Origin: Candidatus Dormiibacterota bacterium
GTDB taxonomy: Bacteria > Chloroflexota > Dormibacteria > CF-121
Length of the DNA stretch: 64,000 nucleotides
Direction: 5' to 3'
NCBI GenBank assembly: GCA_035544955.1
Contig: DASZZN010000012.1
Coordinates: 154,685-218,684, forward strand
Shown: one piece after another, positions 1 through 64,000 of the stretch
Layout of the letters: each line of letters starts with the position of its first letter
Position numbering within the stretch: the first letter of the stretch is position 1
The notes under the pieces: generated by a model
The model's input: the letters and a program-made list of their open reading frames with translations, nothing else
The model's database searches: none
Told to the model about the DNA's origin: nothing
Position numbers and translations under genes: made by a program

Positions 1-41
1 CCTGAGACTGGACTCAGTCGGATGGCGACTATATTCAGACC

Positions 42-1124
42 ATGCCGGCCAGGGAGGCCACGCCGTTCTCGCTGGAGCTCGACCGGCGGGTAGAGGAGGG
101 CGCACTGGGCACGCTCTACGAGAAGCTGCCCGAGGACCACGTCCGCTGCTACGCCTGCGCGCACCGCTGCCTGATCAAGGATGGCCTGCGGGGCATCTGC
201 AAGGTCCGCTACAACCGCGCCGGAACGCTGATGGTGCCGCGCGGGTACGTCGGCGCTCTCCAGTGTGACCCGATCGAGAAGAAGCCGTTCTTCCACGCCT
301 TTCCGGGGACGGACGCCCTCACCTTCGGGATGCTCGGATGTGACCTGCACTGCGGGTACTGCCAGAACTGGGTCACGTCGCAGGCCCTGCGCGATCCCGG
401 GGCGCTTGCCGATCCAATGGATGTCACGCCGGGTCAGTTGGTCGACATTGCGCAACGGCATGGCGCCAGGGTGGTCGCCACCTCTTACAACGAGCCGCTG
501 ATCACCTCGGAGTGGGCCGTCGAGGTCTTCAAGGAGGCGCGGCCGCGCGGTTTCATGACGGCCTACATCTCGAACGGCAACGCGACCAGGGAGGTGCTCG
601 AGTACATCCGGCCGTGGACAGACCTCTACAAGATCGACCTCAAGTCATTCCGCGACAAGAACTACCGGTCGCTGGGCGGCAAGCTGGAGAACATCGTCAA
701 CGGCATCCAGATGGTGCACGAGATGGGCTTCTGGCTGGAGATCGTGACGCTGATTATCCCGGGCTTCAACGACGGCGACGAAGAGCTGGGCGATATCGCG
801 CGGTTCCTCAGCGGCTTGTCGCCCAGCATCCCTTGGCACGTCACCGCCTTCCACAAGGACTACAAGATGCGCGACCCCGACAACACCACGGCCGAGACCC
901 TGCTTCGTGCCGCCCGCATCGGCGAGGCGGCCGGACTGCAGTACATCTACGCCGGCAACCTGCCGGGCCGGGTGGGCCGCTACGAAGACACCCGCTGCCC
1001 CCGCTGCCAGACCACCCTGATTCGCCGGTCCGGCTACCGCATCCTGGAAGACAGGCTCACCGGCCGGGGAAGCTGCCTCATTTGCGGGCAGCCCATCCCA
1101 GGGGTTTGGCGGCCACCGACTTAA
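42..1124 (+). CDS. AmmeMemoRadiSam-system radical SAM enzyme (pyruvate formate-lyase activase-like)
   Basis: 360 aa ORF with the radical SAM CxxxCxxC motif (CDLHCGYCQN) and a C-terminal Cys-rich tail (CPRCQ...CLICG) typical of the AmmeMemoRadiSam family. ATG at 42. Confidence 0.75.
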   Translation: MPAREATPFSLELDRRVEEGALGTLYEKLPEDHVRCYACAHRCLIKDGLRGICKVRYNRAGTLMVPRGYVGALQCDPIEKKPFFHAFPGTDALTFGMLGCDLHCGYCQNWVTSQALRDPGALADPMDVTPGQLVDIAQRHGARVVATSYNEPLITSEWAVEVFKEARPRGFMTAYISNGNATREVLEYIRPWTDLYKIDLKSFRDKNYRSLGGKLENIVNGIQMVHEMGFWLEIVTLIIPGFNDGDEELGDIARFLSGLSPSIPWHVTAFHKDYKMRDPDNTTAETLLRAARIGEAAGLQYIYAGNLPGRVGRYEDTRCPRCQTTLIRRSGYRILEDRLTGRGSCLICGQPIPGVWRPPT

Positions 1125-1153
1125 GGCACCACGCACTACAATCAACGCTGGTC

Positions 1154-3025
1154 GTGCCAACTGAACTCAGCCGCCGGGAGTTTTCCTGGGTCCTCGGCGG
1201 CCCCCAGGGTGGGGGCATCAACGCCTCAGCGGAGATCTATGCCAAGGCGCTCAGCCACGGCGGCCTCCACGTCTTCGCCAACATCGAGTTCCACTCGAAC
1301 ATCATGGGTAAGCACAGCTACTACCGGGTCACGGCCGCGCCGGTACCGGTCCATTCCCACATCGACGAGATCCACATGCTGGTGGCGCTGGACCAGGAGT
1401 CCCTCTTCGGCGACGCCCCCGAGCGCAAGCACTATCCCAGCCACACGGGTCACGTCCACCAGGTGGCGCGCGGCGGCGGCGTCATCTACGACGCTGACCT
1501 GAAGATCGACCCGGGCCGGTTCGGTCGCGACGACATCAACCTCTATCCGATCCCCTTTTTCGAGGTCCTGGAAGAGGCCCTGAAAGAGGTGGGGAAGGGC
1601 GGTCAGTCGCGCAAGTACATCGTCATGCGCAACACGGTGGCCCTGGGTGCGTCGATCGGCATCTCCGGTTACGACGAGGAACTGCTCTTCGATGCGATTC
1701 GCAACGAGTTCAAAGGCCGGAAGGCGGAAGCGGCCGAGATGAACGTGGCGGCGGTCCGGGCTGCGGCCGCCTACGCGCGCAGCCAGTTCAAGACCAAGCC
1801 CGAGCGCCGGCTGTTGCCGGTCCCGGTCGAAAGCCGAAAAGACCGGATGTTGATCAAAGGCTTCCAGGCGGTGGGCATCGCCAAGCTCAAGGCGGGCCTC
1901 GGCATGCAGACCTACTACCCGATCAGCCCCGCGACCGACGAGAGTGTCTATTTGGAGCAGAAGGGTCCCCAGTATCAGTGCACGGTCGTCCAGTGCGAGG
2001 ACGAGATCGCCAGCATCAACATGGCGATCGGCGCGGCGCACATGGGCGTGCGGGCCGCAACGTCCACCGCTGGCCCGGGCTTCGCCTTGATGTCGGAAGG
2101 GTTCGGCTTCGCGGCCATCACGGAGGCTCCCGGCCCGGTCGTCTTCCTCTGGCAGCGTGGCGGGCCGAGCACCGGCCTCCCCACCCGCACCGAGCAGGCT
2201 GACCTGCAATTCGCGCTGCATCCCGCGCACGGCGACTTCCCGCACATCGTCGTGGCGCCGGGCGATATCGACGAATCCTTCACTGACAGCTTCGAGAGCT
2301 TTAACTGGGCCGATCGCTATCAAATGCCGGTGGTCGTGCTGCTCGAGAAGTTCCTGGCCTCATCAATGTTCAGCAACGATGGCATCGACATGAGCAAGCT
2401 GAAGATCGATCGCGGACTGATCCATCAACCGGTGGACGCTGACGGTGATGGCTACCGCCGCCACGCCATCACCGCGGACGGCATCAGTCCGCGCACCATA
2501 CCAGGAATGCCCGGCGGGATCTTCTCGACCACCAGCGACGAGCACGACCCCGAGGGCCATATCACCGAAGGCATCGAAAACCGCATCGCCATGATGCGCA
2601 AACGGATGGCCAAGCTCGAAACGGCCGCCCGCGAGATTCCGGCCTCGTCAAAGTTCACCCTGCACGGTCCGCGGCAGGCCGACATGACACTGGTGGCGTG
2701 GGGAGCGACCAAGGGTGCCATCGTCGACGCCATGAGCGAGCTCGAGAACGACGGCCGCTCGGTGAACTTCCTGCAGATCCGCCTGATGCGGCCCTTCCCG
2801 GCGGATGCCGTGGCGGCGATCCTTCGCAACGCCAGGCTAACGGTGCTGATCGAAAACAACTATTCGGCGCAGCTCGGTGCCCTGATTTCCGAGCAGACCG
2901 GTATCGCGCTCGACCACCACGTACTGAAGTACGACGGCCGGCCCTTTTCGCGCAACGAGATCGTCGAGGGCGTGCGGTCGGCCCTGTCGGAGCAAAAGAA
3001 GGAGGTCATGGTGTCCCATGCCTGA
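1154..3025 (+). CDS. korA: 2-oxoacid:ferredoxin oxidoreductase alpha subunit with fused gamma domain
   Basis: N-terminus SWVLGGPQGGGINASAEIYAKAL matches the gamma (pyruvate-flavodoxin oxidoreductase) domain. The rest matches the KorA/OorA alpha domain. The ORF track runs it from 512 in a frame overlapping the upstream gene, so the start is probably a GTG near 1154 and is uncertain. Confidence 0.8.
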   Translation: MPTELSRREFSWVLGGPQGGGINASAEIYAKALSHGGLHVFANIEFHSNIMGKHSYYRVTAAPVPVHSHIDEIHMLVALDQESLFGDAPERKHYPSHTGHVHQVARGGGVIYDADLKIDPGRFGRDDINLYPIPFFEVLEEALKEVGKGGQSRKYIVMRNTVALGASIGISGYDEELLFDAIRNEFKGRKAEAAEMNVAAVRAAAAYARSQFKTKPERRLLPVPVESRKDRMLIKGFQAVGIAKLKAGLGMQTYYPISPATDESVYLEQKGPQYQCTVVQCEDEIASINMAIGAAHMGVRAATSTAGPGFALMSEGFGFAAITEAPGPVVFLWQRGGPSTGLPTRTEQADLQFALHPAHGDFPHIVVAPGDIDESFTDSFESFNWADRYQMPVVVLLEKFLASSMFSNDGIDMSKLKIDRGLIHQPVDADGDGYRRHAITADGISPRTIPGMPGGIFSTTSDEHDPEGHITEGIENRIAMMRKRMAKLETAAREIPASSKFTLHGPRQADMTLVAWGATKGAIVDAMSELENDGRSVNFLQIRLMRPFPADAVAAILRNARLTVLIENNYSAQLGALISEQTGIALDHHVLKYDGRPFSRNEIVEGVRSALSEQKKEVMVSHA

Positions 3026-3974
3026 GGCCGCGGCCGCCGCTCCCAAGAAGTTTGCGCTGCAGGAATACAAGACCGAGGTCCATGTCGACTGGTGTCCTGG
3101 TTGTGGCGACTTCGGCATCCTGAGCTCGATCCAGCAGGCACTCTTCCAGCTCCAGATCCCGCCCTATAAGGTCGCGATGATCTCCGGGATCGGCTGCTCC
3201 GGCAAGACACCGCATTACATCGATACCTACGGCCTGCATACGCTCCACGGGCGGGCGCTGCCGGTCGCGACCGGCGCCAAGCTGGCCAACAACCAGCTGA
3301 CGGTGGTCGCCGTGGGCGGCGATGGGGATGGCTATGGCATCGGCGCCGGCTACTTCGTCAATAGCGGCCGTCGCAACGTCGACATGACCTACATCGTGTT
3401 CAACAACGGCGTCTACGGGCTGACAAAAGGCCAGGCCTCGCCCACGCTCGCGAAAGGGTCGAAGACGAAATCGATGCCGGAAGCTTCGATCCAGGAAGGG
3501 GTAAACCCGATCGCCCTCGCGCTCGGTGCTGGATACACCTGGATCGGACGCGGCTACGCCCTCGATGTCAAGAACCTGGTCTCGTTGGTGGTGCAGGCAA
3601 TCAGCCACAAAGGGACCTCGTTCCTGGACGTCTTCCAGACCTGCCCGGTCTACAACGACCTGCGCACCAAGGAGTGGTACGCCGGCGAGGATATCGGTCG
3701 AACCCGCATTCGGAAGCTGGACGCCGACGCAAAATGGGATCCGATTGTGAAGGACCCAGCGAGCATCGACGAGATCGTGGAGAAAAAGGGCCTCGCGCTG
3801 CGAGCCTCCTACGAGACCGGTGACAGCCTGGCGACGGGCGTCTTCTACTCCATTCAGCTGCCGACCTACGATGAGCAGCTGGCCATGAAGGTCCCGGCAC
3901 TCAAAGATCACCCGCTCGTCGACCTCCCGCTCTACCAGCGGGACGTCGATCCCCTCTTCGCCGAGCTGGCGTAG
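3018..3974 (+). CDS. korB: 2-oxoacid:ferredoxin oxidoreductase beta subunit (TPP-binding)
   Basis: CPGCGDF motif and TPP-binding GDGDGYGIG motif. Overlaps the korA stop by 8 nt, which suggests translational coupling. Confidence 0.85.
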   Translation: MPEAAAAAPKKFALQEYKTEVHVDWCPGCGDFGILSSIQQALFQLQIPPYKVAMISGIGCSGKTPHYIDTYGLHTLHGRALPVATGAKLANNQLTVVAVGGDGDGYGIGAGYFVNSGRRNVDMTYIVFNNGVYGLTKGQASPTLAKGSKTKSMPEASIQEGVNPIALALGAGYTWIGRGYALDVKNLVSLVVQAISHKGTSFLDVFQTCPVYNDLRTKEWYAGEDIGRTRIRKLDADAKWDPIVKDPASIDEIVEKKGLALRASYETGDSLATGVFYSIQLPTYDEQLAMKVPALKDHPLVDLPLYQRDVDPLFAELA

Positions 3975-3997
3975 CGGCGCGCGGCCCCGGGCTGCCG

Positions 3998-4597
3998 GTG
4001 GACCTTCGTCTTCTCGCCGTCAGCGATGAGGTCGAGCCGCAGCTGGTCGACGAGCGGACGGTCGCGGCGCAGGGTCACATCGACCTCGTGATCGGCTGTG
4101 GGGACCTGCCGGCCGACTACCTCGACGTGTTGTCCACGGTCTACGCGGCGCCCTTACTCTTCGTGCGCGGCAATCACGACCTGCCAGGACGCCAGGGTGA
4201 CTACCCGCTTGCCGCCGAGATCGACGGGCGAATCGTAAGGGAGCAGGGGCTGCTGATCGCCGGGCTCGAGGGCTCGATCCGCTACAGCGACGGTCCTCAC
4301 CAGTACACCGAGGGGCAGATGATGGCCAAGGTGCTGGCGCTCCGCGTCCGGCTCGGGCCGCGGTGCCTCGATATCCTGATCACCCATGGCCCGCCTGCTG
4401 GGGTCAACGACGCCACCGATGCACCCCACCGCGGGCTCAAGGCGGTGCGCCGAGCGGTCGAGTGGATGCGCCCACGCCTCCTCCTCCACGGGCACATCCA
4501 TCCCTACGGTCGCGAGATACCGCGTGAGGCCGTGCTGGGCGAGACGCGCGTGATCAACGTCGTCGGCCACCGGCTGATCGAGCTCGCTCCGCGATGA
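3998..4597 (+). CDS. calcineurin-like metallophosphoesterase
   Basis: Motifs GCGDL, RGNHDL and ITHGPP with His-rich C-terminal motifs (HGHIH) of metallophosphatases. GTG start. Confidence 0.7.
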   Translation: MDLRLLAVSDEVEPQLVDERTVAAQGHIDLVIGCGDLPADYLDVLSTVYAAPLLFVRGNHDLPGRQGDYPLAAEIDGRIVREQGLLIAGLEGSIRYSDGPHQYTEGQMMAKVLALRVRLGPRCLDILITHGPPAGVNDATDAPHRGLKAVRRAVEWMRPRLLLHGHIHPYGREIPREAVLGETRVINVVGHRLIELAPR

Positions 4598-5577
4598 AAC
4601 AAATGAGGGCCCGGGCCGATTTCGAGACGGCCCGCATCCAGGCCTTCCTGCGTGACGCCGGCATAGTGATCCGCGGTGATCCCAGGCCCCTGCTCTCCTT
4701 CGACGAGGTGCGCCGTGCCGCCCGGCTCGAAGGGCAGTCGTACCGCGGGCTGAAGGACATCCCGATCGATGACATTCGCGGCTCGGTAGGGCGCCCGAAC
4801 GACTTCGACGCCTCCTTTCTTCCGGTGAGGCCCCAGATGCGAAAGCGCTGGGAACAGCTCGACGCTGCCATGCGAAGGGGCGAAGCAGTGCCGCCCATCG
4901 AGGTGTATCAGCTCGGTGACGTCTACTTCGTGAAGGACGGGCATCATCGTGTCTCGGTTGCCCGCCACCTGGGATGGAAGACGATCCCGGCTCGGGTGAT
5001 CCAGGTTCGAACCCGCGCACCACTGAGTGGTGACATGGATGCGGCGGCCCTGCTCCAGGCCAAGGAGTATGTCGACTTCCTGGAGCGCAGCCAGCTCGAC
5101 CGCGTGCGCCCCGAGGCGTCGATCGCCGTCAGCCGGCTGGGGCGCTATGACCGGATCTTCGAGGACATTCTCGGTCACCGCTATTTTTTGGGTCTTCAGC
5201 AGTACCGCGAGGTTGCTATCGGCGAGGCCAGTGCCAGCTGGTACGACAACGTCTACAAGCCGATCGCCGACCTGATCCGCGAGTACGACATCCTGGCACA
5301 TTTCCCCGGGAGGACGGAAGCGGACCTTTACTTGTGGATCACCGCGCGATGGCTGGAGCTGAGCCGCGCGCAAAAGCCGGCGGGTCCGGCTGAGGCCATC
5401 GCCGACATCCTGTTCGAGACAGAGGGCGCGGGTGCTCCGCTTCCACCACCGCAACTCCTTGCCGTGCTGCGGCGCTGGCTGGGCCCGCCCCGCCGCGTGA
5501 TCCAACTCCCGGTCCGGCTGGTCCGTGCCGCCACCACGCTGAGCGGGGAGCCCCAGCCCCCTCTCGAGCCGGTCTGA
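4594..5577 (+). CDS. ParB/Srx-like nuclease-domain protein
   Basis: ParB N-terminal signature VYFVKDGHHRVSVARHLGWKTIPARV. Overlaps the upstream phosphoesterase stop by 4 nt (ATGA). Confidence 0.55.
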   Translation: MKQMRARADFETARIQAFLRDAGIVIRGDPRPLLSFDEVRRAARLEGQSYRGLKDIPIDDIRGSVGRPNDFDASFLPVRPQMRKRWEQLDAAMRRGEAVPPIEVYQLGDVYFVKDGHHRVSVARHLGWKTIPARVIQVRTRAPLSGDMDAAALLQAKEYVDFLERSQLDRVRPEASIAVSRLGRYDRIFEDILGHRYFLGLQQYREVAIGEASASWYDNVYKPIADLIREYDILAHFPGRTEADLYLWITARWLELSRAQKPAGPAEAIADILFETEGAGAPLPPPQLLAVLRRWLGPPRRVIQLPVRLVRAATTLSGEPQPPLEPV

Positions 5578-5580
5578 GGC

Positions 5581-5895
5581 TCAGGCCTCGGTCTTTCGCT
5601 TCTCCGGGTAGGCGGCGTTGATCTCGGCGCGAACGCGACCCTTGTCGGCATCGCTCTTGAAATAGTCAAAATTCCAGGCGATGAACTTCTTTTGCTCCGG
5701 TGGGACCTCGTCCTCCGGGTAGATCGCCGCCACCGGACAGGGATCCACGCACGCGCCGCAGTCGATGCACTCATCTGGGTTGATGTAGAGCATCCGGTCC
5801 TCGGCCCCGCCGTCGATGATGCAGTCGACCGGGCAGACGTCGACGCAGGACTTGTCCTTCAGGTCGACGCAGGTCTCGGTAATGATGTAGGCCAT
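5581..5895 (-). CDS. fdxA: 7Fe ferredoxin ([3Fe-4S][4Fe-4S], FdxA type)
   Basis: 104 aa starting MAYIITETCVDLKDKSCVDVCPVDCI, with a second cluster motif CIDCGACVDPCP. This is the classic actinobacterial/thermophile FdxA. Confidence 0.85.
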   Translation of the reverse strand: MAYIITETCVDLKDKSCVDVCPVDCIIDGGAEDRMLYINPDECIDCGACVDPCPVAAIYPEDEVPPEQKKFIAWNFDYFKSDADKGRVRAEINAAYPEKRKTEA

Positions 5896-6016
5896 TTCCT
5901 TGGGGGAAATTCACTCTAGCACAGGGTTCCAAAAGGGTTTCAGGACCGTCACAGATCGGTGAGGCGGCGCTTGCCGCAGGTGGCAAGACGAGGCTTGCGC
6001 CCAGCGTTACGTCTTC

Positions 6017-6928
6017 GTGGCCCTTCCCAGACCGGCTCCCCCGCGTCTCGTGTTCAGGCCGGCCCGCCGAGTCTCATGGGCTACGTGGATCTTCGCCATC
6101 CTGGTGCTCGTGCTGGCGGGCGGCGCCGTCGGCGCCTTTCTTATGGTGGTGCTGCCCCAGCGGGTGGCGCAGCTGGCGGTATCAGAAGCCGGCGAGCTCG
6201 CGCTGGCGCGAAAAGGCACGACTGACGTGAGTACCGCGGTCAGCAGCCTCTGGACAGACATGTCGGCCAAAGGCGGCATCAGCCTCTCGGCTGACCAGCT
6301 CACCAAAGACCTGGCTCTCGCGCAGGCCACCGAAAAGTCCGCGGATGATGCACTGAGCCACGTTCAGGCCGCCGAAACGTACATGTCCCAGGCGGACGGT
6401 CTCCCATTCCAGTTCCACTCGCCGACGTTCATCGCGGCGGATCGGCCCAGCCTGCAGCACCTGGACAAGGCGCTGCAAGCCACCATCAAGCTGACCCACG
6501 CCGCCACCCTTCAACTGACCCTGGCGCAGAACCTCAACCAGGACGCCCGGACCATTAGCGGCGGCCTCACCACGAGTGTGAACGCTCGGGCGTGGACGGA
6601 CGCGGCCCGGACGGCATCCGCCCTGACCACCGACCTGAGGGCGCAGCAGCCGCCGGTCAGCGACCCGGAGGCGCTGCTCGACCCGCTCTGGAGCAAGTGG
6701 GTCGACGCCATGCTCGCGGTCGCGACCAGCGTGCAGCAGCTCAGCCTGGCCTCGGCGGGCGGCCAAACCCAACAGGCCCAGCAGGCGAGCCGGAGCCTGG
6801 CGGCAGCCTGGGGCCAGCTTGCCAGCAGCTTCTCGGACGCCCAGAATGGCGCCGCCGCATGGCAGGCAAAGACGGTCAAGCCCCTCCTCGACACGATCGC
6901 CAGTGAGAAGTCGGCGGGCGGCGCTTAG
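6017..6928 (+). CDS. hypothetical membrane-anchored protein (Ala/Gln-rich)
   Basis: 303 aa ORF with an N-terminal TM helix (WIFAILVLVLAGGAVGAFLMVVL). No recognisable domain. Coding potential is supported only by ORF length and codon bias. Confidence 0.4.
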   Translation: MALPRPAPPRLVFRPARRVSWATWIFAILVLVLAGGAVGAFLMVVLPQRVAQLAVSEAGELALARKGTTDVSTAVSSLWTDMSAKGGISLSADQLTKDLALAQATEKSADDALSHVQAAETYMSQADGLPFQFHSPTFIAADRPSLQHLDKALQATIKLTHAATLQLTLAQNLNQDARTISGGLTTSVNARAWTDAARTASALTTDLRAQQPPVSDPEALLDPLWSKWVDAMLAVATSVQQLSLASAGGQTQQAQQASRSLAAAWGQLASSFSDAQNGAAAWQAKTVKPLLDTIASEKSAGGA

Positions 6929-8031
6929 ACCCGCGTTACCAGGTCGTTACTCAGCTCGCTGAGTCGCCGAACCCCGAGCAGGGTCATCGAGACCTCCATC
7001 TCCTCACGCAGCATCGCCAGCATGCGACTCACGGCATCCGCGCCGCCGACCGCCAGCGCATAGAGAAAAGGCCGCCCGATCAGCACGCCTTTTGCCCCCA
7101 AGGAGAGGGCCTTGAGGACGTCGGTGCCACGCCGAATGCCGCCATCCATGAGCACCGGAATGTCGCGGCCGACCGCGTCGACCACCTCGGGTAGCGCGTC
7201 GAGGCTGGCAATCGCGTAGTCGAGCTGACGTCCGCCGTGGTTGCTCACGATCAGCCCGCGCGCGCCCGCCTCGACCGCGTGGCGGGCATCGTCGGAGCGA
7301 ACGATGCCCTTGACCATCACCGGAAGCGAGGTCCTGGCGACGAGCCATTCGAGGTCGGCCCAGCCAAGGCCGGGATGGGTGTTGGCATTCACGTTCTGCG
7401 CGAACGGATCCGGGCCTTCGTCGGGGTCCGCTCGACGCCGGTCGTCGAGATTGGCGTAGCGAAGCCCCTGCGGCAGGCTGAAGGCGTTGCGGATGTCCCG
7501 CTCGCGTCGCCCGGTCTTGGGGAGGTCGACGGTCAGCAGGATCGCGGAGTAGCCGGCATCGACGGCGCGCTCGACGAAGCCGGCGCTCACCGCCCGCTCC
7601 GCGTGCATGTAGAGCTGGAACCAGCGGGGCCCGCTTGCGGCGGCAGCGACCTCTTCGATGGCGGCGCTCGCCAGCGTGCTGAGGGCATAGGCGATGCCTG
7701 CCTCCGATGCCGCCCGGTAGGCGGCCAGCTCGCCATCGGGATGGGCCATCCGCTGGATCGCGGTGGGCGCCAGGTGGACTGGCATCCGGAAGCGCTGGCC
7801 GAACAACTCGCTGCTCAGGTCGGTGTGGTCCGTGGACGCCAGGACCTTGAAGCGGAACCGATAGCGGGCAAAGGCCTCGCGGTTACCCCGAAGCGCCGCT
7901 TCGTCCTCGGAGCCGCCGGCGATGTAGTCATAGATGCCTTGCGGAAGGACCGCCCGAGCCGCCGGCTCGAAGTCATCCAGCTTGAGCGGAGGTGCCGGCC
8001 GGGTCTTTTTGTCGACCATCGAATCGGCCAT
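6925..8031 (-). CDS. lldD: FMN-dependent alpha-hydroxy acid dehydrogenase/oxidase (L-lactate dehydrogenase/glycolate oxidase family)
   Basis: Motifs match the FMN alpha-hydroxyacid oxidising family (e.g. SNHGGRQLD, the VLMDGGIRRGTDVLKALSLGA FMN-binding region). The start is taken at MADSMVDKK rather than the ORF-track upstream Met. Confidence 0.8.
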   Translation of the reverse strand: MADSMVDKKTRPAPPLKLDDFEPAARAVLPQGIYDYIAGGSEDEAALRGNREAFARYRFRFKVLASTDHTDLSSELFGQRFRMPVHLAPTAIQRMAHPDGELAAYRAASEAGIAYALSTLASAAIEEVAAAASGPRWFQLYMHAERAVSAGFVERAVDAGYSAILLTVDLPKTGRRERDIRNAFSLPQGLRYANLDDRRRADPDEGPDPFAQNVNANTHPGLGWADLEWLVARTSLPVMVKGIVRSDDARHAVEAGARGLIVSNHGGRQLDYAIASLDALPEVVDAVGRDIPVLMDGGIRRGTDVLKALSLGAKGVLIGRPFLYALAVGGADAVSRMLAMLREEMEVSMTLLGVRRLSELSNDLVTRV

Positions 8032-8129
8032 GGCGCCAATTGTGGCGTTTTGGGGCCGCCCTGTGTAACGTGTACGGAAGCGCCTGTACGAAAGCGTCGG
8101 ATGCTGCAAGGAAGGGAGGTTTCCTCGTT

Positions 8130-10046
8130 ATGAGTGGGGCCATCGCGATCCTGGCGTTTCATCAGGTCTACCAGCCGCTCGGCGACAACATTTTTCTCTC
8201 GGCGATCGTCGCAGGCATTCCTCTATACATCTTGTTCGTGATGCTGGCAGTGCTACGGCTGCCTGCCTGGATGTCGGCCTTGACGGCGATGCTCTCCGCG
8301 GCCGTGCTCGCGGCGCTGGTCTGGGGCATGCCACTCGGCCTTGACCTTTCGGCGACCACCGAGGGCATGGCGAATGGGTTGTGGCCCATCAGCTGGATCG
8401 TGCTCAACGCGGTCTTCTTCCACAACCTGACCATCGCCAGCGGCGACTTCGACGTGATCCGCCGTTCGCTCACCCGATTGACGGGGGACCGTCGCGTCCA
8501 GGCCCTGCTGGTGGCGTTTTGCTTCGGCGCCCTGATGGAAGGCATTGCCGGTTTCGGTGCCCCGGTTGCGATCTCGGCGGCCATCCTCGCCAGCCTCGGA
8601 TTCGAGCCGATCAGCGCGGCGGTGCTCGCCCTGCTCGCCAACACGGCGCCCGTGGCCTTCGGGTCGATCGGCATCCCGATCGTCACGCTCGGTCTGCTGA
8701 CCGCGCCCATCATCGGCCACAGCGCGAACGATCAAACGCAGGTCACCCTGGCACTCTCCGCCATGGTTGGCCGGCAACTTCCGATCTTCTCGGTCATCAT
8801 CCCGGCCTTCTTGATCGTCGTCCTCGCGGGTTGGAAGCGCATGGTCGAAGTGCTGCCGGCCGTCCTCACCGCGGGCGTCGTCTTTGCGGTTGTCCAGTTC
8901 CTGGTCTCGAACTTCATCGGTCCAGAGTTGACAGACGTGCTCGCCGCGCTGGTCTCGATGGCGGCTGTCGCTCTCTTACTTCGCGTTTGGAAGCCGAGGA
9001 CGTTGTGGGGCTTTGCCGCCGACCGCGCGCCGGTGCCGGGCGCCGCCCCGAGGTTCCGCAGCGTCGGCGCCGCGGTGGCGCAGGTCGCCGATCCGCCTGC
9101 CCGGATCGTGCGCGCCTACATGATGTACGTGATCCTGGTGGTGGTCATCCTCATCGGCCAGATGGGCAACTTGCCGTTCTTTTCCGGCAGCCCTCCCGGC
9201 AACGTGAAGAACGCCCTCCACACACCCGCGAATATCACGGCCGACCTCAAATGCGGCCAGCCGGGATTCGCGCTCTGCCCCAATCCGTGGTTTGGGCCCA
9301 GTCCGGTAAAGGATGCCGGCGCCTTCAAGTTCCCGTTCTGGAGATTCCAGTGGCCCTTCAGCTACGAAGGCACATCGGCCAAACCGAAGGCCCTGATCAG
9401 CCAGGAACCGACGATCGTGACCAAGTCCACGCCCTATCCCATCACCTTTACCTGGGACTTCTTATCGGCAGCCGGCAGTCTCGTGCTCTTCGCGTCGATC
9501 ATCGCCTTTATCGTGATGGCAATCCGGGGTGCGCCGCTGCGCCTGTTCTTTACGACCTACGGGCGTACGCTACGCCAGCTAGCCCTGCCCATCATGACGA
9601 TCGCCTTCATCCTGGGCATCGCCGCCGTCATGAACTTCTCGGGCATGACGTCTACGCTTGCCCTCCTCATGGCAAAAGCCGGAGGGTTCTTCCCCTTCTT
9701 CTCGGCGGTCATCGGTGCGCTGGGCGTCTTCTTGACCGGCAGCGACACCGCATCCAACACGCTCTTCGGCCCGATGCAAGCCCATACCGCCCAGCAAATC
9801 GTCATCGGCGGGCACCATCTGAGTCCTGTCCTGACGGCGGGCACCAACTCGTCGGGGGGTGTCATGGGCAAGATGATCAGCCCGCAAAACCTGTCGGTGG
9901 GCGCGGCGGGCGTCAACCGAGTGGGCTCGGAGGGCGAGATCTTCCGCCGTACCATCGGCTACAGCCTGATCCTCACGGCCGCCGTCGGCATCGTCGCCAT
10001 GATCGAGGTCTACCTGATCCCCGGGATCATCCCAACCTTCGGTTAG
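8130..10046 (+). CDS. lctP: L-lactate permease (LctP family)
   Basis: About 640 aa polytopic membrane protein with LctP-like blocks (GFGAPVAISAAIL, FGSIGIPIV). RBS AAGGGAGG lies about 10 nt upstream of the ATG at 8130. Confidence 0.8.
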   Translation: MSGAIAILAFHQVYQPLGDNIFLSAIVAGIPLYILFVMLAVLRLPAWMSALTAMLSAAVLAALVWGMPLGLDLSATTEGMANGLWPISWIVLNAVFFHNLTIASGDFDVIRRSLTRLTGDRRVQALLVAFCFGALMEGIAGFGAPVAISAAILASLGFEPISAAVLALLANTAPVAFGSIGIPIVTLGLLTAPIIGHSANDQTQVTLALSAMVGRQLPIFSVIIPAFLIVVLAGWKRMVEVLPAVLTAGVVFAVVQFLVSNFIGPELTDVLAALVSMAAVALLLRVWKPRTLWGFAADRAPVPGAAPRFRSVGAAVAQVADPPARIVRAYMMYVILVVVILIGQMGNLPFFSGSPPGNVKNALHTPANITADLKCGQPGFALCPNPWFGPSPVKDAGAFKFPFWRFQWPFSYEGTSAKPKALISQEPTIVTKSTPYPITFTWDFLSAAGSLVLFASIIAFIVMAIRGAPLRLFFTTYGRTLRQLALPIMTIAFILGIAAVMNFSGMTSTLALLMAKAGGFFPFFSAVIGALGVFLTGSDTASNTLFGPMQAHTAQQIVIGGHHLSPVLTAGTNSSGGVMGKMISPQNLSVGAAGVNRVGSEGEIFRRTIGYSLILTAAVGIVAMIEVYLIPGIIPTFG

Positions 10047-10070
10047 CTGCAAAACAATTCCCTGCCTCCG

Positions 10071-10107
10071 CTCCCTCCCCCGCGCACGGGGGAGGGTCGG
10101 GGTGGGG
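10071..10107. repeat. palindromic G4-type repeat element, copy A (intergenic, lctP-glcD)
   Basis: CTCCCTCCCCC-GCGCAC-GGGGGAGGG-TCGGGGTGGGG. A C-rich arm is complementary to a G-rich arm and is followed by extra G-tracts, giving four G-runs. Near-identical copies are at 12346 and 19672. Confidence 0.6.
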
Positions 10108-10123
10108 CGTACGCTTTAGCAAA

Positions 10124-11605
10124 ATGGAAGCGGTGGATCGCGATCAGCTACTGGGCCGGATTCGCGGCGTGGTTGGCGATCACTACGCGTTCGCGGATCC
10201 CTACGAGATGCGGCTCTACCAGTACGACGCCAGTCCCGAGACGGCGCTGCCGGATATCGTCGTCATCCCGGGGACGGCGAAGGAGGTCGCGCAGCTTGTC
10301 AAGATGTGCTGCGACGCCGGCGTGCCGATCACGGCGCGCTCAGGCGCCAGCAGCCTGGCCGGGGGCACCGTCCCGGTCGAGGGCGGAGTCGTCATCACGT
10401 TCGCCCGGATGGACCGCATCCTCGAGATCGATATCGACAACCTGCGCGCGGTGGTCCAGCCCGGTGTCGTCAACCTGGCGCTGAGTCAGGCGCTCAAACC
10501 GCATGGCTACTACTACGCACCCGACCCGTCGAGCCAGGGTGCTTGCACCATAGGAGGGAACGTCGCCACCAACGCCGGTGGCCCGCACACCCTCCTCTAC
10601 GGCGTCACGGTCAACCACGTCACCGGCCTCGAGGTCGCCCTCGCCAGCGGCGAGCTGGTGCAAGTCGGCGGGCGCAACGTCGCGGAGGCCATCGGCTATG
10701 ACCTGACAGGTGTCCTGGTCGGATCGGAGGGAACGATGGGGGTCGTCACGCGGGTCTGGGTGAAGATCCAGCCCCTGCCGCCGGTGCAAAAGACCTTGAT
10801 GGCTGTCTACCCCGATGTTGCCTCCGCGAGCAACGCCGTGTCCGCCATCGTGCGTACCGGGATCCTTCCCGCCGCCATGGAGATGATGGACAAGCTCTCC
10901 ATCCAGGCGATCGAAGCGGCATCGCACGCGGGCTATCCACTGGATGCCGGCGCGGTCTTGCTGCTCGAAGTCGACGGCACGCCAGAGGTCGCCGAGGAGC
11001 TCGGCGAGCGGATGGCGAAGGTCTGTCGCGAGAACGGTGCCACCGAGGTGCGTGTCGCGCGCAACGAGGGGGAACGCCAGGCACTCTGGAAAGGCCGCAA
11101 GGGGGCGTTCTCCGCGATGGGTCGCCTATCGTCCGATTTCTACGTGATGGATGGCGTCGTGCCGCGAACCAAGTTGCCCGAGACGCTCGCGAAGATCGAC
11201 GCCATCAGCGAGCGAACCGGCTTCAAGATTTGCAATGTCTTCCATGCGGGCGACGGCAATCTTCACCCCCTCGTCCTTTTCGACGCCTTCAAAGCCGGCC
11301 AGTATGAAGCGGTGCTGCGGATCGGGGACGAGATCCTGAAACTCTGCGCGGATGCCGGCGGATCGGTGACCGGGGAACACGGAATCGGGCTGGAAAAGCG
11401 TGAGAACATCCGCTACGTCTTTTCCGACGACGACCTCGAGGTGATGGATCGTGTTCGCCGTGTTTTCGATCCGCAACGCCTGATGAACCCCGGAAAAGTG
11501 TTTCCCAGCAAAGGCGCCAAGCCTCCACGTGTGCCGATACCGGAAGGATCCCCTCGACGACAGCCGCGCGCCGCCGTTCCCGCGGGAGACGACGTGTGGG
11601 TGTGA
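10124..11605 (+). CDS. glcD: glycolate oxidase subunit GlcD (FAD-linked oxidase)
   Basis: FAD-binding PCMH-domain motifs (RSGASSLAGG, GEHGIGL). ATG at 10124 (MEAVDRDQLL). The ORF track's upstream 5' extension is out of frame with lctP. Confidence 0.85.
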   Translation: MEAVDRDQLLGRIRGVVGDHYAFADPYEMRLYQYDASPETALPDIVVIPGTAKEVAQLVKMCCDAGVPITARSGASSLAGGTVPVEGGVVITFARMDRILEIDIDNLRAVVQPGVVNLALSQALKPHGYYYAPDPSSQGACTIGGNVATNAGGPHTLLYGVTVNHVTGLEVALASGELVQVGGRNVAEAIGYDLTGVLVGSEGTMGVVTRVWVKIQPLPPVQKTLMAVYPDVASASNAVSAIVRTGILPAAMEMMDKLSIQAIEAASHAGYPLDAGAVLLLEVDGTPEVAEELGERMAKVCRENGATEVRVARNEGERQALWKGRKGAFSAMGRLSSDFYVMDGVVPRTKLPETLAKIDAISERTGFKICNVFHAGDGNLHPLVLFDAFKAGQYEAVLRIGDEILKLCADAGGSVTGEHGIGLEKRENIRYVFSDDDLEVMDRVRRVFDPQRLMNPGKVFPSKGAKPPRVPIPEGSPRRQPRAAVPAGDDVWV

Positions 11606-12885
11606 AGGCGCGTCCGCAAGCATTGCCCGGGCAAGAGATCACCGTCGACGAGCAACGAACCTTCAGCGTGGATGGTCTGTTGCCGTCGACCGTGATGCGC
11701 CCGAACGATGCCGGTGAAGCCGCGCGTGACCTGCACGCCTGTGACGAGGGGCCGGCCGCCGTCGTGGTCTGGGGCGGAGGGACGCAGATGCGGCTGGGCG
11801 CCCCACCCAGGCGGTACGAGGTTGCGTTTTCGACCGAACGGATGACGCGTCTGCTCGAGTACGAGCCGGCCGACCTCACCTGCCGAGTCGAGGCAGGGAT
11901 GCGGCTCAGCGACCTGCAGGCGGCGCTGCGGGCCCAGGGTCAGAGGCTCCCGCTCGATCCACCGCATCCCGAACACGCGACGGTCGGCGGGATGGTCGCA
12001 GCCAACACCAACGGCCTTACCCGCGGGCGCTATGGCACCGTCCGCGACTGGGTGATCGGCATCGCAGTGGCGTACCCGTCTGGCAAGGTCGCGCGAGCGG
12101 GCGGCAAGGTTGTCAAGAACGTCGCGGGCTATGACCTGATGAAGCTGCACATCGGCGCGCTCGGCACGCTGGGCGTGGTCGCGGAAGTGAACTTCAAAGT
12201 CCAGGCCCGGCCCGAGGCGGAAGCGACGTTGCTGGCCCACTTCGAGGCGCCGGGGCCCGCCCTCGCGGTGGGGCTCAAGCTGGCCCGCCAGTACCTCGCG
12301 CCCGCTGCCGCCATCGTCCTCGACGGTGAGACCTTTTCCGAGTTTCTCCCTCCCCCGCATGCAGGGGAGGGTCGGGGTGGGGGCCCGGCCCAGTGGACCC
12401 TCGCTCTGAAGCTGGAAGGCTATGCCCGCGAGGTCGATGCGGCCAAGGACGTGGCCATTGGGTTCATCCACGAGTCCGGCGGCGTTGTCGATGAACCGGG
12501 GATCCCGCCCTCTTTCTGGGACGCCGCCAGGGACTGGTCCGCTCCCGCGGACGAGGGGGTGGTGCTTCGCGCCGTCGTTCCTCTTAACTCAAGCCAAAAC
12601 TTGATCGCGGCCGTTCGGGCGGATGCCCGGGTGCTGGCCCAGCCCGCGTCGGGCGTGGTCGACGTCCGGGTGCCGGCGACATCGGCCGCCGGGACCCTCT
12701 CACGGTTGCGCGACGCGGCCGGCGCCGAGGGGCAGGTGGTGGTCGCTGCGGCTCCCGTCGCCGTCAAACAGGCCGTTGACGTCTGGGGACCGCCGCCACC
12801 CGGCTTTCCCATCATGCGTGCCCTCAAGCAGGCCCTCGATCCGAATGGGATCCTCAACCCGGGCCGGTTCGTGGGCGGGATTTAG
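11596..12885 (+). CDS. glcE: glycolate oxidase FAD-binding subunit GlcE
   Basis: FAD-binding-domain protein (VVWGGGTQM, KNVAGYDL) overlapping the glcD stop. Contains an in-frame insertion encoded by repeat copy B (FLPPPHAGEGRGGGP). Confidence 0.8.
   Translation: MGVKARPQALPGQEITVDEQRTFSVDGLLPSTVMRPNDAGEAARDLHACDEGPAAVVVWGGGTQMRLGAPPRRYEVAFSTERMTRLLEYEPADLTCRVEAGMRLSDLQAALRAQGQRLPLDPPHPEHATVGGMVAANTNGLTRGRYGTVRDWVIGIAVAYPSGKVARAGGKVVKNVAGYDLMKLHIGALGTLGVVAEVNFKVQARPEAEATLLAHFEAPGPALAVGLKLARQYLAPAAAIVLDGETFSEFLPPPHAGEGRGGGPAQWTLALKLEGYAREVDAAKDVAIGFIHESGGVVDEPGIPPSFWDAARDWSAPADEGVVLRAVVPLNSSQNLIAAVRADARVLAQPASGVVDVRVPATSAAGTLSRLRDAAGAEGQVVVAAAPVAVKQAVDVWGPPPPGFPIMRALKQALDPNGILNPGRFVGGI
12346..12383. 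repeat. palindromic G4-type repeat element, copy B (in-frame inside glcE)
   Basis: CTCCCTCCCCC-GCATGCA-GGGGAGGG-TCGGGGTGGGGG. Same family and orientation as copies A and C. Confidence 0.6.
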
Positions 12886-12895
12886 TGGTGAGCCG

Positions 12896-14254
12896 ATGAC
12901 CGAACTGTCCACCCTCGACTTCAAGGCGCAGCTCCAGCGGGATGGCGTGCCAACCCCGGCCACCGGCATCGACATGGACCTGGTCCGCGACTGCATTCAC
13001 TGCGGGCTCTGCCTCCCCAAGTGCCCGACCTTCCGCACCCTGCACCACGAGGGCGACAGCCCGCGCGGGCGGATGTGGCAAATCAAAGAGGCGACGCTCG
13101 GCCTGGTGGCCTTCGATGACCCGCGCTTTCAGGCCCACATCTATCAGTGCTTCAACTGCCGTGCTTGCGAAACCGCCTGCCCGTCCGGCGTCCAGTTCGG
13201 AACCGTGATGGAGATGGCTCGTGCGAAGACCCCACCCCAGAATCGCCGCGACCGGATGGTGCGGGCCGTGCTCCTCAACGGGTTGCTGCCGCATCCGCGT
13301 CGCTTGAAGATCGCCGGCTGGCTCTACCGCGCCACGCGCGCGCTGCGGCTGTCTGCGCTCTTACGCCGGAGCGGCGCCTGGAAGGTCCTGCCTCTGGGCA
13401 AGTTTGCGGCCTTCCCGCCCGTGGGTGATACGAGTCCGTATCGGACGCCACTGCCTGCGCTGACTCCGGCGCAGGGCGCCCGTCGCGCCCGCGTCGGCCT
13501 GCTGACCGGCTGTGTCCAAGACGAGATGTTCCGGGGCACGAATCGCCGCACCGCGCTCGCCCTCGCGCGCAACGGCTGCGACGTGATCGTGCCATCGGCG
13601 CGCGTGTGCTGCGGCGCCCTGGCCTCGCACGCCGGGGAGGCGCAGACCGCCGAGCACCTCGCCGGCCTGACCATGGACGCTTTTGGCGGCCCGGGCCTCG
13701 ACGCGGTGGTCGTCAACGCTGCGGGCTGCGGCTCGAACATGAAGGAGTACGAGGTGCAGCTCCGCAATGACGCCGGGCGCCGGGAGGCCACGCCGGCTTT
13801 CTCCAAGACGGTGAAGGATGCCTCGGAGTTCCTGATCGCGCTCGGCCTCCAACCACCGACTCGCGCCATCCGCCTCAAAGTCGCCTACCAGGACCCGTGC
13901 CACCTGTTGCACGGCCAGAAGGTGCACCGGCAGCCGAGACAGGTCCTCGCCATGATTCCCGGCATCGAGCTCGTCGAGATGAAGGAGTCAGATTGGTGTT
14001 GCGGCTCGGCTGGTGTCTACAACCTGACCCACCCGGAGATCTCCGAAGAGGCGCTCGGTTGGAAGGTGCGGAACATCATCGATTGCGGTGCGCAAGTGAT
14101 CGCATCGGCCAACCCCGGGTGCGTCCTTCAGGTTGGGATGGGGCTGCAGCGCGCGGGCCACGACGTTCCCGTCGTTCATGTCATGGACCTGCTGGGCTGG
14201 GCGTACGGCGACGATCAGCAGCGCCCGCCGATCGTCCGCCGGGCGATGGCGTGA
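12896..14254 (+). CDS. glcF: glycolate oxidase iron-sulfur subunit GlcF
   Basis: Two ferredoxin-type 4Fe-4S motifs (CIHCGLCLPKCP, CFNCRACETACP) and C-terminal CCG domains. ATG at 12896 (MTELSTLDF). Confidence 0.8.
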   Translation: MTELSTLDFKAQLQRDGVPTPATGIDMDLVRDCIHCGLCLPKCPTFRTLHHEGDSPRGRMWQIKEATLGLVAFDDPRFQAHIYQCFNCRACETACPSGVQFGTVMEMARAKTPPQNRRDRMVRAVLLNGLLPHPRRLKIAGWLYRATRALRLSALLRRSGAWKVLPLGKFAAFPPVGDTSPYRTPLPALTPAQGARRARVGLLTGCVQDEMFRGTNRRTALALARNGCDVIVPSARVCCGALASHAGEAQTAEHLAGLTMDAFGGPGLDAVVVNAAGCGSNMKEYEVQLRNDAGRREATPAFSKTVKDASEFLIALGLQPPTRAIRLKVAYQDPCHLLHGQKVHRQPRQVLAMIPGIELVEMKESDWCCGSAGVYNLTHPEISEEALGWKVRNIIDCGAQVIASANPGCVLQVGMGLQRAGHDVPVVHVMDLLGWAYGDDQQRPPIVRRAMA

Positions 14255-15303
14255 GGGAGGTGACGCTCGATCATCAGCCCGCCTTCGACGATCCCTGGCT
14301 CGATCAGCTGGCCACCCGCTTATGGTCGAAGCCGGAGTTTTCGATGGTCCCGATCGACCTCGAGGAGGTGCCGGCACAGCCGTACGCCGGTCGTCGCCTC
14401 GACGACCAGGGACCTCGGGTCGTGTTCTTCGGCATCCCGTCGGACTACGGGACCGCATTTCTGCTGCACCTGATCGAAAAGCGCGTCAACCTCGTGGCCG
14501 TTGTCTGCAGCACGCGCTGGCAACGCACTCACCCCAAGGCCGACTTGATCGCGCGAATTGCCGGGTATCTCGGCCGTCCGGTGGAGGTGACGGCCGACGC
14601 TAACTCGGATGCGTTTGTCCGCTGCCTCAGTGCCTACGAGCCCGACATCGTCGTCATGGCCAGCTTCGACCAGATCCTCGCGGCGCAGACGCTGGCCGTC
14701 CCGACCCGCGGCTGGCTCAACGTCCACCCGTCGCTGCTTCCCCGCCACCGTGGCCCAGAGCCGATCTACTGGACGATCGTCAATGGCGACCGGGAGGCCG
14801 GCATCACCGTCCACCAGACCGTGCCGCGGATCGACGCCGGGCCGATTCTGGCTCAACGGCGGGTCGAGGTTTACGACGAGGACACCGCGGGCACGCTCAG
14901 CAAACGGCTGGTGACGGAAGGCCTCGGCGCCCTTGACGAGACGCTGGCGCGACTGGAGGCTGGCCGGGCCGAGGGCATCGTTCCCCAGGCGGGCAGCGGG
15001 AGCTATGAGCCACCGGTCCGCCAGGTCGGGCTCGACTGGGACCAGCCGTTCGAGCAGATCGAGCGGCTGGTGCGTGCGGGCGACCCGGACCAGCCCCCCT
15101 TCTTCACCTATCGAGGCCGGCGCCGCTATGTCTACGGGATCCGAAGGGTGCGAGCCCGCTCCCGCGAAGGCCCTGGCGTCATTTCACCGCTTCCCGCAGG
15201 AGAGATGCTGGCGGCGGCAAAAGACACCGTCGTGGCGGTCCGCTGGCGGCCGGTCGGGCACACCCACGCGCTCCGCCCGCTGGCCAAACAGCAATTTCCC
15301 TAG
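14251..15303 (+). CDS. formyltransferase-family protein (methionyl-tRNA formyltransferase-like)
   Basis: Formyl-transferase signature HPSLLPRHRGPEPIYWTIVNGDREAGITVH. GTG start overlapping the glcF stop. Start uncertain. Confidence 0.6.
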   Translation: MREVTLDHQPAFDDPWLDQLATRLWSKPEFSMVPIDLEEVPAQPYAGRRLDDQGPRVVFFGIPSDYGTAFLLHLIEKRVNLVAVVCSTRWQRTHPKADLIARIAGYLGRPVEVTADANSDAFVRCLSAYEPDIVVMASFDQILAAQTLAVPTRGWLNVHPSLLPRHRGPEPIYWTIVNGDREAGITVHQTVPRIDAGPILAQRRVEVYDEDTAGTLSKRLVTEGLGALDETLARLEAGRAEGIVPQAGSGSYEPPVRQVGLDWDQPFEQIERLVRAGDPDQPPFFTYRGRRRYVYGIRRVRARSREGPGVISPLPAGEMLAAAKDTVVAVRWRPVGHTHALRPLAKQQFP

Positions 15304-15359
15304 CCGGCGTCACCGCTCCGTTACAGATCGAATCTGACCGAATTCGCGGGGGTTGGCCT

Positions 15360-15365
15360 TATAAT
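15360..15365 (+). promoter_or_regulatory. consensus -10 hexamer TATAAT, 9 nt upstream of the hesB-like ATG (leaderless mRNA)
   Basis: TATAAT at 15360-15365 and ATG at 15375. There is no room for a Shine-Dalgarno sequence. Confidence 0.5.
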
Positions 15366-15374
15366 GACTTCAAT

Positions 15375-15767
15375 ATGGCTCAGGAAATGATCGAACAAGA
15401 CACCCAACTGATCAGTATTACGGACTCCGCCCTCACACAGTTGCGTGACCTCTTGCAGAAGCAGGGACGCCCGGAGATGGGCCTGCGCGTCTTCGTCCAG
15501 CCAGGCGGCTGCTCGGGCATGTCCTATGGCATGGGCTTCGAGGATCGCCCCGAAGACGGCGACGCGATCAGCAACGTCGGTGGCGTGCGGCTGTTTGTCG
15601 ACTCGGTCAGCGCGCAGTACATCAAGGGTGCCGAGATCGATTTCGTTGACAGCCTGATGGGCGGCGGTTTTACGGTGCACAACCCCAACGCCGTCTCGAG
15701 CTGCTCATGCGGTAGCTCGTTCGACACCGGCGGCGACGCCGGCACCGCTCGCGGCTGCAGCCACTAG
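15375..15767 (+). CDS. HesB/IscA-family iron-sulfur cluster insertion protein
   Basis: 130 aa with the conserved Cys triad (GGCSG ... SCSCGSSF) of A-type carriers. Confidence 0.8.
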   Translation: MAQEMIEQDTQLISITDSALTQLRDLLQKQGRPEMGLRVFVQPGGCSGMSYGMGFEDRPEDGDAISNVGGVRLFVDSVSAQYIKGAEIDFVDSLMGGGFTVHNPNAVSSCSCGSSFDTGGDAGTARGCSH

Positions 15768-15908
15768 ACCCAGAGCCCCGCACCGACGACGCGTTTTCAT
15801 CACTGTGAAACCGTGTCAGAAAATGAGTGCTGTTCGGGAGCATTTTTCACTCTCCTCGTGGCTTGACCGCGCCGCCATCCGGCCTTACGCTGATAGCCCC
15901 TGAGGGAG

Positions 15909-16340
15909 ATGATGGCGCCCCAGCCCCGCGTCCTGATGGTCGAAGATCATCCGGACATTGCTGATCTCTATCAGCTCAAGCTTCAACTCGAGGGTTATCG
16001 CGTCGCCGTCGCGTCGGACGGTGCCGTCGGGCTGAGCATGGCCCGCTCCCTGATGCCCGACCTCATCCTGCTCGATATCCATATGGCGCAGCTCGACGGG
16101 CTGCAGGTGCTCGCCGCGCTGCGCGAGGACAAGGCCACCGACGAAGTCCCGGTCATCGTCTGCAGCGAAGATGACAGCCCGCAGCTGATCCAGGAGGCGC
16201 ACCGACTGGGCGCGGTCGCCTACCTGGTGAAAGTGAATCTTTTGCCCAGTCGCCTCAGCCAGACCGTTGGCGATGTGCTGGGCCAACGGGGCGAGTTCAC
16301 CATCCAGGCCGGCCGCCCCGGTGCCCGGGAAGCGTCCTGA
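15909..16340 (+). CDS. single-domain response regulator (REC only)
   Basis: CheY-like receiver: VLMVEDHPD, phospho-acceptor region DLILLDIHMAQLDG, conserved K in YLVK. Confidence 0.7.
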   Translation: MMAPQPRVLMVEDHPDIADLYQLKLQLEGYRVAVASDGAVGLSMARSLMPDLILLDIHMAQLDGLQVLAALREDKATDEVPVIVCSEDDSPQLIQEAHRLGAVAYLVKVNLLPSRLSQTVGDVLGQRGEFTIQAGRPGAREAS

Positions 16341-16413
16341 CCCGCGCAAAGTCTTAGCTCCCTCTTAGCTGGCCATCATCGTTTCGTAAGGGTGCACCAT
16401 CCATGATGAGGTC

Positions 16414-17280
16414 GTGATCGCGGAGCCTTTCGGCGCGCCAGAGCCGCCTTCAAGCCCGCCACCGCCGCCGCCACCGTCGGCGGCACCGCGAGGTGGTGGT
16501 CCGGGCTCTCGGACCGTGCTCCTGACGGCCGTGGTCGTGATCGGCGGACTCGCCGGCGGCGTGCTGGGCGCGGAGGCGGTCATCAGCCGCCTGCCTGCGG
16601 CAGCCGCCCCTTCAGCGAGCTCGAGTACGACATCGTCATCGACGACCAGCACAGTCGCCGCGCAGCCGTTGACCGCCGCCGCGATCTACCAGAAGGCCGC
16701 GCCGGGGGTGGTGACCATCACCACCGAGCTTGCTCGCCGCGGTCGGGTCGGCGAGGGCACCGGATCGGGAATCGTGCTCGATACCGCCGGCAACATCCTG
16801 ACCAATGAGCATGTGATATCCGGGGCGAGCCAGATCCAGGTGACGTTCAGCGACGGCAAAACGGTGGCTGCCACAGTGGCCGGGTCGAGCACCAGCGCCG
16901 ACCTGGCGGTCGTTCACGTTTCGGTGGCGGCGTCGAGCCTGCACCCGCTCGCGCTCGGGGACTCGAACACGGTTCGCGTTGGCGACGCGGCATATGCCAT
17001 CGGCGCCCCCTTCGGACTCGCCGAAACGATGACGTCGGGTGTCATCTCCGGGCTCAATCGGAGTAATCAGAGCACCGGGCTCACCGGCCTGATCCAGACC
17101 GACGCGCCAATCAACCCCGGGAACTCGGGTGGCGCATTGCTGAACTCGCTTGGTCAGGTGGTGGGCATCAACGATTCCATTGAGAGCCCCGTTGCCGGCA
17201 ATGTGGGCGTCGGATTCGCTATCCCGATCAACGCCGCCAAGAAGCTCCTGACCACGCTCGAGGGTGGCGCGAACCAGTAA
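16414..17280 (+). CDS. trypsin-like serine protease (S1C/HtrA-like, no PDZ)
   Basis: Catalytic motifs TNEHV, DLAV and GNSGGAL. N-terminal Pro-rich and Ser/Thr-rich segment after a TM helix. GTG start. Confidence 0.75.
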   Translation: MIAEPFGAPEPPSSPPPPPPPSAAPRGGGPGSRTVLLTAVVVIGGLAGGVLGAEAVISRLPAAAAPSASSSTTSSSTTSTVAAQPLTAAAIYQKAAPGVVTITTELARRGRVGEGTGSGIVLDTAGNILTNEHVISGASQIQVTFSDGKTVAATVAGSSTSADLAVVHVSVAASSLHPLALGDSNTVRVGDAAYAIGAPFGLAETMTSGVISGLNRSNQSTGLTGLIQTDAPINPGNSGGALLNSLGQVVGINDSIESPVAGNVGVGFAIPINAAKKLLTTLEGGANQ

Positions 17281-17334
17281 CGTTAGCGAATTCCCATCAT
17301 CGCGTTCGTCATCTTCCTGGTCATCGCCGTCCTG

Positions 17335-17589
17335 GTGATTAATCCTGCCGGTATTGGCCGGCGAGTCTTTTCTCCTTACTACGCCTACATCGATCACATG
17401 CCCCGCACGCTTCGCCTTGGCTGGCAGGGCGTGACGCTGCTGATCGCGGTGCTGTTTCTCGCGTCGACGCTATTTCCCGCTCAGGTCAACGCGTTATTGC
17501 GGCTCGCTAACCCCTGGGGTGGGTTGCTTCTGTTTTTCGTCGCCGTCATCATCTTCGTCGGGATCGTTGGACAACGGCCGCGTCGCTAA
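17335..17589 (+). CDS. small hypothetical membrane protein
   Basis: 84 aa with two predicted TM helices. GTG start. An in-frame hydrophobic stretch lies upstream after a TAG, so the start is uncertain. Confidence 0.3.
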   Translation: MINPAGIGRRVFSPYYAYIDHMPRTLRLGWQGVTLLIAVLFLASTLFPAQVNALLRLANPWGGLLLFFVAVIIFVGIVGQRPRR

Positions 17590-17604
17590 CCGAGGATTCC
17601 TGAG

Positions 17605-18129
17605 CTACGGCTCGAGGATGTGGACCGCAGTGAGGTTCCGGTAAAGCTCGTCGAAATCGAGCCCGTAGCCGACGACAAACTCGTTGGGGATGTCAAACCC
17701 CTTGTAGGAGATCGGGACCGGCGTGATGCGGCGTTCCTCTTTGTTGAGAAGGACGCAGAGCTTCAGCGACTTCGGTCGATGGCGCTGGACATGGTCGAAC
17801 AAGAACGAGGTCGTCAACCCAGTGTCGATGATGTCCTCCACCATCAAGACGTCACGCCCGGTGACGTCCATGGTGAGGTCCTTGAGCAGTTGGACGTGTC
17901 CCGATGATTGGGTTTCGGCACCGTAGCTGCTGACCGCGACGTAATCGAAGTTCACGGGGACTGTCAGATGGCGGCTGAGGTCCGTCGCGAAACAGACTGA
18001 GCCCTTGAGAACCGAGAGCAGGATGAGCGGTCGCTCCAGGCCCTGGTAGTCCCGGGAAACTTGCTCAGCCATCTCGCGCACGCATTTCTGGATGGCATCG
18101 CCGCTGATCAGCTCCCGTCCTAGCTTCAA
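17605..18129 (-). CDS. hpt: hypoxanthine-guanine phosphoribosyltransferase
   Basis: PRPP-binding motif VLMVEDIIDTGLT and typical 174 aa length. Confidence 0.85.
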   Translation of the reverse strand: MKLGRELISGDAIQKCVREMAEQVSRDYQGLERPLILLSVLKGSVCFATDLSRHLTVPVNFDYVAVSSYGAETQSSGHVQLLKDLTMDVTGRDVLMVEDIIDTGLTTSFLFDHVQRHRPKSLKLCVLLNKEERRITPVPISYKGFDIPNEFVVGYGLDFDELYRNLTAVHILEP

Positions 18130-18153
18130 TTTGGTCTCGAGGATGGCATCACT

Positions 18154-18669
18154 TTACCCGGTCGGCGCGATCAGAAAGATCCAGATATCCCAGGAGACAT
18201 GACTGATGATCAGCGGAGCGAGGCGTTGTTCTTTCGCATAGAGCGCCCCCCAGTAGAGGCCGGCTGTGGCCGCGGCACCGGTAAGCGTCAGGTTTGCGGA
18301 CACGAGGTGGACGCCGCCGTAGATCGACGACGCGATCAGTGTGCCGCGGACGCGTCCGTAGCGTCGCATCAGGCCTCGCTGAACCAGACCTCGCCAGAAC
18401 AGTTCCTCGCCAGGGCCAATGACAAGACCGAGCGCCGTTGCGATCGCGGGGCGTGGGCCCGCCGTCCGCAGCTCGTAGATCCGGCCGATCTCGCGATCGC
18501 CGGCGGGCATGATTCGCCGCGCCATCCGGTCGCCGACCTGGAAGATTGCGTACAGTCCAGCCGCCGAACCCAACCCCTTGGCGAAATCCCGGAGGCGCGG
18601 CCGTTCGCGGCGCAGGGCGGGCTCGGCGGCAAGTGCGTAGGCGCCCAGGCCGCCAACCCCAAGCGTCAT
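18154..18669 (-). CDS. CPBP-family intramembrane metalloprotease (CAAX protease/Abi)
   Basis: EExxxR motif (EELFWRG) and second motif (HLVSAN) in a polytopic membrane protein. Confidence 0.7.
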   Translation of the reverse strand: MTLGVGGLGAYALAAEPALRRERPRLRDFAKGLGSAAGLYAIFQVGDRMARRIMPAGDREIGRIYELRTAGPRPAIATALGLVIGPGEELFWRGLVQRGLMRRYGRVRGTLIASSIYGGVHLVSANLTLTGAAATAGLYWGALYAKEQRLAPLIISHVSWDIWIFLIAPTG

Positions 18670-18752
18670 CCGGAGCCAGAACTGCGACCGCGGTCCGCGG
18701 AAGGCGGCCGTCCAGACCGCGGCGGCCAGGCCCAGGCCGGCAATAACGCGCT

Positions 18753-20720
18753 TCAGCGGACTGCCGATCCCGCGACCAGGCCGACCAGCAGCAGGACTCC
18801 GAAGGCGCTGTGCAGGCGGGCCGTCATGAGGTCGATCATCGCGATCGCGCGCAGGTGGCCCTCGGCTCCGCGCTCGGCATCACGAAGGATCAACGCCATC
18901 AGCGGCAGGCTGAACAGCGTGAGGAGCGCGAGCTTCGGCAGGGCGCCGACCATCACCGCCAGGCCGACGGCGACGTAGGCCCCGAGAACGAGCATCACGT
19001 AAACCCAGTGCGCCGCCTCCCGGCCGACCTGGGCCGAGAAGGTTGTAAATCCGTGCCGCGTGTCCTCCGCGACGTCGCGCCACTCATTCCCGTGCAGGAT
19101 CGCCGTCACCAGCAGTCCGACCGGGAGCGAGACGATCAGCAGGTTCGGGTCGAAGGCGCCGGTCACCGCGAAATATGAACCCACAACCATCAGGGGCCCC
19201 ATCAAGAGGAAGACAAGAGGCAAACCGAGCGCCCGGTACTTGTACTGGAAGGGTGGGGCGGTATAGAAGTAGCCGCCGATGAAGCCGATCAATCCGAGCA
19301 GCACGATGGGCCAGCCCCGCTGGAGCAGGAGGAAGATGCCCATCAGGAGGGCAAGGATGAATCCCGACCAGGCGACCACGAAGGCATCGCGCTCGGTGAT
19401 CCGGCCCTTGAGGATCGCCATCGACATCCGGGGAGACGTGATCGAGTCGATTCCGTGCCGAACGTCATAGATCTCGTTGATCACGTTGGTTTCGATATGC
19501 AAACCGAGCGCCCCGAGCAACGCGGCGACGAAGAGCGGCCAGTGCATCCGTCCCTGGCTGAGCGCGATCGCGCCGCCCACCGAGACCGGCAACACCGATG
19601 CGGTGAAGCTGAACGGGCGGACGACCTCCCAGGCCCCGCCCAGCCTACGACCAATCCCGGGCCTTTCTTTCCCTCCCCCTCTGGGGGAGGGCAGGGAGGG
19701 GGCTGTGGCGGCCGTCACCGACTCAGAGGCGTAGGCGACCGCGGCGTCGAGGACCGCGTCGACCTGGGCCGTCTCCTGCAGGATCGGCTGCAGCAGCGGA
19801 ACATCCATGCCGGCGTCATGGTAGGCAGCCGCACGCGCCGCCACGTCTTTCACGGAGCCACAGAGGATGAAGGCGTCCAGCAGCTCGTCGGGGATCAGTT
19901 CTCCAGCGCGGTGATAATCCTCAGCTCGCCAGGCGGTCGCGATCTGGCTGCGCAGCGCCGGGTCGAATCCCGCGCGCTTCATCGAGATGTCGCTGAGAAC
20001 TGAGATCATGTAAATGACGAACGGCTCGCGCTTGGCCCGGTTCAGCGCTTCCTGCCGGCTGCTGTCGAAGAGGCAGAGGAGGTAGCCACGGAAATCGATG
20101 TCGCTGGCCGAGCGACCATGGGCCGAGGCACTCTCGAGGACGCGGGCGCGCATCTTCTGGAAGGCCGGCAGCGATTCCGCGGGACGGGCCAGGTAGCCGT
20201 CGGCTTTCTCGCCGCAGAGGTCCAGGAAGGGTGTGCGGTAGGCCGCGATGTAGATCGGGATCCGGTGCGGCGGTTGAAACATCGGTTGGAGCGGAGGGAC
20301 TTTGTCATTGAGCGTCAGCGGCTGGCCGTTCCATAGCCGGCGGATCTGGTCGATCGATTCCGAAACGCGGGCGACCGTGTCGTCGTAGGGGATCGCCATC
20401 TGCGCAAGCCGCAGCGGCAAGCCGCTTCCCAGGGCCAGCGTGACCCGGCGCGGCGCGAGATCATCGAGGGCCGACATCGTCATCGCCACCACGACCGGAT
20501 GGCGGGTGTACGGGTTGAGGGCGCCGGCACCCAGTCCGATGCGGCGCGTTTCCATCCCCATCGCGCTCAGGTAGGTAATGGGATCGCGCTCGAAATAGCT
20601 GTCGTGGACCCAGATGGAATCGAGGCCGAGGTCCTCCGCCCGGCGCGCCCATGCCGCGGCTTCGCGCACGTCGCCCCGGGCCGCTAGCCCGATTCCGACT
20701 GGGCGGCCAAGCTCTGCCAT
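18753..20720 (-). CDS. fusion protein: N-terminal LLM-class (luciferase-like, probably F420/flavin-dependent) oxidoreductase and C-terminal UbiA-family (MenA-like) prenyltransferase
   Basis: The N-terminal 330 aa match LLM flavin/F420 oxidoreductases (MAELGRPVGIGL ... SIWVHDSYFERDP). The C-terminal 290 aa are a polytopic UbiA prenyltransferase with NEIYDVRHGID (NxxxDxxxxxD). The two are joined by a linker (PSLPSPRGGGKERPG) encoded by repeat copy C. The true ATG is at 20720; the ORF-track 5' extension overlaps ubiE out of frame. Confidence 0.7.
   Translation of the reverse strand: MAELGRPVGIGLAARGDVREAAAWARRAEDLGLDSIWVHDSYFERDPITYLSAMGMETRRIGLGAGALNPYTRHPVVVAMTMSALDDLAPRRVTLALGSGLPLRLAQMAIPYDDTVARVSESIDQIRRLWNGQPLTLNDKVPPLQPMFQPPHRIPIYIAAYRTPFLDLCGEKADGYLARPAESLPAFQKMRARVLESASAHGRSASDIDFRGYLLCLFDSSRQEALNRAKREPFVIYMISVLSDISMKRAGFDPALRSQIATAWRAEDYHRAGELIPDELLDAFILCGSVKDVAARAAAYHDAGMDVPLLQPILQETAQVDAVLDAAVAYASESVTAATAPSLPSPRGGGKERPGIGRRLGGAWEVVRPFSFTASVLPVSVGGAIALSQGRMHWPLFVAALLGALGLHIETNVINEIYDVRHGIDSITSPRMSMAILKGRITERDAFVVAWSGFILALLMGIFLLLQRGWPIVLLGLIGFIGGYFYTAPPFQYKYRALGLPLVFLLMGPLMVVGSYFAVTGAFDPNLLIVSLPVGLLVTAILHGNEWRDVAEDTRHGFTTFSAQVGREAAHWVYVMLVLGAYVAVGLAVMVGALPKLALLTLFSLPLMALILRDAERGAEGHLRAIAMIDLMTARLHSAFGVLLLVGLVAGSAVR
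19672..19703. repeat. palindromic G4-type repeat element, copy C (inside the fusion-gene linker)
   Basis: CCCTCCCCC-TCT-GGGGGAGGG-CAGGGAGGGGG on the plus strand. Same orientation as copies A and B although the host gene is on the minus strand. Confidence 0.55.
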
Positions 20721-20784
20721 GAGATCACCGTACTCCACGGCTGCACCGGTCGCAATCGGGATCCGGCCTGAGGCGGCCATAATC

Positions 20785-21486
20785 ATGAACGTGGGGCAGG
20801 AGGCGCGGGCTGATCGAATCCGCCAGATGTTCGACCAGGTGGCCGCCCGATACGACGCTCGCAACCGGCTCTTCAGCGCGGACCGCGACCGCGCGTGGCG
20901 CCGCCGGGCCGCCCGCCGCGCGGCGCTTCGCCCGGGCCAGACGGCGCTCGACCTGTGCACCGGCACGGGCAGACTCGCCCATGAGCTCCTCCCGTATGTG
21001 GGTCCATCCGGCCGGGTAATCGGGATCGACTTCTCGCCCGCGATGCTAGAGCTGGCTCGCCAGCGTGAACCACGCGTCGAGTATCGCCTGGGTGACGTCA
21101 CCCGGCTCAACGAGGCCGACGGCAGCGTCGATGCCGTCACCATCGCATTCGGCTTGCGCAACCTCGTCGACCGAGAGGCCGCGCTGCGCGAGATGTTTCG
21201 GGTCCTCCGCGCCGGCGGGCGCCTCGTCATCCTCGAGTTCGCTCCGCCGCCGCGTGGCTTGCTGATGCGCGCCTACCGCTTCTATCTCAGCCGTGTCATG
21301 CCGGTCGTCGTTGGCCTGCGAAGCGGCGACGAGGCGTCCGCGTACCGGTACCTGGCGGACACGGTGCAAGCCTTCCCCCGGCCGGCGGAGCTGGCGTGGC
21401 AGCTGGAGGGTCTGGGCTTTACGGTTTCGGTGGAGCGCATGACGGTCGGCATCGTCGCGCTCCATGTCGCGGTACGGCGGCGCTGA
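20785..21486 (+). CDS. menG: demethylmenaquinone/ubiquinone C-methyltransferase
   Basis: UbiE/MenG family signature (MFDQVAARYD, LDLCTGTG, SAM-binding fold). Divergent from the prenyltransferase fusion gene. ATG at 20785. Confidence 0.8.
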   Translation: MNVGQEARADRIRQMFDQVAARYDARNRLFSADRDRAWRRRAARRAALRPGQTALDLCTGTGRLAHELLPYVGPSGRVIGIDFSPAMLELARQREPRVEYRLGDVTRLNEADGSVDAVTIAFGLRNLVDREAALREMFRVLRAGGRLVILEFAPPPRGLLMRAYRFYLSRVMPVVVGLRSGDEASAYRYLADTVQAFPRPAELAWQLEGLGFTVSVERMTVGIVALHVAVRRR

Positions 21487-21491
21487 TCGCC

Positions 21492-22136
21492 GTGGCATCC
21501 CTCTGGTCGGCTCCCAACCTACTCAGCTTCTCCCGGATCGTCGCGGCTCCCATCCTCTACGTCCTGATCGTTTCGGGTGGCCGTTACGGCTACCTGGCGG
21601 CGGCGGTGCTCTTCGTGCTGGCGTCTTTCACCGACACGCTCGACGGTGAGATCGCACGGCGCAGCAAGCAGGTGTCACCATTCGGCATCTATCTCGACAC
21701 GACCGCCGACAAGATCCTGATCGCGGTCCTGCTGGTCGCGCTCGCCGCGGTCCATCTGGCTCCGGGTTGGATGGCCGCGGTGATCATAGCCCGCGAATTC
21801 TTGGTGACGGGGCTGCGTAGCTACGCGGCAGCGCTCGGCGTCGTCATCCCCGCCGGTGGCTGGGGAAAGGCCAAGACCATCATTACGATCGTCGCTCTCT
21901 TCCTGGTTTTGCTCGAGGGCGACGCCCGCCAGGGTGGCTTGCTGAGCAGCCACACCCCGCCCGGCAGCGTACTGGTGAGCCCGGCGGGACCATTCACGGT
22001 GGGCGTGTGGGGGCTGCTGATCGCGGTGATCTGGACGGTGGGCTCCGGCCTGGAGTACATCCGCGAGGCAATTCCTCTGCTGACCCTTGGGCGCCCGCTG
22101 GCCGACCCGGTGAGCGGGTCCGGCGACGAGGTCTAG
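21492..22136 (+). CDS. pgsA: CDP-alcohol phosphatidyltransferase (PgsA-like)
   Basis: CDP-OH transferase motif DTLDGEIAR ... G(x3)D(x3)D (GIYLDTTADK). The start is uncertain: GTG at 21492 or the upstream Met at 21396. Confidence 0.7.
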   Translation: MASLWSAPNLLSFSRIVAAPILYVLIVSGGRYGYLAAAVLFVLASFTDTLDGEIARRSKQVSPFGIYLDTTADKILIAVLLVALAAVHLAPGWMAAVIIAREFLVTGLRSYAAALGVVIPAGGWGKAKTIITIVALFLVLLEGDARQGGLLSSHTPPGSVLVSPAGPFTVGVWGLLIAVIWTVGSGLEYIREAIPLLTLGRPLADPVSGSGDEV

Positions 22137-22515
22137 TCCACTTTGAAGCGGAGGCCCGCCGCTTTGGCGAAATGGGCAATCCTGGAGTCAGAAAAATCGT
22201 CCGCCAGAATGCTCGCGCGAGATATGCCAGTCTGATCCACGACGACCAGTTCGCGGTAGGCAATTCCTCCTCTGGTTCGCTTCAGCCTGACTTCCAGGCG
22301 GGACACCTCCGCAATCGCCACTCTGCGAACGGAGAAAGGGGTACGCGCGACCAGGTTTCCGTCCTCAACAAACATCGTTGATTGTCGACCAAACACGTAA
22401 GCACCAAGGAACGCCACTCCAATGCAAAAGGCTGCTCCGCCCCCGAAGATCCAGGCCACGGCCGGATCGGTCGCTGTCACCGCCGCCCAAATCGACGCTC
22501 CGCCGAAAACCAGCA
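22133..22515 (-). CDS. membrane-anchored bacterial PH-domain (bPH_2-like) protein
   Basis: About 126 aa with an N-terminal TM helix and a YdbT-like beta-rich C-terminus. Exact start coordinate is approximate. Confidence 0.4.
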
Positions 22516-22599
22516 TGACGGCCAGGCCGGCCCACACCCCCCACTGGGTGCTTGTGCCTAACTGGAGTTCGCGCGTTGGGGTTATCTGGATGTAATGAC

Positions 22600-23112
22600 G
22601 GAGGCTGCAGATCCTTACGGCATGAAGTCGACTGGCTCCTCCGGGCGCCATCAGCCGGACGGCGTCGCTCTCGGTCGGTGCGTCGAAGAGGACCAGGTCT
22701 GCCCCACAGCCGGGCTCCAACCCGTAGTCGGTTAACCCAAGCGCGCCCGCGCCGTTGACGGTGATCATATCGATCAACGTCCGTATCTCCTCGAAGCCTG
22801 ACATCTGCCCGGAGTGGGCGAGGGTGAAGGCCGCCTGGAGCGGGTCGGCCTTGCCGAGTGGGTACCAGAGATCCATCACCGAGTCGTGGCCAAGGCAGAC
22901 ATTGACCCCGGCGGCGAGCAGCTCTTTTGACCCATGTGTGCCCGCGGCGGATGGTGTAGTGATCGAGCGACCCTTGAGACCGCGTTGTCGAGCGGGTTGG
23001 TCACTATGTGCAACCCGGCCCGGCCAACATTGACGATCAGCCGGCCGGCGTAGGCGTTGTCGTATGAATGCATCGCGGTCGTGTGGCTGGCCGTCACGCG
23101 TCCCTGCATGTC
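22600..23112 (-). pseudogene. degraded duplicate of the 3' half of the cytosine-deaminase-like amidohydrolase gene (27933..29246)
   Basis: About 85% nucleotide identity to 27977-28560. It is split over two reading frames (ORFs 22133..23191 and 22876..24153) and has an internal roughly 80 nt deletion near the 3' end. Confidence 0.65.
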
Positions 23113-24074
23113 TAGCGTTCCTCCCGGACGTAGGGAACGCCGAGCGACGCCGGAGCGCCGAGCCGACGCCGGGCCCAGCCGGTTGACACAAGGACGAGCA
23201 CGACGATCGTCATCAGATAGGGGAGCGAGCCAAAGACCTCCGGCGGCAGATGCACCTGACGCGCCTGCAGGGTGAACGCGAGGCTCGAGAAGGCGCCAAA
23301 GAGGTACGCGCCGACCAGGGCCAGCTCCGGACGCCAGAAGGCGAAGATCACCAGCGCGATCGCGATCCAGCCGGCACCGGACGTCATACCGTCGAGCCAG
23401 CTGGGGGTGATGGCCAGGCTGAAAAACGCCCCGCCGATCCCCGCCAGCGCCCCGCCGATCATCACGTGGATGTAGCGGTAGGCCGTCACGTTGACGCCCA
23501 TCGCGTCCGCGGTCCCAGGCGACTCGCCAACTGCTCGCAGGTGTAAGCCGGGTCGAGTTCGGTAGAGGTAGAAGAGGGTCAGCGCGACCAGCATCCAAGA
23601 CACGTACGTCAGGGCATTCTGATGGAACAGGATCGGTCCGATCACCGGCGCGTCGCGAAGCCCGAGGACGTTGAGGGCGTCGAACTCGTGGCGGGCAGGC
23701 TTGCCGCCAAGATTCGCCACGTGGCCGATGTATGAGGAAAGCCCGCTGGCACCGGCGAAGATGGTGAGGGCCAGGCCGGACACGATCTGGCTCGCCCGCA
23801 GCGTGATCGTCAGGAAGGCGTGGATCGAGCTGGTGGCGGCGGCCGCCAGCGCGGCCACCACGACGGCGGTGAGCAGGCTCACCCAGCCTGGGCCGCCCAC
23901 CGTCTGCACCGCCCAAAAGCCGGTGACCGCCCCGATCAGCATCATGCCCTCGACGCCAAGGTTCAGCACACCCGAACGTTCCGCCAGCAGTTCCCCGAGG
24001 GCGGCAAAGAGCAGCGGCGTTCCATATGAAATCGCCGACGCCGCGATCACCACCAACACGCTGTCGTTGATCAC
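23112..24074 (-). CDS. ABC transporter permease (BMP/nucleoside-type, second permease)
   Basis: 320 aa polytopic branched-chain/nucleoside-type ABC permease fold (GVLNLGVEGMMLIGAV). Confidence 0.8.
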   Translation of the reverse strand: MINDSVLVVIAASAISYGTPLLFAALGELLAERSGVLNLGVEGMMLIGAVTGFWAVQTVGGPGWVSLLTAVVVAALAAAATSSIHAFLTITLRASQIVSGLALTIFAGASGLSSYIGHVANLGGKPARHEFDALNVLGLRDAPVIGPILFHQNALTYVSWMLVALTLFYLYRTRPGLHLRAVGESPGTADAMGVNVTAYRYIHVMIGGALAGIGGAFFSLAITPSWLDGMTSGAGWIAIALVIFAFWRPELALVGAYLFGAFSSLAFTLQARQVHLPPEVFGSLPYLMTIVVLVLVSTGWARRRLGAPASLGVPYVREER

Positions 24075-25192
24075 GCGACCCCTGCCGGACCCAGCTGTGG
24101 CGCCTTCCTCGTTGGACGACCGATCCGAATGCGATAGTGGACAAGCAGCTCACCGCCCAGGGCGCAGAACAGGATCAAACCCTGCAGAGTGCCGACCAGC
24201 CCCGCCGGAAAGGTAGCCCCCTGCAAGCTGAATCCGGCATTGGACAGCCCGCCGAGCAAGATGGCAACCACGATCACCGCAAACGGATTGAGGCGCGCCA
24301 GCGCGGCAACAACGATCCCGCCGTAGCCAAAGCTCGCCTGCTGAAGGCCGCGCGGATCGAGAACATGCCGAAAGTCACCGATCTCGCTGGCGCCACCAAG
24401 CCCGGCGAGCGCGCCGGATAGGGCCATCACCGCAACGATCTTCCGCCGGGTTCGAATGCCGGCGTAGTGTGCGGCGGCGCGTGAGTCACCGATGACACGG
24501 GCTTCGAACCCGAACCGGGTCGCGGTGTAGACGAGCCATAGGAATGCCGCTGCCACCATGCCGAGCAGCAAGCCAAGCGGGATGACGATTCCCCCGATTA
24601 CAAAGCTCGGCCAGCTGCCGGCCTCCGAGAGGTACTTACCCTGCGGAAACACCCGAGCCGTGAAGCTGGACAGATCACGCCAGTAGGAATGGCTGTCGAA
24701 GATCAGGTAGCTCATGAGCAGCCCGGCCACGTAGTTGAGCATCAGCGAGGTGATGATTTCGTTGGTCCGGGTGTACGCTCGCAACACGCCCGGGATGGCC
24801 GCCCAGGCCGCGCCGGCGGCCAATCCTGCGACGACCATAGCTGGAATGATCATCAGCGCAGGCTGGCCGGATAGCGCGATGCCGATCCCGGATGCGCCGA
24901 TCGCGCCGAGATAGAGCTGGCCCTCGGCGCCGATGTTCCAGGTCTGCATCCGGAAGGCTGCGGCGGCGGCGAGACCGGTCAACAATAGCGGGGTGGCACT
25001 CACGAGGGTGGCGCTCATCGCGCCGCTGGCAAAGAACCCGCGATCCAGCAACCGTGCCCAGGTTGCGATCGGATCGTGCCCGGTCAGGAACAGGATCATG
25101 CTGGACAGAATTGCCGCGCCGATTAGTGATCCCAGCGGCACCGCCACCACCAGCCAGCGTGCCCCGGTCAGTCGTCGCTCGATCCGGATCAC
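24071..25192 (-). CDS. ABC transporter permease (BMP/nucleoside-type, first permease)
   Basis: 373 aa polytopic permease. Overlaps neighbouring genes by 4 nt. Confidence 0.8.
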   Translation of the reverse strand: MIRIERRLTGARWLVVAVPLGSLIGAAILSSMILFLTGHDPIATWARLLDRGFFASGAMSATLVSATPLLLTGLAAAAAFRMQTWNIGAEGQLYLGAIGASGIGIALSGQPALMIIPAMVVAGLAAGAAWAAIPGVLRAYTRTNEIITSLMLNYVAGLLMSYLIFDSHSYWRDLSSFTARVFPQGKYLSEAGSWPSFVIGGIVIPLGLLLGMVAAAFLWLVYTATRFGFEARVIGDSRAAAHYAGIRTRRKIVAVMALSGALAGLGGASEIGDFRHVLDPRGLQQASFGYGGIVVAALARLNPFAVIVVAILLGGLSNAGFSLQGATFPAGLVGTLQGLILFCALGGELLVHYRIRIGRPTRKAPQLGPAGVA

Positions 25193-25226
25193 GCGGGCGA
25201 TCTCGCAATTCTGACTCGCATGACGG

Positions 25227-26759
25227 CTATGCCGCCCCCGCCATCATGAGGCCGAGCTGCTCCACGTCGGCGTGTTGACGATCGACGATGCCCGTGATGC
25301 GCCCGTCATAGAGCACTGCGATCCGATCGGCCAGCGCCAGGATCTCGTCGAGGTCTTCGCTGATGAGAAGGATGCCGACACCCCGCCCGGCCGCCTCCAC
25401 TAGCAAACCGCGCACGGTGTCGGTGGCGCCGACGTCCAGGCCGCTGGTTGGCGAGCTGGCCACCAGGACCAGTGGGCCGCTGGAGAGCTCGCGGGCGAGC
25501 AAGACCTTCTGGATGTTGCCGCCGGAGAGCTGACGCGCCGGCGTGTGCGGGGTGGACGCGCCGATATTGAACCGCTGCATGAGATCTGTAGCGTTTGCCC
25601 GGATCCGGCCTGGATGCAGCACCCCATGCGTCGAGATTGGCGGTCGCCGATATGCCTTGAGGACCAGGTTGTCGGCGATGGAGAGGGAGGGGGCCACGCC
25701 GGTTCCCAGGCGATCATCGGGTACATAGGCGACGCCCCACTTGATCGGCTCGAGCGGGTCGCCGCCCCGCGTCACCCGGCCGGTCACGATGACCTTCCCG
25801 GCGGTCCGGCGCCGCATGCCCGTGATCACCTCGGCGAGCTCGCGCTGCCCATTGCCGGCCACTCCCGCAATGCCGACGATCTCACCGGCGTGCACTGTCA
25901 GGTTGACCTCACGGAGCGCGGGCGTGCCGAGGTCACCGGTAGCGCTGACGCCGCGTAGCTCGAGGGCGACCTGCCGCTCGGCCTGCGCCGGACCTTTCTT
26001 CTTCTGGGTGAAGACGACCTCCCGGCCGACCATCATCCTCGCGAGCTCGCGGGTGTTCGTGTCCTTCGTCATTACGGTACCGATCGCCCGCCCTTTGCGA
26101 AGGACCGTCACGCGATTCGAGACCGCCATGACTTCCTCCAATTTGTGCGAGATGAAGATGACGGCCCGCTGCTCGCCAGCCATCAACCGAAGGGTCTGGA
26201 ATAGGTCGTCGGCCTCCTGGGGAGTCAGTTGCGAGGTCGGCTCGTCCAGGATTAGGATGCGGGCTCCGCGGTACAGTGCCTTGAGGATCTCGACCCGCTG
26301 CTGCTCACCAACCGACAGCTGCCAGATCCGGGCACGCGGGTTGACCGGCATCCGGTACCGCTGCGAAAGGTCCGCAATGCGACCTTCCACCACGCGAGGC
26401 TCCAGCAAGAGTCCGCGGTCCGCGGCGTCGCGATGCCCCAGCACCAGGTTCTCGGCGACGGTGAAGGAGGCCGCCAGCCGGAAATGCTGGTGGACCATCC
26501 CAACGCCGGCCTCGATTGCGTCGCGCGGCGAGTGAAACGCTACCGGCTTACCGTGAAGCTGGATCTCGCCCTCGTCGGGCCGGTAGAGCCCGGTGAGGAT
26601 GTTTGAGAGCGTGGACTTTCCTGCGCCGTTCTCGCCCAGCAGGGCGTGAATCTCGCCCTGTGAGACTTCGAAGTCGATCTGGTCGTTGGCGATGACGCCG
26701 GGAAATCGCTTGCTGATCCCCCGCATGGTCACCGCCGGAACTTGTCCAGCGGCGACCAT
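25227..26759 (-). CDS. ABC transporter ATP-binding protein with duplicated ATPase domains
   Basis: Two Walker A motifs (GENGAGKST, GVAGNGQ), two LSGG signature sequences, 510 aa. Confidence 0.85.
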   Translation of the reverse strand: MVAAGQVPAVTMRGISKRFPGVIANDQIDFEVSQGEIHALLGENGAGKSTLSNILTGLYRPDEGEIQLHGKPVAFHSPRDAIEAGVGMVHQHFRLAASFTVAENLVLGHRDAADRGLLLEPRVVEGRIADLSQRYRMPVNPRARIWQLSVGEQQRVEILKALYRGARILILDEPTSQLTPQEADDLFQTLRLMAGEQRAVIFISHKLEEVMAVSNRVTVLRKGRAIGTVMTKDTNTRELARMMVGREVVFTQKKKGPAQAERQVALELRGVSATGDLGTPALREVNLTVHAGEIVGIAGVAGNGQRELAEVITGMRRRTAGKVIVTGRVTRGGDPLEPIKWGVAYVPDDRLGTGVAPSLSIADNLVLKAYRRPPISTHGVLHPGRIRANATDLMQRFNIGASTPHTPARQLSGGNIQKVLLARELSSGPLVLVASSPTSGLDVGATDTVRGLLVEAAGRGVGILLISEDLDEILALADRIAVLYDGRITGIVDRQHADVEQLGLMMAGAA

Positions 26760-26783
26760 GTCAGTGGTGATGACGTTAAGGGC

Positions 26784-27887
26784 TTACGAGCCCTTTGGGC
26801 TGCCGATCACCCCTTGCACGAACCAGTCCATCGCGTAAAGGTCGGTGACGCTCAGCTTGGTGCCGGCCGGCACATGCGTGGCGCCGGTCTGGTCCTTCAG
26901 CGGACCCGCGAATTCGTAGAAGCTGCCGTTCTTCAGTGCGTCCATTTTCGCGCTGATCTGCGACTGGGTCGAGGACGGAACGGATTTTCCAAAGGGTGCC
27001 AGGCCAACCAACCCGTCGGACAGGCTGCCGTAATAGTTGTCCGACTTCCAGGTGCCGGCCATCGCCGCTTTCACCCGGTTGGCGTAGTACTGACCCCAGT
27101 GGTAGACCGTGCCAGTCAGCCAGATGTCCGGGGCGTAGGAGGACTGGTCAGAGTCGTAGCCGCTCCAGGGGACGCTAACGGCTTTTGCGGCGTCGCCCGT
27201 GGCGGGGCTATCCTGTCCCTGGCCGATCGCGTCGACGCCCACCGAGAGCAAGCTCTGGGCCGCCTGCTTCTCCTTGGTCGGGTCAAACCAGGTGTTCGTC
27301 CAGACGACCTGAACCGTCGCACCTGGGTGCGACGTTTGTGCCCCGAGCGTAATGGCGTTGATCTCGCGGATGACTTCGGGGATCGGGAACGGAGCAACGA
27401 AGCCGATCTTGCCTTTCTTGCTGGCGGCGCCAAGTGCCATGCCGGTCAGGTAATCGGCATCCTCCGCCGCGCCGAAGTACTCGCCCATGTTGGTGGCGGT
27501 CTTGGTGCCGGTCGCCTGCTCGAACTTGACGTCCGGGTGCTTGACGGCTTCGGAATAGAGCGCGTCCTGGAAGCCGAACGAGGTGCCGAAGATGATTTTG
27601 TTGCCGTCGCGGATCAGGTCCTCGACCACCTGGGCGACCTGCGGTCCCTCGGGCACGTTCTCTTTGTAGGTCGTTTGCACCCCACTGCCAAGCTGCTGCT
27701 CGACGTACTTCCGTCCCTCGTCGTGGGCCTGGGTCCAGCCATGGTCGGTTATGGGGCCGACGTAGATCCACGCTGCCTTGATGACGCTCGGAGTGCTGGA
27801 CGTGCCGGTACTGGTGTTCGAGCTTCCGCATGCCCCCAATCCGAGCGCGGCCACCAGGGTCAGTGCAAATACGGCGGATTTCTTCAT
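26784..27887 (-). CDS. BMP-family ABC transporter substrate-binding lipoprotein
   Basis: Lipoprotein signal MKKSAVFALTLVAALGLGAC. Strong RBS GGAGAGGAG upstream of the ATG at 27887. Confidence 0.85.
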   Translation of the reverse strand: MKKSAVFALTLVAALGLGACGSSNTSTGTSSTPSVIKAAWIYVGPITDHGWTQAHDEGRKYVEQQLGSGVQTTYKENVPEGPQVAQVVEDLIRDGNKIIFGTSFGFQDALYSEAVKHPDVKFEQATGTKTATNMGEYFGAAEDADYLTGMALGAASKKGKIGFVAPFPIPEVIREINAITLGAQTSHPGATVQVVWTNTWFDPTKEKQAAQSLLSVGVDAIGQGQDSPATGDAAKAVSVPWSGYDSDQSSYAPDIWLTGTVYHWGQYYANRVKAAMAGTWKSDNYYGSLSDGLVGLAPFGKSVPSSTQSQISAKMDALKNGSFYEFAGPLKDQTGATHVPAGTKLSVTDLYAMDWFVQGVIGSPKGS

Positions 27888-27932
27888 GTGGCTCCTCTCC
27901 CTGCCAGAATCCCCCAAATTCCAGTTGGAATT

Positions 27933-29246
27933 CTATAGCTTGGGTCCGGTCGTAACATCACCATCCCTCCTGTCGGGCATGAAGTCGACTCGCTCCTCCC
28001 GGCCCTTCCAGACAACGATGTGTTCGCCGGGGTCGGTGCGGGCGACCACCCGGCCACCCCGGATAACAAGCCGGCGCGGCGCCAGGAGCCGAATCGCGTC
28101 GCTTTCGCCGGGCGCGTCGAACAACACGAGGTCCGCGCGACACCCCGGCTCGAGACCATAGTCCCGGAGTCCCAATGTTCGCGCGCCATTCACCGTGATC
28201 ATGTCGATCAGCGTCCGCAGCTCCTCGTACCCCGACATCTGTCCGTAGTGGGCGAGGGTAAAGGCCGCCTGGAGGGGATCGGCCTTCCCGAGGGGATACC
28301 AGGGGTCCATCACCGAGTCGTGGCCAAGACAGACATTGACCCCGGCGGCCAGCATCTCCTTGACGCGGGTGTGCCCACGCCGGATGGGGTAGTGATCGAA
28401 GCGACCCTGGAGGACGGCGTTGTCAAGCGGGTTGGTCACCATGTGCAAGCCGGCCCGGCGAACGTTGACGATCAGCCGGCCGGCGTATGCGTTGTTGTAG
28501 GAATGCATCGCGGTCGTGTGGCTGGCCGTGACGCGCCCTTGCATGCTGAGGCGGATGGTCTCGGCCGCGAGCACCTCGAGGAACCGCGAGTGTTCATCGT
28601 CGGTTTCGTCGCAATGGATGTCGACCAGCTTGTTGAATTCGTGAGCGAGCGCCACGGCGAACTTCACGGACTGCTCACCGTACTCGCGGGTCAGCTCGAA
28701 GTGTGGGATGCCGCCGACCACGTCCGCGCCCATCTCGACCGCCTTCCGCATCAGCGCTTCGCCGTCGGGAAAGGACTGGATGCCTTGCTGGGGAAACGCA
28801 ACCAGCTGGATCGTGATTTGATCGGCAAACTCCTCCCTTACTTCGAGCAGCGCCCGCAGGGCGGTGAGTTTCGGATCGCAGACGTCGACGTGGCTGCGCA
28901 CGAAGAGGACCCCGTTGGCGACCTGCCAGCGGAGGACCTGGGCGACGCGGCCCTTCACGTCGTCCACCGTCAGGTCCTTGACCCGCTCGCCCCAGATCGC
29001 GATGCCCTCGAAGAGCGAGCCGCTGAGGTTGTGCCGCGGCTGTCCGACGGTGAGCACGGCGTCGAGGTGGATGTGCGGCTCGACCAGGGCTGGCGTGAGC
29101 AGGCCGCCCCCGGCATCGATCACCTGGCTTGCGGATGGCTGGGTGCCCGGGGCGCCCGCTGGTGCGATGCGCCCGGCTTCGATGGCCACGCTGGTGAGGG
29201 ACTTCGACCGCGGCAACCGGGCGTTTTTGATGAGCAGATCGGGCAC
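27933..29246 (-). CDS. codA: cytosine deaminase-like amidohydrolase (CodA/AtzC family)
   Basis: Amidohydrolase metal-binding motifs (PHIHLD, HCDE, HTTAMHS, GHDSVMDPW), 437 aa. Confidence 0.75.
   Translation of the reverse strand: MPDLLIKNARLPRSKSLTSVAIEAGRIAPAGAPGTQPSASQVIDAGGGLLTPALVEPHIHLDAVLTVGQPRHNLSGSLFEGIAIWGERVKDLTVDDVKGRVAQVLRWQVANGVLFVRSHVDVCDPKLTALRALLEVREEFADQITIQLVAFPQQGIQSFPDGEALMRKAVEMGADVVGGIPHFELTREYGEQSVKFAVALAHEFNKLVDIHCDETDDEHSRFLEVLAAETIRLSMQGRVTASHTTAMHSYNNAYAGRLIVNVRRAGLHMVTNPLDNAVLQGRFDHYPIRRGHTRVKEMLAAGVNVCLGHDSVMDPWYPLGKADPLQAAFTLAHYGQMSGYEELRTLIDMITVNGARTLGLRDYGLEPGCRADLVLFDAPGESDAIRLLAPRRLVIRGGRVVARTDPGEHIVVWKGREERVDFMPDRRDGDVTTGPKL
27977..28560. repeat. direct repeat partner (intact copy) of the 22618-23110 segment
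   Basis: Aligns base-by-base with 22618-23110 at about 85% identity. The two copies bracket the ABC transporter operon. Confidence 0.65.
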
Positions 29247-29281
29247 GTGCGAAGTGTAAGGTTCGGAACGCGGAGAGACTT

Positions 29282-30748
29282 GTGGCCACCATCAGCGACC
29301 TCGACGCGCAAGTCCCGGTTCGTGAAGGCGAATACGGCTCCAGGGTGGCTGCCATCGAGCCGGGAGGCATCGAGTACATCCCCGAGCGCGAGCGTCACGG
29401 GAGGCCGTTGCAACTCTTCTGGACCTGGATGTCACCGAACATGGAATTCGCCACGGTCTACGTCGGCGTTATTCCAATGGCCGTGTTCGGTGGGGGATTC
29501 TGGCCCACCGTCCTGGGGGTGACGCTCGGCAGCCTGATGGGCGCGATCACCCACGCGCTCCTCTCGACCATGGGACCGCGCTTCGGCGTCCCGCAGATGG
29601 TGCAGAGCCGGGCCGCTTTCGGGTACCTAGGCAATTTCCTGCCCGCGGGTCTCAGCTGGATTACCGCCAGCTTTGGCTGGTTTATCGTCAACAGCGTCAG
29701 CGGTGCCTTTGCGCTGGTGATCTTGAGCGCGATTCTGAACAACCACCAAGCCGCATTAAGCTTTCCGGTGGCCTTCACGATCATCGTCATCGTGCAGGTC
29801 CTGGTGGCCTTCATCGGGCACAACATGATCCACCAATTCGAACGGGTCATCTTCCCTTACCTGGGAGTCGTCTTCGCTCTGGCCACGGTGATCGTCCTGG
29901 TGCAAGCGCACCCGGGTGTCGGTTTCAATCCGAACGCGCAGGTTCCGTTCGGGGGCCCCTCTGCCGCGTTCATCCTGGCGGTATTCATCGCCTTTGGGTA
30001 CGCCATCGGCTGGAACCCATTTGCCTCTGACTACAGCCGGTATCTGCCGACGAAATCCGATCCGATGAAGGTCGCGCTGGCAGCGGGCCTCGGGATCTTC
30101 GTCTCGTGTGCGGTCCTGGAGATTGCGGGCGCCGCCATCGCGACTTTTTCGGCGGCGGGCAGCAACCCGACGGAACAGTTCACCGACCCGTTGCCCTTCA
30201 TCCTGCAAGTCCTGGTTCTCCTCGGAATCGCGCTCGGGGCAATTGCCTCCAATGTCCTCAACATCTATTCAGGCGCGATGGCTTTCCTGACCCTTGGCGT
30301 CAAACTGGGGGTGGAAAAACGGCGCGCCATTTCCGCCTGCGTGTTCGGCGCCGTCGGGCTTGTCATCGGGCTTCTCTACCAGGCGAACGTCGGAACCAGC
30401 AGCAAGTACGAAAGCTTCCTGCTGCTGGTCACCTACTGGATCACGCCGTACCTCGCGGTCGTGATCACCGATTACGTCCTCCATCGCGGCCGGTACCCCG
30501 AGTCGGTGTTCTACGACCCTCGCCGTCGATACTGGAAAGGCGTCGTCGCGATGCTGGCCGGCAGCATCGCGACCGTCCCATTCTGGGACCAGCAGGCGCC
30601 GGTTCCGCTGGGCTGGGTTCCGACCAACGCCCCGCAGTTAGGCGATCTGAGCTTCTTTGCCGGGGCGATAGTGGCCACGGTCGTTTACCTGGCGCTGTAC
30701 CTTGTGGGCCGCCCGTCATCGAACGCGCGGGTCGCGGCGCGAACGTAG
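29282..30748 (+). CDS. codB: purine-cytosine permease (NCS1 family)
   Basis: 488 aa, 12-TM NCS1-type transporter. Divergent from codA with a 35 bp gap. Confidence 0.8.
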   Translation: MATISDLDAQVPVREGEYGSRVAAIEPGGIEYIPERERHGRPLQLFWTWMSPNMEFATVYVGVIPMAVFGGGFWPTVLGVTLGSLMGAITHALLSTMGPRFGVPQMVQSRAAFGYLGNFLPAGLSWITASFGWFIVNSVSGAFALVILSAILNNHQAALSFPVAFTIIVIVQVLVAFIGHNMIHQFERVIFPYLGVVFALATVIVLVQAHPGVGFNPNAQVPFGGPSAAFILAVFIAFGYAIGWNPFASDYSRYLPTKSDPMKVALAAGLGIFVSCAVLEIAGAAIATFSAAGSNPTEQFTDPLPFILQVLVLLGIALGAIASNVLNIYSGAMAFLTLGVKLGVEKRRAISACVFGAVGLVIGLLYQANVGTSSKYESFLLLVTYWITPYLAVVITDYVLHRGRYPESVFYDPRRRYWKGVVAMLAGSIATVPFWDQQAPVPLGWVPTNAPQLGDLSFFAGAIVATVVYLALYLVGRPSSNARVAART

Positions 30749-30762
30749 GCGCGATCCGAACG

Positions 30763-31833
30763 CTAGAGCTTTAACGCCGTTCGAAGGAGCGCTTTCAGCC
30801 GGTCGGGTTGCCGGCGATAGCGCTCCCATTCGGACGGCACCTTCGTCGACTTCTCCAGGATGGCCCAGAGCACGGAGTTGACCGGCGTGGGCACATCGTA
30901 GCGGCCGCCCGCGTCGACGACCGCGCCATTCAGGAAGGCGGCTTCCGTCCTGCCCTTGCCGCGGCTCAGGTCCCACCACAGGGAGGGCATCTTATTACCC
31001 CGGGCGCCGCCGAGCCGGGGTTCGAGCAGCATCTGGGCCAGCAGTGCCGGCAGGCTCATCGCGCGCCGCAGCGTGGGCGCCGGCAAGCCGGGGAGCGCGA
31101 CGACGGCGACGCGCATGCGGTCCATGACGGCGGTAGCCTCGCGGAACGCCGCGCGCTCGTAGCGGAACAGCTCGCTGTCCGAAAAGATGTGGCTCGGCGG
31201 CAGGTCCAGGATGGCGCTCTGGGCATTCCCAAGGAGGTTGAAGAGGAGCTTTGACCACTTCATCGCGCGAAAGTCGGTGTAGCGTCGGGCCTTGAAGCCG
31301 GAATCGCGCAGCTTGCGGACGAGCGGGCCGACATTGACTTCAGGTGAGACCGGAGCGAGCGCCAATCCGCCGCGCCGCGAGTGCAACTGGATCGTGCCCG
31401 GCTCATCCAGGCTGACCGGCACCGTCAGGCTTCCGGCCAACAGCGCCTGCTCCGGCAGCGCCGCGGCGATCGCTTCCTCGTTGCCCACGCCATTTTGAAA
31501 GCTGCCGAGGATCGTGCCCGGGCGTAGCACCAGTTGCAGTTGGTCGATCGCGTCCAGCGTGTCGTAGCCCTTGACGGTAAGAAAGACATAGTCGAATGGG
31601 CCGACGGCCTCCGCGATGGTCGGTCGCGCTGACCGGACCGATTGGCTGCTGACCTTACCCGCCGAGACCATGCGCACCCCGTCGCGCGTGACGGCTTCGA
31701 CGTGCGAGGCCCGCCCCACCAGTGTGACCTCACTGCCGGCTTGGGCCAGGCGAGCGCCAAGCAGGGAGCCCACCGCCCCGGCGCCGAAGAAGAGGAAGCG
31801 AAGTGGCGGCGCCGCCGCCGGACGCTCGGGCAT
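30763..31833 (-). CDS. panE: 2-dehydropantoate 2-reductase (ketopantoate reductase)
   Basis: N-terminal NAD(P)-binding FLFFGAGAVGS and the ApbA C-terminal domain. ATG at 31833 (ATGA overlap with the plsY stop). Confidence 0.8.
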   Translation of the reverse strand: MPERPAAAPPLRFLFFGAGAVGSLLGARLAQAGSEVTLVGRASHVEAVTRDGVRMVSAGKVSSQSVRSARPTIAEAVGPFDYVFLTVKGYDTLDAIDQLQLVLRPGTILGSFQNGVGNEEAIAAALPEQALLAGSLTVPVSLDEPGTIQLHSRRGGLALAPVSPEVNVGPLVRKLRDSGFKARRYTDFRAMKWSKLLFNLLGNAQSAILDLPPSHIFSDSELFRYERAAFREATAVMDRMRVAVVALPGLPAPTLRRAMSLPALLAQMLLEPRLGGARGNKMPSLWWDLSRGKGRTEAAFLNGAVVDAGGRYDVPTPVNSVLWAILEKSTKVPSEWERYRRQPDRLKALLRTALKL

Positions 31834-32456
31834 CAGTGTGCCGTGATCTTCAACTCTCGGCCATGCGCGAGCCGCTCGATGTTGGTCCGGTGCCGGATCA
31901 GCACCAGGCCAGCGAGGGTGACCCCGAGGATGATCACCGACCAGCCGACTGGCCGCCATGCCTGCCAGCCGATCAGGTGAAGCACGATCAAGCTGACGAA
32001 GCCCACGGCCACCGCGCTCAAGGAGGCGACCGACGCCACCTTGGTGAGGCGGATGATCAGGAACCAGGTCGTAAGCGCGAGCACGAGCGCCACCGGGGCG
32101 AGCGCCAGCAGCACACCGCCGGACGTCGCGACGCCCTTACCACCCTTGAAGCGCAGGTACAGGGGCCAGTTGTGCCCGATCACCGCCGCCAGCCCGATCG
32201 CCGCCAGCGCGATCTCGTTGTCCCCCAGGCCAAGCGCGATCCCGATCATGACCGGGATGAAGCCCTTCAGCCCGTCAGCGATGAGGGTCAGGGTAAAGGC
32301 GCCCGGACCGCCGGCGCGAAAGACGTTGGCGGCCCCGATGTTGCCGCTGCCGAGCTTGCGAAGGTCCTGGTTACGATAGACCTTCATCACCAGCCAGCCA
32401 GAAGGAACGGAGCCGAGGAGATAGCCGAAGGCCAGCAGCGCGAGCACTTTCAGCAT
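31833..32456 (-). CDS. plsY: glycerol-3-phosphate acyltransferase PlsY
   Basis: 207 aa with the PlsY signature GSGNIGAANVFR and HNWPLYLRFKGGKGVAT. Confidence 0.85.
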   Translation of the reverse strand: MLKVLALLAFGYLLGSVPSGWLVMKVYRNQDLRKLGSGNIGAANVFRAGGPGAFTLTLIADGLKGFIPVMIGIALGLGDNEIALAAIGLAAVIGHNWPLYLRFKGGKGVATSGGVLLALAPVALVLALTTWFLIIRLTKVASVASLSAVAVGFVSLIVLHLIGWQAWRPVGWSVIILGVTLAGLVLIRHRTNIERLAHGRELKITAH

Positions 32457-32508
32457 TGGGGGCAGTCCTTACGGACGCCTCAACTATAGATCGCGGCCTT
32501 TACGGTTG

Positions 32509-33639
32509 TCACGCCTGTCCGCTATCACCTTTCTGGTCCAGCCTAGGCAATTCGAGCGTGAACTCACTTCCCGCTCCGGGACGGCTGTCCACTAGCGCCC
32601 GCCCACCGTGCGCGAGGGCCACCTCCCGCACCAGGTAGAGGCCGATCCCCATTCCGACCAGGTGGCGATTGGCGTCGGTCTCGATCCTGGCAAAGCGTTT
32701 GAAGAGCTGACCTTGAGTCTCCAGCTCGATCCCAAAGCCGTCGTCGAGGACGCTGACGCGCCAGGTGCCGTCACTCTCGGTCAGGCCGACGTCGATCCGG
32801 CCACTGGGGCCGGGCCGGAACCGGACGGCATTGTCCAGCAGCTCGCGCAGGGCCAGGTGCAGCCAGTAGGGGTTGCCGGTGACGAACGCGAGGGGGACGT
32901 CGAAGCTGAAGTCGATTGCCAGGTCCGCAGAGCGGCGCTGCTGATCTTTGACGATGGGTTCCAGCAGCCCGACCAGGTCGATCGGCTCTCGCGGCATCGA
33001 GGGCCCAAGCTCGTCGAAGCGGCCGACCAGGCTCATATCCATGATCAGGCGGCTGAGCTGGCACGCCTTCTCGTAAATGCGCGCGCCGGCCAGCTTCTGG
33101 TGCTCGGGACTCAGCCCGCCCTGGGCCAGCAGCGAGCCGTAGCCCAGGATCACGCCCAGCGGGGTCCGCAATTCGTGCGCGGCCATGTTCAGGAACTCGG
33201 TCTTGGCGGCGTTGGTCTCGCGAAGACGCGCCACGTCGGTGTCGAGCGAGGTGGCCGGGCTCGCGACCAGACCCGTCAGAAAGTATTCGACGGCACGGCC
33301 CCGGCCCTTGAGGGGACGGATGAACCACTCCCAGGTCTGGCCGTCGATGATCACCGCGGCCGCGAACGCTCGACCGCTGGTGGCGACGGAGCGAAAGGGA
33401 CGAGGGTCGGACAGTGGATGTGCGGGCGGCAACAGGGAGGAGATGGTGAGACCGGCCGCATCCGCTCGTTGCAACACGCGCGCCATCAACTCATTGAGCG
33501 CGAGCGCCCGAAGATCGCCGGCCTCGATGACGGCGAGCGGGATGGGCATCGCCTGGAGCAATTCGCTAACCGGCGTGTCGAAGCGTTCCGCGAGTGCGGT
33601 TTCTAGCAGCTGTGCAATCGCTTCCGTGCGTCGGTCCAC
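32509..33639 (-). CDS. sensor histidine kinase
   Basis: HisKA H-box (AAHELRTPL) and HATPase N/G boxes (NAVRF, DDGFGI, GMGIGL). Confidence 0.75.
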   Translation of the reverse strand: MDRRTEAIAQLLETALAERFDTPVSELLQAMPIPLAVIEAGDLRALALNELMARVLQRADAAGLTISSLLPPAHPLSDPRPFRSVATSGRAFAAAVIIDGQTWEWFIRPLKGRGRAVEYFLTGLVASPATSLDTDVARLRETNAAKTEFLNMAAHELRTPLGVILGYGSLLAQGGLSPEHQKLAGARIYEKACQLSRLIMDMSLVGRFDELGPSMPREPIDLVGLLEPIVKDQQRRSADLAIDFSFDVPLAFVTGNPYWLHLALRELLDNAVRFRPGPSGRIDVGLTESDGTWRVSVLDDGFGIELETQGQLFKRFARIETDANRHLVGMGIGLYLVREVALAHGGRALVDSRPGAGSEFTLELPRLDQKGDSGQA

Positions 33640-33680
33640 GCGCAGGTTTCTCCCAGATCGGCTGATAAACTGGTCGCGGC

Positions 33681-34154
33681 GTGCAAGACCCCGACAAACT
33701 CAATGATGAAACCACATACCAGCGCTGCTTCGCCTGCGGCCGCCGCAACGAATCGGGGCTCAAACTGACCTTTCGGCGTGAGGGCGAGCGCATCATCGCG
33801 GACTACCTGCCGTCTGAGCGGTACCAGGGATTCCCGGGCGTGCTTCACGGCGGGATCCTGGCCACGATGCTCGATGAAACGATGAGTCGCACCGGTGCGC
33901 TTCGCCGCGAATGGCTGATGACAGGCAAGATCGACATCCGCTTTCGGCGGCCGGCCCCGATCGACCAGCCGCTGCGAGTCTGGGGGGAGATCGCGCGAGA
34001 GCGAGCCGGCGCCGTTGCCGCCATCGGCGCGGTCGAGTTGATAGACGGCACGGTGCTGGCCGAGGCGCGCGGCATGTTCGTGCGGATGCCAGACGAGCTG
34101 GCGAACGCGACCGTCGACCAGTACCCGGAGTTCGTTCACTACTGGCAAAGCTAG
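33681..34154 (+). CDS. PaaI-family hotdog-fold thioesterase
   Basis: 157 aa with the HGGILATMLDE motif typical of PaaI/YbgC thioesterases. Confidence 0.75.
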   Translation: MQDPDKLNDETTYQRCFACGRRNESGLKLTFRREGERIIADYLPSERYQGFPGVLHGGILATMLDETMSRTGALRREWLMTGKIDIRFRRPAPIDQPLRVWGEIARERAGAVAAIGAVELIDGTVLAEARGMFVRMPDELANATVDQYPEFVHYWQS

Positions 34155-34156
34155 GC

Positions 34157-35305
34157 GTGCCGCGTTCGCACCTCTTCGCGCCGGAGCACGAGGAGTTCCG
34201 AGGCACCGTCCGCCGCTTCATCGATAAGGAGGTCCGTCCTCACGTCGATGAATGGGAAGAAGCCCAGCAATTCCCGCGCGAATTGTTCACGCGATTCGGC
34301 GCGCTGGACCTTCTGGGCCTGAAGTATCCGGAGCAATACGGCGGAACGAACGCCGGCGTCGCCTACGAAGCGATTCTGTTCGAGGAGCTCGCCCGCTGCG
34401 GCTCGGGAGGGGTGGCGGCTGGGATCGGGGCTCATGTGGCGATTGCGACGCCGCCGATCAATGAATTCGGCAACGACGCTCAGCGCCAGCTCTGGTTGCC
34501 TCCCGCGATCAAAGGCGAGAAGATCGTCGCGCTCGGCGTGACGGAGCCATCGGGCGGCTCGGACATCGCGCATGTGCAGACCATCGCCCGCCGTGACGCT
34601 GATGCCTACATCGTCACCGGCACCAAGATGTTCATCACCAACGGTGTCAGCGCCGACCTGGTCGTCATCCTGGTCCGGACGAAGCCGGAGGGTGGCCACC
34701 AGGGGTTATCGGTTCTCGTCGTCGAGCGCGGGACGCCCGGCTTCAGCGTCGGACGCAAGCTGAACAAGCTGGGCTGGCGTGCGTCGGACACGGCGGAGCT
34801 CGTCTTCCAGGACTGCCGCGTGCCGGTCGAGAACCGGCTCGGGGAGGAGAACGGCGGGTTCTATCAGGCGGTCGGGAATTTTCAGTGGGAGCGGCTGTGG
34901 ATCGCGATTGGCGCGGTGGCTTCTGCCCAGCGAAGTCTCGAGCTGGCCGTCGAGTACGCGGCGAACCGGACGCAGTTTGGCAAAACGCTCACCTCGATGC
35001 AGGTGATTCGGCACGAGATCGCCGACATGGCGCTGATGATCGAGCAGGCGCGCCAGCTGACCTACTACGCGCTCTGGCTCCATTCGCAGAAAATGCCCTG
35101 CGTGAAGGAGGTCTCAATGGCGAAGATCGCCGCGACGGAGGCCGACGTGAAGGTTGCCGACCGCGCGCTGCAGATCCACGGTGGATACGGCTACATGATG
35201 GAGTATCCGATCCAGCGTGCCTGGCGCGATGCTCGACTCGGCCCGATCGGCGCAGGCACGAACGAGATCATGCGCGAGATCATCGCTAAGGAACTGGACC
35301 TATAG
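34157..35305 (+). CDS. acyl-CoA dehydrogenase
   Basis: ACAD motifs (GVTEPSGGSD, IHGGYGY, catalytic-base region). GTG start 3 nt after the thioesterase stop. Confidence 0.8.
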   Translation: MPRSHLFAPEHEEFRGTVRRFIDKEVRPHVDEWEEAQQFPRELFTRFGALDLLGLKYPEQYGGTNAGVAYEAILFEELARCGSGGVAAGIGAHVAIATPPINEFGNDAQRQLWLPPAIKGEKIVALGVTEPSGGSDIAHVQTIARRDADAYIVTGTKMFITNGVSADLVVILVRTKPEGGHQGLSVLVVERGTPGFSVGRKLNKLGWRASDTAELVFQDCRVPVENRLGEENGGFYQAVGNFQWERLWIAIGAVASAQRSLELAVEYAANRTQFGKTLTSMQVIRHEIADMALMIEQARQLTYYALWLHSQKMPCVKEVSMAKIAATEADVKVADRALQIHGGYGYMMEYPIQRAWRDARLGPIGAGTNEIMREIIAKELDL

Positions 35306-35535
35306 CGTGAGCGATGCGTTTCAGGGGCGGAGTAGCTTCTGCGCCGTATCAGGCCCAGCCGAAGTTTGGTCCCACCTTCTTGCGACCGGCACCGCACTAA
35401 TTGCGCCTCAGGAACGCACGATCCACAGTCGCCCTGCAACTTCGTCACGGTTGCGCTAGGATGCGCCACGGACCCGGCGAGCGGTTTCTCGTAACGACCC
35501 TGCTACAAAGGCAAACCAATAAGCATACCAACTAT

Positions 35536-35565
35536 TTGACAATTCCGCCTGACCGCCCCTATACT
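35536..35565 (+). promoter_or_regulatory. near-consensus sigma70-type promoter (TTGACA-N18-TATACT)
   Basis: TTGACA at 35536-35541 and TATACT at 35560-35565. It points towards the 3' end of the minus-strand DUF3800-like gene. Confidence 0.5.
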
Positions 35566-35571
35566 CACCTA

Positions 35572-35640
35572 GCAATGGGCTGGGTCGACCTACCCAGTCG
35601 GCGGAAGAGGTGGCGAAAGCTGCCTCTTCAGCTTTTCCAG
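35572..35640 (+). ncRNA. candidate small or antisense RNA (two hairpins and a T-run downstream of the consensus promoter)
   Basis: Stems CTGGGT/ACCCAG (35580-35597) and GAAGAGG/CCTCTTC (35604-35629), followed by AGCTTTTCC. The second hairpin overlaps the last codons of the DUF3800-like gene in antisense. Confidence 0.3.
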
Positions 35641-36674
35641 ATCTCTTTGTAACGGTCGTCCCAGGGAAGAATTTTCAAACCAAGAATCGAGTGCTTGGTT
35701 TCCTGCCCCAGGCAAAGTTTCGTTCTGAATACAGGCCATCGGTCGGGTGTCGAAGTGGGATTCAAGACCTTTTCCCCGCAGGGTCGTGCAAGCAAGTCGG
35801 CAAGCTCCAATCCTGTCAGCGTGTCTTTCTTGGTGCGAAACAGCATTCCCGGCGGCAGTCTTTGTCGAAACCAGGTAGGCGCGATGTATGTAGTGCCGTC
35901 GAGGTGGAGGCGCGCAAATTCATACTGAAGGGCCGCATCCTCCTTTGGTCCACGAGCTTCAACAACGACCGACGCGCGAGCTCCGCCAAAGTCGTTTTCG
36001 AGAACCATTAGTAAACGTTCCATTAAGAAATCGAGGCTCATCAAATACGGATGTGCCGGAAGGCTAATGTCAGGAGACTTGAAGTCGCCCAGCCACTTTC
36101 TGTAGTCGGCTCGGTTAATCACACAAGCAACTGCTGCAAATGGCAGTTGATCGATGATTCGATCGAGTGACTCCTTCAATTGTTGGCGTTTGGCAATGGA
36201 GCCTCCGAATGGGCCGAGGCCTTGTCGGAAATCCGGCTCATGAACAATGATCTTGCTCGACCCAAAGGTGTTCCTCTTCCACCGGCGCCACTCTCTTGAT
36301 ACCGTCAGGTGGTCAGCGTCTCGAATGAGGACGGCTGCTAAAACGAATGCTCCAAAGCTATCGTTCGCCGCAAGCGAATGAGATCCGCACTCATCGACAA
36401 AGACGGTGCAAGTCGTGGTAGTTTGCTGCGCGGTAGGCCTTCGTCGGGGAACAATTCGGCCTCCGACCTGCTGAGCCAGGGTTTGGCGCTCGCCTTCACC
36501 ACGGTCCAGCGCTTGCCGAAGTCCGGGGTCTGCGGCGAATTCGTTATCTTGTCGCAACCTCGCTGCAAGCTGCAGCAGGCTGAGATAACTTTCCTGTTTG
36601 TCGAGACGGCGTTTGCTTACGCGGGCATCCCGTGTCCGCTCTAGCTCTTCGGGACTCGATTCCTTTGACGCCAT
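35628..36674 (-). CDS. DUF3800-like protein (putative RNase-H-like fold, N-terminal VFVDECGS motif)
   Basis: 348 aa. The acidic beta-strand motif TVFVDECGSHSL resembles the DUF3800/RuvC-YqgF-like DExG start. GC is clearly below the flanking genes (about 55% against about 68%). Confidence 0.55.
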   Translation of the reverse strand: MASKESSPEELERTRDARVSKRRLDKQESYLSLLQLAARLRQDNEFAADPGLRQALDRGEGERQTLAQQVGGRIVPRRRPTAQQTTTTCTVFVDECGSHSLAANDSFGAFVLAAVLIRDADHLTVSREWRRWKRNTFGSSKIIVHEPDFRQGLGPFGGSIAKRQQLKESLDRIIDQLPFAAVACVINRADYRKWLGDFKSPDISLPAHPYLMSLDFLMERLLMVLENDFGGARASVVVEARGPKEDAALQYEFARLHLDGTTYIAPTWFRQRLPPGMLFRTKKDTLTGLELADLLARPCGEKVLNPTSTPDRWPVFRTKLCLGQETKHSILGLKILPWDDRYKEIWKS

Positions 36675-36700
36675 CCTCGTGGTGTTCCAGCCTGACTCCC

Positions 36701-37480
36701 CTAGGCCTCGGCGTCTTGTGGATTCTCGGCCGAGCCTTGTCCCTTCGCAGGACCGGCCGGCTCCTCAACTGGGTTGGGCGCAGCCTCAGGTGCCCGCGGA
36801 GTGTCCGAAAACCTAACCGTGGACGGATCAGTCCAAACTAACGACGGACCGTGTCGGGAAGACTTCAGGAAGTCTGGGTCTCTGAGCACTATTGAGTTCG
36901 CAAGCTGCTGCCAGATGTTTGCCAGACGTAGCCTCGAAGGATCACCGCCAACAACAACCGAGGCACCGCCGGGAAAACGCAGCGTGTATTGGCCCTCTCG
37001 CGAACTATCGGCTGTGACTTCCACATCTTCAACCAATTTCCAAACACCGGCGCGTTCCCTTTCAAACCGCTTCGGATACCGCTTCAGCGTCTGAACAAGC
37101 GTCGCATACGCTCCACGGCTATTTGTTGGAAGCTTGCCCGCCCGGCGGAGGGTTTTGATGAGCTCGGTCAGCCGCGCCTCTCCTCCGAGCGATCTAAGAA
37201 TCGCTGCTGAAGCATCCGCAATTGTCATGTTTGCCAGGTCTTTAGGCGGAGGCTGGCTCGCGTCCGCTGGTCGCGCATACTGACTGAACAGCTCGATAAA
37301 GGCTCTGATTTTGGAAAGCCGCTCCTCCACAGCCGTGAGCTCGAGTTCGAGTTCCCGCATTCTTTGACCGAGCTGCTCCTCGTCTGCTCGGGCCCGGCCG
37401 ATTAAGTCCTGCTCGTTAGCAGAAGCCAAAGCCGATTGCTCCGACTGGATCGCGCTGGCTTTCTTGGATATCTTCTCCAT
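36701..37480 (-). CDS. hypothetical coiled-coil protein with a HARE-HTH-like winged-helix domain
   Basis: 259 aa. N-terminal heptad-rich segment, then a central AAILRSLGGEARLTELIKTL...RGAYATLVQTLKR...FERERAGVWKL pattern (HARE-HTH-like, ending in a G-W-x-L beta-hairpin). Low GC. Probably co-transcribed with the DUF3800-like gene. Confidence 0.5.
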   Translation of the reverse strand: MEKISKKASAIQSEQSALASANEQDLIGRARADEEQLGQRMRELELELTAVEERLSKIRAFIELFSQYARPADASQPPPKDLANMTIADASAAILRSLGGEARLTELIKTLRRAGKLPTNSRGAYATLVQTLKRYPKRFERERAGVWKLVEDVEVTADSSREGQYTLRFPGGASVVVGGDPSRLRLANIWQQLANSIVLRDPDFLKSSRHGPSLVWTDPSTVRFSDTPRAPEAAPNPVEEPAGPAKGQGSAENPQDAEA

Positions 37481-48316: not shown

Positions 48317-48922
48317 ATGGGTAAAAAGCAAGACATGCCACCTCAGCACCGATCACCCGACCAGCCGGAGCCAGGCGGGCAGAATAGCCACCCTGGCGTC
48401 GTCGACTCCAGGGCCAGCTCAGCGGTCGATGCCGAGCAGGCGGTCCCGCAGTCCGTTGATCCCGAGCTCCAGGCGGCGCGCGACGAGGCGCAGGCGAACT
48501 TCGCCCGCTATCAGCGGCTCGCCGCCGACTTCGAGAACTACAAGCGCCGCACCCGGGTGGAGCTGGCCGACCGCACGCAGTATGCCAACGAGGAACTGCT
48601 GCGCAAGCTGCTGCCCATCCTCGACAATCTCCGTCGCGCGTTGGACCATGCGCCCGAAGGAAGCGACCGCAACTGGTTCGACGGCCTCCGCATGGTCGTG
48701 CGCCAGTTCGAGGACACCTTGCAGGCGCAGGGCGTTTCGCCCATACCGGCCGTCGGCGAAAAGTTCGATCCGTCGAAGCACGAGGCGATTGCCCGCGAGG
48801 AGACCGACGAGCACGAAGAAGGCACGATCGTCGAGGAAATGCAGCCCGGTTACCGGCTCCACGAGCGGGTCCTCCGGCCGACGCTGGTCAAGGTTGCTCA
48901 CCCTCGCGCGTTAAAGTCCTAG
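48317..48922 (+). CDS. grpE: nucleotide exchange factor GrpE
   Basis: GrpE coiled-coil and beta-sheet domain (FENYKRRT ... EVGEKFDPSKHEAI). Confidence 0.85.
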   Translation: MGKKQDMPPQHRSPDQPEPGGQNSHPGVVDSRASSAVDAEQAVPQSVDPELQAARDEAQANFARYQRLAADFENYKRRTRVELADRTQYANEELLRKLLPILDNLRRALDHAPEGSDRNWFDGLRMVVRQFEDTLQAQGVSPIPAVGEKFDPSKHEAIAREETDEHEEGTIVEEMQPGYRLHERVLRPTLVKVAHPRALKS

Positions 48923-48931
48923 TACTCGTCT

Positions 48932-50053
48932 ATGGCGATCAAGCGGGATTACTACGAGGTCCTCGGCGTTTCTCGGACTGCCAGCGCCGAAGAGCTGAAG
49001 CGCGCCTATCGGAAGCTGGCGCTCCAGTTCCACCCCGACCGCAATCCCAACGACCCGCAGTCCGAAGCCCGCTTCAAGGAGGTCAACGAGGCCTACGAGG
49101 TCCTCAGCGACCAGGCCAAGCGTCAGCGCTATGACAGCTTCGGCCACGCCGGCACCCAGGGCATGCCGGGCTTCGATTTCGGGGGTGCCGGCTTCGGCGG
49201 CATCAACGATATCTTCGACATGTTCTTTGGCGCTGCGGCCGGCGGACGTGCGCGCAGTGGACCGCGCCGTGGCGATGATCTTCGTCTCGACCTGCGGCTG
49301 ACCTTCGAGGAGGCGGTCTTCGGCGTCGAGCGCGAGCTGACCATTCCGCGGGCCGAGCCGTGCGAGGCCTGCAACGGAAGTGGCGCCGAGGCGGGCACCT
49401 CGCCACAGACCTGCCCGCAATGCCGCGGCGCCGGCCAGGTACGGCGCGCTACCCAGTCGATCTTCGGGCAGATCGTCAACGTCGCCGCCTGCCCCCGCTG
49501 CAACGGCGAGGGCAAGGTGATCGAGAAGCCCTGCCGGGCCTGCGGAGGCAGCGGACACCGGCCCGGGGAAAAGAAGGTTCGCGTGAACATTCCAGCGGGC
49601 GTCGACAGCGGCTCGCAGATCCGGCTGACCGGTGAAGGCCAGGTTGGCCCGCGCGGTGGCGGCCCGGGTGACCTGTACATCGTCATCCAGGTCAAACCCC
49701 ATGCGGTGTTGAAGCGGAACGGCACCGATGTCGTCTACGAGCTGCCCTTGAGCGTGGCGCAGGCCGCGCTGGGCGACACGGTCGAAATCCCGACCGTAGA
49801 CGGGCCGGAGCGCATCGAGATTCCGCCCGGCACGCAGTACGGGAAGACGATCCGAATCCATGGCCGCGGCGTCCCACACGTGCGCACGGGACGTCGCGGT
49901 GATCAGTTGGTCTTTGTGCGGGTGGTCATTCCCACCAACTTGACCGAGGAACAGAAGCAGGCACTACGCCAGCTGGGCGGTGTCAGCGGCAAGCCGCAAC
50001 ACATCGAGAAGGGCTTTTTCGACAAGTTCAAGCACGTCATCGGTCTCGAGTAG
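48932..50053 (+). CDS. dnaJ: molecular chaperone DnaJ
   Basis: J-domain (DYYEVLGV ... HPDRN), G/F region and four CxxCxGxG zinc-finger repeats. Confidence 0.9.
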
Positions 50054-50080
50054 CGAAAGCGAGACCCTTAGACTAGCCCG

Positions 50081-50278
50081 GTGTCGACCGCGTTTCGTAT
50101 TGCCCTGTTGATCGCCGTGGCCGGCATCGCGCTCGCGCTCCTGCTCGGCCCAGCCTGGCGCGGCAGTTTTTACCGGAGCTGGCTGCGGCCGCGACTGGTG
50201 GCGGTTGGGGTGTTGCTCGTCCTGGTGGCTGCGAGCGAGTATCTCTTTCGCGTCATCACGGCCATCAGGAGCCGCTGA
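50081..50278 (+). CDS. small hypothetical membrane protein
   Basis: 65 aa with two TM helices. Supported only by ORF position between dnaJ and the ferredoxin gene. Confidence 0.3.
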   Translation: MSTAFRIALLIAVAGIALALLLGPAWRGSFYRSWLRPRLVAVGVLLVLVAASEYLFRVITAIRSR

Positions 50279-50544
50279 TGGCGCGCACCTTCCACGTCAC
50301 CTTCGTGAGAAGCGGGACGACGGTCGACGTGGCCGAGAACGAAGGCATTCTTGGAGCCGGGCTGCGGGCCGGTCTCCCGCTCGCCTACGACTGCCGGAAA
50401 GGCCGCTGCAAGACCTGCATGGTCAAGGTCGATGGCATCATCGACCAGACCGAGGCGTGGTTGATCAGCAACGAGGAGCTTGCCGAGGGCTACGCGCTCA
50501 TCTGTGTCGCTAAGCCTCGAAGCGACCTTCGCATCCACGCCTGA
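50278..50544 (+). CDS. 2Fe-2S ferredoxin (plant/adrenodoxin-like)
   Basis: 88 aa with a C-x4-C-x2-C ... C pattern (CRKGRCKTC ... C). Confidence 0.7.
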   Translation: MARTFHVTFVRSGTTVDVAENEGILGAGLRAGLPLAYDCRKGRCKTCMVKVDGIIDQTEAWLISNEELAEGYALICVAKPRSDLRIHA

Positions 50545-51728
50545 TGCGCTTCACCATCATCGATCTCCTCATCCTGGTGGCGCTCGTCTTCGCCATCGCC
50601 AGTGGCTATCGTCGCGGCTTCTGGCTCTCGCTGGCGCAATATGCCGGCCTCGTGATCGGCGTCGTCATCGGCGCCGCCCTGGCGCCGCTCCTGATGGACG
50701 CGCTGAACATCACCGATTCGACGGTGAAGTCGGTGGGGGCGGTGCTGGTCCTGATCGTGCTCGGCGCTATCGGCAGCAGCGTCGGCTACTGGGTCGGCGA
50801 GCCGATCCGACTTCGACTGTTGGCGCACCCAGAAAGTGGCCGGATCGACAGCTACGCCGGCGCCGCCTTCTCCGCGGTTGCGCTGCTCTCCGTGTCCTGG
50901 TTCCTCGGACTGAGCCTCAAGGGCGGTCCCACCCCCCAGGTGGCGAGCGCCATTCAGCGTTCCGCCATCCTGCGGACTCTGGATTCCGTGTTTCCCAAGC
51001 CGCCCGCTTTCCTGGCGCGCGTCGAGACGATCGTATCCGGGGTCAACTTTTCGGCCGCATTTGCCGGGCTGGAGCCGATTGCCCCATCCCCCCTGCCGCT
51101 GCCCGCCTCCGTCAACACGGCCGGCATCAAGGCTGCGGCTTCGGAAACCCTGAGGATCCGGGGCCTCGGCTGCGGCGGCATTGTCTACGGCAGTGGTTTT
51201 CCGGTCGGTCCCGGTTTGGTGTTGACGAACGCCCACGTGGTGGCGGGGACCCAGCACACCAAGGTGCAGGGTCCCACGACGGGGACGCTCCTCGATGCGC
51301 GGGTCGTCGTCTTCGACCCCGAGCGCGACGTGGCGATCCTCTATGTGCCGCGGCTGGCGCTGGCGCCCATCAACGAGGCTGCCGCGCGGCCGGGCACCCA
51401 GGGGGCCGCGATCGGCTACCCGGGTGGCGGCGACGAGAAGGTGAGTCCCGCCGTGGTCAACGGTGAGGTGCAGGCGGAGGGCCGCGATATCTACGGACAA
51501 AATCTCGTCGTGCGGCACATCTGGATCGTGCAGGCCGACGTGCTCCCAGGCAATTCGGGCGGCCCGTTGGTCGATATCGATGGCAACGTCGTTGGTGTCA
51601 TCTTCGCCGCCTCCACCAGCCAGCAGGGGACGGCATACGCCCTGACCGATGCCGAGGTGCAACCCGATATCGACCAGGCCCAGGGACGGACCGAGCCCGT
51701 TTCGTCGGTCGGCCCCTGCGCGATGTAG
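50544..51728 (+). CDS. MarP-like membrane serine protease (CvpA-like 4-TM N-domain fused to a trypsin-like domain)
   Basis: N-terminal CvpA-like TM region. C-terminal chymotrypsin-fold motifs (TNAHVV, DVAIL, GNSGGPL). Confidence 0.75.
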   Translation: MRFTIIDLLILVALVFAIASGYRRGFWLSLAQYAGLVIGVVIGAALAPLLMDALNITDSTVKSVGAVLVLIVLGAIGSSVGYWVGEPIRLRLLAHPESGRIDSYAGAAFSAVALLSVSWFLGLSLKGGPTPQVASAIQRSAILRTLDSVFPKPPAFLARVETIVSGVNFSAAFAGLEPIAPSPLPLPASVNTAGIKAAASETLRIRGLGCGGIVYGSGFPVGPGLVLTNAHVVAGTQHTKVQGPTTGTLLDARVVVFDPERDVAILYVPRLALAPINEAAARPGTQGAAIGYPGGGDEKVSPAVVNGEVQAEGRDIYGQNLVVRHIWIVQADVLPGNSGGPLVDIDGNVVGVIFAASTSQQGTAYALTDAEVQPDIDQAQGRTEPVSSVGPCAM

Positions 51729-51756
51729 CCGGACGGCGACCCGCTACGTCGAGCGC

Positions 51757-52686
51757 CTAAGTTAGCGCAAAAATTCCCCAACTGCCGCTCCACGATTCGC
51801 CGGGCTGGAGAATGATCAGGCCGTCGCCGCTGCGGAAGGCGTTCGGAGCACACGTCATGGGTTCGATGGCAATGCTGTGCCTCCGCCGAGCCCGGTCCGG
51901 GATCGCGTCCGGCGTGTAGACCATCAGAAACTTGTAGGCCGGGTCCATCCAGAGCGTGATCCGGGGGTCGCCCGCCGGAGCCTGGAGGTGAACCCGGATC
52001 AGTCCATCGCTGTCCGCAACCAGGTTGGCGAAAGCCGTATCCATCCTCAAGGCCCCGATCGCCCGCAGTTCCAGGAAGTCGTACGCCGTCCCGCCATTCG
52101 GGAGCACGCGTCCCGTCGGGATGAGCCGGTCGTTCAATTCGAGCCGCATCAGCGCCGGCATCTTCAGTAGCGCCTGGTCGATCAGGGTCCCGACCGTGAA
52201 GTAGGGATGGTGTCCGGCACCGTAGGGGGCGGCCTGCTGTCCGACGTTGGTCGCGGTGGTCCGGATGGCAAGGCCGCCGGCCGAAAGGCGGTAATCGACG
52301 TCGAGGCGGAGCGTGAACGGATACCCATCCTGCGGATGGAGGACGAGCGAGATCAGCACCCGGTCCCCGGTCTGTTCGACGGCGGTCCAGTTCAGCCAGC
52401 GGGTCAGGCCGTGCAGGGCGTTGTGCCGCGCCGGCTCGGAGATCGGCGTCTGGTGCATCCGGCCGGCAAATTCGTACTGGCCATCCTCGATCCGGCTGGG
52501 CCAAGGGAGCAGAACCTGCCCACGACCGATGGTGGCCATTTCGTTCTCCGGAAAACCGTCCACGACATCACGGTCGCCGACCGTGTAGGCACGGAGCCCG
52601 GCTCCCACTTCGGTCACGACCGCGCGCTGATCGCCGGAAGTCAGGATAAACTGCTGCCCAGAGGGTGGAATGGCGGACACTGCCAC
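51757..52686 (-). CDS. aldose 1-epimerase-family protein (galactose mutarotase-like)
   Basis: 309 aa with mutarotase-like motifs (HNALHG, GHHPYF). Confidence 0.7.
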   Translation of the reverse strand: MAVSAIPPSGQQFILTSGDQRAVVTEVGAGLRAYTVGDRDVVDGFPENEMATIGRGQVLLPWPSRIEDGQYEFAGRMHQTPISEPARHNALHGLTRWLNWTAVEQTGDRVLISLVLHPQDGYPFTLRLDVDYRLSAGGLAIRTTATNVGQQAAPYGAGHHPYFTVGTLIDQALLKMPALMRLELNDRLIPTGRVLPNGGTAYDFLELRAIGALRMDTAFANLVADSDGLIRVHLQAPAGDPRITLWMDPAYKFLMVYTPDAIPDRARRRHSIAIEPMTCAPNAFRSGDGLIILQPGESWSGSWGIFALT

Positions 52687-52786
52687 CGGATAATAGGATG
52701 GTGGCGCGCCTCAAGCTCTCGCTCTCTGCCGGCGGCTGGGTGATCGCCCGCCAGCACGCGCCCGTGGATAGTGACGGTAATGTCCG

Positions 52787-53422
52787 CTGGTCGCACGGGT
52801 TGCTTCCATAGCCGAGCCGGCGCTGCTCGCGGAAGACACCGTCGACGCGGACCCACTGAAGCAATTCGCCGCGTGGTTCGCTGACGCGGTCGCGGCCGGC
52901 GAGATCCTTCCCGAGGCCATGACGCTCGCCACCAGCACGCGATCGGGTGAGCCTTCGGCGCGCATGGTGCTCCTCCGAGGTGTTGACGAGCGAGGCTTTG
53001 GCTTCTTCACCAACTACGACAGCCAGAAGGGGCGCGAGCTGGCCGAGAACCCGCGGGCGGCGCTGGTCGTCTACTGGCCGAAGCTGGGGCGGCAGGTGCG
53101 CGTCGCGGGCCCCGTCGCCAAGCAGTCGGCCGAGGAATCGACGGCCTACTTCCACAACCGCCCGCTGGCGAGCCAGCTGAGTGCCCTGGCGTCGCCGCAG
53201 AGCCAGGTGATTCCGAACCGGATCGTCCTGGACGATTCGGTTGCAGCCCTGAGCAAGCGGTATAAAGACGGTCCCGTGCCTTTGCCGCAGAACTGGGGTG
53301 GATACAGGGTCATTCCGCAATCGATCGAGTTCTGGCTGCACCGCGAGAACCGCCTGCACGATCGCATTCGCTACTCGCGGCAAGCGACAGGTAGCTGGCG
53401 AATCGAACGGCTCGCCCCCTAA
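52787..53422 (+). CDS. pdxH: pyridoxamine 5'-phosphate oxidase
   Basis: C-terminus WGGYRVIPQSIEFWLHRENRLHDRIRY...RLAP is diagnostic. The conserved N-terminal region (DPLKQFAAWF...) lies upstream of the first ATG (52919). Between the in-frame stop at 52778 and 52919 there is no ATG, GTG or TTG, only CTG at 52787. The start is therefore unresolved. Confidence 0.6.
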   Translation: MVARVASIAEPALLAEDTVDADPLKQFAAWFADAVAAGEILPEAMTLATSTRSGEPSARMVLLRGVDERGFGFFTNYDSQKGRELAENPRAALVVYWPKLGRQVRVAGPVAKQSAEESTAYFHNRPLASQLSALASPQSQVIPNRIVLDDSVAALSKRYKDGPVPLPQNWGGYRVIPQSIEFWLHRENRLHDRIRYSRQATGSWRIERLAP

Positions 53423-53460
53423 AAACGACGGAGCCCCGGTGAGTGCACCGGGGCTCTTGA
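53423..53460 (-). terminator. intrinsic terminator between convergent pdxH and a secreted-protein gene
   Basis: GAGCCCCGGTG-AGTGC-ACCGGGGCTC hairpin. The T-run (TTTTT) is on the minus-strand side only. Confidence 0.55.
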
Positions 53461-53472
53461 GGAAGGAGGGGG

Positions 53473-54066
53473 TTACTTGTTGCGGTAGGCGATGGTCGCG
53501 GCGTCGAAGTTGTGGCTCGCGTCGTAGGTGCCCGCTCCGCTCAGCCGCATCCCGGCCTTGATGTCGTTGAGCGAACCGGCTTTGCGCTGATGCTTCCCGA
53601 GGATTTCGAAATACTTCGTGCTGTTGTTGACGGTCAGCTTGACGTCCTTGCCGTCGCGAGTGCGAATCGTGATCACGTTGCCGGTGACGTTTTCGACTTT
53701 CCCGGCGAGGTGCGCGCGGCCGATGCGAATCCGCTTCGCGTAAAGCTTGCCATCATGCGCTTCGAACCGAACGGCGACGTGGCTGTTGACTTCGATCTCA
53801 GACCAGTGTGCGGTCCGGCCAGCGATGATCACCACCGTCTTATCCGTGGAGAGGAACGTCTTGCTGCCTGCCTTCGCATTCTTCACGGTCAGCTGTGTCG
53901 CACTGATCGCGGTGACCGTCCCGCCGAACACGTCCTTCGCTGCCGGCCGCTGTGCCTTGGCCGGGTTCGCCGCCGCTGTTGCCGCCGGCGCCGCCATGGC
54001 GCCCGTGGCCAGCACGGCCGCCAAAATGCCCGCTGTCGCGATTCCTGCGAATACCTTGCCGATCAT
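53473..54066 (-). CDS. hypothetical secreted protein
   Basis: 197 aa with a signal peptide (MIGKVFAGIATAGILAAVLATGAMA). No LPXTG or other recognisable domain. Confidence 0.5.
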   Translation of the reverse strand: MIGKVFAGIATAGILAAVLATGAMAAPAATAAANPAKAQRPAAKDVFGGTVTAISATQLTVKNAKAGSKTFLSTDKTVVIIAGRTAHWSEIEVNSHVAVRFEAHDGKLYAKRIRIGRAHLAGKVENVTGNVITIRTRDGKDVKLTVNNSTKYFEILGKHQRKAGSLNDIKAGMRLSGAGTYDASHNFDAATIAYRNK

Positions 54067-54305
54067 TTCTAAAACGCCTCCTGTGTTTTCGACGATTTCG
54101 ATAGGGCCAGTGTCGCGCCGCCGGATGAGACCGTCGGCGGCACCTGCTGAGACAGCGCTGAGAGCCTCTTTCGAGCCTGATCTTCACGGTTATTAGCCGG
54201 CTCGCGACCATTCCCGGGCCCCGATTTGACAGTCGGGTTAACGTCCGCGAAAGGTCGAACTCCTGTTAGGTCCGCCGTAGCCTTGCGACCGTATCGTCGA
54301 CCGTA

Positions 54306-55484
54306 ATGGGTTCGGCTGTCACCTTTCACCTCGCCGAGCCGGACTTGCCAGTTGAAGACCTGCTGAGTGCTCTCGCGGGCCGCGACTACGGTCCCATTAC
54401 CGAGCTGCTGAACGACGACACCATCAGCGAGATCATGGTCAACGGGCCGAACCAGGTGTACGTCGAGCGCAAGGGTCAGCTCAGCCCGGTGGACGTCCAG
54501 TTCGCCAGCGACGCCGAGCTGATCCGGGTGATTCGCGAGATCGCCGCCTTCGTCGGGCGCCGGATCGACGAGGAGTCACCGATGGTCGACTGCCGCCTCC
54601 CGGACGGCTCGCGGGTCAACGCCATCATTCCGCCCCTGGCCATCGACGGCGCGTCGCTGACCATTCGAAAGTTCGCGCGGGATCCGTACACGGTCCAGGA
54701 CCTGATCAATTTCGGCTCGCTCACGGCAGAGGCGGCGGGCTTTCTGGAAGCCTGCGTGAAGGCTCACTTCAACATCCTGGTGGCCGGCGGCACCGGCTCG
54801 GGCAAGACCACGACGCTGAACGTCCTGTCGTCATTCATCCCGGACACCGAACGGGTGGTCACCATCGAGGATGCCGCGGAGCTCCAGCTCCGCCAGCCCC
54901 ACAAGGTCCGTCTCGAGTCGCGGCCGGCGCGGGCCGACGGCACCGGACGCGTCAGTATCCGGGAACTCGTCGTCAACGCGCTCCGCATGCGGCCGGACCG
55001 GATCGTGATCGGGGAGTGCCGCAGCGGCGAGGCGCTCGACATGCTGCAAGCGATGAACACCGGGCACGACGGCTCGCTGACGACCATCCATGCCAACTCG
55101 CCGCGCGACACGCTGGCCCGGCTGGAAACGCTGGTCCTCATGTCCGGCGTCGACCTGCCACAGCGAGCCATCCGCGAGCAGATCGCCTCGGCGATCCACC
55201 TGATCGTCCAGCAGTCACGACTGCGCGACGGATCACGCCGCATCATGAACATCACCGAGATCGTCGGTCGCGAGGGCGACACGATCACGCTGCAGGATGT
55301 CTTCCTCTTCGAGGAAACGGGTGTCGATGGAAACGGAAAGATCCAGGGCAAGCTCAGCCCGACGGGGATCCGTCCGACCGCCATGGCCAAGATCTATTCC
55401 AAGAAGGTGGCGCTCACGCCAGCGCTGGCCGCCCTCTATCCCGATCGCAAAGCGCCGGACTTCACACTGGGGGTGCGTCGATGA
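54306..55484 (+). CDS. CpaF/TadA-family secretion ATPase (VirB11-like)
   Basis: Walker A GGTGSGKTT, Asp/His boxes and a CpaF-like N-domain. 392 aa, so the N-terminus is short relative to typical CpaF. Confidence 0.8.
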   Translation: MGSAVTFHLAEPDLPVEDLLSALAGRDYGPITELLNDDTISEIMVNGPNQVYVERKGQLSPVDVQFASDAELIRVIREIAAFVGRRIDEESPMVDCRLPDGSRVNAIIPPLAIDGASLTIRKFARDPYTVQDLINFGSLTAEAAGFLEACVKAHFNILVAGGTGSGKTTTLNVLSSFIPDTERVVTIEDAAELQLRQPHKVRLESRPARADGTGRVSIRELVVNALRMRPDRIVIGECRSGEALDMLQAMNTGHDGSLTTIHANSPRDTLARLETLVLMSGVDLPQRAIREQIASAIHLIVQQSRLRDGSRRIMNITEIVGREGDTITLQDVFLFEETGVDGNGKIQGKLSPTGIRPTAMAKIYSKKVALTPALAALYPDRKAPDFTLGVRR

Positions 55485-55780
55485 AACTTGTACAACCGGA
55501 GCCGATCGACACGGAGATCGTGCGCGACATCGCGGCCGATATGCGGGGCGAGCTCGACCGGGTCCAGGAGCAGATGGCCGAACTGACCCGCGAGCACCAG
55601 CGAGCGCAGGCGCTCAAGCAGATCTTTGGGACAGACCCGCTCACACGCGATCGCTTCAACCACCTGCATGCCAACATCGACCAGTACCCTGGAAAGATGG
55701 CCGAGCTGCAGGAGGAAGAGCGGCTGCTGACGCGCTGGCTCGACCGCTGCCGCGACTTGCTCGAGAGAAAGGCCGCCTAG
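55481..55780 (+). CDS. small hypothetical coiled-coil protein
   Basis: 99 aa, charged and helical. ATG overlaps the cpaF-like stop (ATGA). Confidence 0.4.
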   Translation: MKLVQPEPIDTEIVRDIAADMRGELDRVQEQMAELTREHQRAQALKQIFGTDPLTRDRFNHLHANIDQYPGKMAELQEEERLLTRWLDRCRDLLERKAA

Positions 55781-55789
55781 CTCAGTCGA

Positions 55790-56479
55790 CTAGATCTCGA
55801 CCGCGCGGACGATGAAGTCGCGGGTGCCGTCCCAGGTCCAGCACGTCTGCAGCGTCAGGGACGAGCTTGGGGTCGCGCCCAGCGGCCACATCTGCGTATT
55901 AGCCACGATGGTCGTCGAGCTGACCCGGTAGGTGTGGACTCGGCCCGACGGATCGCCGTAGAGAACGATATCGCCGGCGTGCAGCCCCAGGATCGGCGTG
56001 AAGACTCCCGGATTGTGCGCCATCACGTAGATGTTGTTGGCTCCGGCGCAACTCCAGCGCCAGGTGCCCCACCGCGGAACCGGCGCCCGTCCCAGGCAGT
56101 CGCTGTACCAACCGACGGGTTGGCTGAGACCGAGCCGCGGAATGACGATGGTGTTGGCCCGGGCGACCGGCGCCGGCCGGGGCTTAGGCGCAGGCGGCGC
56201 GACGGGCTGGATGGCACTTGCGACTGGCGCCGCAACCAGCGGCATCGGGCTGGCGGCCGCCGTGGCCAGCACTTGCAACGCGGCCAGGGCTTGCTCCTCC
56301 TTGAGCTCCTGCTTGAGCAGCCCACGGTGCGCTGCGTCACTTGAGGCGCGCTGGACAGGATTGGCGGCCGCCGCCATGGTGATCGGAGCGGGGTGTGACG
56401 TGAGGAGCGGAAAGCTCAGGAGCCAGACAGCGACGCCGCCGAGCAGGGGGGCGCGCCAGCGGCGCAAAAGAGCGGCCAT
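55790..56479 (-). CDS. sortase-family transpeptidase
   Basis: N-terminal TM anchor. Catalytic His (VMAHN), Cys (TLQTCW) and Arg (DFIVRA) in sortase order. Confidence 0.65.
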   Translation of the reverse strand: MAALLRRWRAPLLGGVAVWLLSFPLLTSHPAPITMAAAANPVQRASSDAAHRGLLKQELKEEQALAALQVLATAAASPMPLVAAPVASAIQPVAPPAPKPRPAPVARANTIVIPRLGLSQPVGWYSDCLGRAPVPRWGTWRWSCAGANNIYVMAHNPGVFTPILGLHAGDIVLYGDPSGRVHTYRVSSTTIVANTQMWPLGATPSSSLTLQTCWTWDGTRDFIVRAVEI

Positions 56480-56565
56480 GGGTCGGGCAACGCGCGCGCG
56501 GCGCCTAGGTTTGCGCCGTTTACATGATCGTCACGCGCCGGTCAGACACGGAGAGTGACGGCGAG

Positions 56566-56958
56566 TTACGCGATCTTCGCCTGGGCCTGTGCCGGACCGA
56601 CGTAGCGCTCGACCAGCGCGATCAGCTCGTCGAGCTCATACGGCTTGGTGAGGCATTCGGCACACCCCGCCGCGATCGCGGTCTCCCGGTCACCCACCAT
56701 GGCGTGGGCGGTGATCGCCACCACAGGGATGTGCGCCAGCGTCGGGTCCGCCTTGAGCGCCCGGGTGGCCTCCCAGCCGTTCATCTCCGGGAGGGAGAGG
56801 TCCATGAGGATCAGCGCAGGCTTGAGCACCCCCGCCATCGCCACGGCTTCACGGCCGTTGCGCGCGAGCTCGCTGCGGAAGCCGCGCGAGCGCAGGATCT
56901 TGAGCGCCATCTTTTGCATTGTCGCGTCGTCTTCGACCACGAGGATCAGTTGGTTCAT
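56566..56958 (-). CDS. single-domain response regulator (REC only)
   Basis: LILVVEDD and [12 protein letters not shown] motifs with the conserved K (TKP). Confidence 0.8.

Positions 56959-64000: not shown

What the first reader, a model, noticed from the sequence alone, without database searches (positions are those of the whole stretch)
10071..19703. Family of palindromic, G-quadruplex-type miniature repeats, two of them in-frame inside genes
Three copies of a roughly 35-40 bp element are present: A at 10071-10107, B at 12346-12383 and C at 19672-19703. The consensus is YCCCTCCCCC, a loop of 3-7 nt, GGGGGAGGG, then (TC/CA)GGG(GT/AG)GGGG. The C-rich and G-rich arms can pair as a hairpin, and the G-rich half has four G-tracts, which is a canonical G-quadruplex motif. 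All copies have the same plus-strand orientation whatever the host gene's strand. One is intergenic and two are inserted in-frame in coding sequence. This behaviour resembles Rickettsia RPE-type or other in-frame miniature elements.
Basis: seen in the sequence. Interest (0 to 1): 0.55.

Follow-up and report, generated by a model that had tools for sequence, protein, structure and literature searches.

The report
BoxC-type triplex-forming repeats, some in genes
The three short repeats are real copies of an already described bacterial repeat (E. coli BoxC, also called PIT or TMECO) whose three segments can fold into a hairpin plus a third strand; here they occur in a Dormibacterota genome, and two of them sit in frame in protein loops.

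Summary
Three roughly 36-nt elements lie at 10071-10108, 12346-12383 and 19671-19702, all on the + strand. Controls predict about 0.02 such motifs in the window.

Copy A is intergenic, between lctP and glcD. Copy B is in frame in GlcE. Copy C is in frame, antisense, in the linker of an LLM-UbiA fusion protein.

The G-quadruplex and RPE-like readings are only partly right. The element has a pyrimidine arm CCCTCCCCC, a purine arm GGGGGAGGG, and a third segment GGG(T/A)GGGGG that is the mirror image of the purine arm. That is the architecture of a class II purine-motif intrastrand triplex. It fits the published E. coli BoxC / PIT / TMECO pattern with one mismatch in the third stem (Holder et al. 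2015; Hoyne & Maher).

The same element occurs in more than ten phyla. In 131 copies from other genomes, the unconstrained third segment follows the mirror rule.

In 68 syntenic Dormibacterota-like loci, almost all copies sit at the same three sites. They occur in either orientation, singly or doubled, palindromic, decayed or absent. The shared + orientation in this window is therefore incidental.

No copy in the window has a stop codon in any of the six frames. In-frame copies simply add Pro/Gly-rich loops.

Verdict: a new member of a known kind. How the element spreads remains unknown.

The parts
10071..10108 (+). Copy A, intergenic. CT, Y stem 10073-10081 CCCTCCCCC, loop 10082-10087, R stem 10088-10096 GGGGGAGGG, loop 10097-10099 TCG, third (reverse-Hoogsteen) segment 10100-10108 GGGTGGGGC.
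   Evidence: The orthologous spacer is occupied in 52 of 68 related loci, in either orientation.
12346..12383 (+). Copy B, in frame in glcE, sense strand. Encodes L251-G263, LPPPHAGEGRGGG. Y stem 12348-12356, loop GCATGC, R stem 12363-12371 (one mismatch), loop TCG, third segment 12375-12383 GGGTGGGGG.
   Evidence: The predicted loop lies between a helix and a strand, with low pLDDT.
19671..19702 (+). Copy C, in frame on the antisense strand of the LLM-UbiA fusion gene. The gene strand reads APSLPSPRGGG. Y stem 19671-19679, loop TCT, R stem 19683-19691, loop CA, third segment 19694-19702 GGGAGGGGG.
7992..10046 (+). L-lactate permease gene (longest ORF; the true start is probably downstream). 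Its stop codon lies 24 nt before copy A.
10124..11605 (+). glcD-like FAD-linked oxidase gene. Its start codon lies 16 nt after copy A.
11596..12885 (+). glcE-like FAD-binding subunit gene, host of copy B.
18753..20720 (-). Gene for a 655-aa fusion of a luciferase-like (LLM) oxidoreductase and a UbiA prenyltransferase. Copy C lies in its hypervariable inter-domain linker.

Best explanation
What it is: the three sequences are copies of a dispersed, non-coding-by-origin repeat of the BoxC / PIT / TMECO kind.

Structure:
- A short A/T-rich leader, usually ending in CT.
- A 9-nt pyrimidine arm (CCCTCCCCC).
- A 3-7 nt loop.
- The complementary purine arm (GGGGGAGGG).
- A 2-3 nt loop.
- A third segment (GGG[T/A]GGGGG) that mirrors the purine arm.

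Folding: when the DNA is single-stranded, as in replication, repair or transcription, the first two arms form a GC hairpin. The third segment can then fold back antiparallel onto the purine arm through G*G:C and T*A:T or A*A:T triplets. This is a class II purine-motif intrastrand triplex. G-quadruplex is a competing fold of the G-rich half.

Behaviour: it acts as a selfish or neutral, structure-prone element, not as a gene-specific regulator. In this lineage it has settled at a few permissive spots:
- the lctP-glcD spacer;
- a surface loop of GlcE;
- the LLM-UbiA inter-domain linker.
At these spots it is gained, duplicated, converted to or from a full palindrome (which changes its apparent orientation), eroded and lost.

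Coding copies: the element has no stop codon in any frame. In-frame copies survive as Pro/Gly/Ser-rich flexible peptides.

Shown here:
- the architecture and the mirror rule;
- the cross-phylum distribution;
- in-frame copies with orthologues that lack them;
- turnover at the three sites.

Taken from the literature on the E. coli member:
- triplex folding in vitro;
- no promoter or terminator activity;
- association with local sequence variability.

Inferred:
- that folding in single-stranded DNA drives the turnover, for example through replication stalling and quasi-palindrome template switching;
- that there is no dedicated function at these three loci.
For: Architecture:
- Only these three class II motifs occur in the window, against 0.017 expected.

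Mirror rule (third segment left free apart from its first GGG):
- In 131 copies from other genomes, 97 are perfect GGGNGGGGG and 22 have one mismatch.
- Among those 119, N is T in 74, A in 35, G in 6 and C in 4.
- The G-run before N is 3-4 long in 129 copies. The G-run after N is 5 or more in 97 copies. This is the mirror of GGGGG-A-GGG, not a direct copy of it.

Family:
- The published TMECO pattern is CCCTCNCCC N3-6 GGGNGAGGG N3 GGGNGAGGG, with one mismatch allowed.
- NMR shows triplex. There is no promoter or terminator activity.
- Second loops TTA and CCG are reported; here the loops are TTG, CCG, CTG, TCG and CAG (PMC4666352).

Distribution:
- These cover Alpha-, Beta-, Gamma- and Deltaproteobacteria, Chloroflexota, Dormibacterota, Planctomycetota, Nitrospirota, Bacteroidota, Actinomycetota, Cyanobacteria and Thermotogae.
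- The flanks are unrelated.

Coding tolerance:
- All six frames are open in A, B and C. The same holds for 65 of 103 copies from other genomes, against 28% of random 38-mers.
- GlcE orthologues of 411 and 420 aa lack the insert.
- Pfam domains lie on both sides of (in one case around) in-frame copies in GlnE, a xanthine dehydrogenase subunit, an E2 acyltransferase and PrmC in four other lineages.
- The GlcE peptide falls in a low-confidence coil.

Turnover:
- In 68 syntenic loci (850 kb), site A is +:37, -:8, ++:5, +-:2, none:16. Site B is +:14, none:39. Site C is +:4, -:4, ++:2, none:7. Only one copy lies elsewhere.
- Near-full palindromes, eroded copies and empty sites are all visible.
- One clean filled/empty pair shows an insert of about 48 nt with no target-site duplication.
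Against: - Triplex folding of this sequence variant was not measured. With RNA parameters a G4 is predicted to be as stable as, or more stable than, the hairpin.
- For the E. coli element, in vivo DMS footprinting did not detect a stable triplex (PMC4666352).
- Nothing here shows how the element reaches new sites or new phyla.
- The concentration at three sites could instead mean target specificity of an unknown enzyme, or a local function.
- The three stems are intact in many orthologous copies while loops and flanks differ. This could reflect purifying selection rather than recent renewal.
Confidence: 0.72

Rival explanations
1. The element is a G-quadruplex regulatory element, or a G4/hairpin switch. 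The four G-tracts fold into a G4 in DNA or mRNA and control expression of neighbouring or host genes. The C-rich arm acts as a competing partner.
For: - Canonical G4 motifs are present in all three copies, and only one other occurs in 64 kb.
- A G4 is predicted to be competitive with the hairpin.
- A G4-hairpin-duplex switch has been proposed for the same E. coli motif, with CD support (PMC5100583).
- A related archaeal repeat switches from triplex to G4 with K+ and annealing (PMC8044849).
Against: - G4 needs neither the mirror placement of a T or A nor the 3-then-5 G-run asymmetry that copies from other genomes obey.
- NMR of the E. coli element showed triplex, not G4 (PMC4666352).
- Orientation relative to the host gene differs between relatives at the same site. 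Copies are absent, doubled or eroded in close relatives.
- Copy C puts the C-rich strand in the mRNA.
Confidence: 0.1
2. The element is a true miniature mobile element, mobilised in trans by a dedicated enzyme, for example a single-strand HUH/Y1 transposase as for REP/REPIN-RAYT. That enzyme would recognise the folded hairpin/triplex and have target preferences that explain the three hot spots.
For: - The same 36-nt sequence occurs in more than ten phyla with unrelated flanks.
- The boundaries are defined: a conserved CT and A/T-rich leader at the 5' end and a sharp 3' end.
- There is a clean filled/empty site.
- Both orientations and tandem copies recur at the same sites.
Against: - No terminal inverted repeats beyond the hairpin and no target-site duplication were seen.
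- The REP hallmark 5' GTAG is absent.
- No transposase was looked for or found here.
- The E. coli study found no association with mobile genetic elements (PMC4666352).
- Orientation changes can also arise in place through the full-palindrome forms that are observed.
Confidence: 0.2
3. The element is an RNA-level signal in the lctP-glcDEF transcript: a terminator, attenuator or 3'-exonuclease block formed by the strong GC hairpin of copy A. On this view the coding copies are incidental.
For: - Copy A sits between co-directional genes and forms a DNA hairpin of -14.1 kcal/mol (z = -3.0).
- Among intergenic copies in other genomes, the sense orientation is somewhat commoner (33 sense, 19 antisense).
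Against: - No T/U tract follows the hairpin; the G-rich third segment does.
- No Rfam family matches.
- The A-site element is inverted in 8 related loci and absent in 16.
- PIT elements showed no promoter or terminator activity in E. coli (PMC4666352).
Confidence: 0.06
4. The sequences are ordinary low-complexity coding or spacer sequence that looks alike by chance in a 65% G+C genome.
For: The genome is G+C-rich, and Pro/Gly-rich linkers are common.
Against: - Zero to 0.04 matches are expected in shuffles.
- Identical elements occur across phyla.
- Orthologues without the insert exist.
Confidence: 0.01

Closest known systems
E. coli BoxC, also called PIT (potential intrastrand triplex) element or TMECO (Bachellier et al.; Hoyne & Maher 2000/2002; Holder et al. 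2015, PMC4666352)
   Same: - Same three-part design and near-identical stems: CCCTCNCCC, N3-6, GGGNGAGGG, a loop of about 3 nt, then a G-rich mirror stem.
- Comparable second loops: CCG occurs in both; E. coli's other type is TTA, while TTG is common here.
- Many dispersed, highly similar copies.
- Occasional inverted (palindromic) pairs.
- Copy presence varies between close relatives.
   Different: - Here the stems carry one T/A position instead of two (CCCTCCCCC against CCCTCTCCC). The third strand changes in step (GGGTGGGGG against GGGTGAGGG).
- The host is Dormibacterota, not Proteobacteria.
- Two of the three copies are in frame inside genes, whereas the E. coli copies were reported as always intergenic.
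HPGQ motifs, the 'G-quadruplex-hairpin-duplex switch' of E. coli (Kaplan et al. 2016, PMC5100583)
   Same: It is the same E. coli sequence family seen through G4 prediction: a G4 motif with a conserved C-rich segment a few bases upstream.
   Different: That paper treats G4 as the key fold and did not analyse copies in protein-coding regions. The mirror rule found here favours the triplex design as the conserved constraint.
Recurrent PQS of Methanomicrobiaceae archaea (PMC8044849)
   Same: An interspersed G-rich repeat with an adjacent complementary C-rich tract. It showed hairpin/antiparallel triplex in vitro, in equilibrium with G4.
   Different: - The C-rich tract lies 3' of the G-rich part, which is the class I order.
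- The hosts are archaea.
- All copies were reported as intergenic.
Rickettsia palindromic elements (RPE)
   Same: Palindromic repeats that are tolerated in frame inside protein-coding genes.
   Different: From general knowledge: RPEs are about 100-150 bp, A/T-rich and confined to Rickettsia. They have no triplex or G4 architecture. The resemblance is behavioural only.
REP/REPIN elements with RAYT transposases
   Same: Short GC-rich hairpin-forming dispersed repeats. They sometimes occur in inverted pairs and are thought to move through single-stranded DNA.
   Different: - There is no conserved 5' GTAG; the 5' end here is CT after an A/T-rich leader.
- REP has no third mirror segment.
- REP sequences are species-specific, whereas this element is nearly identical across phyla.
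- No RAYT is linked to it.

Membership tests
BoxC / PIT / TMECO intrastrand triplex motif | 9-nt pyrimidine stem CCCTCNCCC | tested here: met
   CCCTCCCCC in A, B and C.
BoxC / PIT / TMECO intrastrand triplex motif | First loop of 3-6 nt followed by the complementary purine stem GGGNGAGGG | tested here: met
   Loops are GCGCAC, GCATGC and TCT. The purine stem GGGGGAGGG is perfect in A and C and has one mismatch in B.
BoxC / PIT / TMECO intrastrand triplex motif | [quoted passage not shown] | tested here: met
   - Window copies: TCG+GGGTGGGGC, TCG+GGGTGGGGG and CA+GGGAGGGGG.
- Each differs from the literal GGGNGAGGG at one position, and that change matches the change in the stems.
- In 131 copies from other genomes, 97 are perfect mirrors; T or A is at the mirror position in 109 of the 119 with at most one mismatch.
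BoxC / PIT / TMECO intrastrand triplex motif | Many dispersed, nearly identical copies with unrelated flanks | tested here: met
   Loops and flanks vary while the stems do not.
BoxC / PIT / TMECO intrastrand triplex motif | Intergenic location (reported as 'always' in E. coli MG1655) | tested here: not met
   B and C are in frame in genes. About 5 of 78 copies from other genomes also lie in ORFs, and 4 of these were verified with Pfam. This is an observation about E. coli rather than a structural criterion.
BoxC / PIT / TMECO intrastrand triplex motif | Forms a stable triplex as single-stranded DNA (CD/NMR) | not testable with these tools
   Only hairpin and G4 energies could be computed.
BoxC / PIT / TMECO intrastrand triplex motif | Loci show raised variability between close relatives | tested here: met
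   Presence, absence, orientation, doubling and erosion all vary at sites A, B and C across 68 syntenic loci. No matched control sites were analysed.
Canonical G-quadruplex motif | Four runs of at least 3 G separated by loops of 1-7 nt | tested here: met
   G4 is favoured when allowed in ViennaRNA with RNA parameters. Actual folding was not testable.
Rickettsia palindromic elements (RPE) | Palindromic element of about 100-150 bp with sequence similarity to an RPE family | tested here: not met
   The element is 32-38 nt long and G+C-rich. The size criterion comes from general knowledge. Sequence similarity to RPE families was not tested.
Rickettsia palindromic elements (RPE) | In-frame insertion in protein-coding genes, with orthologues lacking it | tested here: met
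REP / REPIN (RAYT-associated) | Conserved 5' GTAG tetranucleotide next to an imperfect palindrome | tested here: not met
   5' flank profile: position -2 is C in 68% and never G; position -1 is T in 67%.
REP / REPIN (RAYT-associated) | A cognate RAYT gene in the genome, typically flanked by the repeats | not tested
   Only a 64-kb window of the genome was available. No systematic transposase search was done.
Intrinsic (Rho-independent) terminator | GC-rich hairpin followed by a T/U tract | tested here: not met
   A G-rich segment follows the hairpin in every copy.

The most novel reading that the evidence does not exclude
The BoxC/PIT-type element could be a genuinely mobile, cross-phylum single-stranded-DNA element. 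Its triplex-forming fold would be the recognition or propagation signal for a still unidentified mechanism, either an enzyme or structure-driven template switching. That mechanism would have insertion hot spots and recurrently remodel protein loops and inter-domain linkers: GlcE and LLM-UbiA here, and GlnE, E2 acyltransferase, PrmC and a xanthine dehydrogenase subunit elsewhere. The syntenic Dormibacterota series, with filled, empty, inverted, doubled and palindromic states at three sites, would then be a natural time series of that mechanism.
Probability: 0.3. Interest if true: 0.7.

Novelty: new member of a known kind. Interest (0 to 1): 0.35.

Why it matters
BoxC/PIT elements have been known in E. 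coli since the 1990s, with no agreed function or mode of spread. This locus adds three things.

1. The family extends far beyond Proteobacteria, with almost unchanged stems.
2. The asymmetric stem variant found here gives sequence-level support for the triplex (mirror) constraint. The symmetric E. coli version cannot give that support.
3. Copies can live in frame inside conserved enzymes, always in loops or linkers. The element is therefore a small but recurrent source of protein length variation.

A practical point follows. Annotators and G4-prediction surveys will keep flagging these sites, and they should be recognised as one repeat family rather than as gene-specific G4 regulators.

Tried and rejected
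- Rfam scan of the whole window: only a tRNA matched, and nothing at the elements.
- Literal sequence searches of the paper library for the tail or both arms found nothing relevant. The family was found through the keyword search.
- The idea that the shared + orientation reflects a strand rule was dropped after the census of orthologous sites.
- Apparent 640-740-nt 'insertions' in glcD in some related loci are only the tool joining the GlcD match to the paralogous GlcE match.
- The gene-orientation bias of intergenic copies in other phyla (33 sense, 19 antisense) rests on a crude GC3-based gene call. It is too weak to use.
- The AlphaFold model of GlcE was poor overall (mean pLDDT 53). It was used only for the well-predicted C-terminal half.
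- No search for a RAYT-like or other transposase was attempted. A 64-kb window cannot show absence.
- A peptide search of the protein database for in-frame copies was considered. It was not run because of its cost and because short low-complexity queries have low power.

Full report
**Observation**

| Copy | Leader | Y stem | Loop 1 | R stem | Loop 2 | Third segment |
|---|---|---|---|---|---|---|
| A | CT | 10073-10081 CCCTCCCCC | GCGCAC | 10088-10096 GGGGGAGGG | TCG | 10100-10108 GGGTGGGGC |
| B | CT | 12348-12356 CCCTCCCCC | GCATGC | 12363-12371 AGGGGAGGG | TCG | 12375-12383 GGGTGGGGG |
| C | | 19671-19679 CCCTCCCCC | TCT | 19683-19691 GGGGGAGGG | CA | 19694-19702 GGGAGGGGG |

Chance does not explain them.
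- The hairpin pattern has 2 exact hits against 0 in 100 shuffles.
- The 19-nt tail has 2 hits against 0.04 expected.
- Three of the four canonical G4 motifs in the 64 kb are these copies.
- A general finder for pyrimidine stem, complementary purine stem and mirror third stem returns only these three sites. It gives 0.017 hits per Markov-1 control.

**Context**

The window is 65% G+C. It matches a Candidatus Dormibacteraeota MAG: GlcE and the LLM-UbiA protein are 100% identical to NCBI entries from a 234,798-bp contig.
- Copy A lies in the 77-nt spacer between a lactate permease gene and glcD.
- Copy B is in frame in glcE, where it encodes LPPPHAGEGRGGG.
- Copy C is in frame on the antisense strand of a 655-aa gene. 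That gene fuses a luciferase-like oxidoreductase to a UbiA prenyltransferase. The copy falls in the inter-domain linker, which reads APSLPSPRGGG.

**What it is**

I scanned one genome per species with CCCTCCCCC N3-9 GGGGAGGG NN GGG. My tally from the record titles is:
- about 54 Alphaproteobacteria, 14 Beta-, 11 Gamma- and 6 Delta-type;
- 7 Chloroflexota, 2 Dormibacterota, 6 Planctomycetota and 3 Nitrospirota;
- 3 Actinomycetota, 2 Bacteroidota, 1 cyanobacterium and 1 Thermotogae;
- the remaining 10 are unclassified Proteobacteria or uncultured bacteria.

The flanks are unrelated, but the part of the tail I had left free is conserved. Among 131 copies:
- The third segment is a perfect GGGNGGGGG in 97 and has one mismatch in 22.
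- Among those 119, N is T in 74, A in 35, G in 6 and C in 4.
- The G-run before N is 3-4 long, and the G-run after it is 5 or more in 97 copies.

The third segment is therefore the mirror image of the purine arm GGGGG-A-GGG, with T or A opposite its only A. That is the rule for an antiparallel purine-motif triplex (G*G:C, T*A:T, A*A:T). A G-quadruplex requires none of this.

The literature search led to Holder et al. 2015 (PMC4666352). They describe exactly this design as TMECO. It was earlier called BoxC, and then the PIT element of Hoyne and Maher.
- The pattern is 5'-CCCTCNCCC N3-6 GGGNGAGGG N3 GGGNGAGGG, with one mismatch allowed.
- They found it 3610 times in 262 proteobacterial genomes.
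- NMR showed that it folds as a triplex, not a G4, in single-stranded DNA.
- It has no promoter or terminator activity.
- It is always intergenic in E. coli MG1655.
- It is associated with local sequence variability.

Kaplan et al. 2016 (PMC5100583) described the same E. coli motif as a G4-hairpin-duplex switch. A related archaeal repeat shows a triplex/G4 equilibrium (PMC8044849).

The copies in this window fit the TMECO pattern with a single mismatch in the third stem. That mismatch is compensatory. Where E. coli has CCCTCTCCC / GGGAGAGGG / GGGTGAGGG, this variant has CCCTCCCCC / GGGGGAGGG / GGGTGGGGG.

The element extends a little to the 5' side.
- In copies from other genomes, position -2 is C in 68% and never G. 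Position -1 is T in 67%.
- In Dormibacterota-like copies, an A/T-rich, G-poor leader of 5-7 nt precedes the stem.
- The 3' boundary is sharp.

**Coding copies**

*GlcE.* Relatives with 80-91% identity carry LPPPxAGEGRGGG.
- Some carry the element in another reading frame with a different first loop (SPSPSGGGQGGG). This was confirmed at the DNA level in L124.
- The 420-aa forms have an unrelated loop, and the 411-aa forms have a short one.
- In an AlphaFold model, the encoded peptide (L251-G263) is a low-confidence coil between a helix and a strand. The model is poor overall but good in this domain.

*LLM-UbiA.* The fusion is conserved in the lineage, and its linker is hypervariable. DNA from relatives shows:
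- the element on the sense strand (L126, PPPRAGEGRVG);
- two tandem sense copies (L127);
- a partly deleted remnant in a 95%-identical relative (L128).

*Why this is tolerated.* All three window copies are open in all six frames. So are 63% of copies from other genomes, against 28% of random 38-mers from the same loci.

*Other phyla.* About 5 of 78 copies lie in ORFs. For four of them Pfam domains lie on both sides of, or around, the element:
- GlnE in a planctomycete;
- a xanthine dehydrogenase subunit in a Dehalococcoidia genome;
- an E2 acyltransferase linker in Brevundimonas;
- PrmC in a Phycisphaerae genome.

**Turnover**

A metagenome scan with GlcD returned 80 syntenic loci totalling 859 kb. 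Every class II motif found in them has the same stems. A census of 68 loci with a known glcD start gave the counts below.

| Site | + | - | ++ | +- | none |
|---|---|---|---|---|---|
| A (lctP-glcD spacer) | 37 | 8 | 5 | 2 | 16 |
| B (GlcE loop) | 14 | 0 | 0 | 0 | 39 |
| C (LLM-UbiA linker) | 4 | 4 | 2 | 0 | 7 |

- Only one copy lies anywhere else in those 850 kb.
- The spacers show near-full palindromes, with the third segment mirrored on both sides, in L122, L152, L192, L208 and L136.
- They also show eroded copies and empty sites.
- One clean filled/empty pair lies between the fmt-like gene and the Fe-S gene (L124 against the window and L123). The insert is about 48 nt, replaces 3 nt and has no target-site duplication.
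- The uniform + orientation in this window is therefore incidental.

**Mechanism**

*Shown here:*
- the three-part mirror architecture;
- its conservation across phyla;
- tolerance of in-frame copies;
- rapid gain, loss and flipping at three sites.

*Known for the E. coli member:*
- triplex folding in vitro;
- no promoter or terminator activity;
- local sequence variability.

*Inferred:*
- The fold forms transiently in single-stranded DNA and causes stalling, slippage and template switching.
- Correction of quasi-palindromes by template switching is an established mutational route. It could create the full-palindrome forms, from which either tail can then be lost. That would explain orientation changes in place.
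- A dedicated mobilising enzyme is not excluded (about 0.2).
- A G4-based regulatory role (about 0.1) and an RNA hairpin role for copy A (about 0.06) are less likely. The orientation varies, copies are absent in close relatives, and no U-tract follows the hairpin.
- Computed DNA hairpin energies are -14.1, -9.1 and -10.7 kcal/mol.

**Verdict**

This is a new member of a known kind. Interest is moderate to low for the window itself. It is somewhat higher for three additions:
- the cross-phylum reach of the family;
- the sequence-level support for the triplex rule;
- the recurrent in-frame copies, which the E. coli work did not report.

Noticed in passing
window 35628-37689: A low-G+C stretch (0.55 against about 0.65) holds a DUF3800 protein gene (35628-36674, -) and an ORF with no Pfam match (36701-37480, -). 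It lies directly next to the only tRNA in the window, tRNA-Thr(AGT) at 37614-37689. This may be a small integrated island.
   Followed up: partly
window 38074-41195: Two adjacent Mg-chelatase-like AAA+ genes are present: a ChlD-like gene with a VWA domain (38074-40164) and a ChlI-like gene (40164-41195). Their paralogy explains direct repeats D1 and D4, which are 71-77% identical and about 2.09 kb apart.
   Followed up: partly
window 22619-23110 and 27976-28545: Direct repeats D2, D5 and D20 are 79-93% identical and about 5.4 kb apart. They suggest a duplicated gene or gene segment.
   Followed up: no
L073 (Brevundimonas lutea), E2 acyltransferase ORF: Besides the CCCTCCCCC-type copy, the same E2 protein carries the peptide PFPLEGGRAGDGGG twice in its linkers. 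This looks like a translated sequence variant of the same kind of element.
   Followed up: no
window 10109-10123 and the equivalent spacers in L122-L208: The 15-20 nt before the glcD start codon (GCGTACCCTTTAACAAAATG or GCGTAGGCTTTAAC...) are conserved across nearly all syntenic loci, whatever the state of the repeat upstream. In the empty site of L160 this stretch forms a short palindrome, GGTACGC-G-GCGTACC. It may be a regulatory or ribosome-binding region.
   Followed up: no
window 10097-10099 / 12372-12374; L124 and L125: Copies A and B within one genome tend to share the same second loop: TCG/TCG in the window, CAG/CAG in L124, and CAG/TCA in L125. This hints at concerted evolution or gene conversion between copies 2.3 kb apart. 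The sample is too small to judge.
   Followed up: partly

Follow-up and report, generated by a model that had tools for sequence, protein, structure and literature searches.

A conserved fusion of an LLM-type oxidoreductase and a MenA-like prenyltransferase in Dormibacterota and Chloroflexota, with a possible role in quinone biosynthesis

We report a gene in which an LLM-type oxidoreductase and a MenA-like prenyltransferase are encoded in one reading frame, found in the window (the whole stretch of 64,000 nucleotides that was analysed). Sequence comparison across genomes indicates that this fusion is old and widespread, and neither a recent event nor an artefact. Our best explanation, put forward tentatively and at somewhat less than even confidence, is that the product is a true bifunctional membrane enzyme, of ancient origin and acting in quinone biosynthesis, in which an F420H2-type reductase would reduce the naphthoquinone head group. 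The gene, its domains and its neighbours are as follows.

18753..20720, minus strand: fusion gene, LLM-type oxidoreductase plus MenA-like prenyltransferase (ORF and translation; both domains by Pfam)
19719..20720, minus strand: LLM TIM-barrel domain, aa 1-334, of the putative F420-dependent 'Mer-like reductase' type (Pfam, NCBIfam, PDB, fold)
19647..19718, minus strand: inter-domain linker, aa 335-358, disordered and variable (pLDDT and alignments)
18753..19646, minus strand: UbiA-superfamily MenA/UBIAD1-like prenyltransferase domain, aa 359-655, nine TM helices predicted (Pfam, NCBIfam, PDB, model)
18154..18756, minus strand: Rce1-like/CPBP intramembrane-protease-family gene, downstream of the fusion (Pfam, synteny)
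20721..20784, no strand: divergent spacer of 64 bp between the fusion gene and menG (two probable start codons)
20785..21486, plus strand: UbiE/MenG-type quinol C-methyltransferase gene, divergent (Pfam, TIGR01934)

Architecture and annotation of the fusion gene

The open reading frame comprises 656 codons including the stop and encodes 655 aa; a preliminary description of this DNA was right in seeing a single ORF, while its length of 656 aa had counted the stop codon. From the N-terminus, the product consists of the LLM TIM barrel, a disordered linker of ~24 aa and a nine-helix UbiA/MenA-like prenyltransferase. The two-domain architecture proposed in that description was recovered by a Pfam domain search, with Bac_luciferase at aa 14-306 (E 1.1e-58) and UbiA at aa 376-611 (E 1.9e-31); the peptide NEIYDVRHGID lies at aa 415-425. 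In agreement with the same description, the architecture does not appear to be a described family: we found no paper on an LLM-UbiA fusion, and literature searches on LLM with UbiA fusions, on Dormibacterota with menaquinone or F420, and on CPBP/CAAX with MenA returned nothing relevant. An NCBI entry identical to the protein is titled 'LLM class flavin-dependent oxidoreductase [Candidatus Dormibacteraeota bacterium]'. The fusion is in fact common in public data, but under generic annotation, a point that the preliminary description had missed.

The prenyltransferase domain

The C-terminal domain is matched by Pfam PF01040 with 109.7 bits (cut-off 34.2), and its AlphaFold model contains nine long helices over residues 356-654, mostly at pLDDT 80-94, in keeping with the eight or nine transmembrane helices of the UbiA superfamily. 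The best NCBIfam match is the DHNA polyprenyltransferase model NF004749 (173.8 bits against a cut-off of 277), with further matches to NF004751 (147.1 against 264) and TIGR00751 (70.9 against 102.15); all of the best HMM matches are thus MenA models, yet each falls under its curated cut-off. The sole PDB sequence match at E <= 1e-5 was UBIAD1 (8djk, 5e-20). Two Asp-rich motifs were located in an alignment of 148 sequences.

19446..19487, minus strand: first Asp-rich motif, N412-x2-N415-E416-x2-D419-x5-D425 (NVINEIYDVRHGID)
19062..19088, minus strand: second Asp-rich motif, N545-E546-W-R548-D549-x3-D553 (NEWRDVAED)

N412, N415, E416, D419 and D425 of the first motif and N545, E546, W547, R548, D549 and D553 of the second are invariant in the 148 sequences. 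The first, with NE replacing ND, sits at the end of TM2 (model helix H394-422) and the second at the end of TM6 (model helix H526-548). UbiA-superfamily enzymes carry an NDxxDxxxD-like and a DxxxD motif at the cytoplasmic ends of TM2 and TM6, and AfUbiA has its N-terminus and its two Asp-rich motifs on the cytoplasmic side (PMC4106721). By both sequence and model, the domain is predicted to be a catalytically intact MenA/UBIAD1-type prenyltransferase. Annotation revealed no men or mqn genes elsewhere in the window.

The LLM domain

Pfam PF00296 matches the N-terminal domain with 199.5 bits against a gathering score of 27.9. Its top NCBIfam matches are all F420-class LLM models, all under their cut-offs, with E values of 1e-47 to 1e-17 as against 2e-11 for the first non-F420 LLM model, and a PDB sequence search returned Mer at E 2.5e-31 compared with 8e-10 for SsuD-type enzymes. 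The AlphaFold model of the domain has high pLDDT, and the best matches in both PDB sequence and fold were to the F420-dependent Mer (1z69/8qpl, TM 0.84-0.88), the fold ranking running from Mer through Fgd and Adf, with FMN enzymes lower. By these sequence and model comparisons the domain is closer to the F420-dependent than to the FMN-dependent LLM members. It is, on the same evidence, an intact Mer-like LLM TIM barrel, for which we infer the cofactor and substrate.

The F420-dependent LLMs are monophyletic and include a Mer-like 'reductase' clade (PMC6279831), and F420 production has been confirmed in Chloroflexi (PMC8498797). A stand-alone relative, 36% identical, adjoins a gene for F420 gamma-glutamyl ligase. 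The gene contexts of the stand-alone LLM relatives P0138, P0145 and P0185 held nothing informative. Counting against the F420 reading, no fbi/cof genes of F420 biosynthesis were found in the annotation of the window. A radical SAM gene at 42-1124 was considered as MqnC/E or CofG/H and rejected, as it encodes an AmmeMemoRadiSam enzyme.

Residues were compared with those of Mer on the basis of the jMer mutagenesis paper. In the sequence alignment, the invariant G66 together with A67 falls on the cis-peptide Gly61-Val62 of jMer; the pair is a candidate for the non-prolyl cis-peptide (Gly-hydrophobic) that follows beta-3 behind the deazaflavin in F420-dependent LLM enzymes. The Mer substrate residues Glu6 and Asp96 correspond to G11 and L101, and the invariant R179 aligns with Mer position 178 (we write 'position 178' because the PDB sequence as counted has Asn where the mutagenesis paper gives 'Gln178'). 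Scores against the Mer models were 162.9 (cut-off 276) and 128.9 (cut-off 348.7). With Glu6 and Asp96 replaced and the scores under the Mer cut-offs, we rejected the assignment of the domain as Mer itself.

Gene neighbourhood and alternative arrangements

The most conserved partner of the fusion is the Rce1-like/CPBP gene, which had been missed, and not menG: the former lies directly downstream in 70 of the 76 loci, whereas the latter is divergent and adjacent in 43. The CPBP product matches Pfam Rce1-like PF02517 (E 2.2e-16, 60.4 bits against a cut-off of 22.4) and contains the motifs EExxxR, xxxH and HxxxD/N; E88, E89, R93, H121, H157 and D161 are invariant in 43 partner sequences from fused, unfused and alternative-fusion contexts. 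By its motifs, it is a predicted member of the glutamic intramembrane protease family. Its canonical ORF covers 18154-18669 and the frame stays open to the stop of the fusion, the probable start being a CTG at 18756-18754 that overlaps the fusion's TGA. Start and stop overlap in 21 distant loci too, as ATGA, GTGA or TTGA (CTGA in the window).

On the other side, the product of menG matched Ubie_methyltran (2.5e-54) and exceeded the cut-off of TIGR01934 (210 bits against 158), which bears out the divergent pairing that had been described. The longest menG ORF starts at 20614 (20614-21486), the probable start is the ATG at 20785, and the 64-bp spacer presumably holds a promoter region for both genes. 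The previously suggested role in making menaquinone or a prenylquinone fits as well, given that MenA models are the best HMM matches and that UbiE/MenG is adjacent in those 43 loci and in one unfused cluster. However, menG was not found within the 8-kb flanks in 27 of the 76 loci, which counts against the menaquinone reading.

The same components also occur unfused. At L092/L093, LLM, MenA-like and CPBP proteins are encoded by separate genes in a divergent arrangement with UbiE nearby, and at L097 they form an unfused MenA-CPBP-LLM operon; none of the unfused arrangements found is collinear LLM-then-MenA. A metagenome scan with the unfused LLM as query returned two loci only. Other members of the MenA-like clade carry a PPOX-like or a cupin domain at the N-terminus; the best matches of the PPOX-like domains are F420-dependent PPOX/FDOR models and structures, weak and under cut-offs, and a CPBP neighbour, looked for beside the PPOX-MenA fusion P0255, is absent there. 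Many unfused relatives are named just 'prenyltransferase', and some are labelled Actinomycetota. Separate LLM, MenA-like and CPBP genes in two other orders, together with other redox or aromatic-binding domains fused to the clade, thus provide independent comparative evidence for a coupled step.

Proposed function and rival explanations

In the bifunctional enzyme that we propose, the MenA-type domain would take the polyprenyl chain of polyprenyl diphosphate and attach it to a naphthoquinol as head group, the acceptor most likely being 1,4-dihydroxy-2-naphthoate. The LLM domain would be cytoplasmic and flexibly tethered, facing the same membrane side as the active site of the prenyltransferase. 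With F420H2 it may turn the naphthoquinone ring into the quinol, acting on the free head group ahead of prenylation or on demethylmenaquinone once the chain is attached. The divergently encoded UbiE/MenG could next methylate the quinol, and the Rce1-like/CPBP membrane protein, which appears to be translationally coupled, is a near-obligate partner of the prenyltransferase clade. A reductase is proposed because both MenA/UBIAD1-type prenylation and MenG methylation need a reduced ring, which is easily oxidised in an aerobe. Indeed, UBIAD1 is inactive without a reductant (PMC4398444) because menadione must be reduced first, demethylphylloquinone needs reduction by NdbB/NDC1 ahead of MenG (PMC5299476), and F420H2-dependent menaquinone reductases such as Ddn exist (PMC8498797). 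Reduction of the ring or of the side chain, as raised in the preliminary description, is kept as the leading idea, with ring reduction favoured.

Several points count against this proposal. AlphaFold gives no confident placement of the domains relative to each other (pTM 0.56). We know of no LLM-fold F420 enzyme for quinone reduction, the known ones being split-barrel FDORs, and the product of MenA is already a quinol, so that a dedicated reductase is not obviously needed. The near-universal CPBP partner also falls outside what a reductase-prenyltransferase model explains.

Among the rivals, the one that survives best holds that the UbiA domain is a MenA paralogue with another acceptor, which together with LLM and CPBP would make an undescribed prenylated metabolite or a modified quinone; we consider this unlikely. 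The domain does fall under all MenA equivalog cut-offs (173.8 against 277; 70.9 against 102), yet each top family match is MenA or UBIAD1, with near full-length coverage. PGAP calls many members of the clade merely 'prenyltransferase', and some carry the MAG label Actinomycetota, of which cultured members such as Mycobacterium tuberculosis have a canonical MenA; however, the IMG annotation of these proteins is MenA, and a second MenA was not seen within the 64-kb window and flanks of up to 8 kb. The lack of a nearby menG in 27 of 76 loci is likewise set against the linkage of the UbiE/MenG quinol methyltransferase in both the fused and one unfused arrangement. The variety of N-terminal partners (LLM, PPOX-like, cupin) also favours a paralogue, as does the nearly universal CPBP partnership; to our knowledge, no canonical MenA has a CPBP partner, including the MenA of E. 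coli, Bacillus and Mycobacterium.

Two further rivals leave the prenyltransferase as it is and change the chemistry of the LLM domain. It is improbable that this domain, in a MenJ-like manner, saturates the side chain at one or more isoprene units to give partially hydrogenated menaquinones, as suggested in the preliminary description. The LLM domain does lie beside the enzyme that installs the side chain, and related lineages, Gram-positive as well as Chloroflexota, commonly have menaquinones with partly saturated chains, but the known prenyl reductases are FAD-dependent enzymes of the geranylgeranyl-reductase type. Hydride transfer from F420H2 needs activation and the substrate bonds of the Mer-like LLM clade are C=N/C=O, whereas isolated isoprenoid double bonds are not activated. 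The F420H2-dependent reductions that have been reviewed concern activated groups, for example quinones, enones, enals and nitroaromatics (PMC8498797). A tethered soluble barrel would also reach a head group at the surface more easily than a buried chain, and the alternative fusion partners, PPOX-like and cupin, bind aromatic ligands.

That the domain is instead an FMN-dependent monooxygenase, oxygenating the ring or side chain to yield a modified quinone, is highly improbable. Its Pfam family is named for monooxygenases, PGAP labels it a 'flavin-dependent oxidoreductase' and ring hydroxylations are frequent in quinone pathways, but its sequence and fold match SsuD, LuxA and MsuD much more weakly than F420 enzymes, the gene neighbourhood shows no conserved flavin reductase partner, and a close paralogue is linked to an F420 ligase gene.

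Extending our preferred reading of an F420H2-type reductase joined to a prenyltransferase, an as yet undescribed three-component membrane module of wide phylogenetic spread, made up of F420-type LLM reductase, MenA-like prenyltransferase and Rce1-like/CPBP intramembrane hydrolase, often with UbiE/MenG, might carry out the final stage in the synthesis of menaquinone, or of a new prenylquinone, in Dormibacterota and Chloroflexota and in certain other phyla. We regard this broader scheme as possible but rather doubtful.

Age of the fusion and the linker repeat

Both domains were present in 240 of the 240 homologues among those listed (two listings, 120/120 each). In a genome search that matched 328 species genomes in total, the best 80 loci all had the two-domain architecture with full-length coverage, at 54-94% identity, and the MAGs behind them are labelled Dormibacterota and Chloroflexota. 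The notion that orthologues would be two genes, split by a stop where the repeat sits, is refuted by these 80 fused loci. Identity to the distant group is 57% for the LLM domain, 56% for the MenA domain and 18% for the linker, and pairwise identity is 29% in the linker compared with 64-69% in the domains. A degenerate LLM domain, which the preliminary description had entertained, is therefore not borne out, and its decay was rejected, since it is conserved on a par with the MenA domain.

Residues 335-358 are the only long low-confidence stretch between the domains (pLDDT < 50), and the linker ranges from 25 to 73 aa across homologues. It contains one copy of a palindromic repeat.

19671..19702, plus strand: copy C, REP-like palindromic element, stem CCCTCCCCC/GGGGGAGGG plus G-rich tail, in frame in the linker

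The perfect palindrome CCCTCCCCC-TCT-GGGGGAGGG at 19671-19691 (chance expectation 0.01 matches) reads ...LPSPRGGGK... on the coding strand, inside the linker, and copy C thus lies at the inter-domain joint as first described. Three copies of the family occur in the window against 0 expected (100 shuffles). Copy A is intergenic, and copy B is an in-frame insertion that lengthens a GlcE-like protein by ~18 aa in the window, L004 and L006 only. In the linker, the repeat or its remnants are seen only in relatives with at least ~81% identity, where either orientation occurs and some linkers have two copies, and it is absent from every distant fusion with an extractable linker. Because it is confined to close relatives, occurs in both orientations and has a sister copy inserted in frame elsewhere, the repeat entered a linker that was already there. 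We propose that it arrived later as a selfish element, inserted in frame into a spacer that tolerates it, and has no part in the mechanism; its probable mobility is suggested by presence/absence polymorphism alone. A recent accident or assembly artefact, in which the repeat had removed an intergenic stop, has a negligible probability and is refuted as first proposed, for although the repeat sits exactly at the junction and copy A is intergenic, the fusion recurs in all 80 best loci down to 54% identity and all 240 listed homologues, from many assemblies, the linkers of distant fusions lack the repeat, its orientation and copy number differ among close relatives, copy B was demonstrably inserted in frame in another gene, and no collinear unfused LLM-then-MenA arrangement was found.

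Significance

Menaquinone synthesis is deemed well mapped, but for the oxidation-prone naphthoquinol around MenA and MenG, the only known handling is that by NdbB/NDC1 in cyanobacteria and plants. In two soil phyla that have been little studied and are mostly uncultured, one polypeptide combines a reductase-type domain with a prenyltransferase, an apparently undescribed fusion that points to an unstudied coupled step in quinone synthesis. If the F420 assignment is true, quinone metabolism would have its first LLM-fold F420 enzyme, and F420 a new physiological role outside Actinomycetota and methanogens. If the three-component module is true, the deazaflavin pool would be coupled directly to quinone head-group reduction, and a homologue of the CPBP 'prenyl-proteases' would gain a function in the metabolism of small-molecule prenyl lipids. 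Substrates have rarely been assigned to bacterial CPBP proteins, and the near-obligate partnership here is a question of its own. For MAG reconstructions there is a practical consequence, in that the labels 'LLM oxidoreductase' (PGAP) and 'MenA' (IMG) each omit half of the protein.

Comparison with known systems

Like MenA and UBIAD1, the fusion has a UbiA fold, nine TM helices and a UbiE/MenG gene next door, and its motifs N-[DE]-x2-D-x5-D and N-x-x-R-D-x3-D are both intact. It differs in adding a 334-aa N-terminal LLM domain, in scoring under all curated MenA cut-offs and in belonging to a clade whose prenyltransferase gene almost always has an Rce1-like/CPBP gene directly after it. Mer is the closest solved relative of the LLM domain by sequence (E 2.5e-31) and by fold (TM 0.86-0.88). 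However, the catalytic and pterin-binding Glu6 and Asp96 of Mer are Gly and Leu here, an invariant Arg occupies position 178, and the domain is bacterial and fused to a membrane enzyme; with scores under the Mer cut-offs in addition, the LLM domain is not a Mer. The linker repeat resembles the Rickettsia palindromic elements, being short, multi-copy and palindromic and found both between genes and in frame within them, but it is unrelated in sequence, much shorter (~35-40 nt), rich in G/C tracts and from a different phylum.

In IspH-UbiA fusions, IspH feeds the isoprenoid supply of the prenyltransferase. Such a fusion likewise joins a UbiA-family prenyltransferase to a soluble enzyme, a 'Rosetta stone' clue to a functional link (PMC4746011), although the partner there is the Fe-S enzyme IspH of isoprenoid precursor synthesis and not an LLM oxidoreductase. 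As a functional analogue of the LLM domain we propose, by inference only, NdbB/NDC1, which acts between MenA and MenG in cyanobacteria and plants and reduces the ring of the prenylated naphthoquinone so that MenG can methylate it (PMC5299476); its type II NAD(P)H dehydrogenase fold is unrelated to LLM, it uses NADPH and not F420H2, and it is a separate protein. Finally, the mycobacterial Ddn/FDOR-A enzymes set a precedent for F420H2 reducing menaquinone at the membrane (PMC8498797), and in other lineages members of the MenA-like clade carry fused PPOX/FDOR-like domains, identified by weak matches under cut-offs. Ddn/FDOR-A proteins, however, are split beta-barrels and not TIM barrels, and they work on the respiratory pool, not in biosynthesis.

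Domain architecture of the fusion protein

The preliminary description proposed a single reading frame joining an LLM-family (luciferase-like) oxidoreductase to a UbiA-type prenyltransferase, with a palindromic repeat at the joint and menG as divergent neighbour, and all three features were indeed recovered.

18753-20720, minus strand: fusion gene, translation of 655 aa
19671-19691: perfect palindrome in the linker, CCCTCCCCC-TCT-GGGGGAGGG
20785: probable start of the divergent UbiE/MenG-family methyltransferase gene (TIGR01934 score 210 bits, cut-off 158), leaving a 64-bp spacer to the fusion

Pfam matches both domains, aa 14-306 as Bac_luciferase (E 1.1e-58) and aa 376-611 as UbiA (E 1.9e-31), and the motif NEIYDVRHGID quoted earlier lies at aa 415-425. 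An identical NCBI protein, belonging to a Candidatus Dormibacteraeota MAG, is named solely 'LLM class flavin-dependent oxidoreductase'; fusion proteins are generally named after MenA by IMG and after the LLM half by PGAP. Database homologues are often called at least 20 residues longer at the N-terminus (675-aa versions), a start that would map to about 20780 and nearly abut the probable menG start; the start at 20720 is favoured because distant homologues begin with M-x-E-L.

The top NCBIfam matches of the UbiA domain are without exception models of DHNA polyprenyltransferase (MenA), with coverage close to full length and each under its curated cut-off (highest 173.8 bits versus 277), and UBIAD1 is its sole PDB sequence match at E <= 1e-5. 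Unfused relatives of 40-67% identity, in MAGs labelled Bacillota, Chloroflexota, Actinomycetota, Acidobacteriota and Gemmatimonadota, are called 'DHNA octaprenyltransferase' or merely 'prenyltransferase'. Both Asp-rich motifs are invariant across 148 aligned sequences (N412, N415, E416, D419 and D425 in the first; N545, E546, R548, D549 and D553 in the second). Judged by its sequence, the prenyltransferase domain is intact and of MenA type, and represents a distinct MenA-like clade, a candidate rather than a proven orthologue of canonical MenA.

The top NCBIfam matches of the LLM domain are all of the F420 class, namely Mer (F420-dependent methylenetetrahydromethanopterin reductase, 163 bits) followed by the Rv3093c type and others; every one is under its cut-off, and the first non-F420 model is much weaker. 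No curated NCBIfam model was thus matched above cut-off by either domain. Among PDB sequences, F420-dependent Mer (2.5e-31) and Fgd1 precede SsuD-type FMN enzymes (about 1e-9), and in the fold ranking Mer (TM 0.84-0.88) is followed by Fgd, Fgd2 and Adf, with FMN monooxygenases after those. F420-dependent LLMs form one lineage that includes a Mer-like 'reductase' clade (PMC6279831). Residues were mapped through the ungapped first block of the alignment to jMer, the Mer of a mutagenesis study, and through that study itself (PMC11094777). The jMer cis-peptide Gly61-Val62 corresponds to G66-A67, of which G66 is invariant, whereas the catalytic Glu6 and pterin-binding Asp96 of Mer are replaced by G11 and L101. 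Position 178 of jMer corresponds to R179, within an invariant G-Y-L-x-R-P-x-E-S motif common to the fusion and stand-alone LLM relatives. One such relative (locus L094, 1077-3662; 36% identical to the LLM domain, with a G-Y-L-A-R-P-x-E motif) lies between a gene of the creatininase family and one for F420-0:gamma-glutamyl ligase (CofE), directly upstream of the latter; the ligase neighbour points to a link between this LLM subfamily and F420. The LLM domain is an intact Mer-like barrel with an F420-type reductase scaffold and a substrate pocket unlike that of Mer, and it probably uses F420.

The AlphaFold model of the fusion (148-sequence input, mean pLDDT 83) comprises a confident TIM barrel at residues 1-334 and nine transmembrane helices at 356-654, with a disordered linker (335-358) between them and a pTM of 0.56 that leaves the relative placement of the two domains undefined. 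The L2-3 loop (residues 423-439) is of low confidence, and the equivalent loop is disordered in the ligand-free structure of AfUbiA, in which the N-terminus and both Asp-rich motifs are cytoplasmic (PMC4106721). Given this topology, and the basic residues immediately ahead of TM1 that are consistent with a cytoplasmic N-terminus, the LLM barrel would be tethered on the same side of the membrane as the catalytic cavity.

An old fusion with a young repeat in its linker

The fusion is real and old. Every one of the window protein's 120 best homologues (84-100% identity) has both Pfam domains at full coverage. Both are found again in all of the 120 best homologues retrieved with a relative of 56% identity; those with a name carry the labels of Anaerolineae, Chloroflexia or Anaerolineales MAGs. 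When a single genome was scanned for each species, relatives turned up in 328 genomes; the best 80 of these 328, which we examined, all span residues from about 1 to 650 at 54-94% identity and derive from Dormibacterota- or Chloroflexota-labelled MAGs, the latter including Limnocylindria. Near-complete MAGs are among the carriers, for example those with the 1.5-Mb contig CAWCIV010000004.1 (L022) and the 2.35-Mb contig CAVTRL010000001.1 (L047). As the two-domain form recurs in these 80 loci across many independent assemblies, an assembly artefact is excluded. In the 148-sequence alignment, identity between the window protein and the distant group is 57% in the LLM part, 56% in the MenA part and 18% in the linker, whose length varies from 25 to 73 aa. 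Being equally conserved, the LLM domain is under the same constraint as the prenyltransferase and is not degenerate. Nor did the proposal survive that insertion of the repeat recently created the fusion, since the linkers that could be extracted from distant fusions are repeat-free; the probability of a recent or artefactual origin is negligible.

Several SMAG MAGs labelled Candidatus Binatus, Acidoferrum, Eisenbacteria, Acidiferrales or Solibacter (L009, L010, L028, L048 and L053) have a Dormibacterota-type fusion gene of 61-91% identity in an unchanged gene neighbourhood. Wrong taxonomic labels or contaminated bins explain this more readily than transfer does.

The linker palindrome belongs to a repeat family that has three copies in the window, whereas 100 shuffles gave none; the other two copies are as follows.

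10070-10106: copy A, intergenic, about 25 nt past the lactate permease stop
12346-12382 (also delimited as 12349-12370): copy B, inside ORF 11596-12885 (plus strand), in frame within a GlcE-like FAD-binding oxidase

Copy A forms a strong hairpin of -40.5 kcal/mol (z -3.5). Copy B inserts about 18 residues (...FLPPPHAGEGRGGGPAQ...) that the window shares with L004 and L006, its two nearest relatives, alone; 12 other orthologues lack them. In fusion linkers, the element or its decayed remnants are limited to the closest relatives (about 81% identity or more); all extractable linkers of more distant fusions are unrelated in sequence, and the element was not found in them. Relative to the gene it can lie either way round, one orientation encoding P-S/P-P-x-x-G-E-G-R-V-G and the opposite T-L-P-S-P-x-x-G-G-G-K, and the linkers of L005, L009 and L019 hold two copies. 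From the linker distribution, the in-frame copy B and the intergenic copy A, we conclude that the repeat is a small palindromic element of selfish character, for which permissive spacers within coding sequence are tolerated, or even preferred, as sites of in-frame insertion. It was inserted into a pre-existing linker and is not the origin of the fusion. Its behaviour resembles that of the Rickettsia palindromic elements, which make comparable in-frame insertions into coding sequence.

Gene neighbourhood

The main new result is the neighbourhood of the fusion. A gene for an Rce1-like/CPBP membrane protein lies immediately downstream in 70 of the 76 loci with enough flank (among the best 80), and nearby on the same strand in five further loci; the catalytic motifs of these CPBP partners are invariant. 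In 21 distant loci the CPBP start codon overlaps the fusion stop (ATGA, GTGA or TTGA), and in the window and its near relatives the overlap site reads CTGA. The window CPBP frame is open from the fusion stop (18670-18756, minus strand), and the stretch ahead of the first canonical start (ATG at 18669) codes for a conserved N-terminal helix, IAGLGLAAAVWTAAF. CPBP is therefore likely to start at the CTG at 18756 and to be translationally coupled to the fusion, so that a standard gene call would shorten the protein. Of the 76 loci, 43 have menG divergent and adjacent and 6 have it at another place in the locus, while the flanks of 27 lack it; no other conserved neighbour was found in the flanks of the genome loci.

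The pairing of a MenA-like gene with CPBP reaches beyond the LLM fusions. CPBP also follows stand-alone MenA-like genes, one of them in a Bacillota MAG. Members of the MenA-like clade carry alternative N-terminal partners (L082, L088; proteins P0169, P0219, P0255 and P0187): a PNPOx/PPOX-like split barrel in Dehalococcoidia-labelled MAGs and a metal-binding cupin in Gemmatimonas-labelled MAGs. CPBP follows both the PPOX-like-MenA fusion of L082 (6001-7961) and the cupin-MenA fusion of L088 (5001-7032); the P0255 locus has no CPBP. The best matches of the PPOX-like domains are F420-dependent PPOX-class models, weak and under cut-off (E 3e-7 to 1e-4). Their PDB matches are Rv2991/1RFE (E 0.027) and, as a marginal one, 3F7E (E 0.2), which is listed among FDOR structures in an F420 review (PMC8498797). 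On these matches, the same prenyltransferase may have acquired a second fold of deazaflavin type.

Unfused arrangements also occur. In L092 and L093, CPBP and UbiA are divergent from the LLM gene, with UbiE two genes off (CPBP, UbiA, LLM and UbiE being 40, 42, 38 and 36% identical to the window proteins); the order in L092 (3138-7065; organism of 72% GC) is [CPBP <- UbiA][LLM ->] ... [<- UbiE]. L097 (4378-7023) has a collinear UbiA -> CPBP -> LLM operon in which CPBP and LLM overlap by 4 bp. Three different gene orders plus the fusion constitute classic evidence for functional coupling of LLM, MenA-like protein and CPBP, often with UbiE/MenG.

Surrounding window genes (42-1124, plus strand; 512-3974, plus strand; 6925-14254) serve routine housekeeping roles. 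They encode a radical SAM enzyme of the AmmeMemoRadiSam type, subunits of a 2-oxoacid:ferredoxin oxidoreductase, a lactate dehydrogenase that depends on FMN, a lactate permease and a set of GlcDEF-like oxidase proteins. Further genes for quinone or F420 biosynthesis were not found within the 64-kb window.

Proposed function

The fusion is very probably a real bifunctional enzyme of prenylquinone synthesis. A menaquinone or prenylquinone role, as first proposed, fits the top-ranking MenA models and the frequently adjacent UbiE/MenG. Our literature search found no published description of the LLM-MenA architecture, in line with the initial impression that it is not a described family, nor of the MenA-CPBP pairing; already known are the families of both domains and of the CPBP partner, and public databases contain the proteins in large numbers. 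For quinone and F420 specialists, these sequences offer a well-supported comparative-genomics lead in uncultured phyla.

Prenylation had also been proposed to be coupled with reduction of either the ring or the side chain. The ring is our leading, if tentative, choice: the LLM barrel would use F420H2 to hold the naphthoquinone ring as quinol, so that reduction would take place at the very enzyme requiring the quinol, the prenyltransferase. Against this, the MenA product is already a quinol, and we know of no LLM-fold quinone reductase; that the CPBP partner is not accounted for is a weak point. Of the alternatives, a MenA paralogue with a different prenylated product, which the scores of the UbiA domain under all curated MenA cut-offs would favour, is unlikely though worth keeping in mind. 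Saturation of the side chain by the LLM domain, the other half of the proposed coupling, is improbable, and an FMN monooxygenase is still more so, as FMN enzymes rank behind F420 enzymes by sequence and fold.

The rationale for ring reduction by F420H2 draws on three known systems. UBIAD1 is inactive without reductant, menadione reduction having to precede prenylation (PMC4398444); in cyanobacteria and plants, NdbB/NDC1 must reduce demethylphylloquinone for the MenG step to follow (PMC5299476); and mycobacteria have F420H2-dependent menaquinone reductases (PMC8498797).
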